From assembly GCA_020137815.1 (NCBI GenBank), contig CM035350.1:8432001-8496000 (forward strand): a DNA stretch of 64,000 bases, given 5' to 3'. This document shows, piece after piece, positions 1 to 64,000 of the stretch (its first letter is position 1; each line of letters opens with the position of its first letter). A program made the position numbers and the translations under genes. Below the pieces are notes generated by a model. It was not told where the DNA came from. It made no database searches and saw only the letters and a program-made list of their open reading frames with translations. This DNA comes from Hormiphora californensis (Eukaryota > Animalia > Ctenophora).

Positions 1-310
1 TTCCCCCCCTTCCCAGTAAACTATGAAGTGTCTCTCCATCTCGTTCGAGAGAGATAAAAGGGCGACTTGGGGCGGCCCGAACAGAGAGGGTAAGAAGACG
101 AGGGGGAGAAAAAGGGGACGGGGAAACAGGGGGGGGGAGGAAAAAAGAGAGGAAGAAAAAGGGGGAAAAGGAAAAAGGAGAGGGGAAAAAGGGGGGAAGG
201 GGGGGGGGGGGGGGTTTTCCCCCCCTCGAAAAAATAAATTTGAAAAGATCAAAATCGAATCGAAAGAAGTGAAAAACGGGACGAAAAGGAGGGTGACAGT
301 AAGACACTAG
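1..310. other. Low-complexity purine-rich sequence, probably a low-quality contig end
   Basis: G/A homopolymer runs; the ORF is only G/K/E/R; no motif. Confidence 0.6.
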
Positions 311-385
311 GCAGGGACAACATTGACAATGGTCAATCATCGGTCAATTAAAAGACGGACTAAAGGCTGATTGACAAAGATTGTA

Positions 386-517
386 CATTCGCGGACCCTG
401 ATTTACCGGAACCCCGATTTACCGGGAGCAAAAATTTCACACGATATAGGAAATTAACGGTATTTGACCCCGATATACCGGGCAAGCCCCTTTCCCCGGT
501 AAATCGGGGTCCGACTG
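386..517. mobile_element. Tc1/mariner-type MITE (CAGTCGGACCCCGATTTACCGGG-type ends)
   Basis: Right end cccggtaaatcggggtccgactg followed by TA; degenerate left end ta-cattcgcggaccctgatttaccgg; a related remnant lies at about 27620-27642. Confidence 0.65.
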
Positions 518-691
518 TACATATTTTGTTAAGTTAAGTTGTTTCCAATAAATTAGTTTAAATTCTGATCCACTTTGTTCTAATTATTTTAATTATTTTT
601 TCCAAAATTATTTGATCAACTTCAGATCGGGACCTCGGTCTTGGTGTGTCAGGGGTTCGTGTGTAAAGATGCTATTTTTGTCACTCATAAC

Positions 692-985
692 GTCGTAAAA
701 GGCAGTAAGTCAGTTTTGGGGTAGAACGAAGTAAGTCAAGCCCTCTAAAAAAATTTCGTGTGACTTACTGCCTTTTACGCGTCTGTGTGAAATTTTGCTG
801 ACTTACTGCGTTTTACGAAACAACTAGCAAAAAAGCTTGTTATGCTTGCAGTAGATCCTTCAGTTTTCAAGATCTGAGTATGAGACTCAGCTTATCTGAA
901 AGAGCTTCAAATTCTGAAGAAGAAGGTACCAATATCTCAATTTTCGTAAAAATTGACTTAGTGCCTTTTACGTTAAAACGGCAGT
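692..985. mobile_element. MITE-like element with repeated GTAAAAGGCAGTAAGTCA motifs
   Basis: cgtaaaaggcagtaagtca (about 694) is inverted against tgacttactgccttttacg (about 761); further copies at about 799 and 953. Confidence 0.4.
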
Positions 986-1145
986 ATTATAGGGGATGTG
1001 GCTTATGTGTGTGCCTTATTAATATTATAGCTAGTGATATTGATCAGAAGCGAGGCTCAGGATCTCGTATTTTTAATCGTGTCTCAGTCCTTAGCTCAAA
1101 AAAACTGGATAAGACTTATTTGGTAGGTAAAATTAATATTTTCAG

Positions 1146-4100
1146 GGTAGCAGAGGTACTTCTGGTGGGAATAACTCTTAGCAGTCTGTGTTTTATCCTT
1201 TCTAACACTGTTGGAACCTGTACACATTGGAGTCTCACTGGGTAATTTGTGTGTCTTTCTCTGCAGTCAAATCTTTTTTTCGAAGTTGTTTCAGTTTGTT
1301 TCGAATTGTATTGTCTCTCTGCATGATCTATAATAATCTGTCACTTCCCCCTTCCTTCACCGTATCATTATCATTCCCAGGTTAGACCCAGTTATCTCTG
1401 AGAGTATGCTGAAACATGGGAACTGTAGTGGAGGACTTTACAATGACTACATGACGTTGGCATTTACCTCCCAGGAAGATTCTATCAAGCTGCTCTTCCA
1501 CCATTTTAACCACTCAGGTAGGATTCTATCAAGCTGCTCTTCCACCATTTCAACCACTCAGGTAGGATTCTATCAAGCTGCTCTTCCACCATTTTAACCA
1601 CTCAGGTAGGATTCTATCAAGCTGCTCTTCCACCATTTCAACCACTCAGGTAGGATTCTATCAAGCTGCTCTTCCACCATTTCAACCACTCAGGTAGGAT
1701 TCTATCAAGTTGCTCTTCCACCATTTCAACCACTCAGGTAGGATTCTATCAAGCTGCTCTTCCACCATTTCAACCACTCAGGTAGGATTCTATCAAGCTG
1801 CTCTTCCACCATTTCAACCACTCAGGTAGGATTCTATCAAGCTGCTCTTCCACCATTTCAACCACTCAGGTAGGATTCTATCAAGCTGCTCTTCCACCAT
1901 TTCAACCACTCAGGTAGGATTCTATCAAGCTGCTCTTCCACCATTTCAACCACTCAGGTAGGATTCTATCAAGCTGCTCTTCCACCATTTCAACCACTCA
2001 GGTAGGATTCTATCAAGCTGCTCTTCCACCATTTCAACCACTCAGGTAGGATTCTACCAAGCTGCTCTCCCACCATTTCAACCACTCAGGTAGGATTCTA
2101 TCAAGCTGCTCTTCCACCATTTTAACCACTCAGGTAGGATTCTATCAAGCTGCTCTTCCACCATTTCAACTACTCAGGTAGGATTCTATCAAGCTGCTCT
2201 TCCACCATTTCAACCACTCAGGTAGGATTCTATCAAGCTGCTCTTCCACCATTTCAACCACTCAGGTGTCTATGTCACCAAATCATTAGTATGTTGCAAT
2301 TTATCATCTGACTTGGTACCCCATTTCAAGGGTCCGGGTGATTATATATGGGTGGATTTTTTAATTTCTCTGTTTTAGTAAACCCAGATGGCGAGTTGGT
2401 GGTCCCAAGCAGTCCCACATATCACGTTCTAACTCTGGTAGTGCTGTTTATTGTTCTATTCTTTGCTGCCTGTTGGACATATGGAATCGGTAAGTAACAA
2501 AATGTGACAGTTTGTCACAATTTGATTGCTGTTCAGGTATCACCTTTCATAAGTTGAATTTTAATTTTACTATTTTGATAACCCCCCTCCCCAACTCAGG
2601 TGTACCAAGTGGGTTATTTGTGCCCAGTCTGCTGATTGGTGCAGTGTATGGTAGAATTTGTGGGTACCTTTATCAGCTACTATTTATTAGCGATCACAAC
2701 GAGGAGACGGGAGACAGGTGAATAAATTATTTTGTGAAAAAAAACTTGACTAGCTCTACCGCTACGTAACCGCTAGACAGTGAATAATGACTTGGTTTTA
2801 TTGAACTGTGTTAGAGTTATCCCTCCTCCCCTACTCAATTGTTTCCAGTGCATTCTATCCTGGTACGTACAGTTTGATAGGAGCTGCAGCATTCCTGGGA
2901 GGGGTGGTACGGATGACTATCAGCCTGACTGTCATACTAATTGAAACTACTAGAAATATCAGCTACGGCCTTCCTATCATGCTAACTCTCATGGTAAGAG
3001 AATTATATTATGTACTGCATTCAGTTTTGATTTGAAAATTAACTCTTACTTGACCTTCTATCACCACACCATAATATTTGAGTAATTGAAAATATAATTG
3101 TAGGTTGCCAAGTGGGTAGGAGACTTGTTTAACCGTGGTTTATACGATATTCACATTGAGTTGAAACACTGGCCTCTTTTGGAGTGGGAGGCTCATTCAA
3201 CTGCTGAAAAGTGAGTGAGTGACAGTCATATAGTGTGAACCATTCCTAGAAGTAGGACAATTTACTTTATAGCCTACTCTCTCACACAATAGGATAAGTG
3301 CAGCAGATATAATGCAAAGCAAGCTAGAATGGATCAGTCCGACGCCAACTGTTGGTAGATTAGTGGAAATTCTAAAACGAACTAAACACTCCGCTTTCCC
3401 CGTCTGCGTCTACACGTGAGTACCAGGCCACCGGTGGCTTTGAGTATGAGAACATTTGGCAAGCGAGAAGAAGCCCGACGGTTAAAGGGACCCCTTTGCT
3501 CGCTGCCTAGTGCCCTATAATTCCCTATTTCAGGAGCTTGTAACCCGAAGGAGCATGAGGGATGTGATGGAGCCCTACATAATAGATCCCATCTAAAACT
3601 AGTGGGTCTGATTCTTCGATCCCAAATTGTAACCCTCCTTAAACTGGAACACTTCAGGAAAATATCTGATGAGAAGGTATGGAACTCGAAAGTTTGGCGT
3701 TTTGAAATAAAATGGAATTTCGTTTCGAAAATGAAATTTGTCTGCCGATCTCAGAAACTGCATAGTCGTCGCGCGCGAGGTATCAATAACTGACCACCTC
3801 GCGCGCACGACCGTTCCTGTGTGTAACTTTAAACCACGCGAAGTGCGGCAGTTGTGTTCGGAAATATGGTCCACACTGCACTTGCACTTCCGTTGTTGTA
3901 CACCACATGACACACTACGTTATCTCTCCCCCAGCTGCCACTGATAAGCTACCCTGAGCTGACCCAGTTTTACCCAAAACACCCAGACATTGATGATGTA
4001 ACTCTGGAGTTTGATCAACAAAATCTTGTCATGGTGAGTCTCAGTGAGTGTGAGTGTGAGTGTGAGTGTGAGTCTCAGTCAGTGTCAGTGTGAGTGTGAG

Positions 4101-4854
4101 TGTAACTCACACTGTGAGGGGTGTTATACTTATAGTCATAGTCACACTGTGAGGATTGAATTTGAAGTTCAAGTTGAAATTCAAATGTGTGAGAGTGAGA
4201 CTGAGAGTGATTTCATGAATTGTAACAGTAACACAAAACCCCTTCTCTTCAGGATATAGACCACTATATGAACCCTAGTCCCTACACCGTCTCCCCTCTG
4301 TCTCCTATCACCAAGGTGTTTACCTTTTTCCGTTCCTTGGGACTCCGCCATCTGGTCGTGGTGAACAACAGAGGAGAGGTGAGTTGTTCAAACTACTTTA
4401 GGCGGTAGTTACCTAAGCTACTCTAGCCGTCCCCCTATCGGTATCACTGTTATCAGTTTATCAATGCAATAACACACAGCTCAGCCTGCCCAATTGATTT
4501 GTTGGTCACCTTCCCAATATGAAACCTTCCCTCCCAGGTATCGGGTATAACTATAATAATACTGACACACACACCTTCCCTCACAGCTGTGCACAGGTAT
4601 CGGGTATGATAATACTGACACACACACACACCTTCCCTCCCAGGTATCGGGTATAATAATACTGACACACGCACCTTCCCTCACAGGTATCGGGTATAAT
4701 AACCCGGGCAGAGCTCCAGGAACACTATATAGACCGGGTCTACAGGGAGAAAGAGGAGTGCCACACATCACTAACTAACACGTGTGTTGCCAGCCCTGGA
4801 AACCTGTACTCAATACAGGATCCTACCAGCAGAATTATTAACTCTATTAAGTAA
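1146..4854 (+). CDS. CLCN6: CLC chloride/proton antiporter, CLCN6/7 type; 3' part of a multi-exon gene (5' exons not in the window)
   Basis: Spliced exons give [73 protein letters not shown] and CBS domains ([32 protein letters not shown]). Last exon 4687-4854 ends at TAA. Confidence 0.9.
1478..2267 (+). repeat. 44-bp tandem array, 18 copies, duplicating the last 40 nt of a CLC exon plus its 5' splice donor
   Basis: Unit gattctatcaagctgctcttccaccatttcaaccactcag|gtag starts at 1478, 1522, 1566 ... 2226. Confidence 0.95.
4526..4702 (+). repeat. Four imperfect copies of the CLC last-exon acceptor and exon start
   Basis: cag|gtatcgggtat with AG ending at 4537, 4596, 4643 and 4686; only the last copy continues in frame as [10 protein letters not shown]. 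Confidence 0.85.
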
Positions 4855-6144
4855 TTAGGAGGACAGAACAATATAATAAATAAATATATGTGTGACGTTT
4901 TTAATGTTTTTAATTTGTTTATAATTGTATTTTTTTGATTTAGTGAACTAAGTTGTATTTACGAGTTACCGGTTGATAAAACAGGCGTCGTGTTGGCCAA
5001 GGAGGGACTTGGAGCATTGCAGAGCGGCCAAGCATGACCTATATTTGTTTTGGCCCTTGGGTTTGTTGAGTGGGGTGCAGGGGACCCCTTACTCGACAAC
5101 CTTGGGTAGGATCTTGGAGGATGGAAATGTTGGCTGACTTCCAAGTTTATCTGGACAACATGACCAGTTGTCCTGGTCACAGCCACAATCTCACCCGGTC
5201 CTTTTTATCCAAAAATTTTGGATTTTGTCATTACGTATACGATGAGTAAAACTGGAAGTCAGCCAAGATATTTCCATCCTATCATTATCAAGTCCTACTC
5301 CAGTCACATGACACACGAAGTGAGGTAACTTGAGGGACGGAAAGAATGGGCGAAAATTATAGAGCAACATAGTAGTATCTAGAAATTCAATCGCTCCCCC
5401 CCCCCCTACACGCAGACTGCAGCAGGAGTGTGTGACGTATGCTAACACGATGACAGTTGACACGTAGCCAAAGTGTTAAAATTGTATTCCACTCGCACTG
5501 GAGCGTGCCTATATGAATTGACCTTGTTGTTGCAAAGTGGGAGCTCAACTCAATGAGATATGCTCCAGAGAATTTAGTGGACCTTGTTTCTCTGTCACAA
5601 TGTTTCTGTGATAATATTATGTGGGTTTCTGTGATAATATTATGTGGGTGTCGCTCCATAGTTGCCATAATTGCACCTTGACTTTGAGTCAAAGACCCAA
5701 GCTGCGATTATACTGTTTCAGACACAATACAATAAGAGGGGGTAGAGTGCTTACATTTCGTTCCGTGTCTCCCGCTCACAATGCTTTTATATATATGCCT
5801 TTTGAAATTAAATGTTACCTTCTCTTGAACTCGCCCCAAAGAATCTTATTATACTCCGATCCATTCGAGTAGAACTAAATGCTGTCTAGCATGATACCAT
5901 GAAGGTCTCCTTCCTTATCAGGGCGGTTTCTAGAAATAGAATCTTGGGAAAAAGCTGAGCACTATAAATCGAAAGGCACGGTCCTAATATATCCCTTCAT
6001 TGTTTGAAGAATTTTGGGAGTTCCTTTACGCTTGAAAAGAGTGCAGGATAAACGCAGCTGGAACTAATCTAATTTTACAACAACAATTTAAATAGTCCAC
6101 CATATATTTTTCCTAAATGCTGTTCTATCTATTTCTTGGCCATT

Positions 6145-6476
<332 letters not shown>

Positions 6477-7534
6477 TCCTCCTTCCCTTTTAGCGTTTAT
6501 AGTGGCTCATCGGTTTACTTGTTTACTGAAACGTGAAGCCATTTACAGCCGAGAGAGAATGGTTTCTCGCACACGCTAAAATACAACCGAGCTTTTCGTT
6601 GCAGTAGTCGATACGCATGAAATTACCGCACAATTTACATTGATCTCACGGCCATTCCATCGGCCAGGCCTTGTCCCACCCTCCTATAATACCCCCTGCT
6701 ATAATCCTTCAGAAGGGTTTCTGGCTTTTGAACTGAATTCCACGAAATATGGCCGGGCCCTTTGATACACAAATATATTGCTCCTTTATATCGATCGTGA
6801 TCTAAAAATATAGGCCAACAGCCAACAAATTGTTGAACAATTGTTTGAAATTTCTGAGAAAAAAACTTGAACGCTGATTGGCTGATGGCTATATTTCCTA
6901 GAAAGTCCAACGAATTAGAATTGGCAACTTGATACTTTTTACTCTTGGTTTACTCAATGGTCTCAGTCTGTGAGATATGAACTCATTCTTCAAGAATTTC
7001 TTGTACCGCGGTTGTTGCTTGTCTATTGGTATAGGTTTCAAACCTTTTAATGGATCATCCTAACCCACTTGTTTTCATTTGTTTGTCATCCTAACCCATG
7101 GTAGTCATACATTGACACATTGTTCTACAACTGTCCTATGTGTATCATGCCATACCGCCATAACAAAGTAAACCCGTAAAACAGTGTAAATGGCTAAGGA
7201 TCATGTTGATGTACAGTTACAAGGTGGAAAGAGAGCGGTGACAGGCTAATGCGTAATGAAGAGTAATAATTTGGATTAACTGCAAATTTTACTACATGTC
7301 TTATATTACACAGAGCCTAAGCTGCTAATTACCCGCAGCGGTGGTGACTAAATCAGCACACACATGATGCACAGCTGCAGTCTCTCCTCCTGCATTCTGA
7401 CTTGTGAGACATTAGGGGGTATGTATAAACCCGGATAACCCGGTTGGTATCGAAGACACCTCACACTCTGGCAAGGGGTAACTTCGTAACCAAATAACGG
7501 GTAGTCCAGATAATTGATGTTTTCAGGAAAGTTA

Positions 7535-7849
7535 TGTCAATATGATGTTGGGAAGGTGGACGAATGGAAACACGGTAGATAACGGGTGGTTAACAAAATA
7601 GACGGATCAGGTAGTACAACGTTAAGGTAGTTCGATATTGGGAATCTGACAAAGTGCTTGTCAACTTAAAACTCATTCGATCTTCACAAGAAGCACGTGC
7701 GCGCACTTGAAAGGTGCATTTCAAGTGCGTGCACAAAAGTGTCACATACTAATGATCAGTTCGCGCGTTACGTCCGGTAGGCGGTAACAACTGCGACAGT
7801 GTGTCCCACGGAACAATACACTCAATCTCATGACACACAGCTCATGACA
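7535..7849 (-). repeat. 3' LTR
   Basis: Direct repeat of 12489-12803. Confidence 0.95.
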
Positions 7850-8142
7850 CTCCCCTCTATTTCTTTCTCAAAAGGACTTACCGAACTCGAGACCGATGAG
7901 GCAATGAAATTGAACGCCGAGAGGGTTCCAAACCGTGTCAAGGCTAAAACTGTCATTTGTCAATGTCGTAACAATACAAGTGAGAGTTAACTGGGAAAAA
8001 CTAACAATGTGGAAATACTGAGGTACGAAAAGGTACATGTTGTCTTTGTCTGGAAGAAAAATAGAAAACAAAGTCAGTTGTCCGATAAAATATTTAAACT
8101 GGAGAAATAAAGTTAAAAAAAACAAGTAGGTTGAAAAACACA

Positions 8143-11100
8143 CTAGATCATCCTCTCGATCACTCTGGGACTCACTCCTCGCTTTGTGAGTACATCAGCG
8201 GGGTTAGACTTCGACTCCACCCAGTTGATGGATGCTTCCCCCTTTTCGACCTTCTCTTGAACTTCACGTAGCTCCAAGATGCTTCCCTTATCGGTTGGTA
8301 CAGCTGAGACGGAGTTTGCCAAACTCACAACTTGTGCGGAGTCTGTGTAAAGTCTGATGGGAGGGTCAAAAGATAGTTCCTGGAGGAGGGCTTTGATCAT
8401 AACTCCATATCCCAATCCTTCAGATACAGCATACAATTCTGCGGCAAAGACGCTCTTCACTACACGTTTTACCTTGCCACACGAGTAGGCGATCAAATTG
8501 AAATCAGAGCTGTCTCCCCAGAAAACTACAACTCCTGCTCCGCTCTTTCTGTCAGCTAGGTTGCCGAGACTGGCATCAGTGTAAACAATTATCTCAGCTG
8601 TGGTAGGGTTAAAAGGGGAAAAGGTTATCGTTGAAGGAGAAAGGTTGGTCACAATCTTCTTCAGTTCTTTGAACTCTTTGCCGGTCCAGGGTGATTTCGT
8701 CGTAATGTCAAGGAGACTGAAACTGATCTGTGGCATACTTTGGGTAGCCAGCCAGTTCAACTTTCCGATCACCGTTCTCATATAGGATTGAAGATTCTCA
8801 TCAACCTCTTCTTGATTCTGTGGTACCGGTTTAACAGCTTTCATCTTGTCCAGGATATCCTCTCTCACAAACTTACAATACTGTTCCTGGGTTACACAAA
8901 TATCAATTCCTTGCTGTTTCAACTGCCATCCCAGGTAGTTGAATTCAGTTGTTTCAACTCTTCCTATCTTGTAGTTGTCAAGAGCGGGTTTAACTTTCTT
9001 GTAGAAGTTGTGATCACCAGTAATAAGAATATCATCCACATGAATTACTAGTAATCCTTGTAGTTTCCCGTCATCTCCAGTGGTGAAAAATACATTCTTG
9101 TCAATTCTTGACATCTGGAGAGTGTTTTTCAACGTTGCGGTGAGTGACATGTACCATCTTCTTCCCGCGTCACCAAGACCGTACAGTGGTTTATTTAGTT
9201 TCCACAGTACATCCTTCCTCTTGAGGTAAGCTGGGGGTTTGATGAACACATCTCTTGTCATCTTGTCTGACTGTAGGTAGGCACTGGTTACATCAACACT
9301 TTTCAGGGTCCAGTTACTGGTAGTTGCCAAACTTAGCAAGATCCTCACTGCGTGTTTAGTAACAGTCGGTGAGTTAGTCGGGTCCTCGAGTTTTTCCTCA
9401 AATCCTCGGGCCACCAGCCTGGCTTTCACTGTGCCATCATCTTTCCGTGTCATCACCCATCTGGTGGTGACTGGTTGTTGTCCTGTATCGGGTACTTCCT
9501 CGAAAACATTGAATTCACGGAGTTTGTCAATCTCCCTATTTCGTGCTGTCTGCACTTCTTCCTTGCCCAGTTTAGATGCGGCAAGAAGAATGATCTCCTC
9601 AGCATCAGAATCAGGATCTGAGTCCTCTGTGTCTTGATCTAGGGTCTTTGCTGCGTCCTCTGCGGGCTCTGCAGCATCCTCTTTTGGCGTTGATGTGTCC
9701 TCATTGGAGTCAGTCTTTTCCTCATTGGGTCTGGCGCTGTCCTCTGTGGGATCTGGCTCTATGTCTCTCTGACCAGGTGTATCCTCAGTATCCGGGCTGG
9801 TTTCACTTTCAGGAACTCTCACAACAACAGGTCCACTTGTTGTGGCCTCATCCTCCTGCTGGTCCTCGGTTGGGACGGCTATCTCTGCATAAGTAGGTTC
9901 TCTGGGAACTTCTTCAATGTTACTCTCACTGTGTCCATCTTGTGGAGTGTCCTCTTCGGGATCTGTTTCACTAGGGATGAGTAATTCATCTGCAGGATGC
10001 TCTGGTGGGGGGGTTTGTCGTCGGTTGTGCCGGAGATTGTATTTTCTGGTCGGTTCACGGACTGTCTTCTTTGGACGTCTGACTCTGCTAGCCTTCGGTG
10101 GCTGCAATTTAGATTTCTCTATCGGTTCCGGGACATCTTCATCAGTCGTCACTTCCGGTGCAGTCTGCATCTCGGGGACGTGTCTCTTGGAACTTGATTC
10201 CTCGTGTCGTTTGTACTCCTCTTTCCGTTGTTGGTCCTCTGGGGGTTCTTGTCTTTGTTGTACCAGTCTCACTTTGCATGGGTGTGCTCTTAGTAGTTGC
10301 CCGCCGTGTTTAATCAGTACTTGGTTCTCAGTCATTCCAACTACAGTTGCAGGTCCCAACCAGGTCTTGTGTTGCTCACGTTTATAATACACCTTATCTC
10401 CCTGGACGTAGGTGGTCTGATCCTGTGTTGGTCCTGAACTTGCTAGAGCTCTCTTTAATCTGCTTGCATTCTCGAGTTGGATGAATTTCTCCCTGGCGGT
10501 CTTCATGGCTTTGATATTGTCTGAAATCACTTGGTCCTCACTCTTCTGGTCTCCATGGGCAGGTAAACAATCATCATTCAGTACACTGGGAAAGGTAGGA
10601 TTGCTCCCAAACACGAGTTGGTGTGGTGAGAATCCCATCTGGTTAGTCAACTGGTTCTTCGCATTGGAAGCCCAAGCACAAGCTACAGTTATACTGCACT
10701 TCGTGTCATCTTTGGTCTTCTCAACCATCTTTCCAAGAATACTGTTATGTCTCTCACAGATCCCATTGCACCAAGGACTTTCTGCTGGAGTAGACTTTAA
10801 TTCGATTCCAAGTCTGCTCGCCATCTCAAGTAGGGTATCATTGATGAACTCGCCACCGTTGTCGCTGAGAATTCTCTGTGGACGTCCAAAAATGCTAATC
10901 CAGCTTGTGAAGAACTTCTGGGTGATCTCAGTTCCAGTTTTTGATTTCACGGGGACCATTACACTGTATCTGGTCAGTGTGTCAATGATGTGAAGTACCC
11001 AGCATGATTCTCCAGACTTGAACTTCAGCATCTTGAGATCCATAGCGAGACATTCGTTGAATGTTTTGCTGAGAGGTAGAGCTACTTTCCTCCGTGGTTT

Positions 11101-12462
11101 GGATGCACTGTGTTCGAGACAGTTTTCACATTCTTGTGTGACCCTGGTGAGTTCTTGACAAATCTCAGACTTTCGAGGGTGATCCGAGGATTTAACAATA
11201 TCCTGGATCTTGGAGACTGAACCATGAGCAAAGTATTTGTGGAGTTTCTTGGCAATTGCTGAAGGAGAGATCCCTGAACAAGAATTAGTTAACAAAGTAG
11301 TGGGTGAAAGCTTCTTATTAAGGTCAATTGTCACATGTCCAGTGTCAGTAAGATGTAATGTAGTTGTCTTACCCGAGACACGGAGTTGATCCCTCTCAAA
11401 GTCAATCACTGCACCCATCTGACTCAATAAGTGCCTGGATAGGAGAAGGGGAATGTTAATATCAAGAACATATACCGCAAACTCAGTAAACTTCACACCG
11501 AAAATATCAGTTGGGATATAAGCAATCATAGTAGAGTTAACTCCTGATAAATCACCAAATGTAAATCTTCTCTGTTCACATGATTCTCTTCTCACTCGAA
11601 TACACGACTCTTTCTCAAAATTCTTCAACCAATCACTGCCACACACACTTTTAGCGGCGCCAGTATCAAGCAACGCACGAAGTCCCACTTGCTCGGATAA
11701 AGACAAGACATAGTCCGTTTCAACGCTCATCTTGTACACTCCTGTGGCATCGCCACTCTGACCTCGTCGACCCCCAGATCCACGCTGACCACGTCCTCCA
11801 CCACGTTTACCCCGTACGGCACCACGCCGATTGTAACACTCAGAGGCAATGTGACCAGTCTTCTTACAATTGTAACAGACAACTAGAGTCAATGTTTCAG
11901 AGGTTTGATCGGTTTCAGCAGCTGAGGGTAGGGTCTCCCCATACGCCCTCTTCATCTGTGTGATCATGCATTCCAGACTGATTTCAACACAGGTAGCTCT
12001 GAGGAGTCGTTTCTGTTCATCGGAGATGTTAGATTGTTCCAAAAGTCTGTAGGCTAACACTTGTGATCCATAGAGTTTGTGATGGTCATCGACTCCAGCC
12101 TGCTGTCGGAGCTCCCCAAGTCGGGTGGAAAACTCTGATATAAAATCTGACATGTTCTGATTAGCTGGTCTGATAAAGTTCTCAAAAGCTTCAATGGCGG
12201 AAAAGAGTGAAACAGTTTTGTCTCTGCCGAACACTTTCTGAATGGCGTCGAGGAGAATTTTAACACCTTCCTCAGACTTGAGCTGCTCGGTGGGTACGCC
12301 TAGGGCTACTTCCTTTGCACGTCCCTTCATTTGGAGAGCTAACCGGGCCGCCTGTTTCTCCTTGGGGCAGCCAGTACCTAACAGCCAGATGTCGACCTCA
12401 CGGCGATAAGTCTCAAAGTTCGTTTTGTTATCAAAGACCGGGGCATGAATGTCGGATGGCAT
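8143..12462 (-). CDS. Gag-Pol polyprotein, 1439 aa, copia domain order
   Basis: Zn knuckle CYNCKKTGHIASEC; protease LDTGA; integrase HKYFAH...CENC, SDNGGEF, NGICER; RT KARLVARGF, LNKPLYGL, HVDD; RNase H YTDAS...AEL...YTDS...NPADVLTK. Confidence 0.97.
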   Translation of the reverse strand: MPSDIHAPVFDNKTNFETYRREVDIWLLGTGCPKEKQAARLALQMKGRAKEVALGVPTEQLKSEEGVKILLDAIQKVFGRDKTVSLFSAIEAFENFIRPANQNMSDFISEFSTRLGELRQQAGVDDHHKLYGSQVLAYRLLEQSNISDEQKRLLRATCVEISLECMITQMKRAYGETLPSAAETDQTSETLTLVVCYNCKKTGHIASECYNRRGAVRGKRGGGRGQRGSGGRRGQSGDATGVYKMSVETDYVLSLSEQVGLRALLDTGAAKSVCGSDWLKNFEKESCIRVRRESCEQRRFTFGDLSGVNSTMIAYIPTDIFGVKFTEFAVYVLDINIPLLLSRHLLSQMGAVIDFERDQLRVSGKTTTLHLTDTGHVTIDLNKKLSPTTLLTNSCSGISPSAIAKKLHKYFAHGSVSKIQDIVKSSDHPRKSEICQELTRVTQECENCLEHSASKPRRKVALPLSKTFNECLAMDLKMLKFKSGESCWVLHIIDTLTRYSVMVPVKSKTGTEITQKFFTSWISIFGRPQRILSDNGGEFINDTLLEMASRLGIELKSTPAESPWCNGICERHNSILGKMVEKTKDDTKCSITVACAWASNAKNQLTNQMGFSPHQLVFGSNPTFPSVLNDDCLPAHGDQKSEDQVISDNIKAMKTAREKFIQLENASRLKRALASSGPTQDQTTYVQGDKVYYKREQHKTWLGPATVVGMTENQVLIKHGGQLLRAHPCKVRLVQQRQEPPEDQQRKEEYKRHEESSSKRHVPEMQTAPEVTTDEDVPEPIEKSKLQPPKASRVRRPKKTVREPTRKYNLRHNRRQTPPPEHPADELLIPSETDPEEDTPQDGHSESNIEEVPREPTYAEIAVPTEDQQEDEATTSGPVVVRVPESETSPDTEDTPGQRDIEPDPTEDSARPNEEKTDSNEDTSTPKEDAAEPAEDAAKTLDQDTEDSDPDSDAEEIILLAASKLGKEEVQTARNREIDKLREFNVFEEVPDTGQQPVTTRWVMTRKDDGTVKARLVARGFEEKLEDPTNSPTVTKHAVRILLSLATTSNWTLKSVDVTSAYLQSDKMTRDVFIKPPAYLKRKDVLWKLNKPLYGLGDAGRRWYMSLTATLKNTLQMSRIDKNVFFTTGDDGKLQGLLVIHVDDILITGDHNFYKKVKPALDNYKIGRVETTEFNYLGWQLKQQGIDICVTQEQYCKFVREDILDKMKAVKPVPQNQEEVDENLQSYMRTVIGKLNWLATQSMPQISFSLLDITTKSPWTGKEFKELKKIVTNLSPSTITFSPFNPTTAEIIVYTDASLGNLADRKSGAGVVVFWGDSSDFNLIAYSCGKVKRVVKSVFAAELYAVSEGLGYGVMIKALLQELSFDPPIRLYTDSAQVVSLANSVSAVPTDKGSILELREVQEKVEKGEASINWVESKSNPADVLTKRGVSPRVIERMI

Positions 12463-12488
12463 AATGTCGTCAGCTTCACTGCTACCAC

Positions 12489-12803
12489 TGTCAATATGAT
12501 GTTGGGAAGGTGGACGAATGGAAACACGGTAGATAACGGGTGGTTAACAAAATAGACGGATCAGGTAGTACAACGTTAAGGTAGTTCGATATTGGGAATC
12601 TGACAAAGTGCTTGTCAACTTAAAACTCATTCGATCTTCACAAGAAGCACGTGCGCGCACTTGAAAGGTGCATTTCAAGTGCGTGCACAAAAGTGTCACA
12701 TACTAATGATCAGTTCGCGCGTTACGTCCGGTAGGCGGTAACAACTGCGACAGTGTGTCCCACGGAACAATACACTCAATCTCATGACACACAGCTCATG
12801 ACA
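12489..12803 (-). repeat. 5' LTR
   Basis: Direct repeat of 7535-7849. Confidence 0.95.
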
Positions 12804-14842
12804 AGTTATTCCAGCATATACGAACTGGAATACTCCGGTAATCATGCCCAGATAACTCGTATAATAGCCCGTATAGATTTGATAATTATACCCAGATGTC
12901 CTCTAGGCTATCCTGAAAATACCAATTATCCGGACTATCCGGGCTATCCGGGTTATCCGGGTTTATGCATACCCCCTATTCTCTATGTCTCAAACCATTG
13001 GCATTACCAATAAAGTTTACAGCTTTACTTGAATGGTGAATCCTCCTTATTTTTTATTTGGACATCCCAAAAATGTGGGATCTGAATGGAGTCACTTTTT
13101 TAAAGAGAGCATATTATAAAGATGCCCCCACTCCCAGTACATGTACTTTGTATTCCTTTTAAAATATTCAAGGTAACGCATAAAGGGATCACCCTTCAGT
13201 ATGATCCATTGTTTTCTCAGCTGTTTCATCTTTACATGTGTGTGTGTGTCAAGTCTATACAATTACGTACAGCGGATGTACTTGTGTGCCAGGGGTATTC
13301 TTCTCAGAGAAAGAGGTCCCAATCCTGCTCCGTCGCTGATGGTGAACAAGTACTATTTCATATTGTATAATTTCTTTGAAATCGATTCTTTGATTCTTCT
13401 TTGAACTGTCAGAGCATTGGCTATTCTCATTTCTTTTAAATAAGGAGCGCTCGAGAACCGCGGTCCGAGCATATATTGGCCTAAAATCTTTAAACTCGAT
13501 TTTGGCTCCAATCTCCTGTTGACCTGTTGACGTACTATCGTAGCACTACATAATATTAGTATTTAGCAGTAATGAGTATGTTATACACTCAGTCATTCAG
13601 ACTCAGAGTACACAATCTTGGAAATTCCGATTTCGTTCCATTGTACTATTCCAGTGGAATGTCAGGTGCAGACCACTAGTTCTCAGCCGTGAGTAAGGAT
13701 AGTGGTCAGGAAACATGGCTGATATCATATTAGATAAAGCAGCATATACAATGGAACGAATCGGTAGTTTTGTTTGATGCCGATCACAGAGAGATCCTCA
13801 GATGAAAGATCAAAACTCCGATTCTGCAGAGTACACTATCATTGTATTGTTCATACAACAGCACAAACGCATCATCACCTTGATTTTGAGTTGTTGCTCC
13901 GTGACAGTACGTGACAGTACCAAATGGACTATATATGACCGTCCGGCCCTTCCTCTAACCAGATGAGCCAGAGTTATCTAAGATGATATACATATGTTTC
14001 GAAAGTTCAATACGCGTTTAGTTTTACTTATCATGTTCCCAGTCTGTCGGCTTTCACACCGAAGGCCCGGTGTGAGCACTGAGCTTACGTGAGGCCGAAT
14101 GGACAGACTGCGTAGCATGGCAAAGTTTTACGTTCTAAATTGTCTCACTGAATTAGGTAGCACGTTAGATTGCCACCTTGGGGCACACATCACTACATCA
14201 TGCGGATTATGAGATCTTCGTAGTAAAGCTAAGTTGCCCAATCTTCTCAGACTAAGGGAACAACTTGCCATCCAGCTGCTATTGAATTCCCTTTTCTTTT
14301 TCCTAAGGCTAAATATATACTCTAGTTGTCACTTATCACCATGTTTGAGACAAGGTGCTACTTTTTCAATGAAGAGAGACTCAATGGCTAAAAGTAAATA
14401 AATATTCGTAGTAACAGATAATTTTTCAGGTAGCTCGGACAATTTCCTCGGTTTGTTCAAAAAATTAGAACTTTCTGTTTTGAAATTTGGACACGGGTTT
14501 TTTTCCTGTTGGAAACCCGGTATATTTCTTGGACATGAATTTACTCAACCGCGTTATAATAATAACAGGGGTGACTTCGTAACCAAGTATATTTCATTAC
14601 CAAGGGCAATTTGCTATTAGTATTTAAAGTGTAAATGTAATGTGCTATTTAAAGTGTAACAGTAATGTGCTATCTAAAGTGTAATGTGCTATTTAAAGTG
14701 GTAAAGACAAGGGCAAGGACCACTATGACCAATTTGCGTTAGAGCCGATATTTTGTCAAGCAGCCTTTTAAAACTTTTAATAAAAGTGGAGAATTTTATT
14801 CCTTCTCATTCTATAAATTTCTGAGAAGTAATAATGATCTCT

Positions 14843-15574
14843 TTGGAGATGAACGTCGAAGTGGCCGTTCGTTCAGCGGTATCTAAGCGACAGACTGCTC
14901 CTTCATAAAACACTCTATGTGCCTAAAGCTGTAAAGCTGTTGCTCACACTTAACTTTTGGGACTCCAGTGGAAGTTTGTAAATATTTTCGAATGAATTTC
15001 AACAATTCAGTTCCCATAGTTACCACTCCAGTCGCCATGGCAACCGTGTTATTGACGTTGAAAGTGGCGAAAAGAACTACCCGGCGAAGCCGGGTGGGTT
15101 ATCAAAATTCCTTACTTGGGGCGCACCCCATGGGTTTGGTGATGAGATCCCCTATTATGTTCGCGGGCTTCGTTTGCCGCGCTTCGCGCGGCCAGTGTAG
15201 GGGTGGCCGTGTCACCAAGGTATTGAACCTCCGAATTCAGTATAAAAGCTCTCACATCATCTCTCACATCATCTCGCTCTATTGGAGATGAACGACGTGA
15301 TGGCCGTTCGTTAGGCGGTATCTAATCGACAGTGCTCCTTCATAAAACACTTTATGTGACCAAAGCTGTAAAGCTGTATTTCACAGTTTTATAACTTCCA
15401 GTGGAAGTTTGTTAGTATTTTCGAATGAATTTTAACATGCCAGTCCCCATAATTAGTTACCAATTCAGTTGCCATGATGACAACCGTGTTATAAAAGGGG
15501 CGAAAAGAACCACCCGGCGAAGCCGGGTGGGTTATCAAAAACCTTACTTGAGGCGCACCTAATGGGTGCGCTAG
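14843..15574 (+). mobile_element. Two diverged copies (about 14843-15135 and 15282-15574) of a non-autonomous Helitron-like 3' end
   Basis: Shared block of about 290 bp; hairpins cccggcgaagccggg and gcgcacc-taatg-ggtgcgc ending in CTAG followed by T. Confidence 0.55.
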
Positions 15575-16421
15575 TTATTATATACATGCGTCATCCCATA
15601 TTTAGTAAGCTAATAGAAACTGACATCTTTCGATAGCAACATAAAATGTTTATTGGTTACCAGCTACCCTTTCTACTTTATCATTGTCATTTTACTTCAT
15701 TCATGAAGCTAAGCTTTATGCAGTGCAGCTTGGGACATAAACCCAAGTTTGGTAATTCTTGTCCCAAGCTGCTGTCATTCGAGCCACTACGCCTTAGAGT
15801 CTTTGGTTTAACACATTCTCTTTGTTGAATCTGTAGAATCTTTTTAGAATCTTGTAGTCTTGTAGAATTTCTTTGTTTCTAATTTGTTTATACAATCCTA
15901 GTGCCTGGTGGTATAATTACCAACGGCAACATTATCTATAATGCTAAATGCTATCACACATGTTGCTGTAGGCATATTACGAATCACCCTGTCCATCCAG
16001 ATCCCTCTGCATGGACCTCAGAAGACAGAACCTGTATGGTTGACTCTTTTGTTGTTTTCCGTGACCGTGCGGAAAATTCGTGATGGCACGGACGTGTTCT
16101 TGGAGTGTGTAAAATTTAGATGCATTAGCTGGACGGAATTCCCTTCAAGAGACCTATAAACAGGCGGGCGTCCTCTCCTATCTAGGAGGGAAAACTCTCT
16201 CAGTCTCTCTCTAGAGAAGTAGATATTGTTTGTGCGAGTGTAGAATGAAAATCTAGCTCATGCAAATTGTTTGTTTTTTAGATTTAACACACTCTAGTGA
16301 TATATTGCACCATGTACCACTGCAGCTACAACTTTATCCTTGCTTTGTTCGATATTAATAAATTATATCTTCCATCGAATAGATCGAACATCATGACTAA
16401 AATTAACACCTTTTTCGGTAA

Positions 16422-16494
<73 letters not shown>

Positions 16495-16528
16495 GCTCTA
16501 TCTCTCTCTATCTATCTATCTCTCTATC

Positions 16529-16630
<102 letters not shown>

Positions 16631-16994
16631 TCTCTCATGTTTTCTACTGAGGCACTAAGTAATTAATATTCTATGTATGGCAGCTGTTAGAAGCCCATTG
16701 TACTACAAACTCTCATATATAAAGCACAGTCGTGAGAGTCTATTAAAACTAATAATTATGTTTTTTGTTGATGGTTGTTAATCAGAACTAGAATTTGAAG
16801 CCTACATTGTATGCATCCCTTGACTTAGATCACTGTTCTAAAAAGAAAGTTTCATAACTTGATGATGTTGATTTGATAACCACATATTCCTCCCTCTGTA
16901 GAACTAGGTAACCCTGGCGGGTCATGTGGTATCAGACGACGCTTTCAGTACTCAGCTCACCCCGGCAGCATCTCACGACCAAGAGGATCTCAGC

Positions 16995-18764
16995 ATGACA
17001 ACCACAACGGGCATAATCGCTCCCTCATCGGGCAAGCCAAAAAAGTCCAAATCACGGTTGGAGAAACTCTCCGTAGTTCCCCTCAAGTTATGGGTTGTCT
17101 TGGTAGTTATCCTAACGGTAGCACTCGTTTGTGTCATGTCTTTCATAATGGTTGCTGTCCTGAGGGAGGAGAAGCCTGAGGTGGAAACCAAACTAGGCAG
17201 GATACGGGGCAGGTTGGCCGTTACAAAAAGCGGAAAAGAGGTCCGGGAGTTCCTGCACTTGTCATATGCGGAATACCCGCCTGTGGGGGAGAGACGGTGG
17301 ACGCACAGCGAAGTAAAAACTAAGGGTTGGAACGGTACCCTTCATGCGGATGTGTTGGATGACAGTCTGAAGTGTTCCCAACCTGGGGATCCTGTAGCTG
17401 GACAGGAGGACTGTCTCTACCTGTCAGTTAGGGCCCCTGAGGTACACGATGATGATGAAGTGTTGCCTGTTATAGTGTGGATCCATGGGGGTGGGTTACA
17501 GTGGGGGTTCAGTGATGATCCAGGATACTCAGCTGATGCAGAGTTTACAGAGGCAGTTGATGCCATCACGGTGAATATAAATTACAGGTTGGACCTCCTT
17601 GGCTTCCTCTCTAGACCCGAGATATGGAAGGACAACAAACACTACGGGAATTTCGGCATTGGAGATGCCATAACTGCCCTTCATTGGGTGAAAAACAACA
17701 TTGCTTCCTTTGGAGGGGATCCCAGTAGGGTGACAATAGTTGGGGAGAGCTCGGGTGGTACAATAGTTCTAGCCCTTGTCACATCGCCCCTTGCACAGGG
17801 ATTGTTCTCCGCTGCATTCGCCATGTCGGCGGTACCTCTATGGAAATCCAATTATATCACCGCCAACCAGAGGAGACCTGATTTTATGGAGCAGGCTAAA
17901 TGTGCGGCAAACGCCACCAGTGCCTGTCTCAGGGCGACAGCTGTGGAAAACCTGATCAACTCAAGTAACATTGAGAGCCGTGGCTGGGGCTTCTACGATT
18001 TCCCTCTCACTGATGGGTGGCGGGGTGAGAGCATGGACTATAACGTCCAGGAGCCCACCATCTTGCCTTATCTACCTCAGGATATTCCGGATCAGATCAC
18101 CCATGGTCAGGAGATGGTTCGGGTTGTGGTTAGTAACACGGCTCAGGAGGCAGGCTACTGGTGGCTATCTGATAATGGTAACCTGGTTACGACTTGGCAG
18201 GATGCCAGAGAGTTGCTAGAGGACCGATTGGAGAAGTTCTTGGGAACGGAAAATGTTACTAGTATGGTGGATAAAATTGCCGCAAATTACTCCTTCGGTG
18301 TTGATAGTGATGATTGGTGGCCCCAAATGGCATGGGACACCCTCATAACGGACATCAGGGCAACATGCCCCTTTAATGATCTCGTTCCCGAGATCAACAG
18401 GAGCCCTAACCATGAGGTACACAGAGTATACATAGAACACCGGGCCAGTCAGGAGCTATCGGCCAACGGTAACTGGACCTCCTGGCACGGATGGGACACG
18501 GAGGCAATGTTTGGCTTTCAATACTTTGCGGGGAGTCTCTACGACCCGGACAACGTCCAGGATCATGATATTTCCTTCCAGTTGGAACTACTTGAAATGG
18601 TACGAGCCTTGGTGCACGGTGAGACAGACACTTGGCGGGCTGATGAGACCCGCTATCTCACCAACCACAGACCATGGCTCAAGGTGAGCAGCAGGAAACC
18701 ACGGGAAGAACAATGTGCCTTCTTGTGGCAGGAAAACTTTGAAGGGTGGGGCTGGCAAAACTGA
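16995..18764 (+). CDS. Type-B carboxylesterase (alpha/beta hydrolase) with N-terminal signal-anchor; CDS without introns; start uncertain (first ATG at 16995)
   Basis: EDCLYL, WIHGGG oxyanion loop, NYRL, FGGDP, GESSGG nucleophile elbow, candidate catalytic E (NTAQE) and H (WHGWD); basic stretch followed by hydrophobic LWVVLVVILTVALVCVMSFIMVAVL. Confidence 0.92.
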   Translation: MTTTTGIIAPSSGKPKKSKSRLEKLSVVPLKLWVVLVVILTVALVCVMSFIMVAVLREEKPEVETKLGRIRGRLAVTKSGKEVREFLHLSYAEYPPVGERRWTHSEVKTKGWNGTLHADVLDDSLKCSQPGDPVAGQEDCLYLSVRAPEVHDDDEVLPVIVWIHGGGLQWGFSDDPGYSADAEFTEAVDAITVNINYRLDLLGFLSRPEIWKDNKHYGNFGIGDAITALHWVKNNIASFGGDPSRVTIVGESSGGTIVLALVTSPLAQGLFSAAFAMSAVPLWKSNYITANQRRPDFMEQAKCAANATSACLRATAVENLINSSNIESRGWGFYDFPLTDGWRGESMDYNVQEPTILPYLPQDIPDQITHGQEMVRVVVSNTAQEAGYWWLSDNGNLVTTWQDARELLEDRLEKFLGTENVTSMVDKIAANYSFGVDSDDWWPQMAWDTLITDIRATCPFNDLVPEINRSPNHEVHRVYIEHRASQELSANGNWTSWHGWDTEAMFGFQYFAGSLYDPDNVQDHDISFQLELLEMVRALVHGETDTWRADETRYLTNHRPWLKVSSRKPREEQCAFLWQENFEGWGWQN

Positions 18765-19693
18765 AACAATATATCGGGCTCTCTCAGATCAAATATATCA
18801 TGTGTCCGTATGTATCTGTTTGTACATTTGTACGTCTGTGTGAGAGGAAGACCTGAGAACAAACATCTCTAGATGTGTTGTGAGCGTTTTGTACTTGATT
18901 TGGTAGCGCTGACCCGGGTTGACGACTGATTATTCAGTGAATACCAAATGTGGGATGATGTCTAGGGAGAGAAATGTGACTTTAAAATCGTTTATCATAT
19001 CCTAAGATTATTTCTGACAAATTTATAATTTCAAGTTTTGTGGAAGGGAAAACGAATAAAAATCTAAGTCAAGTTCACATGCGTCACATTTTAACACACA
19101 GACAGCTCGGCAATCAGCATACATTTTTCAGTATCTCTCATCTCTCTCACTGCTGCTATACATCTCCCTCTCTCTTTCTCTATCATGTATATCTCTCTTT
19201 CTCTGAAAAAGCGGTCATTTCAAGTATGAAGCAAAGCACTGCTCGCATTCAGGCTGGCCTCCTCAATCCTCATCTCTTAATTTTGAACACACGACAGAAA
19301 TCAGATACAAGCTACAGCATTCTGTGCCTAGTACATCGGACTGTCTGGCGCCGCGACCCATCTGAGCACACTGTCGCGTGCTCAGATTAGCCCAATTTGA
19401 GAATCAAATTGGGGTCTGGCGCCGCCAGACAGCCATTGGACAGGTCACCCTCCAGACGCAGCAATCACAAACAAACAAACAAACATCGATGATCGATAGA
19501 TCACCAGTTTTTCGCTACTCCAATGTCTTTTGTTTATACACATTTTTACACGAATGACGGATATATCGAATAATTGTTTCTTTTTAACCTGTTTAAATAC
19601 AATCCTAAACCATCCAAACACACCATCTTTTTAACATGTAAAAACACCCAAAACCACTACCCCCAACTCTTACCGCGCGGGACTCATCCTCAG

Positions 19694-25013
<5,320 letters not shown>

Positions 25014-25145
25014 TTTTTCTGAACAGCTAAGGAAGTAAGAAAGTGTCAAATCAGAAATCGCACGGAACACTAAACTCGTAACCAACTAAAAGACATATCG
25101 TGTAACTTGTAAGTTGTATGTATACAAGGTATAATAAAGTCGTTT

Positions 25146-25346
25146 TTTTTGAAGTTGTCACCCCCAAATGCATGCGTTTGTGAAATTTATCAATTTTGAC
25201 GCACGTCGCACATAGTTATCATTGAATCATACTTGCGGGAGCACGAAGACAGTGTCAGGCGACTCAAAGGTATCACACGTTGACACGTGATGTGATGTGT
25301 AAAAAAACGAGCGCACGAGAAGGGGGAAGGTGACAACTTCAAAAAA
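25146..25346. mobile_element. Small inverted-repeat element upstream of MAPK15
   Basis: tttttgaagttgtcacc ... ggtgacaacttcaaaaa. Confidence 0.5.
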
Positions 25347-25468
25347 TCCGAATTAAATATCAGTTCACCCCTCGATTTAAAGAAGGGTGGCTAAAAAGGT
25401 TACGTATCAACGTTTCGTGTATAATAATGTGAACCAAAATTACAAGTATGTACTAATTATTCACAAAT

Positions 25469-25968
25469 GGGGGGGGGGGGGGGCCTGCCGCAAGAATCTC
25501 ATGCCTCATTGGCGATTTTCAGGGTAGCTGAGATTTTTGAGATTTTCGATTTTTGGCTAAAAAACGTGGGATTTTTGAGGCAAATTTGCGATTTTTCGGT
25601 GGAAAATCGAAAATTTTTCTCAAAAATCTCATAAAAAGGAAAAATGTCCATTCGAAAATTTGGGATAGAAATAATCCTTGTGTTTTTTTACCAAAAATCG
25701 AAATTCTGAATAGAAATTTTCCTTGTGTTCTAATACGAAAGTTTATATGTAGCTAAAACATTAGATTTACCTATTTAAATTACTAAATTGATATTATGAT
25801 TCGGTTTTAAGCTAAAAAATATGAGTTTTGACAGCCAAAATTGTGTCAATTTACCACAAAAATCTCAAAAATCTCAAAGGTAATTGAGCAAATTTTCCCA
25901 AAAATCTCAAAAATCTCATCGGCCAAAAACAGGGTAGCTGAGATTTTTGCGGCAGCCCCCCCCCCCCC
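25469..25968. mobile_element. MITE with poly-G/poly-C termini and an apparent 7-bp TSD
   Basis: Gn-ctgccgcaagaatctc ... gagatttttgcggcag-Cn; cacaaat on both flanks; internal aaaatctca repeats. Confidence 0.7.
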
Positions 25969-26142
25969 CACAAATCCAACTGCTTAGGGCATATGATGTT
26001 AGATATTCTTGCCTTGTTCGACCCTTGTGAACAAAACAAAGATTTTCGGCATAATTGTTATAAGATAATTCCACTTCTAGGAGGTCCTATTAGGTCCGCG
26101 ATTTGGTGGATAAAGAAGTTGGTTTTCAATCCGGGCTACGCC

Positions 26143-26620
26143 CTTCTATCTATCCATATAATAAATTCCATAATGTTAGTCAGTCTGTCCGTTAATTGGT
26201 TTTTCAAACTCCTCCCACAGTTTTTGAGCTAGACCCCTGAAAATTTGTACACTGGTACCTTGGACCAAGGCGGATGTAAGTACGGGCTCAGATTTTTGAT
26301 CCGATCTTTACAGCAGTGACGTCACGGGGTGACGTCATTGCGACAAAAAGACTTACATTTTTCAAACGCTTCTAAGACCCTGAAAACGGCTCTAAAGCAA
26401 AAAACTAACGCAATAGTGGGGAAAGAGAATCGTTTGAACTTCATTTTACTTGATGGCGATTTCCCGTAAAGTCCATTTTTATTCAACTGTTCACCCCTCA
26501 ACTCGTGCGCGTGCGATATTTTAATTTACGCTGCGCGCGCTACACGTTAACATGTGATAAACGCGCAAAAAAATTCCGCGCACGACTTTGGGGGGTGAAC
26601 AGTTGAAAAAAAATGGAGTA
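26143..26620 (+). mobile_element. Helitron-like 5' end, followed by an internal palindrome at about 26471-26618
   Basis: tctatctatccatatataaa...gtcagtctgtccg resembles Helitron 5' ends; tcaactgttcacccc inverted against ggggtgaacagttga. Confidence 0.4.
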
Positions 26621-27294
26621 TAACTCAATGTTTAAGGGTCGTAAATCGCGTCGGGAAAGTTAAAAATGCCAAAAATACGATATTTTTCACCGTAGCCACC
26701 CAAAATCTTATCCAATCGATATGAAACTTGGTCGTTATGTGAATTTTAATTTCCTTTGGCCAGGGGTTCCCGGAAAACGGATTGGCAAGATGAGAACTGA
26801 CCGGAGTTCTTATATAATAAATTAATTCATCATTCATGGTCAACACGAAACGCAAAAAGTTTCAAAAAGGTGCGGATTTTTAAAAATAAATTGTTTCCAA
26901 ATAAAATGCAAAGAAATCGCGAGCGCGCGGCAGTTGTTTCCACCGTTAACTACAAAAAGACGCGTGCCCCATTTAATTTGTCCGGTTGAACTGAACATGT
27001 TTGCGCGCAATATTCACTCACTGCGTAGTGTGGTCATCGCGCGTTCCCGACATGTATCGAGCAACGTGGGCCAAAATGGGGCGAGAAATCAGAGTGCTTC
27101 TGTGTTTATCACAAAAGTAAAAAACATAAATTTAATGGGGCAAGTAAATAAATGTGAAACAAGCATAAAATTCAGGGTTAAAACTTAGAATATTTCTCGT
27201 CTGTCTCAACTTCTCTTTCAAAAGCAAACCGATTGACAAATTGTCTCGGTTCTCTTTTATAATGTCTTTATTCCAGAGTCTTTCCAGTAATCCA

Positions 27295-27852
27295 TCAGTC
27301 CATGATGGTTCTGCGGTGATACAGATCGGAGGCTACATCGCACAGGAAGAGTGGCAATGATCTGTGTTGTGTAAACTTTGACAAGTGGGCCTGCATGTCA
27401 ATGGAACTGGTGTATTTCGTCTCCACCAATTGGAATGCTCCCTCGCACCTGGAGGAGAAACATAATTAATATCGGGATTTAATACGAAAACCAAAGAAAA
27501 CGAATTTAATAAATTAATTTAGTAGCGAATTTTGAAATTTTAATAATCGTGAGCCCGTTAAATCAGGGAGCCCAGTGAATCAGGGTCAAATACTGTTAAT
27601 TTCCTATATGGGGGCGGGGGAGGTTATATCAGGGTCCGACTGCATTACTCTTTGTTGATTAACTCCCCGTTCATCCACTAAGTTTTGTGAGAAAATATAA
27701 TAAGTAACTAACTCGATCCATACTAACTTCTTGAAGAGAAGATTGTGAGTTGGTGATTCAGCATAGAGAGATACAAGAGAGAACTGTGAGTCCTCGGGGC
27801 ACGAGAGGGTGTATCCAAACATGTATTCAACATTCTCCTTTAATTCACGGAT
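27295..27852 (-). CDS. MAD1L1: MAD1 spindle-checkpoint protein C-terminal domain; two exons (27852-27728, 27448-27295); upstream exons not identified
   Basis: Phase-consistent splice gives IRELKENVEYMFGYTLSCPEDSQFSLVSLYAESPTHNLLFKKCEGAFQLVETKY...RSLPLFLCDVASDLYHRRTIMD*, matching the MAD1 pattern (GY...L.SLYAE...L.F...QLLET...SIP.FL). Confidence 0.75.
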
Positions 27853-28786
27853 CTGTAAATAGAGTATTTAGGGTGTTTAGGGTGCAGTGTTCGTGGTGTT
27901 CAGGGTGTTTAGAGTGTTCAGAGTGTTCAGGGTGCAGTGTTCATGGTGTTCTATAGTGGGTATATTATTATAGTACATGCCCGTGTCGTATTCAGTTCAC
28001 AGTTACGCTTTACTTCAACGGGTTTTCTAGTGTAATAAAATAACCAAAACACAAGTAAAGTCCAAGATATTGCCCTGCCGTATTCACGTTGCTTGGTAGA
28101 ATGGTAGAGTATTCCAAAGTCGAGCCGCTCTTCGAGATCTGTGTGGTGATGGGGGAAGTCTGGTATTGTGTAGATCCTACACCGGTGTCAGTTCCTTACA
28201 GAGCCTCCCCCTCCTCAAAACATTCCGTATCCAGTCTAATATTGAATTGTTGTTCTGTTTTAGGTATCCGAGTAATCTTTTAATCTTATAATGTTCTTCG
28301 TACAGATGCTGTACAGGTGTCAGTTCCTCACAGGTGTCAGTTCCTAACATTCGCAGTAACAGACTCTTCAACACTGGGGTAAGACTGCATACCGATGGGA
28401 CAAGAGGGCACTAATTTAAGCAACAATTGAGCGATCTCAGCAACAAATACTGTTTAAACATAATAACGCACAGTTTTGATTATAGACTACTCGTTATCCT
28501 TTGAAAGGGTCTACAGTAGACTGCCTACTTTGTAATCAACTTCATAGTTCATATATCAACATATAATGGTGTCAGTCCAATCGAGCATCCCCCGCACGAA
28601 CAGACAGTGCTCTCTCCCGCAAAACGTCAGATGGGCAACGATGAGCTCTCACGTGAACAGTGTCGTGAGTGTCCACTGTATCGTGTGGTCCATGTAACAT
28701 GGATACACCGGAGAGGGGTACACAAGACGGCCACACGAGACAAACACACAAAGGAAAGGCCGTTCAAAAATCGTGTGGGGTGAACA

Positions 28787-29052
28787 AAAAAGGGCGCCGT
28801 TACGATCTGGGTGTTTGGAGGCCTGTTTACAGGTGCGCGCTGCCAAAAAAGTTGATTCACTAAAATGGCTCTAACCGCCAAACCACTCAACCGTTTTGGC
28901 TGATTAAAAGTTTATCTGGTAGGGAATGTCAAGGGCTAACCCCAACCCAAACCCCAACCCTAACCCTAACCCTACTTTAGCCCTAACCCTAAAAAACCGT
29001 TTGTCAGCACTCCCAGAACACCCAGATTTTAACGCTGGCCAACAAAAAAGTG
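28787..29052. mobile_element. Helentron/HINE-like non-autonomous element with a CCCTAA-like tract; second related copy at about 29890-30120
   Basis: Subterminal inverted pair atctgggtg/cacccagat in both copies; shared tttacaggtgcgcgct block. Confidence 0.45.
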
Positions 29053-29190
29053 ATCCAGGCCTGATTTGAAAATTGCGAGTGCGCGGCGTCAAAATCTGGC
29101 TTTTTGTGACGCGCAAATAACAAAATAGAGCCGCGCAGCTGCGCGCGGATTAATTTATTAAAATTCAATTCCCAAATTCAAAATAAAAAT

Positions 29191-29700
29191 AAGGAACCAT
29201 GAGGCCCCTCGGAAATGTTCAAGTCATGCACAATCAAGTCACGCCCACCAATCACAGCTCAGAACGCGCGAAGCATGACTTGATTGTGCATGACTTGAAC
29301 ATTTCCGAGGGGCCTCATAATAAAGTTCAAGAGCCTCCAAGAGCGCACCACAATCAAGAGAGACCAAAATCAAGAGCACACCACAATCAAGAGAGACCAA
29401 AATCAAGAGCACACCACAATCAAGAGATACCAAATCAAGAGCGCACCACAATCAAGAGACACCAAATTCAAGAGTGCACCACATCTGGTATCTTCTGGAT
29501 AGGGAGCTCTCTTGGATGAGGTGCGCTCTTGATTTGGTCTCTCTTGATTGTGGTACGCTCTTGATTTGGTCTCTCTTGATTGTGGTGCGCTCTTGATTTT
29601 GGTCTCTCTTGATTGTGGTGCGCTCTTGATTTTGGTCTCTCTTGGATGGGGTGCGCTCTTGGGCGCTCTTGGAGGCTCTTGAACTTTATTATGGTTCCTT
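29191..29700. mobile_element. Foldback element whose arms are built of about 33-bp repeats
   Basis: aaggaaccat...aataaagttcaagagcctccaagagcgc mirrored by gcgctcttggaggctcttgaactttattatggttcctt; unit caagagcgcaccacaatcaagagagaccaaaat. Confidence 0.8.
29201..29316. mobile_element. 116-bp palindromic MITE (GAG...CTC) inserted in the foldback's left end; related copy at 29743-29875
   Basis: gaggcccctcggaaatgttcaagtcatgcacaatcaagtca and its reverse complement; AT on both flanks of both copies. Confidence 0.8.
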
Positions 29701-30614
29701 ATAAATCTGGAGATCCAAACTCGCTTGATGTTTTTCTCAAATGAGCACACTCGGAGCACATTCAGGTCAGGCCGACCAATCACAGCTCAGAACGCGCAGA
29801 TGTTCCGCATGTTCTGAGCTGTGATTGGTCGGCCTAACCTGAATGTGTTCGACCTGAACATTTCCGAGTGTGCTCATTTTCCCACTCTTGAAAAGGGGCG
29901 CGATTATAATCTGGGTGCTTTGCAGCGACTTTACAGGTGCGCGCTACCAAAATAGTACACTTAGACCGGCTATAACCATTAACCACGCAACCACATGGCC
30001 AATTTGAGTAAACTAAACGGTAACTGATAGAGAATCGATAGCCATAACCCGTCCGCGCTAAAACTACGAATTGTTAGCAATGAAAGGCACCCAGATTTTA
30101 ACGTTTTCCGTTGAAAAGCGCTGCCTTATCCCGTGCTATCGGGGGCCAGCAGCGTTTGCCAATCCCACTCTTCTCAATTTTCGTTGGGGTATGGCATGCG
30201 CTGCAACCCTCAAATGGTGACAGTTGACACGTAAGGGGCTAAAGGCTCACTGTAGTATGGGGCGGCAGCACTCATAGAAGGAAACTCACCGACATCATAC
30301 ATGATCTTCAACCCAAGCGACAAATAACAGCTAATACTGCCATAGCTCCGCCCCTGACATTGTATAGAAGTCTTCTCTGGACCGGTCGACCAGTAGATCC
30401 CGTCGTTGTCCAATTGTCCAATTGTCTTTGAGCCATAGCCGTGGAATGTGGATGCAGTTCGGCCCCTCATCAGCGTATCACACACTAATCACAATGTAAA
30501 CATTGGAAACAACAAACCGACACCGGGTCACATTAGGTTTTTTTCTTAGGATACCACCATTTTAATTTCTTCTAAACCAATACATTCTCTTTTAGTTAGA
30601 TAACCAGACTAATA

Positions 30615-32655
30615 ATGAATATGAATAACGCTGCCAAAGAGTATGCCGCCAGGTCTCAATCCAGCAACATTTTCAGTGGTTCAGAACAGGTAATAGAGCG
30701 TGACACACCATAATAGACTGGTGAAACATTGTACTGTACTTCTGTTTTTGCCTATTTGCTAATCCCCCAACATATTGTCTTCATTTTTCCAATCTCCCAG
30801 TTTTTATATATCCTCCTCTCCCTAGCCGAACTGTAACAGCAGGCCTGGTAAGAAGATGGGAGGCAACCAGGTAGCCAGCAACATTGCGTTTGGAGATGGA
30901 GAGGATCACGTTGCAGAAACCCGCCGGGCTCCCGAACCTGCCCCCTTCCTAACTGATGACAATGCTGTGAACACCCACGGCAGACTAGGAGGATATGTTA
31001 ACCAGAGCGATTCTCTCGTTGAGGCATCAGAAGAGGAAAACAGACAGGTAGTTATGAGAGAGTTTGTGTGTTTGTAGCTCTGTATTATGAGAGAGTTTGT
31101 GTGTTTGTAGCTCTGTATTATGAGAGAGTTTGTGTGTTTGTAGCTCTGTATTATGAGAGAGTTTGTGTGTTTGTAGCTCTGTATTATGAGAGAGTTTGTG
31201 TGTTTGTAGCTCTGTATTATGAGAGAGTTTGTGTGTTTGTAGCTCTGTATTATGAGAGAGTTTGTGTGTTTGTAGCTCTGTATTATGAGAGAGTTTGTGT
31301 GTTTGTAGCTCTGTATTATGAGAGAGTTTGTGTGTTTGTAGCTCTGTATTATGAGAGAGTTTGTGTGTTTGTAGCTCTGTATTATGAGAGAGTTTGTGTG
31401 TTTGTAGCTCTGTATTATGAGAGAGTTTGTGTGTTTGTAGCTCTGTATTATGAGAGAGTTTGTGTGTTTGTATGCCTCGCTGTGACCCCTGTAAAAGCAT
31501 GTTATACATAACTCATACCATTTAATGAACTCTCTCGAGCAGGCCACGGCCACCAAGATCAAATTAAACATGCATGTAAGGATCTTTTGTCAGGTCGACT
31601 AGTGAGAGAGATAAAAGGCTTGGACAAATTATACCCCCATTATGCGAAGTGCTCGGACTGTTCTTGTCACAGATATCCCACTTCTCTCGAGACACATTAT
31701 TCATAATGATCTCGAGCCATTCATAATTAATATCTTCCCCTGGTCTGTCTTACACTCATATTGGGCTCACAGCCTCACATTTCACATCCTATAAAGTTGT
31801 CACATCCTATAACAGTATACCGCCAGCTTCTTACTCACCCCTCCAACAAGCATGGGTTGCTCACAAAGGATGATCTAATGGATCAACAGAATAATCAAAA
31901 TTCCTCCGGTTCATTTAGTCTTACTTGTGATCGGTGCTTCCTACTTCTGTAGTCCATGTATATTATGGTAAAATGTAAAACCATATAACACCCCATCATC
32001 CTCACCAGGTTGAGTACTCCAGACCCGAGCCAGTTGTGATGGTGACCCCAGAAGCAGACATCAAACCCAATGGTGCGTGTACAAATAACATAACATGAAC
32101 TGACCATTATTGAGTTAACCCTTCTACTGGATAGACGGAGTTATGGTAACCATGGTAACACGCTGTTATATATGGTAACCATGGTAACACTGTATTGATG
32201 TGACAGGTAAACATCGCGTGGTCACTACTGTCCTGATGTTGTGCGTGTGTAACAATGATCGGGCTTTGTGTGTGCGTGATTTTGCGCTTGAAATATTCAA
32301 CTGATTGTGTGTGATTATGTTGCATAAAATCCCTGGGTTTCATAAAGACAGTATTTTCTTTACTTGATCTAGAACATAAAGCCAGTTATGTATCTCATAT
32401 TTCATTAAATTGAGTTATCTAGGCCATTCCTAACAGTGCCAGCTCTAGCATACTAAACACCTGGGTACCCACATCACACACAACTAACACACCTCTCTCT
32501 CTCTGTCAGGAAACTCAAAAGTTGCCAGAGAACACAAAGCCAGGAACATGACCAGCCACATCTTTGACAGTCCCGATGCAGCCCCCCAGCAACAACGTAA
32601 TACCAGGGGGAATAACGGTTACAACAAGGTCTCTCAAATCTCTCAAATCTTCTAA
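30615..32655 (+). CDS. Small disordered protein with repeated S[NH]IF motifs, Jupiter/HN1-like; exons 30615-30689, 30826-31047, 32009-32072, 32510-32655
   Basis: All four exons join in frame through GT-AG: ..RSQSSNIFSG..KKMGGNQVASNIAFG..KARNMTSHIFDS..SQIF*. Confidence 0.6.
31053..31472 (+). repeat. 33-bp tandem array, 13 copies, starting 5 nt into an intron
   Basis: Unit tatgagagagtttgtgtgtttgtagctctgtat; donor GT at 31048. Confidence 0.95.
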
Positions 32656-34554
32656 ACCCTATCAGAGGACTGAGAGAGAGATGTACTGTGTGTATTATAA
32701 TAGTGTGTTTCAATTTGTCGCCGGCTGGCTACCGGAGTGCCCTTTACTTTACAATGCAGTTCTAAACACTATCTTTCACTCTCAATATACAGCGGACAAT
32801 AATATTTCTTTTTAACTGTACAGCAACTGTTTGCATATTTTTGTTCAACTTTTGTTTGGCATAGTTACCATTTGACTCTCTCTGTCTTGGTACTACCGTC
32901 ATGATCATCCACAATGAGAGAGTGTTCAATATTTGTTGATGAGTATATTCAATTTGTAATGTCTCAAAAGAATTATATATTTTTTCTCCGCCATTAAATA
33001 AACTTTGTCATTGAATTTAGGCAGGGTATTGCAGTACAGTCATGTGTTGATGTTTTTATGTAGAGAGATATAGATCTCTAAAAGGAAGCGTCTATTTGGC
33101 CACTACTAAACCGACCACTGCTGATGCTCTAGTAATACCCTGCCATAGTCTACCTCCCCAGTGATTTACTAGTACAAACGAAAAGAATAATGGCTCCTAC
33201 AGAGGTTGCCATGGCAACTATTGGGCTCTGTAACCGCTACTTCTCTACCGATTACCACCTGCATCGACATCACATTCGTTGTCATGACAACTGCAGAGTT
33301 CACAGAATGAGCGGAACGCGCGGAGCACTTCTTGTAGAGATCTCCGCGCGACAAAGATTCGCGCGCGGCGGCCGTTTCAGATTTTGGTTTGGTCTGGGAC
33401 CTTCCATTCGATCATTTCCCGTTTTCCCGCCTAACGTCGCCTTTTTTACAAATTTCTTTTTGGCTCTTTTTCGCTTCGTGTTGCGGGCGATTCATTAATT
33501 GCTCACCAATTTCCATAAAAGTGCGAATCTTTCGAAGCAAGTTCGATTCTATCAAAAGATCCCTGGTGATTGTCTATTTGGGGTTTGACTACTTTGAAAT
33601 TTGATAAGTTGTAGTAAATTTTGGGGGGTCGGGAGGTCTTATTGGGTTTTAAAGTGTATCCACCATCTATGGCGGTGCATGAGTGCACGATGAATATTTT
33701 AACAAAAAAAGAAAAAATGAAAAAGAAAATAAAGAAAAATTGAAAAAAAGTAGAAAAATAAAAAGAAAATTGAAAAAAAAGAAAAAAAAATTTGTTTTTT
33801 GAAATTTCGCGTGCACTCATGCACCGCGTAAACCGTAAATCGGCTCAAAAGTGCACGCGCGTTACATGTCGCGGCGAAATATTACAAAATAAGCTGCTTT
33901 TTTGCGGCGCGCAATTTTATTCTCATTTTGGCCAAAATTCCAACCAAATTTGGTTGGAATTTTTTACTTTTTTACCCCAACATCTGGTCGAACCCAACGT
34001 GTATGAGACTCATTTTGATTAATTCTAGATATGGTTACCCCTTTCTCTCTTCAGCAGCTTCTCCTTGGCTGATGAAATGTGATACCAATCGGTAACGGGT
34101 AAACCACCTCAAGAGCCATCAAAAAGGAGACTTAAAGGATAAGGATTTAGCTACTATTTTCTTCCATAACACCCAATCTATGATCTACCCCTCCCTTCTC
34201 AGATACTGTGAGCGAAGTGATGCGGGAACTGTCAACTGGGACTCTGCCTAAAGAACGTCATTACTAAGCCAAAGGGGTCAACAGATGTCAGAGTTCTCGT
34301 AAATCGACCAGCTGCCGTGAGGACCGCTGACGCTGCCGTGAGGACCCCTTCCCCGGACATTGCCGTGAGGGCCGCTGCCGTGAGGATCCGGACGCTTCAA
34401 AGAGGAACCCTGCCGCTACCGAGAGGACACCTTCCCCCACTCCAATAGCCGCTGACAAGAGAACCCCCGCCTACCGCAACCGATAATCCAGCTGCTGAGA
34501 TGTCCCCGCATCATAGTAAGTTAACAAACGAAAACTCCTCCCCCAGGCGCCATC

Positions 34555-35375
34555 TAGTCAGGACCACTATTGGTGCGCGGTCGTGCCCACGGAAGGAGTG
34601 CTTGGATCATCTTGAAACCGGTTTTAAGTTAACTAATACATATCCAAAAGTGTCTGTAGCTATTTGGGTGATGTTCTGACAATCCAATTACGAGTTATGA
34701 CCAAAAAACAGTCAAAAAAGACGTTTTAAAGTGACAGAAAGGAGGACCTGAACACAGCCCTTATATGAAGGGTTGGGGCTATGAAACTTCTTGAGTGGAC
34801 AGAGAATCGTCCAAATTTGCAGTGTCAACTTTGGAATAGTTTCTATCTTTTGTAGTTATTTAATTAGAGCCGTTTAAACATGTGAGAAGATGCTGTAGGG
34901 GCCTCTAATAGTGTGTATTTTTGCTTGTGAAGTGATCACTTGACGAGATTTACCCAATTAGAGAGCAGATTAAAGCATACAAGCGGTGAGAGCAAGCAAT
35001 ATGGGTCGGAAACAGTACCAAATTACCCTATTTTGCAGACCGTCTCACATGTTTAAACAGCTCTAATTAGATAACTACAAAAGATAGAAACTATTCCAAA
35101 GTTGACACTGCATATTTGGACGATTCTCTGTCCACTCAAGAAGTTTCATAGCCCCAACCCTTCATATAAGGGCTGTGTTCAGGTCCTCCTTTTTGTCACT
35201 TTAAAACGTCTTTTTTGACTGTTTTTTGGTCATAACTCGTGATTGGATTGTCAGAACATCACCCAAATAGCTACAGACACTTTTGGGTATGCATTAGTTA
35301 ACTTGAAACCGGTTTCAAGATGATCCAAGCACTCCTTCCGTGGGCACGACCGCACACCAATAGTGGTCCTGACTA
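34555..35375. mobile_element. Academ-like foldback element nested in the hAT element
   Basis: About 340-bp near-perfect inverted arms starting TAGTCAGGACCAC; 3-bp TSD ATC. Confidence 0.8.
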
Positions 35376-35489
35376 ATCAGTGATGGCCCATCACTCATGA
35401 CGCATCAATCCCATGTGACATGCCATTGTTATCCACTATCTTTCCAACTTATTTTCTTCCATAAAATCCAATCTATGATCTACCCCTCC

Positions 35490-37200
35490 CTTCTCAGATA
35501 CTGTGAGCGAAGTGATGGGGGAACTGTCAACTGGGAGTACAAGCACCAGTACCATTTGATATGGACCAAATTACCCAAGTAATTACGAAGTGTGTGGATG
35601 CTGCGGTAACTAGGGCACTGGCTAATTACCAGTTAATGAACCCCCGACATCTACACCCGCTACAGAGGAAGAACGACCGAGAAGAAAAAGAAGGAAGCAG
35701 GAGGTGACACGTGCGCCTCTGCCTTTGAATGATTGTACCAATTTGCCTGATATCCCGAAGGAGAATCCACACTTCGAGGTAACATTTTACATTCTAAACC
35801 CCTGATTTCCGAATCAATTGTTCTCATCTCAATTTCAAGAATATTACACGGGTCCTTACTGTGGCTGAGATCCCATAAAAATGTATACTCGATGGTGCTC
35901 GATATCACACAGCACATTATGGCTTCACCTGTGAAACTTAGCACCACAGCTAGGTCCCATTCCCATTTGAGAGAGACTAATTTGAACATTCAACAGGTCA
36001 ATAACAAAATGCTGGTGTGTAAGTTGTGTGTAAAGAACCCTACCGAGGCACTCAACATGAACTTCCCGCAAACTCGGTACGGAGATGATGGGAAGCAGTC
36101 GGTGCTATGGACTAAGAAGATGTGCCGGCTTCTAGACAGGTCCTTTTCAACACAAAACACAGTGTGTCTTACAAGTGAGGCCATGTTTTATATTTAATTG
36201 TATACAGACATACAGTATATCATTTTTGAACATTGCATAAAACAGAAAGCTAGTATGTGCGGTGTGAAAATGACCTTTGACTAAACTCCAGATTATTTCA
36301 GGCAGTTTGCGGCACAAGTGGAGGTCTCCATTATCAATGGGGAGGAGTGGGGAACCACGTTTCAAATTCAATCAAGAAAACTGGGGCAGTTCTTGAATGA
36401 AAATGATTTCACGGTAACGGCAGACAAGGGTACTTCCATGGGAAGGTAGTTCATTGTTAATTCATGGATAGACTAATTGTAGTTTCAGGTGTGCCCGGTA
36501 GCCGGTTTCCAAATGATGAGAAGCTTCAAAGGTCAAACATAGTGACGTGACCAAGTGATAATAATATTCTGAATATTCTGAATTCTCAGGAAGCGGCTGA
36601 TCATCGCTGTGCGGACCAGTAACTGTATTTGTCACGTTGGCCACCCCTATGTGGGGAAGAAAAGCGATGGCATTACACCGGGGAAGCTTGTGTACGATTC
36701 CATCTGTGCACTTGGTGTTACTCCGACCGGCTTCATGGAGCACTTCAAAGGAGTATGCTATGATGGCCAGCTTGTGAAAATACATGTAGGTTTTTAATTA
36801 CACTGCATACACTCCAGAGTCCACAATCCATGGAGACTGAATCACTTCAAATGTCCAGGGGTTCACTCTCCCCTTTCCCAGGGAGACTGAACCACTTCAA
36901 ATATCCAGGGGTTCAATATCCACTCTGTCTCCTCACCAACTTCCAGTGATTGTTGATAAGACCTCTCTCCTCTCAATTCCCCACTCCTCTATCTTACTAA
37001 CTCCCCTCTCTTCAGATTATCACATGCTGGACCAGAGAAATGTATTGCTAATTGTTACTATACAGATGAGTTTACTGAATATGAAGCGATCAGGCTCCTA
37101 AATTGATAGACTTCCCTGCCTCACACAGAGGTCATTTATATGATGATTGGAGATGAACGGAAACTGTGTGCCAATGGACCATATTGTTAGTTCAGGTAAG
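35490..37200 (+). pseudogene. Fragmented, probably intron-containing hAT-type transposase
   Basis: VTADKGTSMG and FKGVCYDGQL motifs in exon-like blocks bounded by GT/AG; about 90 bp duplicated at 34155 and 35450. Confidence 0.55.
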
Positions 37201-37943
37201 AACAGTTGAATCTCCTGCTAAGGGTATAGGTAGGGTGGTTTATCGTCTCCTTTCAAAGGGGTGTACTCTCCCTTTCCCCGAAGAGACTGGACCCATTCAA
37301 AACGTCCGGAGGTTCACTCTCCCTCTGAAGTCTGAACTCTGAACCCCCACTAACTCCCGGGGATCGGTCATCGGGCACCCATGGGGCAGTATATTATAGT
37401 TTACTCTGTCCAGCGAATCAATGTAGCGGGTGACCCGCTCAATATTAACCCGGGTTTATTGATTAGGGTAGCAACTGACTTTTTGAAACGTTTGAAACGG
37501 TGGCTAATTTGAAACACCCCCTCCAGAGTTCAGTAGGTGCACCCGATTTGGATTTTTAGACATCAGTAGGCTAGTCCGAACCCATGCCAAGCTCACCGAT
37601 GTCTAAAATCCAAATCTGGTGCCGCCGTTTCAAATAGCCAGTCGCTTTCCATATATAGGACTAATATAATACTTGTTTCAGGTTGCCAAAGCTAAAGTAA
37701 CGAGTGTCAAACATCAAGTGTTTACTTGTGCTGTTGCACCGACCCCCGCACAACAACAATACAAGTGTTTACTACCTTCACTCCAATCGGTGTCCCCGAT
37801 CCAAAGTTCTTGATTTCCGGAGTGTACAATTGTTTGAAACTCTATTTTGAAGAAGAAGTGACTTTATATAATTATACCTGTGTGGGAGAGAGAGAAAAAG
37901 AGAGAGAAAAATAGAGATGGAGAGAGAGAGGGAGAGAGAGAGG

Positions 37944-38023
<80 letters not shown>

Positions 38024-38819
38024 CGAGAAAAAATATATATTGACTGTAAATTTTACTACCATTCTTCAAACAATATCGTATATCACGTGTTTTAGTTTGA
38101 TTAACAATGAATAAGCGATCCACTTAAAAGAAAAGTGATGAACCTTTTTGCTGATGTTGGTGTGATGTCGGAATCGGTCTGTATGGCGGCGCCATATCCC
38201 ATTTGATTCTCACACACACAGTGCGCTCAGATGGGTCGCGGCGCCAGACAGGAATCGATAGGGTCTACTGGAGCACTTGCTCGCGATTGCGTCTAGCGCG
38301 CGGTGAAAGTGAAAATTGTTAGCATTTAGCACGCGCGTGCACTTTTGAGCCGATTTACGGTTCACGTGGTGCATGAGTGCACGCGAAATTTCAAAAAAAC
38401 CGAATTTTTTTCTTTTTTTTCAATTTTTCTTCTTTTTCTTTTTCATTTTTTCTTTTTTTGTTAAAAAATTCATCGTGCACTCATGCACCGCCATAACCAT
38501 CCATCAGAAACACTTTTAGAAAACACTTTTGTTGGTAGTGAAACAAATTTGCAACACACATGAACAGAAAACAAATAAACGCGTAGGTGCAGTAGCAAAT
38601 AATTATTCTTCATGTCCCTTTCGTTTAGGCAATCCCAAATAATTAGTGGTCCCAAGGTAAACACTTCCAGCCACAGCTACATTAATACAGTCTCATCATC
38701 AATATATAGGTCAATTATTATACATTTAGTCCAAGGTGCACCGGGGACGGTCACCAGACCGTGTGAGTCCAGGGGGCTGCTAGACAGCTGCTTCATGTCA
38801 GTAGATATCAGTTGAGATT

Positions 38820-40276
38820 CTAGTAGGGATGGTACCGGTGGGATGGGTGATGGGATCTAGGGGCTGATGATTCAGGACCCGTACTAGAGGACAGCTGATT
38901 ACTCTGGACGGGCATTAAATGTGGTCCTCCTGATCCGGCTAATGAGAAATCGTTCTTCAACTGTCTCTCCTCGTACTCACGCAGCTTAGCTCGAACCGTT
39001 TTATCTTCCTGCTAGGGCCAGTAATAAGGAACGTGTGTTAAACTTAAATCATGATCAGCTAGTGGGGAAGTTCTGAAGTAAAAGGAGGTAGTTGGGAAGG
39101 GGCTGATAGACAGTTAATTTCTTGATTGCTATTGTCGGAACAACAGAGATAAGTAGATGAGATGGATAGGGCAAGGGCGATGGATAGGGGAAGGGGAGGG
39201 GGCGATGGATAGGGCAGGGGGCGGTGGATAATAGACTCACATCTGCAAGATCATAATCGAACTCTAGTCGGGCAACTCCATCCAATCGCTTGATGTCTAT
39301 CCATCCCTTTAGTTGAACACAGACCCCGTTCATTATGAATCTACTCTTTAAAACTACCTGAAGTGGGTGGGAAAGTGAGAGAATGATAAATGTTGTCCTT
39401 ATACAACTAGAAGATAGGGAGGTGAGTTGTTTACAACTAGTCAAGCATGTCTTGTGACGAATATAGCGGTTATAGGGAGGTAGAAGTGTGAAGCGGCCGA
39501 TTGCAAAGTGTGCCCCCTACCTTTGACGGGTCCTTTTCAAAGTCAACGTATTCCTTTGAGACCTTCTCCGTGGGTCCGGTGGGAGGCCAAAACTGAAGCA
39601 TCAGATTTACCCCCGTGTTCAGGAACGCCTAGTCACAAAGGAGAGAGATTCGTGAGCGGTGCATGATGTTATAATAAGTGTGCTGGAGTTCAAAGGAGAT
39701 CTTTTACAACATGCTCATCTAGATTTACAAACACACGCCGTCTAATTAGAACGAACATGTCATTTACATACCACGCATGTGTGCCCCTCCTTGCAGTCAT
39801 TGATGAAGCGCTGTGATCTCTCATCAGGTGGCTTGTCTCGGTATGATGTTACCCTGATCTGAAATTAGAGAAGTGGTGAAATCTAGAGAATTAGAGAGTG
39901 GTCAGTGGTGTTGCGTGAAATATAGAAACTGTTTCATAGCACATTAAAACTTTAGTTTAGGAGAATTTGGGACGAACCTCTGAATCTTCGCTGAGTTTCC
40001 TAAATAGTTCATCGGTTTCAAACTTGTGACTCTGGTCTTGGACAACCCGCGGCATCAGCCCATATTGCAGCAACTAAGGGTACAGAGGTTAGGGGGTACA
40101 ACTACTAGACTCGAGAGTCGAGTAGTATAATAGTCAAGTCTGTTCTGTACTGTCATTGTGTTCATCACCTTCATTTCAAGATTTGTCAAGTTGGTCAGAT
40201 TAGTCCGCTGTCTCGGTCCGCCATTGGCAGCTGGTGCCTGCTGCTGCTGTTGTGTCTGTCGACTCACGTGGAACAT
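38820..40276 (-). CDS. CBFB: Core-binding factor beta (RUNX partner); canonical Met at 40055, possible upstream in-frame start at 40276
   Basis: MPRVVQDQSHKFETDELFRKLSEDSE|IRVTSYRDKPPDERSQRF..|AFLNTGVNLMLQF..EYVDFEKDPSK|VVLKSRFIMNGVCVQLKGWIDIKRLDGVARLEFD; ends HRYHPY*. Confidence 0.93.
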
Positions 40277-40811
40277 GGGGGCTGCTTCGTCAGCGGGATC
40301 CGCGGGAGGCCGGTGGTGGTGGTGGTGGTCCTGGTCTGGGTTAGGTGGGTAGTGCCGCAGCGCACCGCACGCCTCGCTCACTAGGGGGTGTGTTGCGACA
40401 ACCTAGAGCAGAGGACATGGTTATGGGATTATGGGTAGGAATATGGGGGACATGGCTATAGGATGAGTTGGGATATATTGGAGACATGGTTAATGGTTAT
40501 GGGATCAGCTGTAGGGGTATTATTATTGGGGTTTCATTTTGATCTACCGAATCCTCACGGAAATAAAATAACGGTGTTTATGGACTGAAATGCCAAATGG
40601 GTATCTCCGCCCTCCGGTAGTAGCAAAGATCTTTAGCTGCCAGGACCACACCAGCTCTCAACTACTACTTACCACGGTTGCGCTGATTGCTATGAACGAT
40701 GGGCGGGTAGGGTACTGAGTTTAAAGCCCGGCAGTGTTATTAGGAGGGCTGTCGAGCTTCCCTTTCTCGTTGTACCAAACTGCAGGCCGCTACTATCATG
40801 AGATCGGAGAG

Positions 40812-40988
40812 AAAATGAGTTAGCATAGGGGAAAATGGGTTAGTATTCGGGGGAAAATGGGTTAGCATTCGGGGGAAATGGGCTAGTATTGGAGGAAATG
40901 GGTTAGCATTTGGGGGAAATGGGTTAGCATTTGGGGGAAATGGGTTAGCATAATAGCATTTGGGGGAAATGGGTTAGCATTGGGGGAA
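40812..40988 (-). repeat. About 20-bp tandem array containing a CTAAC branch-point motif (minus strand aatgctaacccatttccccc)
   Basis: About 8 copies of gggggaaatgggttagcatt in the CBFB 5' region. Confidence 0.85.
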
Positions 40989-41042
40989 CTGCAGGTTTAG
41001 ATTTGACTCATAAAAAAGAACAACTAAACAACTCAACAACTC

Positions 41043-41185
41043 AACAACTGAACAAGAGAACAACTGAACAAGAGAACAACTGAACAAGAGAACAACTGAA
41101 CAAGAGAACAACTGAACAAGAGAACAACTGAACAAGAGAACAACTGAACAAGAGAACAACTGAACAAGAGAACAACTGAACAAGA
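41043..41185. repeat. 16-bp tandem array (aacaactgaacaagag), about 9 copies
   Basis: Direct reading. Confidence 0.9.
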
Positions 41186-44100
41186 AATTGAGTACTACTG
41201 AAATGTGACAGATGTGTGCTACAAATATAGAGCAACAATAAAACCTGAGCTGTACACTGCTAACTTTATATAATTAGTAATTAGGGTGTGTGCTACCATG
41301 CTGATAGAAAACTGTTACTTTTACTGCTTTTGTGCCTGTCTGGATAGTGCAGCGTGAACACAGGTCACAGGAATTTTTCACATTCCACCAACAGTGCTCA
41401 ATCGGGATCCCGGATATAAGTGATAACAAAGAGAATCAAGTTTATTTCAGATTGAACAAATGTTTCCATGGCACTAGCACCATCTCATCAGTAATTAACA
41501 AACTGAAAGCAATATAGACACGTGTGTTCGCCTACAAAACTATCAAATTATTCAGGAATTAATTAAATAGTTTCTGTTCCTTATAGATCAGCTCGTTTCC
41601 TCAATCCTAAAGGAAAACAGCAAGTCCTTTATAAATGAAGGAGCCAGTTAAATTTTTGTCGAGTCGCCAATTAACTGACACGGTGACGAAAAAATCTGCC
41701 GGATTTAGAACTCAAGTCTCCCCTCTCTCTCTCTCCCTTGTTCTAATTCTCTCCTCCAAATAACACTCTGCAATTATCTTTTCCAGATTTAGGCCCTTTG
41801 GTCCTCTATGCGGTTAACCGTTCCTGGCAGGGTTCCCCTCAAATTTGTAATATTTACTATTTTCAGCCTTGTAGGTTATTTAAACTTATGATAATTGTGT
41901 CACAAATAAGTGTCCTAATTACAGATGAAAAATTACTATTCCTAAAATCAAATGTACAAAAATCGTACGGGGGACAAATCGGGCTTCACCAGATGGTGGG
42001 ATGCGAGAGAAGGGACAGAAAACCGCAAATTTAGCATTGTAGAGTTTGTGGTTTAGCAATTTCAGTTTAGAGAGAGGGGGTGAGCGATCGAGTACACATG
42101 TGTGTGAATGAGATACACACGTGTCCTTCAATTCGGTACTTGGAATTGCTTGTAAGGGCTGAACCACCGAAGATTATGTAACTAAGGGGGTCAATAAATG
42201 TGTCACGTGCAGGAGACAACGAGATACTAAGAGGTAACAGCAGGGAGAGGGAAACTAAGAGAGGGAAAGGTGAGGTATACTACTAAGAGCCGATGCATGA
42301 CCGGTATTATAACAAGCGTCAACAACTTATACAATTTGAATTATGACGACCATTCGATATATTAGCTGACACATAGCTGACACTGGGAATACGTAGCTTC
42401 AAAACTCGATAAACAAAATCTCGATCCCCCAATTGACACTTTAACAATGAACAAATGAGACAAATACAGAGGAGGAGGCGATATGTAGTGTATATCAAGC
42501 AAGCAGGCATCGCACGACGCACACATCTCTCTCCAAACCCCGGGAAACTGCGGGATCTCCGTTGACCAATCCGTATAATACTGATCACGACTTGGAGCAG
42601 TATATTAGATAGGTGTGGGGGCCATATAATGAATGATATAAATCAAGTGTGTGTGATGTCTGAAAGTTCTAAATATTGTTTCACATGTAGAAACACTGGC
42701 TAGTCAATGTCACGTGGTCACATCACGTGTCTATAATCATGGCACAATCCTTTCCATTACACGTGACTACCCGTGTGACGCGAGAAGAAACTCTCTGCCT
42801 GGCTATCGTAAACAAACAACCCATCTCAAGGAGGGGTAGCTCCCCCACCCACCTAGCGAGGGAGGGAGGAGTATAGCAGCACTATACTCTTTAGACAGTC
42901 AATACTAGCCCAAACCTTATTACTAGGTTGATTAAAGCTCGAGTAAGGGCTAGATTAAAGGGAACTAGTTTATTATTGACCCCTCTAGGAATAGTTAGAT
43001 CCAATAGTTAGATCCAGGCAATAAGACAACAAATCGTCCACCCGTAAATGTCAACTCCCAGTATTCCGCAATAACAACAAAAACCGATGGAGAAACAACT
43101 GCAGGCTGAGGTGGAGCGAGAGAGAGAGAGAGAAAGAGGTTGCAAAGGGACATTAAAAGTCCCCTTCTAGTTGTAAACTAAACACTGCACTTGATGGATG
43201 TAAGCCTGACACTAAAACGACTGTGGGAATAATAATGGGATGAATAATGTGATTAATAAGAGGATTTTTTTGTAGGGCACATATCCCAAATTAGGCTTTC
43301 GTATAACTTTTCATTGGGCTATACGACGTAATAGAGTCTGAATCTAGCCACAAAATAGAGTCTAGAACCAGCTAAAACGAAATTTGGAGGAAGATAAAAC
43401 TACTAACCGATCACTCAAATAACATAATAAGGCAACAAGGACCCCAGGTCACACTCTCGACTAGTCTGGCACATTCTATTTGGCCGCCGAGAAATTATAT
43501 TTCGCATTCCCCATAAAATACAAAATAAATCCCCATTATAATATTCAACTTGTATTTCAAAGCTGTCAAGTCTTTCCTATCACGTTGAGTTGAGAAACGT
43601 GATTACCACATGTGTAGTAAAGAAGACAATACTAGATTGTGTAACTGTTCGATAGATCGAGGGGGGGGGGGACATGTTAGCTGGTCGGATCGCGGGTAAC
43701 TATTGCTGTTATGGGGGAGAGATCAGACTGTCACTTGCCGGGCATGAAAAGCACTTTCCTACTATCTATTATATGCTAGTAAACACCGCTTATTCTTAAT
43801 AATATGGCGTCATGATATGCCAACTGAGCTGCTGTAAAACGTGCAGCAGGGAGAGACTTTATCATGAAAGTTCCGAGAATACGTTATTTGTATCTACATT
43901 AACATTCTAGAAATAACTGTTACGAAGTCCCCCCCCCCCCACCCGCGTCTAACAATAGCTCTTGGTGAAATTCCCCCACGCCCTGCATGCTGGAATGTTA
44001 GGGAGATTAGTAATATGGCGACACCGACTAGTAACATAATATTGCATGGACGACTAGAATAAGCTTCTCCAGTCTAAACTAGGACGACTAGAATAAGCTT

Positions 44101-44312
44101 CTAAACTTGGATTAGGGCTGTCGGGTCAGTGATCTAACAACAACAGCAAATACACTAACATCGTCTCTCCCGATTTCTTTTTACAATCTTTCTACCTCTC
44201 CGTCTGAACGGGAGGCTAGAGAACGAATCAGAGGTCGCTGGTTCTTGAAAAACGATTAGCAAACCACAAAGACATGTATTTCCGCACTCCATGCCAATAT
44301 ATCTCTCCCTCG

Positions 44313-44446
<134 letters not shown>

Positions 44447-45006
44447 CACATGATGGCACACAAGTCCGAAGAATTTGTCAAATCTACCGCCCAGCAAGAG
44501 GGAGTGGTAAAGGAAATAGAACACTATCAAAGTGACTGAACTAAAGTGCAACATAGGACGATACTTTTGTACCCATCTCTCTTCCCCCGTCATCTCTCTC
44601 GCTCTGCCCAATTGAGACCCAATAACAAGATGACAAGCGGCGCTCTGGAGAGACGTGTCCCCCTGAGGGCTCGCATGACAGGTGCCCCTATCACGTGACT
44701 AACCAGGGTTCTAACACGTGACCTGATTACCCCCCGTTACACTTCCATTGCTCAGTATGCAAGAGCTACCCCAAGCTAGCACGACAAACGGTCCATATGA
44801 TTCCGTGAGCTCTGTTTCTGCACACTTACAAATAAAGAATTCGAATATTCAACAGAACAAGGTTTATAATTTTCATTCAAATTGGGGGTTTTACTTTCTC
44901 TGGGAGCGAAGGAAATCTCTAATGCCATTGTGAATCATGTCCCTTGTTAGTTGAGTGGGCCTGAACTTGCCACAGTACCTCACTGAGCCCTGAGGGGGTG
45001 ATTGGA

Positions 45007-45764
45007 TTATTGGTAGGGGACCTGCTGCAGTTCAACTCTTGGTATATTGAAAAGGGCACTGATTAACAGTGTAGTACCAATATCATATGGATCAATACTG
45101 TCTCACAATAAACTCTCAGACATATTGTACAGTTCTCTATAATAGAGACAGATAGTTCTGTTTGGCAGACCCCTATAGTAGTGCGCCCACTGCCCAGATC
45201 GGGTCGGTGTTGCCAAACAGATAGAGCTCTAAACATCTAAATCATTTTACTTACGTTAAGAACTTCAGAGATGGTATTGTAAAACTGGATGTAGTCTTTG
45301 GAAGGGGACACATTGTTCAACAGATACTCAACTGCATTTACCTTAGCGTCAACTGTGGAAGGATGATGTGATTTGACGGGAAATATCATACATTTACAAT
45401 TAGGCAAACCTCTCAACCAATCAAATATGCACACAAAAATGAATGAATTGGCACCCTATTTCAGAAACTACTTGTTCATAACCCAATCCTAGGATTTATC
45501 TTTTTCGACACATACCCTTATCTTCCTCGTCTTGACATTGTCCACAGGACTTTTTGCAGTGGTACAGCATGTAGTTAGGATTCTTCCGACACTCTCCCCG
45601 ACTAGCCCAGTACACACATTGCTGCGTGAGATTGGGGTTGTTATCGGAGCTGCAGCAGCAGTGAGTGGTGACTGGTGTGTACAGCTGTGTCTTGCTTTTA
45701 TAGTATTAGTAGCAGCTAGCTCAGAAGAGAGAGAAAAAAGAGAGAGACTAGAGAGAGAGAAAGA

Positions 45765-45813
<49 letters not shown>

Positions 45814-48580
45814 GTACAGAGAGAAGCTAGGTAGCTCTCTTCTGTTTCGCTGTTAGTTGATACCGAGATAGTATCTCAGATGCCGGTTGGCCTACTATAG
45901 GTTGCAAGGTTGGTAAGTGGAACTTCTAACCTCAGAGTTCTCAGTATCAATACCATTACCGCATAGTGGTACTGAGCGCAGGAGTAGTAGGAAATTCAGA
46001 ACCTGTTTTACCTCGTTTTTTAATTGTATTGGTTATCTATGACTTGCTCAGTTTCAACTCACCTTGGCAACATTTCTATCGTCTTCACACAACTCTGAAA
46101 CGTGATCACGTTTAGACGGTGTGATTATTAGATCCCTCGAACTACTCAGTACATATCTTACTCCAGTATATTGCAATGGAACAATTCATAACCTCATCAT
46201 GATATCATCCATGTCTAATTGGAGTCTGGAGAAGGGGAGCGGAGAACGGAGGTGAGAGACAGAGGGGCCGAGAGAGGGAGAGGAGAACGGATGCTTATAG
46301 TGATAGACTGAGAGAGAGCTCAACCTCTCTTCTAGAATTCTATTTATTACCTCGTTTGACAATTGATTCTAGGATTGGTGCCATATCCAACTGGGTCAAT
46401 TTTTTGAAGGCTCTGAAAAAGTTAAGAAAACTGACATGTGGGGTTATCCTTCTCATATCACAGGATATTCTTTTCCATAAAGCGGTAAAAGTACAACTAT
46501 CAAATGTTCCATAACACCACGTACGCTAGGAAGTTGTCCAGGGTAATATCAGTATCAGAGTCCAGATAGAGTTTGTTGGAATATTTCCCCAGATTCAAGT
46601 CTCCCTCCCCAGTAATGCTGTAGTTGAGCCCTGCCTCCATGTATATTTTCTCAGGGGTAAGGCTCAGAAAGGGTGCCTTGCTGTTCACGATACTGGCCTT
46701 GAGAGGAGCTGCTATACCCGCCTGGGGTACATGCAGGAGTTATGGAGGGGGAGGGGTCAGTTTGGATGTGACTCACAAGTCACATTACAAGCTCAGATAT
46801 TGTACAACTCTCAAATCTGGTGAACATATTCTATGTACTAAACTGAAGTCACATACCGGGGCAAAGTCAGCAGCATCGATTGTGGTAGAAAGAGCCCCAG
46901 GTGCCATGAATGTTCCTAGAAGGGTGTTGAGAAGGAAGTCTGACATCCACACACAACACTGACCCGTGCTGCCCCTTCTTGGGATACTCTGTTCCTTGAA
47001 CTGCCAGTCAATGTCACCAGTGAGGGGCTGAACTGCCGCCTGAAGGATGGAATACAATTCGAATAAGCTTCCAATGGAAATTGGTTTAAAACGAAGCATT
47101 GTGCTTTTGGAACTCTCAAAGTTATTACAACTTTACTTACAAAGTAGGCAGTGGTAAGTTGGGTGGAGTCAACGTTGGCGTAGCCTGGTTTAAAATGAAT
47201 CTTCGCCTTGGTTCCAACGTTATACCAATCTGAGTTGTACATGGTTACAGTTACCATGGTTACTATTATGGTTGTCATGGTTGGTAACGAAGTTACCCCT
47301 CTGTCGAGGCATTGCGATAGTAAGGCACGTTTTAGCGTGTCCGCAATGTAGGGGGAACTGCGTTACCAATTGTCATGGTTAGTGTTACTTGTAGACCTAC
47401 CCGGCATATCTCCTAGTGCTTTATTAATTGCTGGAACCCCACTGTCTCTTAGGGCATCACACAGCATCCCTCGTGCCATGTCTCTTATCGTTCCCTTCAG
47501 TACACCCAGAATGAAGTTCAGAAGGGGGCTAAGGGTAACCGAGTTAGGGCCGGGCAATCAAGGTTGGTGGAGTAAGATGGCTAAAAATGGGAGTTGAACA
47601 GTTTGGAAAAGTGAACTCGCTAGAAAAGATAGTCTGAACGAGTCGATTACTTGTAAAGGTTGATATTAAGATCGGCAATGTAGACGTTACAGCTTTGCAG
47701 TGACACGCTCTTCACCTTGTTGTAATCTGAGGAGTTTGGGGATCCGAATAGAGATCATTTATGGGCAAAATGAATAGAACAATTCTTTAAAGGAGAGAAA
47801 TCCAAATTGTTTGTGTCACTTGATCGATGACACATCAGTGATGTACTTACGGAAATTAAGAGTAGCATCAAGACCAAAGTTTGAGGCGGTTATCTCCGCG
47901 TTTCCTGCAACTCCGATACTGAAAAGTGAAAGATAGAATAATAAAACATACTTGTGGAGCTGAATTAGATGTGAGGCGCCCATGACAGCTCAGTGCTCAC
48001 TGAGATTAAGAATCTTACATATTTTGTACCCAGAACTTTCCTCCGACCACGAAGTTGTTGTTGAAAAGTTTCAATCTCAGACCGTTATTCTGGAAGTTCA
48101 CTGTTGACTGTCCTATCTTAGAGCGCTTCAAGACCAAACTGGTGGAGATTGTTACTGTCAGAAATGTGTACATGAAGAATAAAGATTGGACTTAATTTGT
48201 GTTTTGGTGCAGCAGTGCAGCACAGGCGGTATCACTATCAATCTTGTGAAAAGTGACAAAGATTTCTCTCACCTATGTAGCCTGAAGTTGCTTCCCTTTG
48301 CCTCAGGGAGAGGGAACCGTTGAAGTTCAGCTTCTATAACTGGAATAGTTCCTCTTATCTCGTTATTAACTGCATGCAGATGTGTTAGATATGTTCCCCG
48401 ATTTAGGACTCTTGTTGGTTAGTGTTACGAAGTCACCCCTATTACCAAGGACTCTTGTACCCATGAAGACTTACTATAGTCGATTGCAGTCTGTGATATT
48501 TTAACCTGGACCGTTTCATGATTCAAAACCCCTAGCACCGGTGAGGGAACTATAAGAGCAAGGAAACAAAGAAGAATCAT
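45007..48580 (-). CDS. BPI/LBP/PLTP-family secreted lipid-binding protein, many exons, with a probable C-terminal ShK domain; 3' exon structure uncertain
   Basis: Signal peptide MILLCFLALIVPSPVLG; VQVKISQTAIDY; SCNVYIADLNI and MLCDAL (conserved disulfide Cys); CVWMSDFLLNT; ShK exon 45684-45516. Confidence 0.75.
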
Positions 48581-49850
48581 CTTTGAGATCTTTTCAAAAT
48601 GTCTCCATTTCTCCTTTTGTTCTAACTAATCTTATCGTGGCATTCAAAATTCGTTTAACTTCTTTTAGCGTAACTGAATTTGACATGTGCAGGCAGCGCC
48701 AGATGGTGTCATGGTCTGAATAAGAGGCTCCTCCCTCTTGATCAACATCTTCATCAGCAACTTAATGATGATGCAATACTTGATTCCAATATAGTTCACC
48801 CCAAAGATGCATTTCTCCCAATACCAAATCTCACAATGACCACTTAGTAAATAGGTAGACAGTTATTTGATCTCTAAAACTATGGTCTTTGGAGGACAAT
48901 TCATACCCCAAGAAATGGACTATGGACCTCTTTTCAATAAATCAAGAACTCTACGTTTTAGTAATCTCACGAGGCGCATCTTTCCTGACTGACACAACCG
49001 AATTTAGTGGTGGTTCTCACATTCAATAAAATCGGATCCAAGTTCTCAGGATAACCGATATTTTATGCGGTCCAAGCAACCACATTCTACCAACCCTATT
49101 GGACTAATAATAATATGGGAATTATTGTCTCTGATCATCTCAATCTCTCATTCCTTAATTCGACTTTGTGGTATTAATCGATGCATATAATGGACCGCTT
49201 ACGAATAGAATTAATCTGAGAAAGAATCTCAGAAGTCCATGATACCACTCCGCGATCTAGTCTCTCATCTCATCCCTCATTATCGGACGTCTCTATCGAA
49301 TCATTGTTTTTATTGTGCCAATCGATCAGCCTAATTTCCGCTTTCTACTTGTATACAGAGGGAAGCAAGAGAGAACAAGCTCAGAGAGAAAGAGAGTTTC
49401 AGATCGTTATTGGGATGCACTACAGTTATAAGACTCATTACTACAGTACTCCACAGTCGACCACACCCACCCTTCGAAAACAAACTCATAACGCGACACT
49501 GTTTTGATATCACTGCATTCAGCATTGGTCTATGATGTCTTCGATCTAATGTCCACTAGTCTCAAACCCCATACTCATTACTCAAAGTAACATATTTGTG
49601 CGATCACAGAAATTATCCTAAACGTCTCGCCCTAAGATTCTTAGCGGCTGTCTCATTGACCTCGGCCTATTCGTCCAATGCAGCAGCATGGTCCATTATT
49701 TTCTAAGGATAGAAATTAGAAAATCAAGTAGCCTATGACAATTTAGTTCTTGATGTGCTCTCGATTCGAGTTTACAATCCACTTTTAGTAATTTTAGTTG
49801 TCTATTCCATGCCTGATAAACCCACTGACCCCTCTCTTCCCTTATAGAAA

Positions 49851-51443
49851 ATGAAATCCGTCCTTCTCGTGCTGTTCCTAATCCCCTGTGTGGCTGGTTC
49901 AGCCATCACAAAACACCAAGACGATGATGATCACCATGATAGAGAGTCTGAACACCACCATCATGACGGTGATATGATGTACCATGGACATGATGATGAT
50001 GATGATGACTACCATTTTGGGCATGATGATGATGATGATGATGATAATCACCAGCACCACGACAAAAAGAGGCACGCTGCTCAACACCAGGAGGCTGATC
50101 ACCATCACCACGACAAAAAGAGGCACGCTGCTCAACACCAGGAGGCTGATCACCAGCACCACGACAAAAAGAGGCACGCTGCTCAACACCAGGAGGCTGA
50201 TCACCAGCACCACGACAAAAAGAGGCACGCTGCTCAACACCAGGAGGCTGATCACCATCACCACGACAAAAAGAGGCACGCTGCTCAACACCAGGAGGAG
50301 GCTGATCACCAGCACCACGACAAAAAGAGGCACGCTGCTCAACACCAGGAGGCTGATCACCAGCACCACGACAAAAAGAGGCACGCTGCTCAACACCAGG
50401 AGGAGGCTGATCACCAGCACCACGACAAAAAGAGGCACGCTGCTCAACACCAGGAGGAGGCTGATCACCAGCACCACGACAAAAAGAGGCACGCTGCTCA
50501 ACACCAGGAGGAGGCTGATCACCAGCACCACGACAAAAAGAGGCACGCTGCTCAACACCAGGAGGCTGATCACCAGCACCACGACAAAAAGAGGCACGCT
50601 GCTCAACACCAGGAGGAGGCTGATCACCAGCACCACGACAAAAAGAGGCACGCTGCTCAACACCAGGAGGCTGATCACCAGCACCACGACAAAAAGAGGC
50701 ACGCTGCTCAACACCAGGAGGAGGCTGGTCACCAGCACCACGACAAAAAGAGGCACGCTGCTCAACACCAGGAGGCTGATCACCAGCACCACGACAAAAA
50801 GAGGCACGCTGCTCAACACCAGGAGGCTGATCACCAGCACCACGACAAAAAGAGGCACGCTGCTCAACACCAGGAGGAGGCTGATCACCAGCACCACGAC
50901 AAAAAGAGGCACGCTGCTCAACACCAGGAGGAGGCTGATCACCAGCACCACGACAAAAAGAGGCACGCTGCTCAACACCAGGAGGAGGCTGATCACCAGC
51001 ACCACGACACAAAGAGGCACGCTGCTCAACACCAGGAGGCTGATCACCAGCACCACGACAAAAAGAGGCACGCTGCTCAACACCAGGAGGAGGCTGATCA
51101 CCAGCACCACGACAAAAAGAGGCACGCTGCTCAACACCAGGAGGAGGCTGATCACCAGCACCACGACAAAAAGAGGCACGCTGCTCAACACCAGGAGGAG
51201 GCTGATCACCAGCACCACGACAAAAAGAGGCACGCTGCTCAACACCAGGAGGCTGATCACCAGCACCACGACAAAAAGAGGCACGCTGCTCAACACCAGG
51301 AGGCTGATCACCAGCACCACGACAAAAAGAGGCACGCTGCTCATCACCAGGAGGCTGATCACCAGCACCACGACAAAAAGAGGCACGCTGCTCAACACCA
51401 GGAAGCTGATCACCAGCACGAGAGAAAACACCACGATGACTAA
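49851..51443 (+). CDS. Secreted His/Asp-rich tandem-repeat polyprotein with dibasic cleavage sites, 530 aa, prohormone-like
   Basis: Signal peptide MKSVLLVLFLIPCVAG; acidic His-rich leader; 25 units HAAQHQE(E)ADHQHHD-K/TKR plus one terminal unit; 51/54-bp DNA repeats; acceptor cttcccttatag just before the ATG. Confidence 0.85.
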   Translation: MKSVLLVLFLIPCVAGSAITKHQDDDDHHDRESEHHHHDGDMMYHGHDDDDDDYHFGHDDDDDDDNHQHHDKKRHAAQHQEADHHHHDKKRHAAQHQEADHQHHDKKRHAAQHQEADHQHHDKKRHAAQHQEADHHHHDKKRHAAQHQEEADHQHHDKKRHAAQHQEADHQHHDKKRHAAQHQEEADHQHHDKKRHAAQHQEEADHQHHDKKRHAAQHQEEADHQHHDKKRHAAQHQEADHQHHDKKRHAAQHQEEADHQHHDKKRHAAQHQEADHQHHDKKRHAAQHQEEAGHQHHDKKRHAAQHQEADHQHHDKKRHAAQHQEADHQHHDKKRHAAQHQEEADHQHHDKKRHAAQHQEEADHQHHDKKRHAAQHQEEADHQHHDTKRHAAQHQEADHQHHDKKRHAAQHQEEADHQHHDKKRHAAQHQEEADHQHHDKKRHAAQHQEEADHQHHDKKRHAAQHQEADHQHHDKKRHAAQHQEADHQHHDKKRHAAHHQEADHQHHDKKRHAAQHQEADHQHERKHHDD

Positions 51444-51681
51444 AGTACTTTCTTACTCATACCCCGAAAATACTCATACCCCGAAAATAGAGATAGCCTT
51501 TATGTGTAAATGATAATGTTCCAAGTTTATTCTAGATGAGTGCTATATATTAATTCATGTTATTTTGTTGTATTTTGATCATTTTGAACGAATTGAGATG
51601 ACTACAGTATTTTACAATTTGAAAACTAATGTATCAAAACAAACATTTGTCACACACAAAACTAAGCTCTATAAACTCATT

Positions 51682-53816
51682 TTAAGCTTTCAAGGAAAGC
51701 CCTCTTTTGATGCAACTTCTCAGTTCATCAACACCATTATAAAATGGCATTGGTTTTGTCTCTGTGTTAAAGTACACTCTCTGATTAAACCGGACCGATT
51801 TAGAGGGTGATATTGTTAGAGACCCCAACCCAGGTCGATATATCTGTTCTTCGTCTCCATCGACCGACTGAACAGATAAATCTAGAGGCTCCTCTTCTTG
51901 ATCCCCCTCTGGTGACTCTATCTCAGGGGACTTGACATTAGTGCTGCTGACCTCAGAGAATCCAGAGTCCGGGGTCGGGGTGTCAGGTTCTGGGTTAACC
52001 TTGAAATAGTTATCCACCTTCACCACAAACGGTTCTGCTGATGAATGCTTGGGAACAGTGCTCACCACTGCGCTGTGCTTCTTTCGTTTCCTAGGACGGA
52101 GAACTTTCGGTTGGGCTAGTTTAGAGATCCGATCGTGAATCTCCTGCTCCCGGATTAGCCGGACTTGTTTGACAAGTGGTATTGGAGGCTGGAAATCAAC
52201 TGCTTTGGGTGTGGCAGAGAGCAGAGGTTGTTGTTGGGGGGAGGGACTATCACGTGATCGAGTCTGGCCCATAATATCACGTGCTGTTAGGGTCCTCCGG
52301 AGCTCCTGGATCTTCTTAACTCTCTCAAACTGGACTCGAGGGCTGCCTCCTGGGCTTACTGGTCTGGGGATAGTAACAGAGAGTTTCTCTGAGCATTTTT
52401 TAGACATCTGTGATCTATGGAAACTAGGAACGGGAGGGGAAGGGTCGATACACCGCATCGATTTAGCTCGAACAGCACAGTTAGTTGGTAATTTAGGTGG
52501 AGAGACACCCTTTCTTTTAGTCCAGGATTTATACGCATTTTCAACTTTCTCTGAGCGACGTATTTCGGAGTATTTCCGTATTTCTGTCTCCAAAAGTTTC
52601 TTGTGCTCTGCGACCCACTTTCTTCTCTCTCGCTCCTCCTCTCTCTTCTTTTCGAACCACATCACGTTCTGCAGATACTTAGAGCACGCCGTATGTCCCC
52701 AAACCTGCGAAAAAATGGAGGATTAACGGTGGTTGTTCGTCAACCATGATCATGATCGATCATGAAAACAGAAATGGTGATTATTTTAGACGTTCTGAAC
52801 CATGATTTTCCCACGATCCGCGCGGAGTTGTGTGCTTTTATCACAGCAGCATACTCGCGCGCTCCGTATAACATCCCTCGGACCACAACAAGTCCGAGTC
52901 TGCTGCCTTCAGCAGAACCTCGCAGTAGATTGATTAAACTCGTGTGTATACTCATTTCAGGTACCTTGGAGACATCTAGTGGGAGGAGGCCACGTTTGTC
53001 AGTACACGTCACGCTCGCACCATGTTTCACTAGGCTGGTAAGACACTGAAGGTTGTTCGCTGATACTGCCTGGTGGACACTGCTGATACCCATATCGTTC
53101 ACTCTGTTGGGAGATGGTTGTGGTTAGGGAAATTTAGTCATCAGTGATCGTTATATTAGTTTCTGGATTTATACTGTGACTCGCAGTCTGTGAGTGTGAT
53201 TCTGGAAATTGATACGGTGATGGAGTGGACGGCGTTTCGGTGTTATTTGTGTTTGTGATAAATCATAAAAGGGAATTGATGCTTGTTGAAATTTTATAAT
53301 AACTCCACGCGATCGAGAACTGTATCGACACCGCCTTCCAGATATCAGTCATCAGATAATACGATCTACATGGCAATCATTTTAGGAGCTCTAGCTATTT
53401 TCCATTATCCACTTGTTCCGCAACATATACATTATGTACTCGTCCAAATCTCACCCCCCCCTATAATCTATGTCTGCCCCTCCCCTCATCCATATCTAGA
53501 CCCCCTGGCCTCTTCACGTCATATATCATATACCTGTTTACGTCAGCGCCATTCGAAAGCAAGTAATTAACGCAGTCGAGTGCAGCCGTCTCGGGGCGAG
53601 CTCTGCTTGCGAGATGAAGAGGGGTCCAACCTGCAATAAAGGTACATTCTTAAAGACATGCACAGAAAGGTCAGGGTCTGAATAGAAAATGAAATGGGAT
53701 ATTCGAGGTGTTACACCTAGAATCTAACGTGCTTGCCAGCATTTTACAGACCATACAGTATGTTGTATTACAATGTGGCCAAGCTGACACATGTAATGCA
53801 ATACCACGGCCTCCTA

Positions 53817-53867
<51 letters not shown>

Positions 53868-53872
53868 TCACT

Positions 53873-53905
<33 letters not shown>

Positions 53906-53907
53906 CC

Positions 53908-53953
<46 letters not shown>

Positions 53954-55561
53954 GTCTCCATGCTTCTCTCTCTCACTATCTCCCCCTCTATCTCTAGCTC
54001 AGAGGTTGCGGTATGCCTCCTGTATAACATATGTGTCTGTCGGTGTGACGGTGTACGTGCATCGTGCACACATGGGTTGGTTATTGTCAAATTAGTTTAG
54101 GAAAGAGATATTTCAAATGTTGCACAATCAATAATCAGACTCTACTAACTACTTCACACCCTAATTAACCTGTTTTATTCTGATGGTTCACGTCTATCTT
54201 CAGGTTCTCCACTAGGAATGCGATGCAATCCATCTTAGTGTTGGTAGCGGCCATGTGGAGAGCACTCCAACCCTGCAGAGAATCATGTTAGACATGTTAC
54301 AGCCCTGCAGAGAATCATGTTAGACATGTTACAGCCCTGTAGAGAATCATGTTAGACATGTTACAGCCCTCCAGAGAATCATGTTAGACATGTTACAGCC
54401 CTGCAGAGAATCATGTTAGACATGTTACAGCCCTGCAGAGAATCATGTTAGACATGTTACAGCCCTGCAGAGAATCATGTTAGACATGTTGCAACCCTGC
54501 AGAGAATCATGTTAGACATGTTACATCCCTCCAGAGAATCATGTTAGACATGTTACAGCCCTGCAGAGAATCATGTTAGACATGTTGCAACCCTGCAGAG
54601 AATCATGTTAGACATGTTACAGCCCTGCAGAGAATCATGTTAGACATGTTACAGCCCTGCAGAGAATCATGTTAGACATGTTACATCCCTCCAGAGAATC
54701 ATGTTAGACATGTTACAGCCCTGCAGAGAATCATGTTAGACATGTTGCAACCCTGCAGAGAATCATGTTAGACATGTTACAGCCCTGCAGAGAATCATGT
54801 TAGACATGTTACAGCCCTGCAGAGAATCATGTTAGACATGTTACAGCCCTGCAGAGAATCATGTTAGACATGTTACAGCCCTGCAGAGAATCATGTTAGA
54901 CATGTTACAGCCCTGCAGAGAATCATGTTAGACATGTTACTTTTTCATATATGTAATATTCGTGTTTAGTGTATTTCAAATAGGGTACTGGTATGGACTA
55001 CTGGGATTTGGATGTACATTGCTGCCACAAACAGATTCTTTAATTCAAATAAGCAGGGGAATTCAAATATGCAGGGGAATGCAGGGCGTGATGATCTCTC
55101 AGTTACATTTATTATTATAATATTATAATAGTTGTGTCCGAACTATGTCAGTCTGTGATCTGTCATGGTTGTTAGGGTATCGAATGATAAATGCTCTTAC
55201 AGAGCTCCAGCGAAATGAGTGAGAGGGGTTTGGTTGCTATGGCAACAAATTGTCTTCATAACACGCTGGATTCGGGGTAGAGGGAGGGCCAATGAGGTGA
55301 CCCCATTTGTATCACGTGACCCAGCTCTAACTCAGTTACACTCTTACTCCAGGAGGGAAATGGGGGTGCTGCAGACTTACCTGGATGAGGACAACTCTTC
55401 GACTAGAGATCAGCAACTAACTTGGATCAGAGATGAAGCATCAGCTGGAGAAAGGCACAAAGAACTAACAGAAAAGTGCAAGAGAAAAAGTGTCAAGTAT
55501 GTTTATATTGCTGCGACATGCAACTTTAGGCACCACACCATCCCTGGGACCTCTCTCTCTT

Positions 55562-55618
<57 letters not shown>

Positions 55619-56392
55619 CGCAAAACACGCGAGTATTATGCTTTAGTGGCACGTTGAGGTTCAATAATTTCAGTCGAGAATTATAACTAATACAGCCTAC
55701 TAGCTCAGCTTCAGTCGCAGAACAAGAATATCAAGTAGATAGAACAGAAAGTAGGTTCAAGAAAGTGGTGCCAGCACGGTAAAAAGAAGAGCAAGGAAAT
55801 AGCTAGTCAGAAGCGATAAAGAGGTGGACATCTATAGAAAAGAGTGAGAGAAAGAGAGAACATGATAAGTGAAAGAATATAGACATAGAGCAATAGAAAG
55901 CAGGACGAGAGGAAGAACAGAGCCGCTTAGAGAGAGAGAGAGAGAGAGAAGCTGAAAACGGTCAACTTGTGTTTTAAACGAGATAACGGGTTACTTATCC
56001 TTCTAAACCACACGCTACTTATCTACAACATGCTACAATATCGCGTACGGGCCCGCTTGTTTAATGATAATTGATATGTCAGTATGTTAACATGTCAACA
56101 TACTGACATATCAATTGGCAAGCTGCTAAAAATTAATATCGTGACAGAAATGATTAAATAAAACATGCCGACTAAGAAATGAAGATGGACGAGGGAGAAA
56201 GAGAGATAGAGAGAGGGGTAGTAAGTTACAAGTATCACATGAATATGAATAGAACGTGGTTTTACATTTTACAGACTATATGATTGGATTTACCTCATCA
56301 TTTAGGTAGTATGGGTCGGCTCCTTTTTTCAAGCACAGCTTAACCCATTCCACATCACCCACCGCACAGGCCACAAGTAGATCTTTACCCAT
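51682..56392 (-). CDS. ANKRD53: Ankyrin repeat protein 53-like; exons about 56392-56294, 54272-54169, 53631-53533, 53103-52964, 52704-51682
   Basis: LLVACAVGDVEWVKLCL..DE|GWSALHMAA..|GWTPLHLA..ALDCVNYLLSNGADVN|..PLDVSK|VWGHTACSKYLQNVMWFEKK matches the ANKRD53 layout. Confidence 0.85.
54271..54940 (-). repeat. 32-bp tandem array, 21 copies, each a complete 3' splice signal of ANKRD53 intron 1
   Basis: Minus-strand unit ctgtaacatgtCTAACatgattctctgcAG|gg; real exon starts at 54272. Confidence 0.95.
55233..55246. promoter_or_regulatory. Candidate RFX X-box in ANKRD53 intron 1
   Basis: GTTGCTATGGCAAC fits the X-box consensus. Confidence 0.4.
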
Positions 56393-56815
56393 GGCAGTCT
56401 TTGGGAAGAATTTGTTGATTAAATCTTTTAAAACATATTAATTTATCGTGCAGAGATTTTAAAGGCCTGAGCAAGCAATATGCATAGAATATGTAAACAT
56501 ACGTAAAACTAAACTTCACTAAACTAAGTCGGGCTGAAGAAAACAGATGAAGGGGAGGCCATGCCTGGTAAACAAACATCCGAGTTCAAGTGATCTAGAT
56601 CGACATCAACAATTGAAGAAGTGAAATAAGGAAAAAATATATATTGTAAACCTTGTAAATAAGGCTGAGGATTTGTATTACGGACCCTGATTGATAGACC
56701 TGCCAGGGAGCTGTTCCTACAGCCAGATAATGAAAACAGATAATTCGAATTGCGCATCACGAATTGTGTGCTTTCTACACACGTGGGACACTGTGCACGA
56801 CTATACACCGCCTGT

Positions 56816-56934
56816 GGCCTGATCAGGGGGATAACAGCACACAATTCGTAATGTGCAAGTCGAATTCCTTGATCGAATTCGGCCTGATCAGGGGGGATAA
56901 CAGCACACAATTCGTAATGTGCAAGTCGAATTCC
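56816..56934. repeat. Two direct copies of an about 54-bp block (spacing about 65 bp), with an inverted partial copy at about 56747-56772
   Basis: ggcctgatcagggg(g)ataacagcacacaattcgtaatgtgcaagtcgaattcc occurs twice. Confidence 0.75.
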
Positions 56935-57824
56935 CTGGCTCCATTATCTGACGCTGTTTCTTGGCTTGCACCTTAATCCACCGTGTAACTTTGCATAGAT
57001 GCTGCAGCAGTATCAGCTCCTCACAGAGCCTCTCCTTCCCGATGATCGGTCGATTGAAGCAAGTAGCAACGCCCCCACCACCAACAAGCCTTCTAAAGCG
57101 GCTCAATAATTCAACGTGCTAAAAGTTCCACATCCACCGCCATTATTAATCGTAGGTATAACAAAATAATCGAGACAGCTCCGCCAGACAGTTGTTATCT
57201 CTTTACTATACTTGTTATGTTCTAAGCCTCCTTTACATTTTATGAGGGTTGTGTGTTTTTGCGGAGCGCACGGGAAAAGGGTCGAGCTAATCTGAATCCT
57301 TTATACCTAAAATTTAGTTATTCTATACTTGAAGATCAATTATTTGAGTAAATTATGGTTGGTAAACCCCAAAAGTAGGTCAAAATTCGTTTGCATTTTT
57401 CATTTTTGTAAAAATTTAAAAAAAAGCAAAAAATGCAATTTTTGATTTTGTCGCCAAAATTGAAATTTTGATCGAACGCCGCGCTCGGCGCGTGATTTGC
57501 TCTATATTTGCGCGTCATCGATTGCGCGCGATCGAAATCCGTTGTGGTCGAAGTGTCGTATGTCGATTGCTTGCGGAGGAAAGATGGTTGCTATGTTTTC
57601 ACCATCGTCTTGGTAAAGCGTGTCAGTATCCTTGACGCAACTCTGTATACATTCTTGACAGTTCCAAACACCGCTATTACGATCGCGTACTCCGTTTAAA
57701 TCCTAGTTTGTTGTCTGCACTGATCTTTGAGTATTGCAACACAGCTTTTCTCTGATATCTCACTCACCAGATAAGTTTTATTCGAATATAAATTAAATCA
57801 ATATTCCTGGTTCGTTAGGTCAAG

Positions 57825-58415
57825 ATGTTTAAGAACACCTTCCAGTCTGGATTCCTCTCCATCTTGTACAGCATTGGAAGCAAGCCTCTGCAGATCTGGG
57901 ACAAGAAAGTTCGAAACGGCCACATCAAGAGGATAACGGATAACGACATCCAGTCTTTGGTGTTGGAAATCGTTGGAACCAATGTCAGCACCACATACAT
58001 TACCTGTCCTGCTGACCCAAAGATCACCCTGGGAATCAAGTTGCCCTTCCTTGTGATGATCATCAAAAACATGAAGAAATACTTCACCTTTGAGGTACAG
58101 GTCCTTGACGACAAGAACGTGAGGAGGCGATTCCGAGCATCCAACTACCAGTCCACAACCCGAGTGAAACCTTTCATCTGTACCATGCCCATGCGACTTG
58201 ACGATGGATGGAACCAGATCCAGTTTAACCTGTCAGATTTCACTCGACGAGCCTACGGAACGAACTACATTGAGACCCTCCGAGTGCAGATCCACGCCAA
58301 CTGCCGAATCAGGCGGGTCTACTTCTCTGACAGGCTCTACAGTGAGGACGAGCTTCCAGCAGAGTTCAAACTCTACCTGCCCGTGCAAAACAAGATGAAG
58401 GCTAACGCCAACTAA
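57825..58415 (+). CDS. CFAP20: Cilia- and flagella-associated protein 20 (BUG22), CDS without introns
   Basis: [44 protein letters not shown]...[18 protein letters not shown], near-invariant CFAP20. Confidence 0.99.
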
Positions 58416-58969
58416 AGGGACAATAATTCTGTTGTTTGTTGGACACTGTGTGTAATTTATGTTTTGCGCAGACAGAGAGGCCGGGCCGCACAGAACCTGA
58501 AGCTCTGAGAGTTTATCCGCGGTAGATTTTATCCTCCCAGCCTTCACAATCTTTGAAGATTTTTGAAGATTTTTTCCCTACCCTATATTCCACTCTAACA
58601 CGATATACCCATCCTTCCCTTCCAGCAATTCCTCCTAAGACTGGGACGGAGAGAGAGATTGATGTGAGAGAGAGATGTAAGGGCAATGCAAATACACATG
58701 TGTACCTTGTAGAGGTGGGATGTTTTTCTCGCGTTATATATCACTGTATACAATGTGTGTTGATTTTACTTGTAAATACCCCTCCCGGTATATCGGTGTT
58801 TTTATTTGCCTATACCATTTCATTGCCATCATTACATTCTCCCCAACCTGCTACCCCTCCTTCCCCCTATATCTATCTCCCTCTATCTCCCTTCCTCCCC
58901 CACCTCAATCTCCCTTCCCTCCCATACTCAGATTTTCACACTGACCAACACCCCCTCTCTCATTATAGG

Positions 58970-59875
58970 ATGTCTACTATGTTTGACACCTTCAAAGGAT
59001 CATTTGCCCGGCTCAGGGACTATGCCCTTGTTCCAGCCATTGCACTCCGTGGCTCTCTCGTCCTATGGTCCTCTCTCATCTGTCCCCTATTTCGGCCAGA
59101 AGAGGTTGGTGAGGTGGGTGAGTTATTCGTTCATCCCATTAGGGCCCTTCAGCCTGTTCAAGTTACCCCTGGTAACTCCTGGTTACTGACCCCCACTGGG
59201 TTCTGGTTGGATAAAAGGATGTGTATGTTGCACAATAATGAGAGGTTGAAACACACAACCAAGGGTTGGGAGGCCTTGTATGGGGTTGGGGTATCTCTAA
59301 CAGATGACACTGTCGTGCTCTCTCACGCCTCAAAACCGGACCTGGTGATCCCTCTCTCTGTACTGGATGGAGAGGGAGAGGCTCTCAAGTGTAGCAAGGG
59401 TAACTCCTATAGGACGGTACCGGGTGTCGGTGACTGGCTGACTGATGTGGTAGGGGGACGTGAAATAACACTGGTATACTCGCCTGAAGGTGCAGTTGTA
59501 CCCGGTCTGGATCCTGTCCTTATTATTGGACAGAATTCTCTGTCTGCGTTCGAGGAAATAGCTGGTCATACTATGGAAATGGAGAGGTTCAGGCCTAATA
59601 TAGTTGCTGTGGAGAAACAACCTTTTGCAGATGAGGGCTGGGCTGAGGTAAAGGTGGGGGAGGCAGTTCTTGTGTTTTGTCACCGCTGTACAAGGTGCTC
59701 CATCACTAACGTTTCACCAGAGGGAATTAGGACGGACTATACCATGGATAGTCTGAGGGAGAAAAGGCCGCGGTGCGAGAAGACAAACAAACCAGTCTTT
59801 GGATCTTATTTCAAGGTTAAGTGCCCGGGTCTGGTAAGGCCTGGTGACAAAATCATGCTAATTAAATCGCAATAA
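58970..59875 (+). CDS. MOSC-domain (mARC-like) molybdoprotein, 301 aa, no introns; true start at ATG 58970 rather than the 58553 ORF start
   Basis: LFVHPIRA (MOSC_N), LDKRM, ERFRPNIV, FADEGW, CTRCSITNV, FGSY..V..PG.VRPGD; acceptor ctctctcattatag right before the ATG. Confidence 0.88.
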   Translation: MSTMFDTFKGSFARLRDYALVPAIALRGSLVLWSSLICPLFRPEEVGEVGELFVHPIRALQPVQVTPGNSWLLTPTGFWLDKRMCMLHNNERLKHTTKGWEALYGVGVSLTDDTVVLSHASKPDLVIPLSVLDGEGEALKCSKGNSYRTVPGVGDWLTDVVGGREITLVYSPEGAVVPGLDPVLIIGQNSLSAFEEIAGHTMEMERFRPNIVAVEKQPFADEGWAEVKVGEAVLVFCHRCTRCSITNVSPEGIRTDYTMDSLREKRPRCEKTNKPVFGSYFKVKCPGLVRPGDKIMLIKSQ

Positions 59876-60063
59876 TTCGGGTACTAGCTTTATTTTATAT
59901 CTTTTTCCCCTTTTCTTTTTTCCGGGTTTTGTCATTCTGTTTTAATAATTGACTTATTTTAATTCTCTCTGTTCTTTACCCACTGTCTATATCTCCCTTT
60001 CCTCCCCACTCCTCCCACACAGTTCCCCTTTCCTTATATATACATTTCCCCCTTATAGCACTC

Positions 60064-60372
60064 ATGTCTAAGACGATCCACAACCCCGGTAACTCTGTCT
60101 ACACGTGTGCTAACGTGACTAACGTGGATCTAAAAAGTGAATATCAGACGATCGATGGGAACCTGAAGGATGTTGTCAAGGGTTACCCTGCCGAGGAACA
60201 ACATCCAATGTACCGGACTAGTAGCCACAAGTATGGCAGTCTGGGTCCATGTCACCACACCCTGCCCCAGAAGTTTCTGGGAATTTCCAGCAAGTTCTCG
60301 GAACATTTGAACAAGAGTGGAATGTATCGAAACCAGAGTCTCAATACCAGCATGGATAAGGATAAATGTTGA
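60064..60372 (+). CDS. Piercer of microtubule wall protein (PIERCE1/2, C9orf116/C15orf65 family), no introns
   Basis: NPGNSVYTC, HPMYRTSSHKYGS, KFSEHLNKSGMYRNQSLNTSMD. Confidence 0.9.
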   Translation: MSKTIHNPGNSVYTCANVTNVDLKSEYQTIDGNLKDVVKGYPAEEQHPMYRTSSHKYGSLGPCHHTLPQKFLGISSKFSEHLNKSGMYRNQSLNTSMDKDKC

Positions 60373-60798
60373 AGAAATCCAGGGACATATTGACATCTAG
60401 ATCTTTGAGCTGAGTTTGATTATTTATTTGTTCTGAGAGAGTGCTGGGAAATAGAGTTCTGTTGCACGCGAAAAAATGCGATATTGTTGATTTTTACCGT
60501 GTAATTGTAGTGCGTTGAAAGATTGTACAGATTTTAATTGAGCCTTTCTATCTTTTTCTCTCCGTCATCATGCACATGTGTGCGTTACCATGGTTCTCAA
60601 GTAACTCTCTTTCTCCTCGTGGGTCGTCCCCCCCCTCTCTCTCTCTCTCCCTCTCTCTCCCTCGTCCCCTCTCTCCCCAGCCTCCTCCCCCTCTCTCTAT
60701 AATCCTCCCTCTCTGCAATCCTCCCCTCTAGCACCTCTATCCCCCCTCTCTCTCTCCAGTCCCCTCCCTCTCGATAGTCATCCCTCTTCCCCTCTAGC

Positions 60799-63700
60799 AT
60801 GGCGTACAGTGTAGAGGAAGAAGAGGGACCCAAATGCTCCTTCGCTATCTACCTTGCAGAGGGAGATGCCCTGGCGAAACAAGGTGATTTTGTTAAGGCC
60901 ATCCGAGCTTATTCAACAGCACTCGATATTCAACCAGAGGACAAGAACTGTCTTGTAAACAGGTAAATATATGGGGGGGGGGGGGGGTGTGGAGGGATAG
61001 GAAGAACTGTATTGGGACTAGCGTGAGTGGTGTATAGTTAATTGGGCCCCAGTTAATTAGGGCCAGATAGTCATCTCTATCTAGACAACGTGTATAAGTG
61101 AGCCATTTAACAAGGAACTCATTGTTGTGTTGCTAGGAGAAAAGTTTGAATTGTTGGCCTTGAATTTGGTTGCCATAGCAACCCATAAATAGGCTGCAAA
61201 GTATCACTTTACATCCTTTCTACCCCCTCTCTTTCCAGGTCTCGATGTCACCTGAAACTTGGTGATGCTGAGTCTGCCCTCAAGGACGCTGAGACAAGTC
61301 TGAAGGAGGGAAACGACTTTTGTAAGGGGCTCTTTCAAAAAGCGGAAGCCCTTTATGCGATGGGAGATTTCGAGTTTGCGTTGGTGCACTATCACAGGGG
61401 CAACAAGTTGCGGCCAGAATTGGATGAGTTCAGACTGGGAATCCAGAAGGCCCGAGAAGCTATCGACAACTCTATCGGCAGTAAGTAACGTGTTCCCTCT
61501 GTTGTGTGTGTAACATTATGCTCGGCTGTGTGTAAGTACATTTTATACACATTCTTCAACATCCCCCTCATATTGCCATGTTTCACAACACTTCCCCCTT
61601 ACACCACTCTCCTTATCCTAGCCCCCACACATCTGGTTATGTTCTAACCCTCCTTCACTGCCCCTTACAGTACAGTATCCCCCCATTATCCCCTCCTTCC
61701 CTTCCCAGACCCTAACAGTACATTATCCCCTCCTTCCCTTCCCAGATCCTAACAGTACATTATCCCCTCCTTCCCTTCACAGACCCTAACAGTACATTAT
61801 CTCTCTCCTTCCCTTCCCAGACCCTAACAGTACATTATCCCCTCCTTCCCTTCACAGACCCTAACAGACCATTATCCCCTCCTCCCCTTCCCAGATCCTA
61901 ACAGTACATTATCCCCCCCCCCTTCCCTTCCCAGACCCTAACAGTACATTATCCCCTCCTTCCCTTCCCAGACCCTAACACGGTTAAGTTGACATCAAAA
62001 GGAGACCTGTCCTATTTCTACAAGTATCTGGACGACAAAGCGGGCAAGAAAGGTAAACCCGCCACCCGTAAGAAGCCTGTCAACAGGGCTCCCTTTAGTT
62101 CTCTGAACACTGAAAAACAGGACACAAAATGTGTGACGGGAGATAAAACAGTAAAACAGCTGTTGGGAGAGCTATACGAGGACCGGGAGTACTTGGAAAA
62201 ACTGCTGAACGATTCCCGTGAGTTAAATAGAGTTCTATTTGAACCGGTACCCCGGCTTTCGCAAAAAAATAGAGTGCGGTTATTTCTGTTTCAATGTTGT
62301 GTGTTAACTGTTTATAGCCCAACTCTAAACTTACAATTAAGTGTTTGTTGAAGGTGCGACAAAGCAGTCAGATAACACGATAAAGTCCCTGGTGTCAAAC
62401 GGAATTACCTATCTGGATTCCCGGTTGGATTTCTGGAGGCAACAACAGCCCCTGTACAGCCGGAAGAAGAAGAGGATTGATGTTGGAAACAAGAATCGTC
62501 TGATCAAAGGATATCCTTTTAGTCGAGAATACACATTCAACACATTCGCAACAGAAGAGATTCTCACAGAGTCATCAGTCATCACAAACCACGCAGTCCC
62601 CTCACCCGTCATTGAATAACTACACTATCACATCACGAGATTTTAGCAACAACAAAAAACACTTTTTTAAATACCCGTTTGACTCCTTAACTCTTATTTT
62701 CCGTCTGCACGATTGGGAGTGATCCGACAGCATACGTTTTACGGAATTTGGACGAGATTGATGCAGGTAAGATATTCTCCCTGACTCTACACGTAAATTG
62801 TGTAGCACTCCAATCAGGCACATTTTCAGTCTGAGCTCCGCGCGCTTTCTCAGCGATGAAAGTAGTCGCTGTAAGCAGTTTGACTGCGCGCGTTGTGGTT
62901 CTGTTTTCCCCAGGAGCATCTCCTTGGTTACCATGTGTTTGTTGCCACCACTGCAAATAACAACATCCCTCAGCGCTGGCAGACGGTAATGCACAGGACA
63001 GTCTACAGTTGGCGAGGGGGTGTCTGAAGAAGGTTAAACAGATTGATAACCTGCCAAACAAACAGGAGTTTGTAGCGAATCTTCACTCAAGCATTGGATG
63101 TGCTTTACTTGAGTTGGGCAGTTATGATGCTGCACTTTCAGAACACAAGGAAGACCTTTCTATCAGCAATTCAATGTAAGTCGTAAGATTGTTAGGGCAT
63201 GTGTCTAGAGGGGGCTATGTCTAGCAGCTCTCTCGGGTTTAAAATGTGTAGTGTAGTGCTGCAGTGAAAGAAACAACATTCTCCTCTAGTAAATCTGACG
63301 AGGGCAAGGCAAGGGCACTGGACAACATTGGTAGAACATATGCCAGGGTTTCTGATTACGGAGAGGCTATCAAATAGTAAGTTACAGTTCCGATATACCT
63401 GTTGTTAGAATTTCCCTGGATCTCAAAACATGTAAAATGCACCACCCCTTGCCAAACACTCAGAGCGAGTATAGAGTTCTAACAACCATCTTCTTCCCCA
63501 GCTGGGAACAAAGGATTCCAATGAATAGGACACTCCTTGAGTCAGCATGGTTATTCCACGAACTGGGTCGGTGCTGCCTCGAACTGGGAAAGTTTGCTGA
63601 TGCATCCTCTTACGGGGAACAATCTCTAGATGCTGCCTCTCAGGCTTCTGATGAGAACTGGCAGATCAACTCATCTGTCCTTATTGCTCAAGCTGAGGGT

Positions 63701-63914
63701 AGGTTTTCTTTGGATTTTATAATTTCACCAAAATTGCCTTGACGATATCACTACTCTCTAACCCCCTCCACTCCCTTAGTGAAGCTGTGTCATGACTCAA
63801 AGGCCCTTGAGAACTTCAACAGAGCCTTGAAGATTGCCGAGGTTTTGGGAGACAAAGCTATCCAGGAAGCTATTTCTAAAGCTATCCAGGATGTTAACTA
63901 TCGTATTGCCGAAG
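60799..63914 (+). CDS. ODAD4: Outer dynein arm docking complex subunit 4 (TTC25), TPR protein, continues past the window end
   Basis: FAIYLAEGD..DKNCLVNR|SRCHLKLGD..KAEALYAMGDFEFALVHYHRGNKLRPELDEFRLGIQKAREAIDNSIG; QLLGELYEDREYLEKLL; FWRQQQPLYSR; WLFHELGRC. Confidence 0.95.
61169..61182. promoter_or_regulatory. Candidate RFX X-box in TTC25 intron 1
   Basis: GTTGCCATAGCAAC. Confidence 0.45.
61684..61980 (+). repeat. About 37-bp tandem array, 8 copies, duplicating a TTC25 acceptor plus the first 9 exon nt
   Basis: Unit cattatcccctccttcccttcccAG|accctaacagta; in-frame exon starts at 61972. Confidence 0.92.
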
Positions 63915-64000
63915 GTATGGGATGCAGCTAGTAAAACCTAGCACATTTTCTTGATATAGCACCCTCTGATTGTTGCATCTATTGATCAAAACTACTTGAA

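What the first reader, a model, noticed from the sequence alone, without database searches (positions are those of the whole stretch)
57805..60962. Operon-like cluster of motile-cilium genes: CFAP20 - MOSC - PIERCE - TTC25/ODAD4
Seen: four same-strand genes with stop-to-ATG gaps of about 550, 190 and 430 bp. The first three CDSs have no introns. Every ATG lies 1-6 nt after a pyrimidine tract and AG (cgttag|gtcaagATG, cattatag|gATG, cccttatag|cactcATG, ccctctag|cATG). The 190-bp MOSC-PIERCE gap is T-rich then C-rich and leaves little room for a 3' UTR, promoter and UTR exon. Known: CFAP20 forms the doublet inner junction, and PIERCE proteins cross the microtubule wall and contact the outer-dynein-arm docking complex that contains TTC25; operons resolved by SL trans-splicing occur in nematodes and tunicates, and ctenophores trans-splice. 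Inference: a polycistronic unit co-expressing physically linked axonemal parts, and a hint that the MOSC protein has a ciliary role.
Basis: partly seen in the sequence, partly recalled or inferred. Interest (0 to 1): 0.82.

Follow-up and report, generated by a model that had tools for sequence, protein, structure and literature searches.

The report
Comb-jelly cilia genes, likely operon
In a comb jelly, three genes for parts of the beating cilium and one enzyme gene sit head to tail, two of their messages carry a leader spliced on from elsewhere, and part of the cluster is kept in distant comb jellies, so the genes are likely read as one long transcript that is then cut up, which would make this an operon.

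Summary
The four genes are real and lie as described: CFAP20, a mARC-like MOSC enzyme, PIERCE and ODAD4/TTC25, in a Pleurobrachia (ctenophore) genome. Public RNA contigs show a non-genomic leader joined at the predicted AG of CFAP20 (2 studies) and before PIERCE (3 studies). Most of these leaders match the published ctenophore spliced leader. A lobate MOSC orthologue carries one too. The spacers are at most 130-260 nt, pyrimidine-rich and CpG-poor, and the window's strongest CpG peak lies just upstream of CFAP20. MOSC and PIERCE are neighbours in Mnemiopsis and probably in further ctenophores; ODAD4 shares their record in Bolinopsis.

Co-transcription itself is not shown. Most ctenophore mRNAs get the leader anyway, the 5' ends of MOSC and ODAD4 were not covered, CFAP20 linkage in relatives is untested, and X-box motifs hint at a separate ODAD4 promoter. 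Nothing supports a ciliary role for MOSC.

Verdict: a likely SL-resolved operon (about 0.55 for three or more genes), a known kind of system with unusually good support for this phylum. The scan noted similar clusters in three other genomes, without RNA proof, but not this cluster.

The parts
57400..57750 (.). CpG-rich segment, predicted promoter of the unit (possibly shared with the divergent ankyrin-repeat gene); half X-box at 57587
   Evidence: 28 CpG in 300 bp, the highest in the window, median 9; half site. Function inferred.
57817..57818 (+). Trans-splice acceptor AG of CFAP20
   Evidence: Contigs of X1 and X4 start at 57817 with 22 and 26 loose 5' letters; X1's match the published ctenophore leader
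57825..58415 (+). CFAP20 CDS, 196 aa, intronless; 3' UTR covered to 58720-58737
   Evidence: Pfam CFA20_dom E 4e-95; contigs
58738..58966 (+). Spacer 1, at most about 230 nt, T-rich then C-rich, 2 CpG
58967..58968 (+). Predicted trans-splice acceptor AG of the MOSC gene
   Evidence: Sequence; not covered by RNA here; orthologue L001 has a leader 9 nt before its ATG
58970..59875 (+). MOSC/mARC-like enzyme CDS, 301 aa, intronless; 3' UTR covered to 59892-59926
   Evidence: Pfam MOSC and MOSC_N; 98% to P. bachei P007053; human mARC1 E 8.5e-22
59927..60056 (+). Spacer 2, at most about 130 nt, 77% pyrimidine, 0 CpG, 7 G, no donor-like GT
60057..60058 (+). Trans-splice acceptor AG of PIERCE
   Evidence: Contigs of X1 and X8 start at 60057 with leader letters; a relative (X22) has the leader end further upstream of the ATG
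60064..60372 (+). PIERCE CDS, 102 aa, intronless; poly(A) tail at 60537
   Evidence: Pfam PIRC1_2; PDB Pierce1 E 4.7e-18; A18 loose end in X4
60538..60795 (+). Spacer 3, 258 nt, C-rich, 6 CpG; half X-box at 60584 and donor-like GT at 60601
60796..60797 (+). Predicted acceptor AG of ODAD4 (trans or cis not determined)
   Evidence: Sequence; not covered by RNA
60799..63919 (+). ODAD4/TTC25, multi-exon, running towards the window end; intron 1 60963-61238 spliced in RNA
   Evidence: joint in X3 and X4
61169..61182 (.). Perfect palindromic X-box (RFX-type consensus, recalled) in ODAD4 intron 1
   Evidence: 7 matches in the window with up to 1 mismatch, 0.13 expected

Best explanation
CFAP20, MOSC and PIERCE (and possibly ODAD4) are likely transcribed as one precursor from a predicted promoter at about 57400-57750; CFAP20 and PIERCE mRNAs receive a spliced leader at the AG just before their start codons, which would cut that precursor into separate capped messages. 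Shown: gene identities and layout, leader addition at CFAP20 and PIERCE, a poly(A) end of PIERCE, leader addition on a lobate MOSC orthologue, and MOSC-PIERCE adjacency in Mnemiopsis. Inferred: the single promoter, read-through across the spacers, and coupling of each 3' end to the next trans-splice through the T-rich then C-rich spacer. ODAD4 may be the last cistron or may have an internal RFX-driven promoter (hybrid operon). MOSC is most likely a passenger enzyme that depends on the upstream promoter.
For: Leader joined at 57817 (X1, X4; studies P1, P3), at 60057 (X1, X8; P1, P7) and before PIERCE in X22 (P13). X1's leader is identical over the last 24 nt to the Hormiphora leader (PMC8527503). 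No copy of that leader lies in the 64-kb window. RNA covers MOSC to 59926, leaving at most about 130 nt with 0 CpG and no donor before the PIERCE acceptor. The single strongest CpG peak lies upstream of the first gene. Mnemiopsis MOSC and PIERCE are ACHWQZ_G008491 and G008492; Bolinopsis MOSC, PIERCE and ODAD4 share one 26,206,493-bp record. 9 of 11 PIERCE records of 3 kb or more, and 4 of 7 ODAD4 records, have exactly the length of a MOSC record, among them records of 3871 and 4012 bp. Colinear blocks between Hormiphora and Mnemiopsis reach only four genes.
Against: At least 56% of Hormiphora long reads carry the leader, and a seemingly solo gene in the window has the same acceptor layout, so a leader does not prove an operon. 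X1 puts the same leader on the first gene and on a downstream gene, so no operon-specific leader marks the unit. A half X-box at 60584, a donor-like GT at 60601 and a perfect X-box at 61169 suggest that ODAD4 has its own control. The CpG peak could be a loop anchor or the promoter of the divergent ankyrin gene; CpG richness is not a validated promoter mark here. Loop architecture alone can conserve gene linkage in ctenophores. The spacers are longer than typical tunicate ones (cut-offs 60-84 bp) and than the roughly 100-bp C. elegans median. Shared record length is an indirect sign of linkage and gives neither order nor strand.
Confidence: 0.55

Rival explanations
1. Only a two-gene core (most likely MOSC-PIERCE) is co-transcribed; CFAP20 and ODAD4 are separately transcribed, trans-spliced neighbours.
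For: MOSC-PIERCE has the shortest spacer (at most about 130 nt) and the best-kept linkage (9 of 11 records). ODAD4 has X-box motifs nearby. CFAP20 linkage in relatives could not be tested.
Against: Spacer 1 has 2 CpG, only a weak donor-like GT (58772) and no X-box, so no MOSC promoter is evident. ODAD4 shares records with MOSC in 4 of 7 cases.
Confidence: 0.2
2. All four genes are monocistronic. Each has its own promoter, inside a spacer or inside the upstream gene, and a short outron replaced by the leader. The cluster is kept by shared enhancers or chromatin loops.
For: Leader use is near-universal in ctenophores; a Bolinopsis mikado comb-plate gene also shows the leader end just before its ATG (morpholino sequence). 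Genes inside loops keep linkage across ctenophores. With 2-5% axonemal genes assumed among 15,000, 0.06-0.9 same-strand runs with three of four such genes are expected per genome by chance.
Against: A PIERCE promoter plus outron would have to fit into at most about 130 nt of almost G-free sequence or overlap MOSC. No spacer has a CpG peak.
Confidence: 0.2
3. The leader is cis-spliced from a distant genomic leader copy that acts as a shared first exon.
For: Hormiphora has 718 genomic leader copies, and clusters that appear to share a 5' exon.
Against: No copy within 3 mismatches lies in the window. Two different leaders join the CFAP20 acceptor. An opposite-strand gene lies directly upstream. 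The paper's authors read the shared exons as a possible mapping artefact of trans-splicing.
Confidence: 0.05

Closest known systems
Hydra RFC140-flp bicistronic operon (PMC3273482)
   Same: Non-bilaterian animal; the downstream gene depends on SL addition at an AG behind a polypyrimidine tract; unrelated genes share one unit.
   Different: That operon was shown by reporters and acceptor mutation; this one is inferred. It has two genes; here there are up to four, three of them axonemal, with linkage kept across ctenophore orders.
SL-resolved operons without leader specialisation: chaetognath Paraspadella (PMC12460157), tunicates Ciona and Oikopleura (PMC7986045)
   Same: The same leaders serve solo and operon genes, so operons are called by SL plus short spacing. 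The chaetognath cut-off is 250 bp, which spacers 1 and 2 meet and spacer 3 (258 nt) just misses.
   Different: Tunicate spacers are 0-60 nt. Chaetognath operon genes are mostly metabolic, not parts of one organelle.
Nematode SL2 operons (C. elegans; PMC7986045)
   Same: 3' end, a spacer of about 100 nt, then a trans-splice site.
   Different: No SL2-like dedicated leader is seen here: X1 has the same leader on CFAP20 and PIERCE. The spacers are longer and C-rich.
Ctenophore SL trans-splicing (PMC8527503; Derelle et al. 2010 as cited there)
   Same: Same leader sequence and the same AG-adjacent gene starts.
   Different: That paper's main text does not use the words operon or polycistron. I recall, unverified, that the 2014 P. 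bachei genome paper mentions operon-like regions; it was not held.
mARC1/2 (MOSC-family molybdenum enzymes)
   Same: MOSC_N plus MOSC domains; the RFRPN-type motif; the Arg-Cys pair aligns with human mARC1 CSRC; moderately hydrophobic N-terminus.
   Different: A divergent clade whose named members are all ctenophores (about 50% between orders); substrate and location untested.

Membership tests
SL-resolved metazoan operon | Adjacent same-strand genes with short distance from 3' end to next acceptor | tested here: met
   At most about 230, at most about 130, and 258 nt
SL-resolved metazoan operon | Downstream genes receive a spliced leader | tested here: inconclusive
   Met for PIERCE (3 of 8 runs laid) and for a MOSC orthologue. 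The MOSC and ODAD4 5' ends of this genome were covered by none of the 8 runs.
SL-resolved metazoan operon | One promoter; spacers have no promoter activity | tested here: inconclusive
   Only sequence proxies: CpG peak upstream, CpG-poor spacers, but X-box motifs near ODAD4
SL-resolved metazoan operon | Polycistronic precursor RNA exists | not testable with these tools
   Only assembled contigs of mature RNA were offered; no raw, nascent or long reads
Nematode SL2-type operon | Dedicated leader for downstream genes | tested here: not met
   Run X1 shows the same leader on CFAP20 and PIERCE. The sample is tiny; a second leader type was seen once, on CFAP20 in X4.
CFAP20 | Full-length CFA20 domain | tested here: met
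   PF05018 1-184 of 185, E 4e-95
PIERCE1/2 | PIRC1_2 domain with the conserved C-terminal segment | tested here: met
   PF14892 E 6e-22; Pierce1 chains are the best PDB matches
ODAD4/TTC25 | Best matches are ODAD4 over the TPR body | tested here: met
   relative P0061 against a solved ODAD4 chain, E 2e-133
mARC-type MOSC enzyme | MOSC_N plus MOSC with the cofactor-binding cysteine | tested here: met
   Arg-Cys kept in all 13 aligned sequences and aligned to mARC1; its role as the molybdenum ligand is recalled
mARC-type MOSC enzyme | N-terminal membrane anchor, mitochondrial outer membrane location | tested here: inconclusive
   Best 19-residue hydropathy is 1.72 in this protein and 0.5-1.4 in 6 other orthologues or relatives (1.73 in the P. 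bachei copy)
Axonemal protein (for MOSC) | Present in a cilium proteome or restricted to ciliated cells | not testable with these tools
   The comb-plate proteome is in jPOST, which could not be reached. None of the four genes is in a comb-row versus aboral-organ list, which compares two ciliated tissues.

The most novel reading that the evidence does not exclude
All four genes form one SL-resolved operon that has been kept across cydippid and lobate ctenophores (about 180 million years by PMC12221973). It co-transcribes an inner-junction protein, a wall-piercing linker and a dynein-docking subunit of the same doublet microtubule: a functionally coherent organelle-building operon in the sister group of all other animals, possibly one of several ciliary operons that supply comb plates.
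Probability: 0.3. Interest if true: 0.78.

Novelty: new member of a known kind. Interest (0 to 1): 0.57.

Why it matters
Ctenophores are known to trans-splice most mRNAs, but in the papers I could read no ctenophore operon is described or tested. This locus gives a concrete, conserved, easily assayed case with the leader junctions already mapped. If confirmed, it adds operons to the lineage sister to other animals, offers one cause for the few gene blocks that survive ctenophore genome shuffling, and provides a short spacer usable for two-gene expression in ctenophore transgenics, as the Hydra operon did. Three of its four genes build the same axonemal doublet, which is unusual for animal operons, but chance can give such a run.

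Tried and rejected
- No whole genome is held, so genome-wide spacing and leader statistics could not be computed.
- 8 of 22 listed runs were laid. None covered the MOSC or ODAD4 5' end and no listed contig bridged two genes. Contigs cannot show absence and tables were cut (10 loose ends and 103 pieces not shown), so I count this neither way. Contig depth was not used to rank genes. No DNA run was laid, so the CFAP20 and MOSC contig ends are lower bounds for their 3' ends.
- The JGI scan gave 52 loci; only 1 (L001) was a ctenophore orthologue, a 1.3-kb transcript with no neighbours.
- CFAP20 linkage in relatives was not tested: its cluster has 803 members, of which 15 were listed.
- Horizontal transfer of MOSC into the operon (as for Hydra flp) was considered. 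After 7 close or unnamed hits, the next named ones are animal MOSC proteins (arachnid, nematode), mixed with prokaryote-sized ones. No tree was built, and the Mnemiopsis HGT paper does not mention MOSC, so it is not supported.
- There is no AATAAA in 57800-61000 (41 on the + strand of the window); this is too weak to use.
- Rfam finds only two tRNAs in the window, no SL RNA.
- Supplement searches for gene identifiers gave nothing useful. Supplements of PMC8527503 and of the bioRxiv preprint could not be seen and may bear on operon calls and on MOSC in the comb-plate proteome.
- The ESM Atlas gave no result.
- No complex prediction was run, since no direct binding is claimed.
Full report
1. Observation. 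The layout is as described. Four + strand genes start at 57825, 58970, 60064 and 60799, with stop-to-start gaps of 554, 188 and 426 nt; the first three are single open frames. Pfam gives CFA20_dom (E 4e-95), MOSC with MOSC_N, and PIRC1_2 (E 6e-22). Exon 2 of the fourth gene is 90% identical to Bolinopsis ODAD4 and 84% to fish ODAD4. A 502-aa relative maps over 60799-63919 and matches a solved ODAD4 chain at E 2e-133. Each ATG follows an AG by 1-6 nt. Only 132 of 2092 ATG triplets in the window have such a site, but another gene in the window (49851) has it too, so it is a habit of this genome rather than a mark of the cluster.

2. Organism. The MOSC protein is 98% identical to a Pleurobrachia bachei protein, and the PIERCE cluster also holds a P. 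bachei protein. The window is from a Pleurobrachia, a cydippid ctenophore. No whole genome is held.

3. RNA evidence. Of 22 listed runs I laid 8, all as assembled contigs. In X1 (study P1) a contig covers 57817-58720 with 6 other letters and 8 gap letters, and another covers 60057-60401 with 4 other letters. Both begin exactly at the predicted AG and carry 22 and 25 loose 5' letters. With the AG, their last 24 nt are identical to the end of the Hormiphora spliced leader printed in PMC8527503 (passages). X8 (P7) has the leader at 60057 with one change. X22 (P13), a relative at under 90% identity, has the leader end a short way before the PIERCE ATG. X4 (P3) has a different 26-letter leader at 57817; that Pleurobrachia has several leader types is recalled, not checked. 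So a leader was seen at CFAP20 in 2 of the 4 runs laid over that site, and at PIERCE in 3 of 8, with some table rows not shown. No copy of the main leader lies in the window within 3 mismatches, and the best match to the second type has 4 mismatches in 19. X4 shows a poly(A) tail at 60537, where the genome is not A-rich. X3 and X4 confirm ODAD4 intron 1. A JGI transcript, L001, 97% identical in protein to Bolinopsis MOSC, starts with a leader variant 9 nt before its ATG. The MOSC and ODAD4 5' ends of this genome were not covered.

4. Spacers and promoter proxies. RNA covers CFAP20 to 58737 and MOSC to 59926, which leaves at most about 230 and 130 nt before the next acceptors; PIERCE's poly(A) site is 258 nt from the ODAD4 acceptor. 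The spacers are T-rich then C-rich and hold 2, 0 and 6 CpG, whereas 57450-57750 holds 28, the highest 300-bp count in the window (median 9). Against a single unit: X-box-like palindromes (consensus recalled) are enriched in the window (7 found, 0.13 expected). One perfect copy is in ODAD4 intron 1 (61169), and a half site (60584) precedes a donor-like GT (60601) in spacer 3. A half site also lies in the upstream CpG segment (57587). An ankyrin-repeat gene starts on the other strand at about 56392, so the CpG segment may be bidirectional. GC-rich motifs also mark loop anchors in ctenophores (PMC12221973, section 9).

5. Conservation. Mnemiopsis MOSC and PIERCE carry consecutive tags, ACHWQZ_G008491 and G008492, on one record. 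Bolinopsis MOSC, PIERCE and ODAD4 share a 26,206,493-bp record, and two of the accessions are four numbers apart. Among listed cluster members (at most 15 per cluster), 9 of 11 PIERCE records of 3 kb or more, and 4 of 7 such ODAD4 records, have exactly the length of a MOSC record. These include records of 3871 and 4012 bp and two records of a more distant MOSC clade. This is indirect and gives no order or strand. It stands out because the largest Hormiphora-Mnemiopsis colinear blocks hold four genes, across about 180 million years. CFAP20 linkage was not testable.

6. Mechanism. The most likely reading (0.55) is transcription from the upstream promoter through at least CFAP20, MOSC and PIERCE, with each message cleaved and polyadenylated and the next one capped by leader addition 130-260 nt downstream. 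Leader addition is shown for two genes; the shared precursor is inferred. The rivals are a two-gene core only (0.2), four separate trans-spliced genes held together by shared regulation (0.2), and cis-splicing from a distant leader copy (0.05). A leader alone cannot decide, because at least 56% of Hormiphora long reads carry it and X1 shows one leader on both first and downstream genes.

7. Function. In mammals Pierce proteins cross the microtubule wall and bind the CCDC114/151 coiled coil, which TTC25 bridges (PMC8595878, passages), so PIERCE and ODAD4 belong to one module without touching directly. CFAP20's inner-junction role is recalled. With 2-5% axonemal genes assumed among 15,000, 0.06-0.9 same-strand runs with three of four axonemal genes are expected per genome, so the theme is suggestive, not proof of selection. 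MOSC keeps the mARC motifs, including the Arg-Cys pair, and has a moderately hydrophobic N-terminus. I put a direct ciliary role at about 0.1.

8. Known systems and novelty. It works like the SL-resolved operons of Hydra (PMC3273482, abstract and section 7), chaetognaths (PMC12460157, passages) and tunicates (PMC7986045, passages). It lacks the dedicated leader of nematode SL2 operons. Six full-text searches (listings only) showed no paper whose title or abstract opening describes a ctenophore operon, and the word operon occurs 0 times in the main text of three ctenophore genome or chromatin papers. The 2014 P. bachei genome paper and Derelle et al. 2010 were not held. I recall that the former mentions operon-like regions, so ctenophore operons may already have been proposed. 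I found no mention of this cluster. The scan's own notes hold three similar clusters in other genomes without RNA proof and nothing on this DNA.

9. Verdict. Observation confirmed; trans-splicing shown for two genes; operon likely but unproven; ciliary MOSC unsupported. New member of a known kind, interest 0.57.

Noticed in passing
window 51682-56392, minus strand: Multi-exon ankyrin-repeat gene divergent from CFAP20, followed on the same strand by a frame with a weak CCDC34-like match. It resembles ANKRD53 from recall only. A perfect X-box lies inside it at 55233.
   Followed up: partly
window 61690-61980: ODAD4 intron 2 holds a tandem repeat of about 41 bp whose units copy the 3' splice site and the first bases of exon 3; RNA in X1, X4 and X8 joins exon 2 to the last copy.
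   Followed up: partly
window 49851-51443: Intronless 530-aa protein with a signal-peptide-like start and His/Gln/Asp-rich tandem repeats; no Pfam match; acceptor 3 nt before its ATG.
   Followed up: no
window 57817 (run X4): A second, different 26-letter leader type on CFAP20; a full-text search for it found no paper.
   Followed up: partly
PMC11184263 Table S2: DNAH12 and LRRC74A are neighbours in both Beroe (0009.g74, g75) and Mnemiopsis (ML329912a, ML329911a) and both are comb-row enriched: another candidate conserved ciliary pair.
   Followed up: no
P0064, P0214: Bolinopsis ODAD4 (P0064) and an unnamed member of its cluster (P0214) carry a 350-410-residue Pro/Ala/Thr/Lys-rich repeat tail that the 502-aa relative P0061 lacks.
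   Followed up: no
records of 7399 and 7280 bp: Two MOSC paralogues appear on the same small record as PIERCE in one unnamed relative, suggesting a tandem duplication inside the cluster.
   Followed up: no
window 8143-12543 (minus), 16908-18764 (plus), 22469-22711, 39055-40402 (minus): An intact 1466-aa retrotransposon-like frame, an intronless carboxylesterase, two identical-scoring tRNA genes, and a CBF-beta exon.
   Followed up: no
window 15031, 32146, 32175, 33205, 47250: Further X-box-like palindromes, two of them at CpG peaks (15031, 33205).
   Followed up: no
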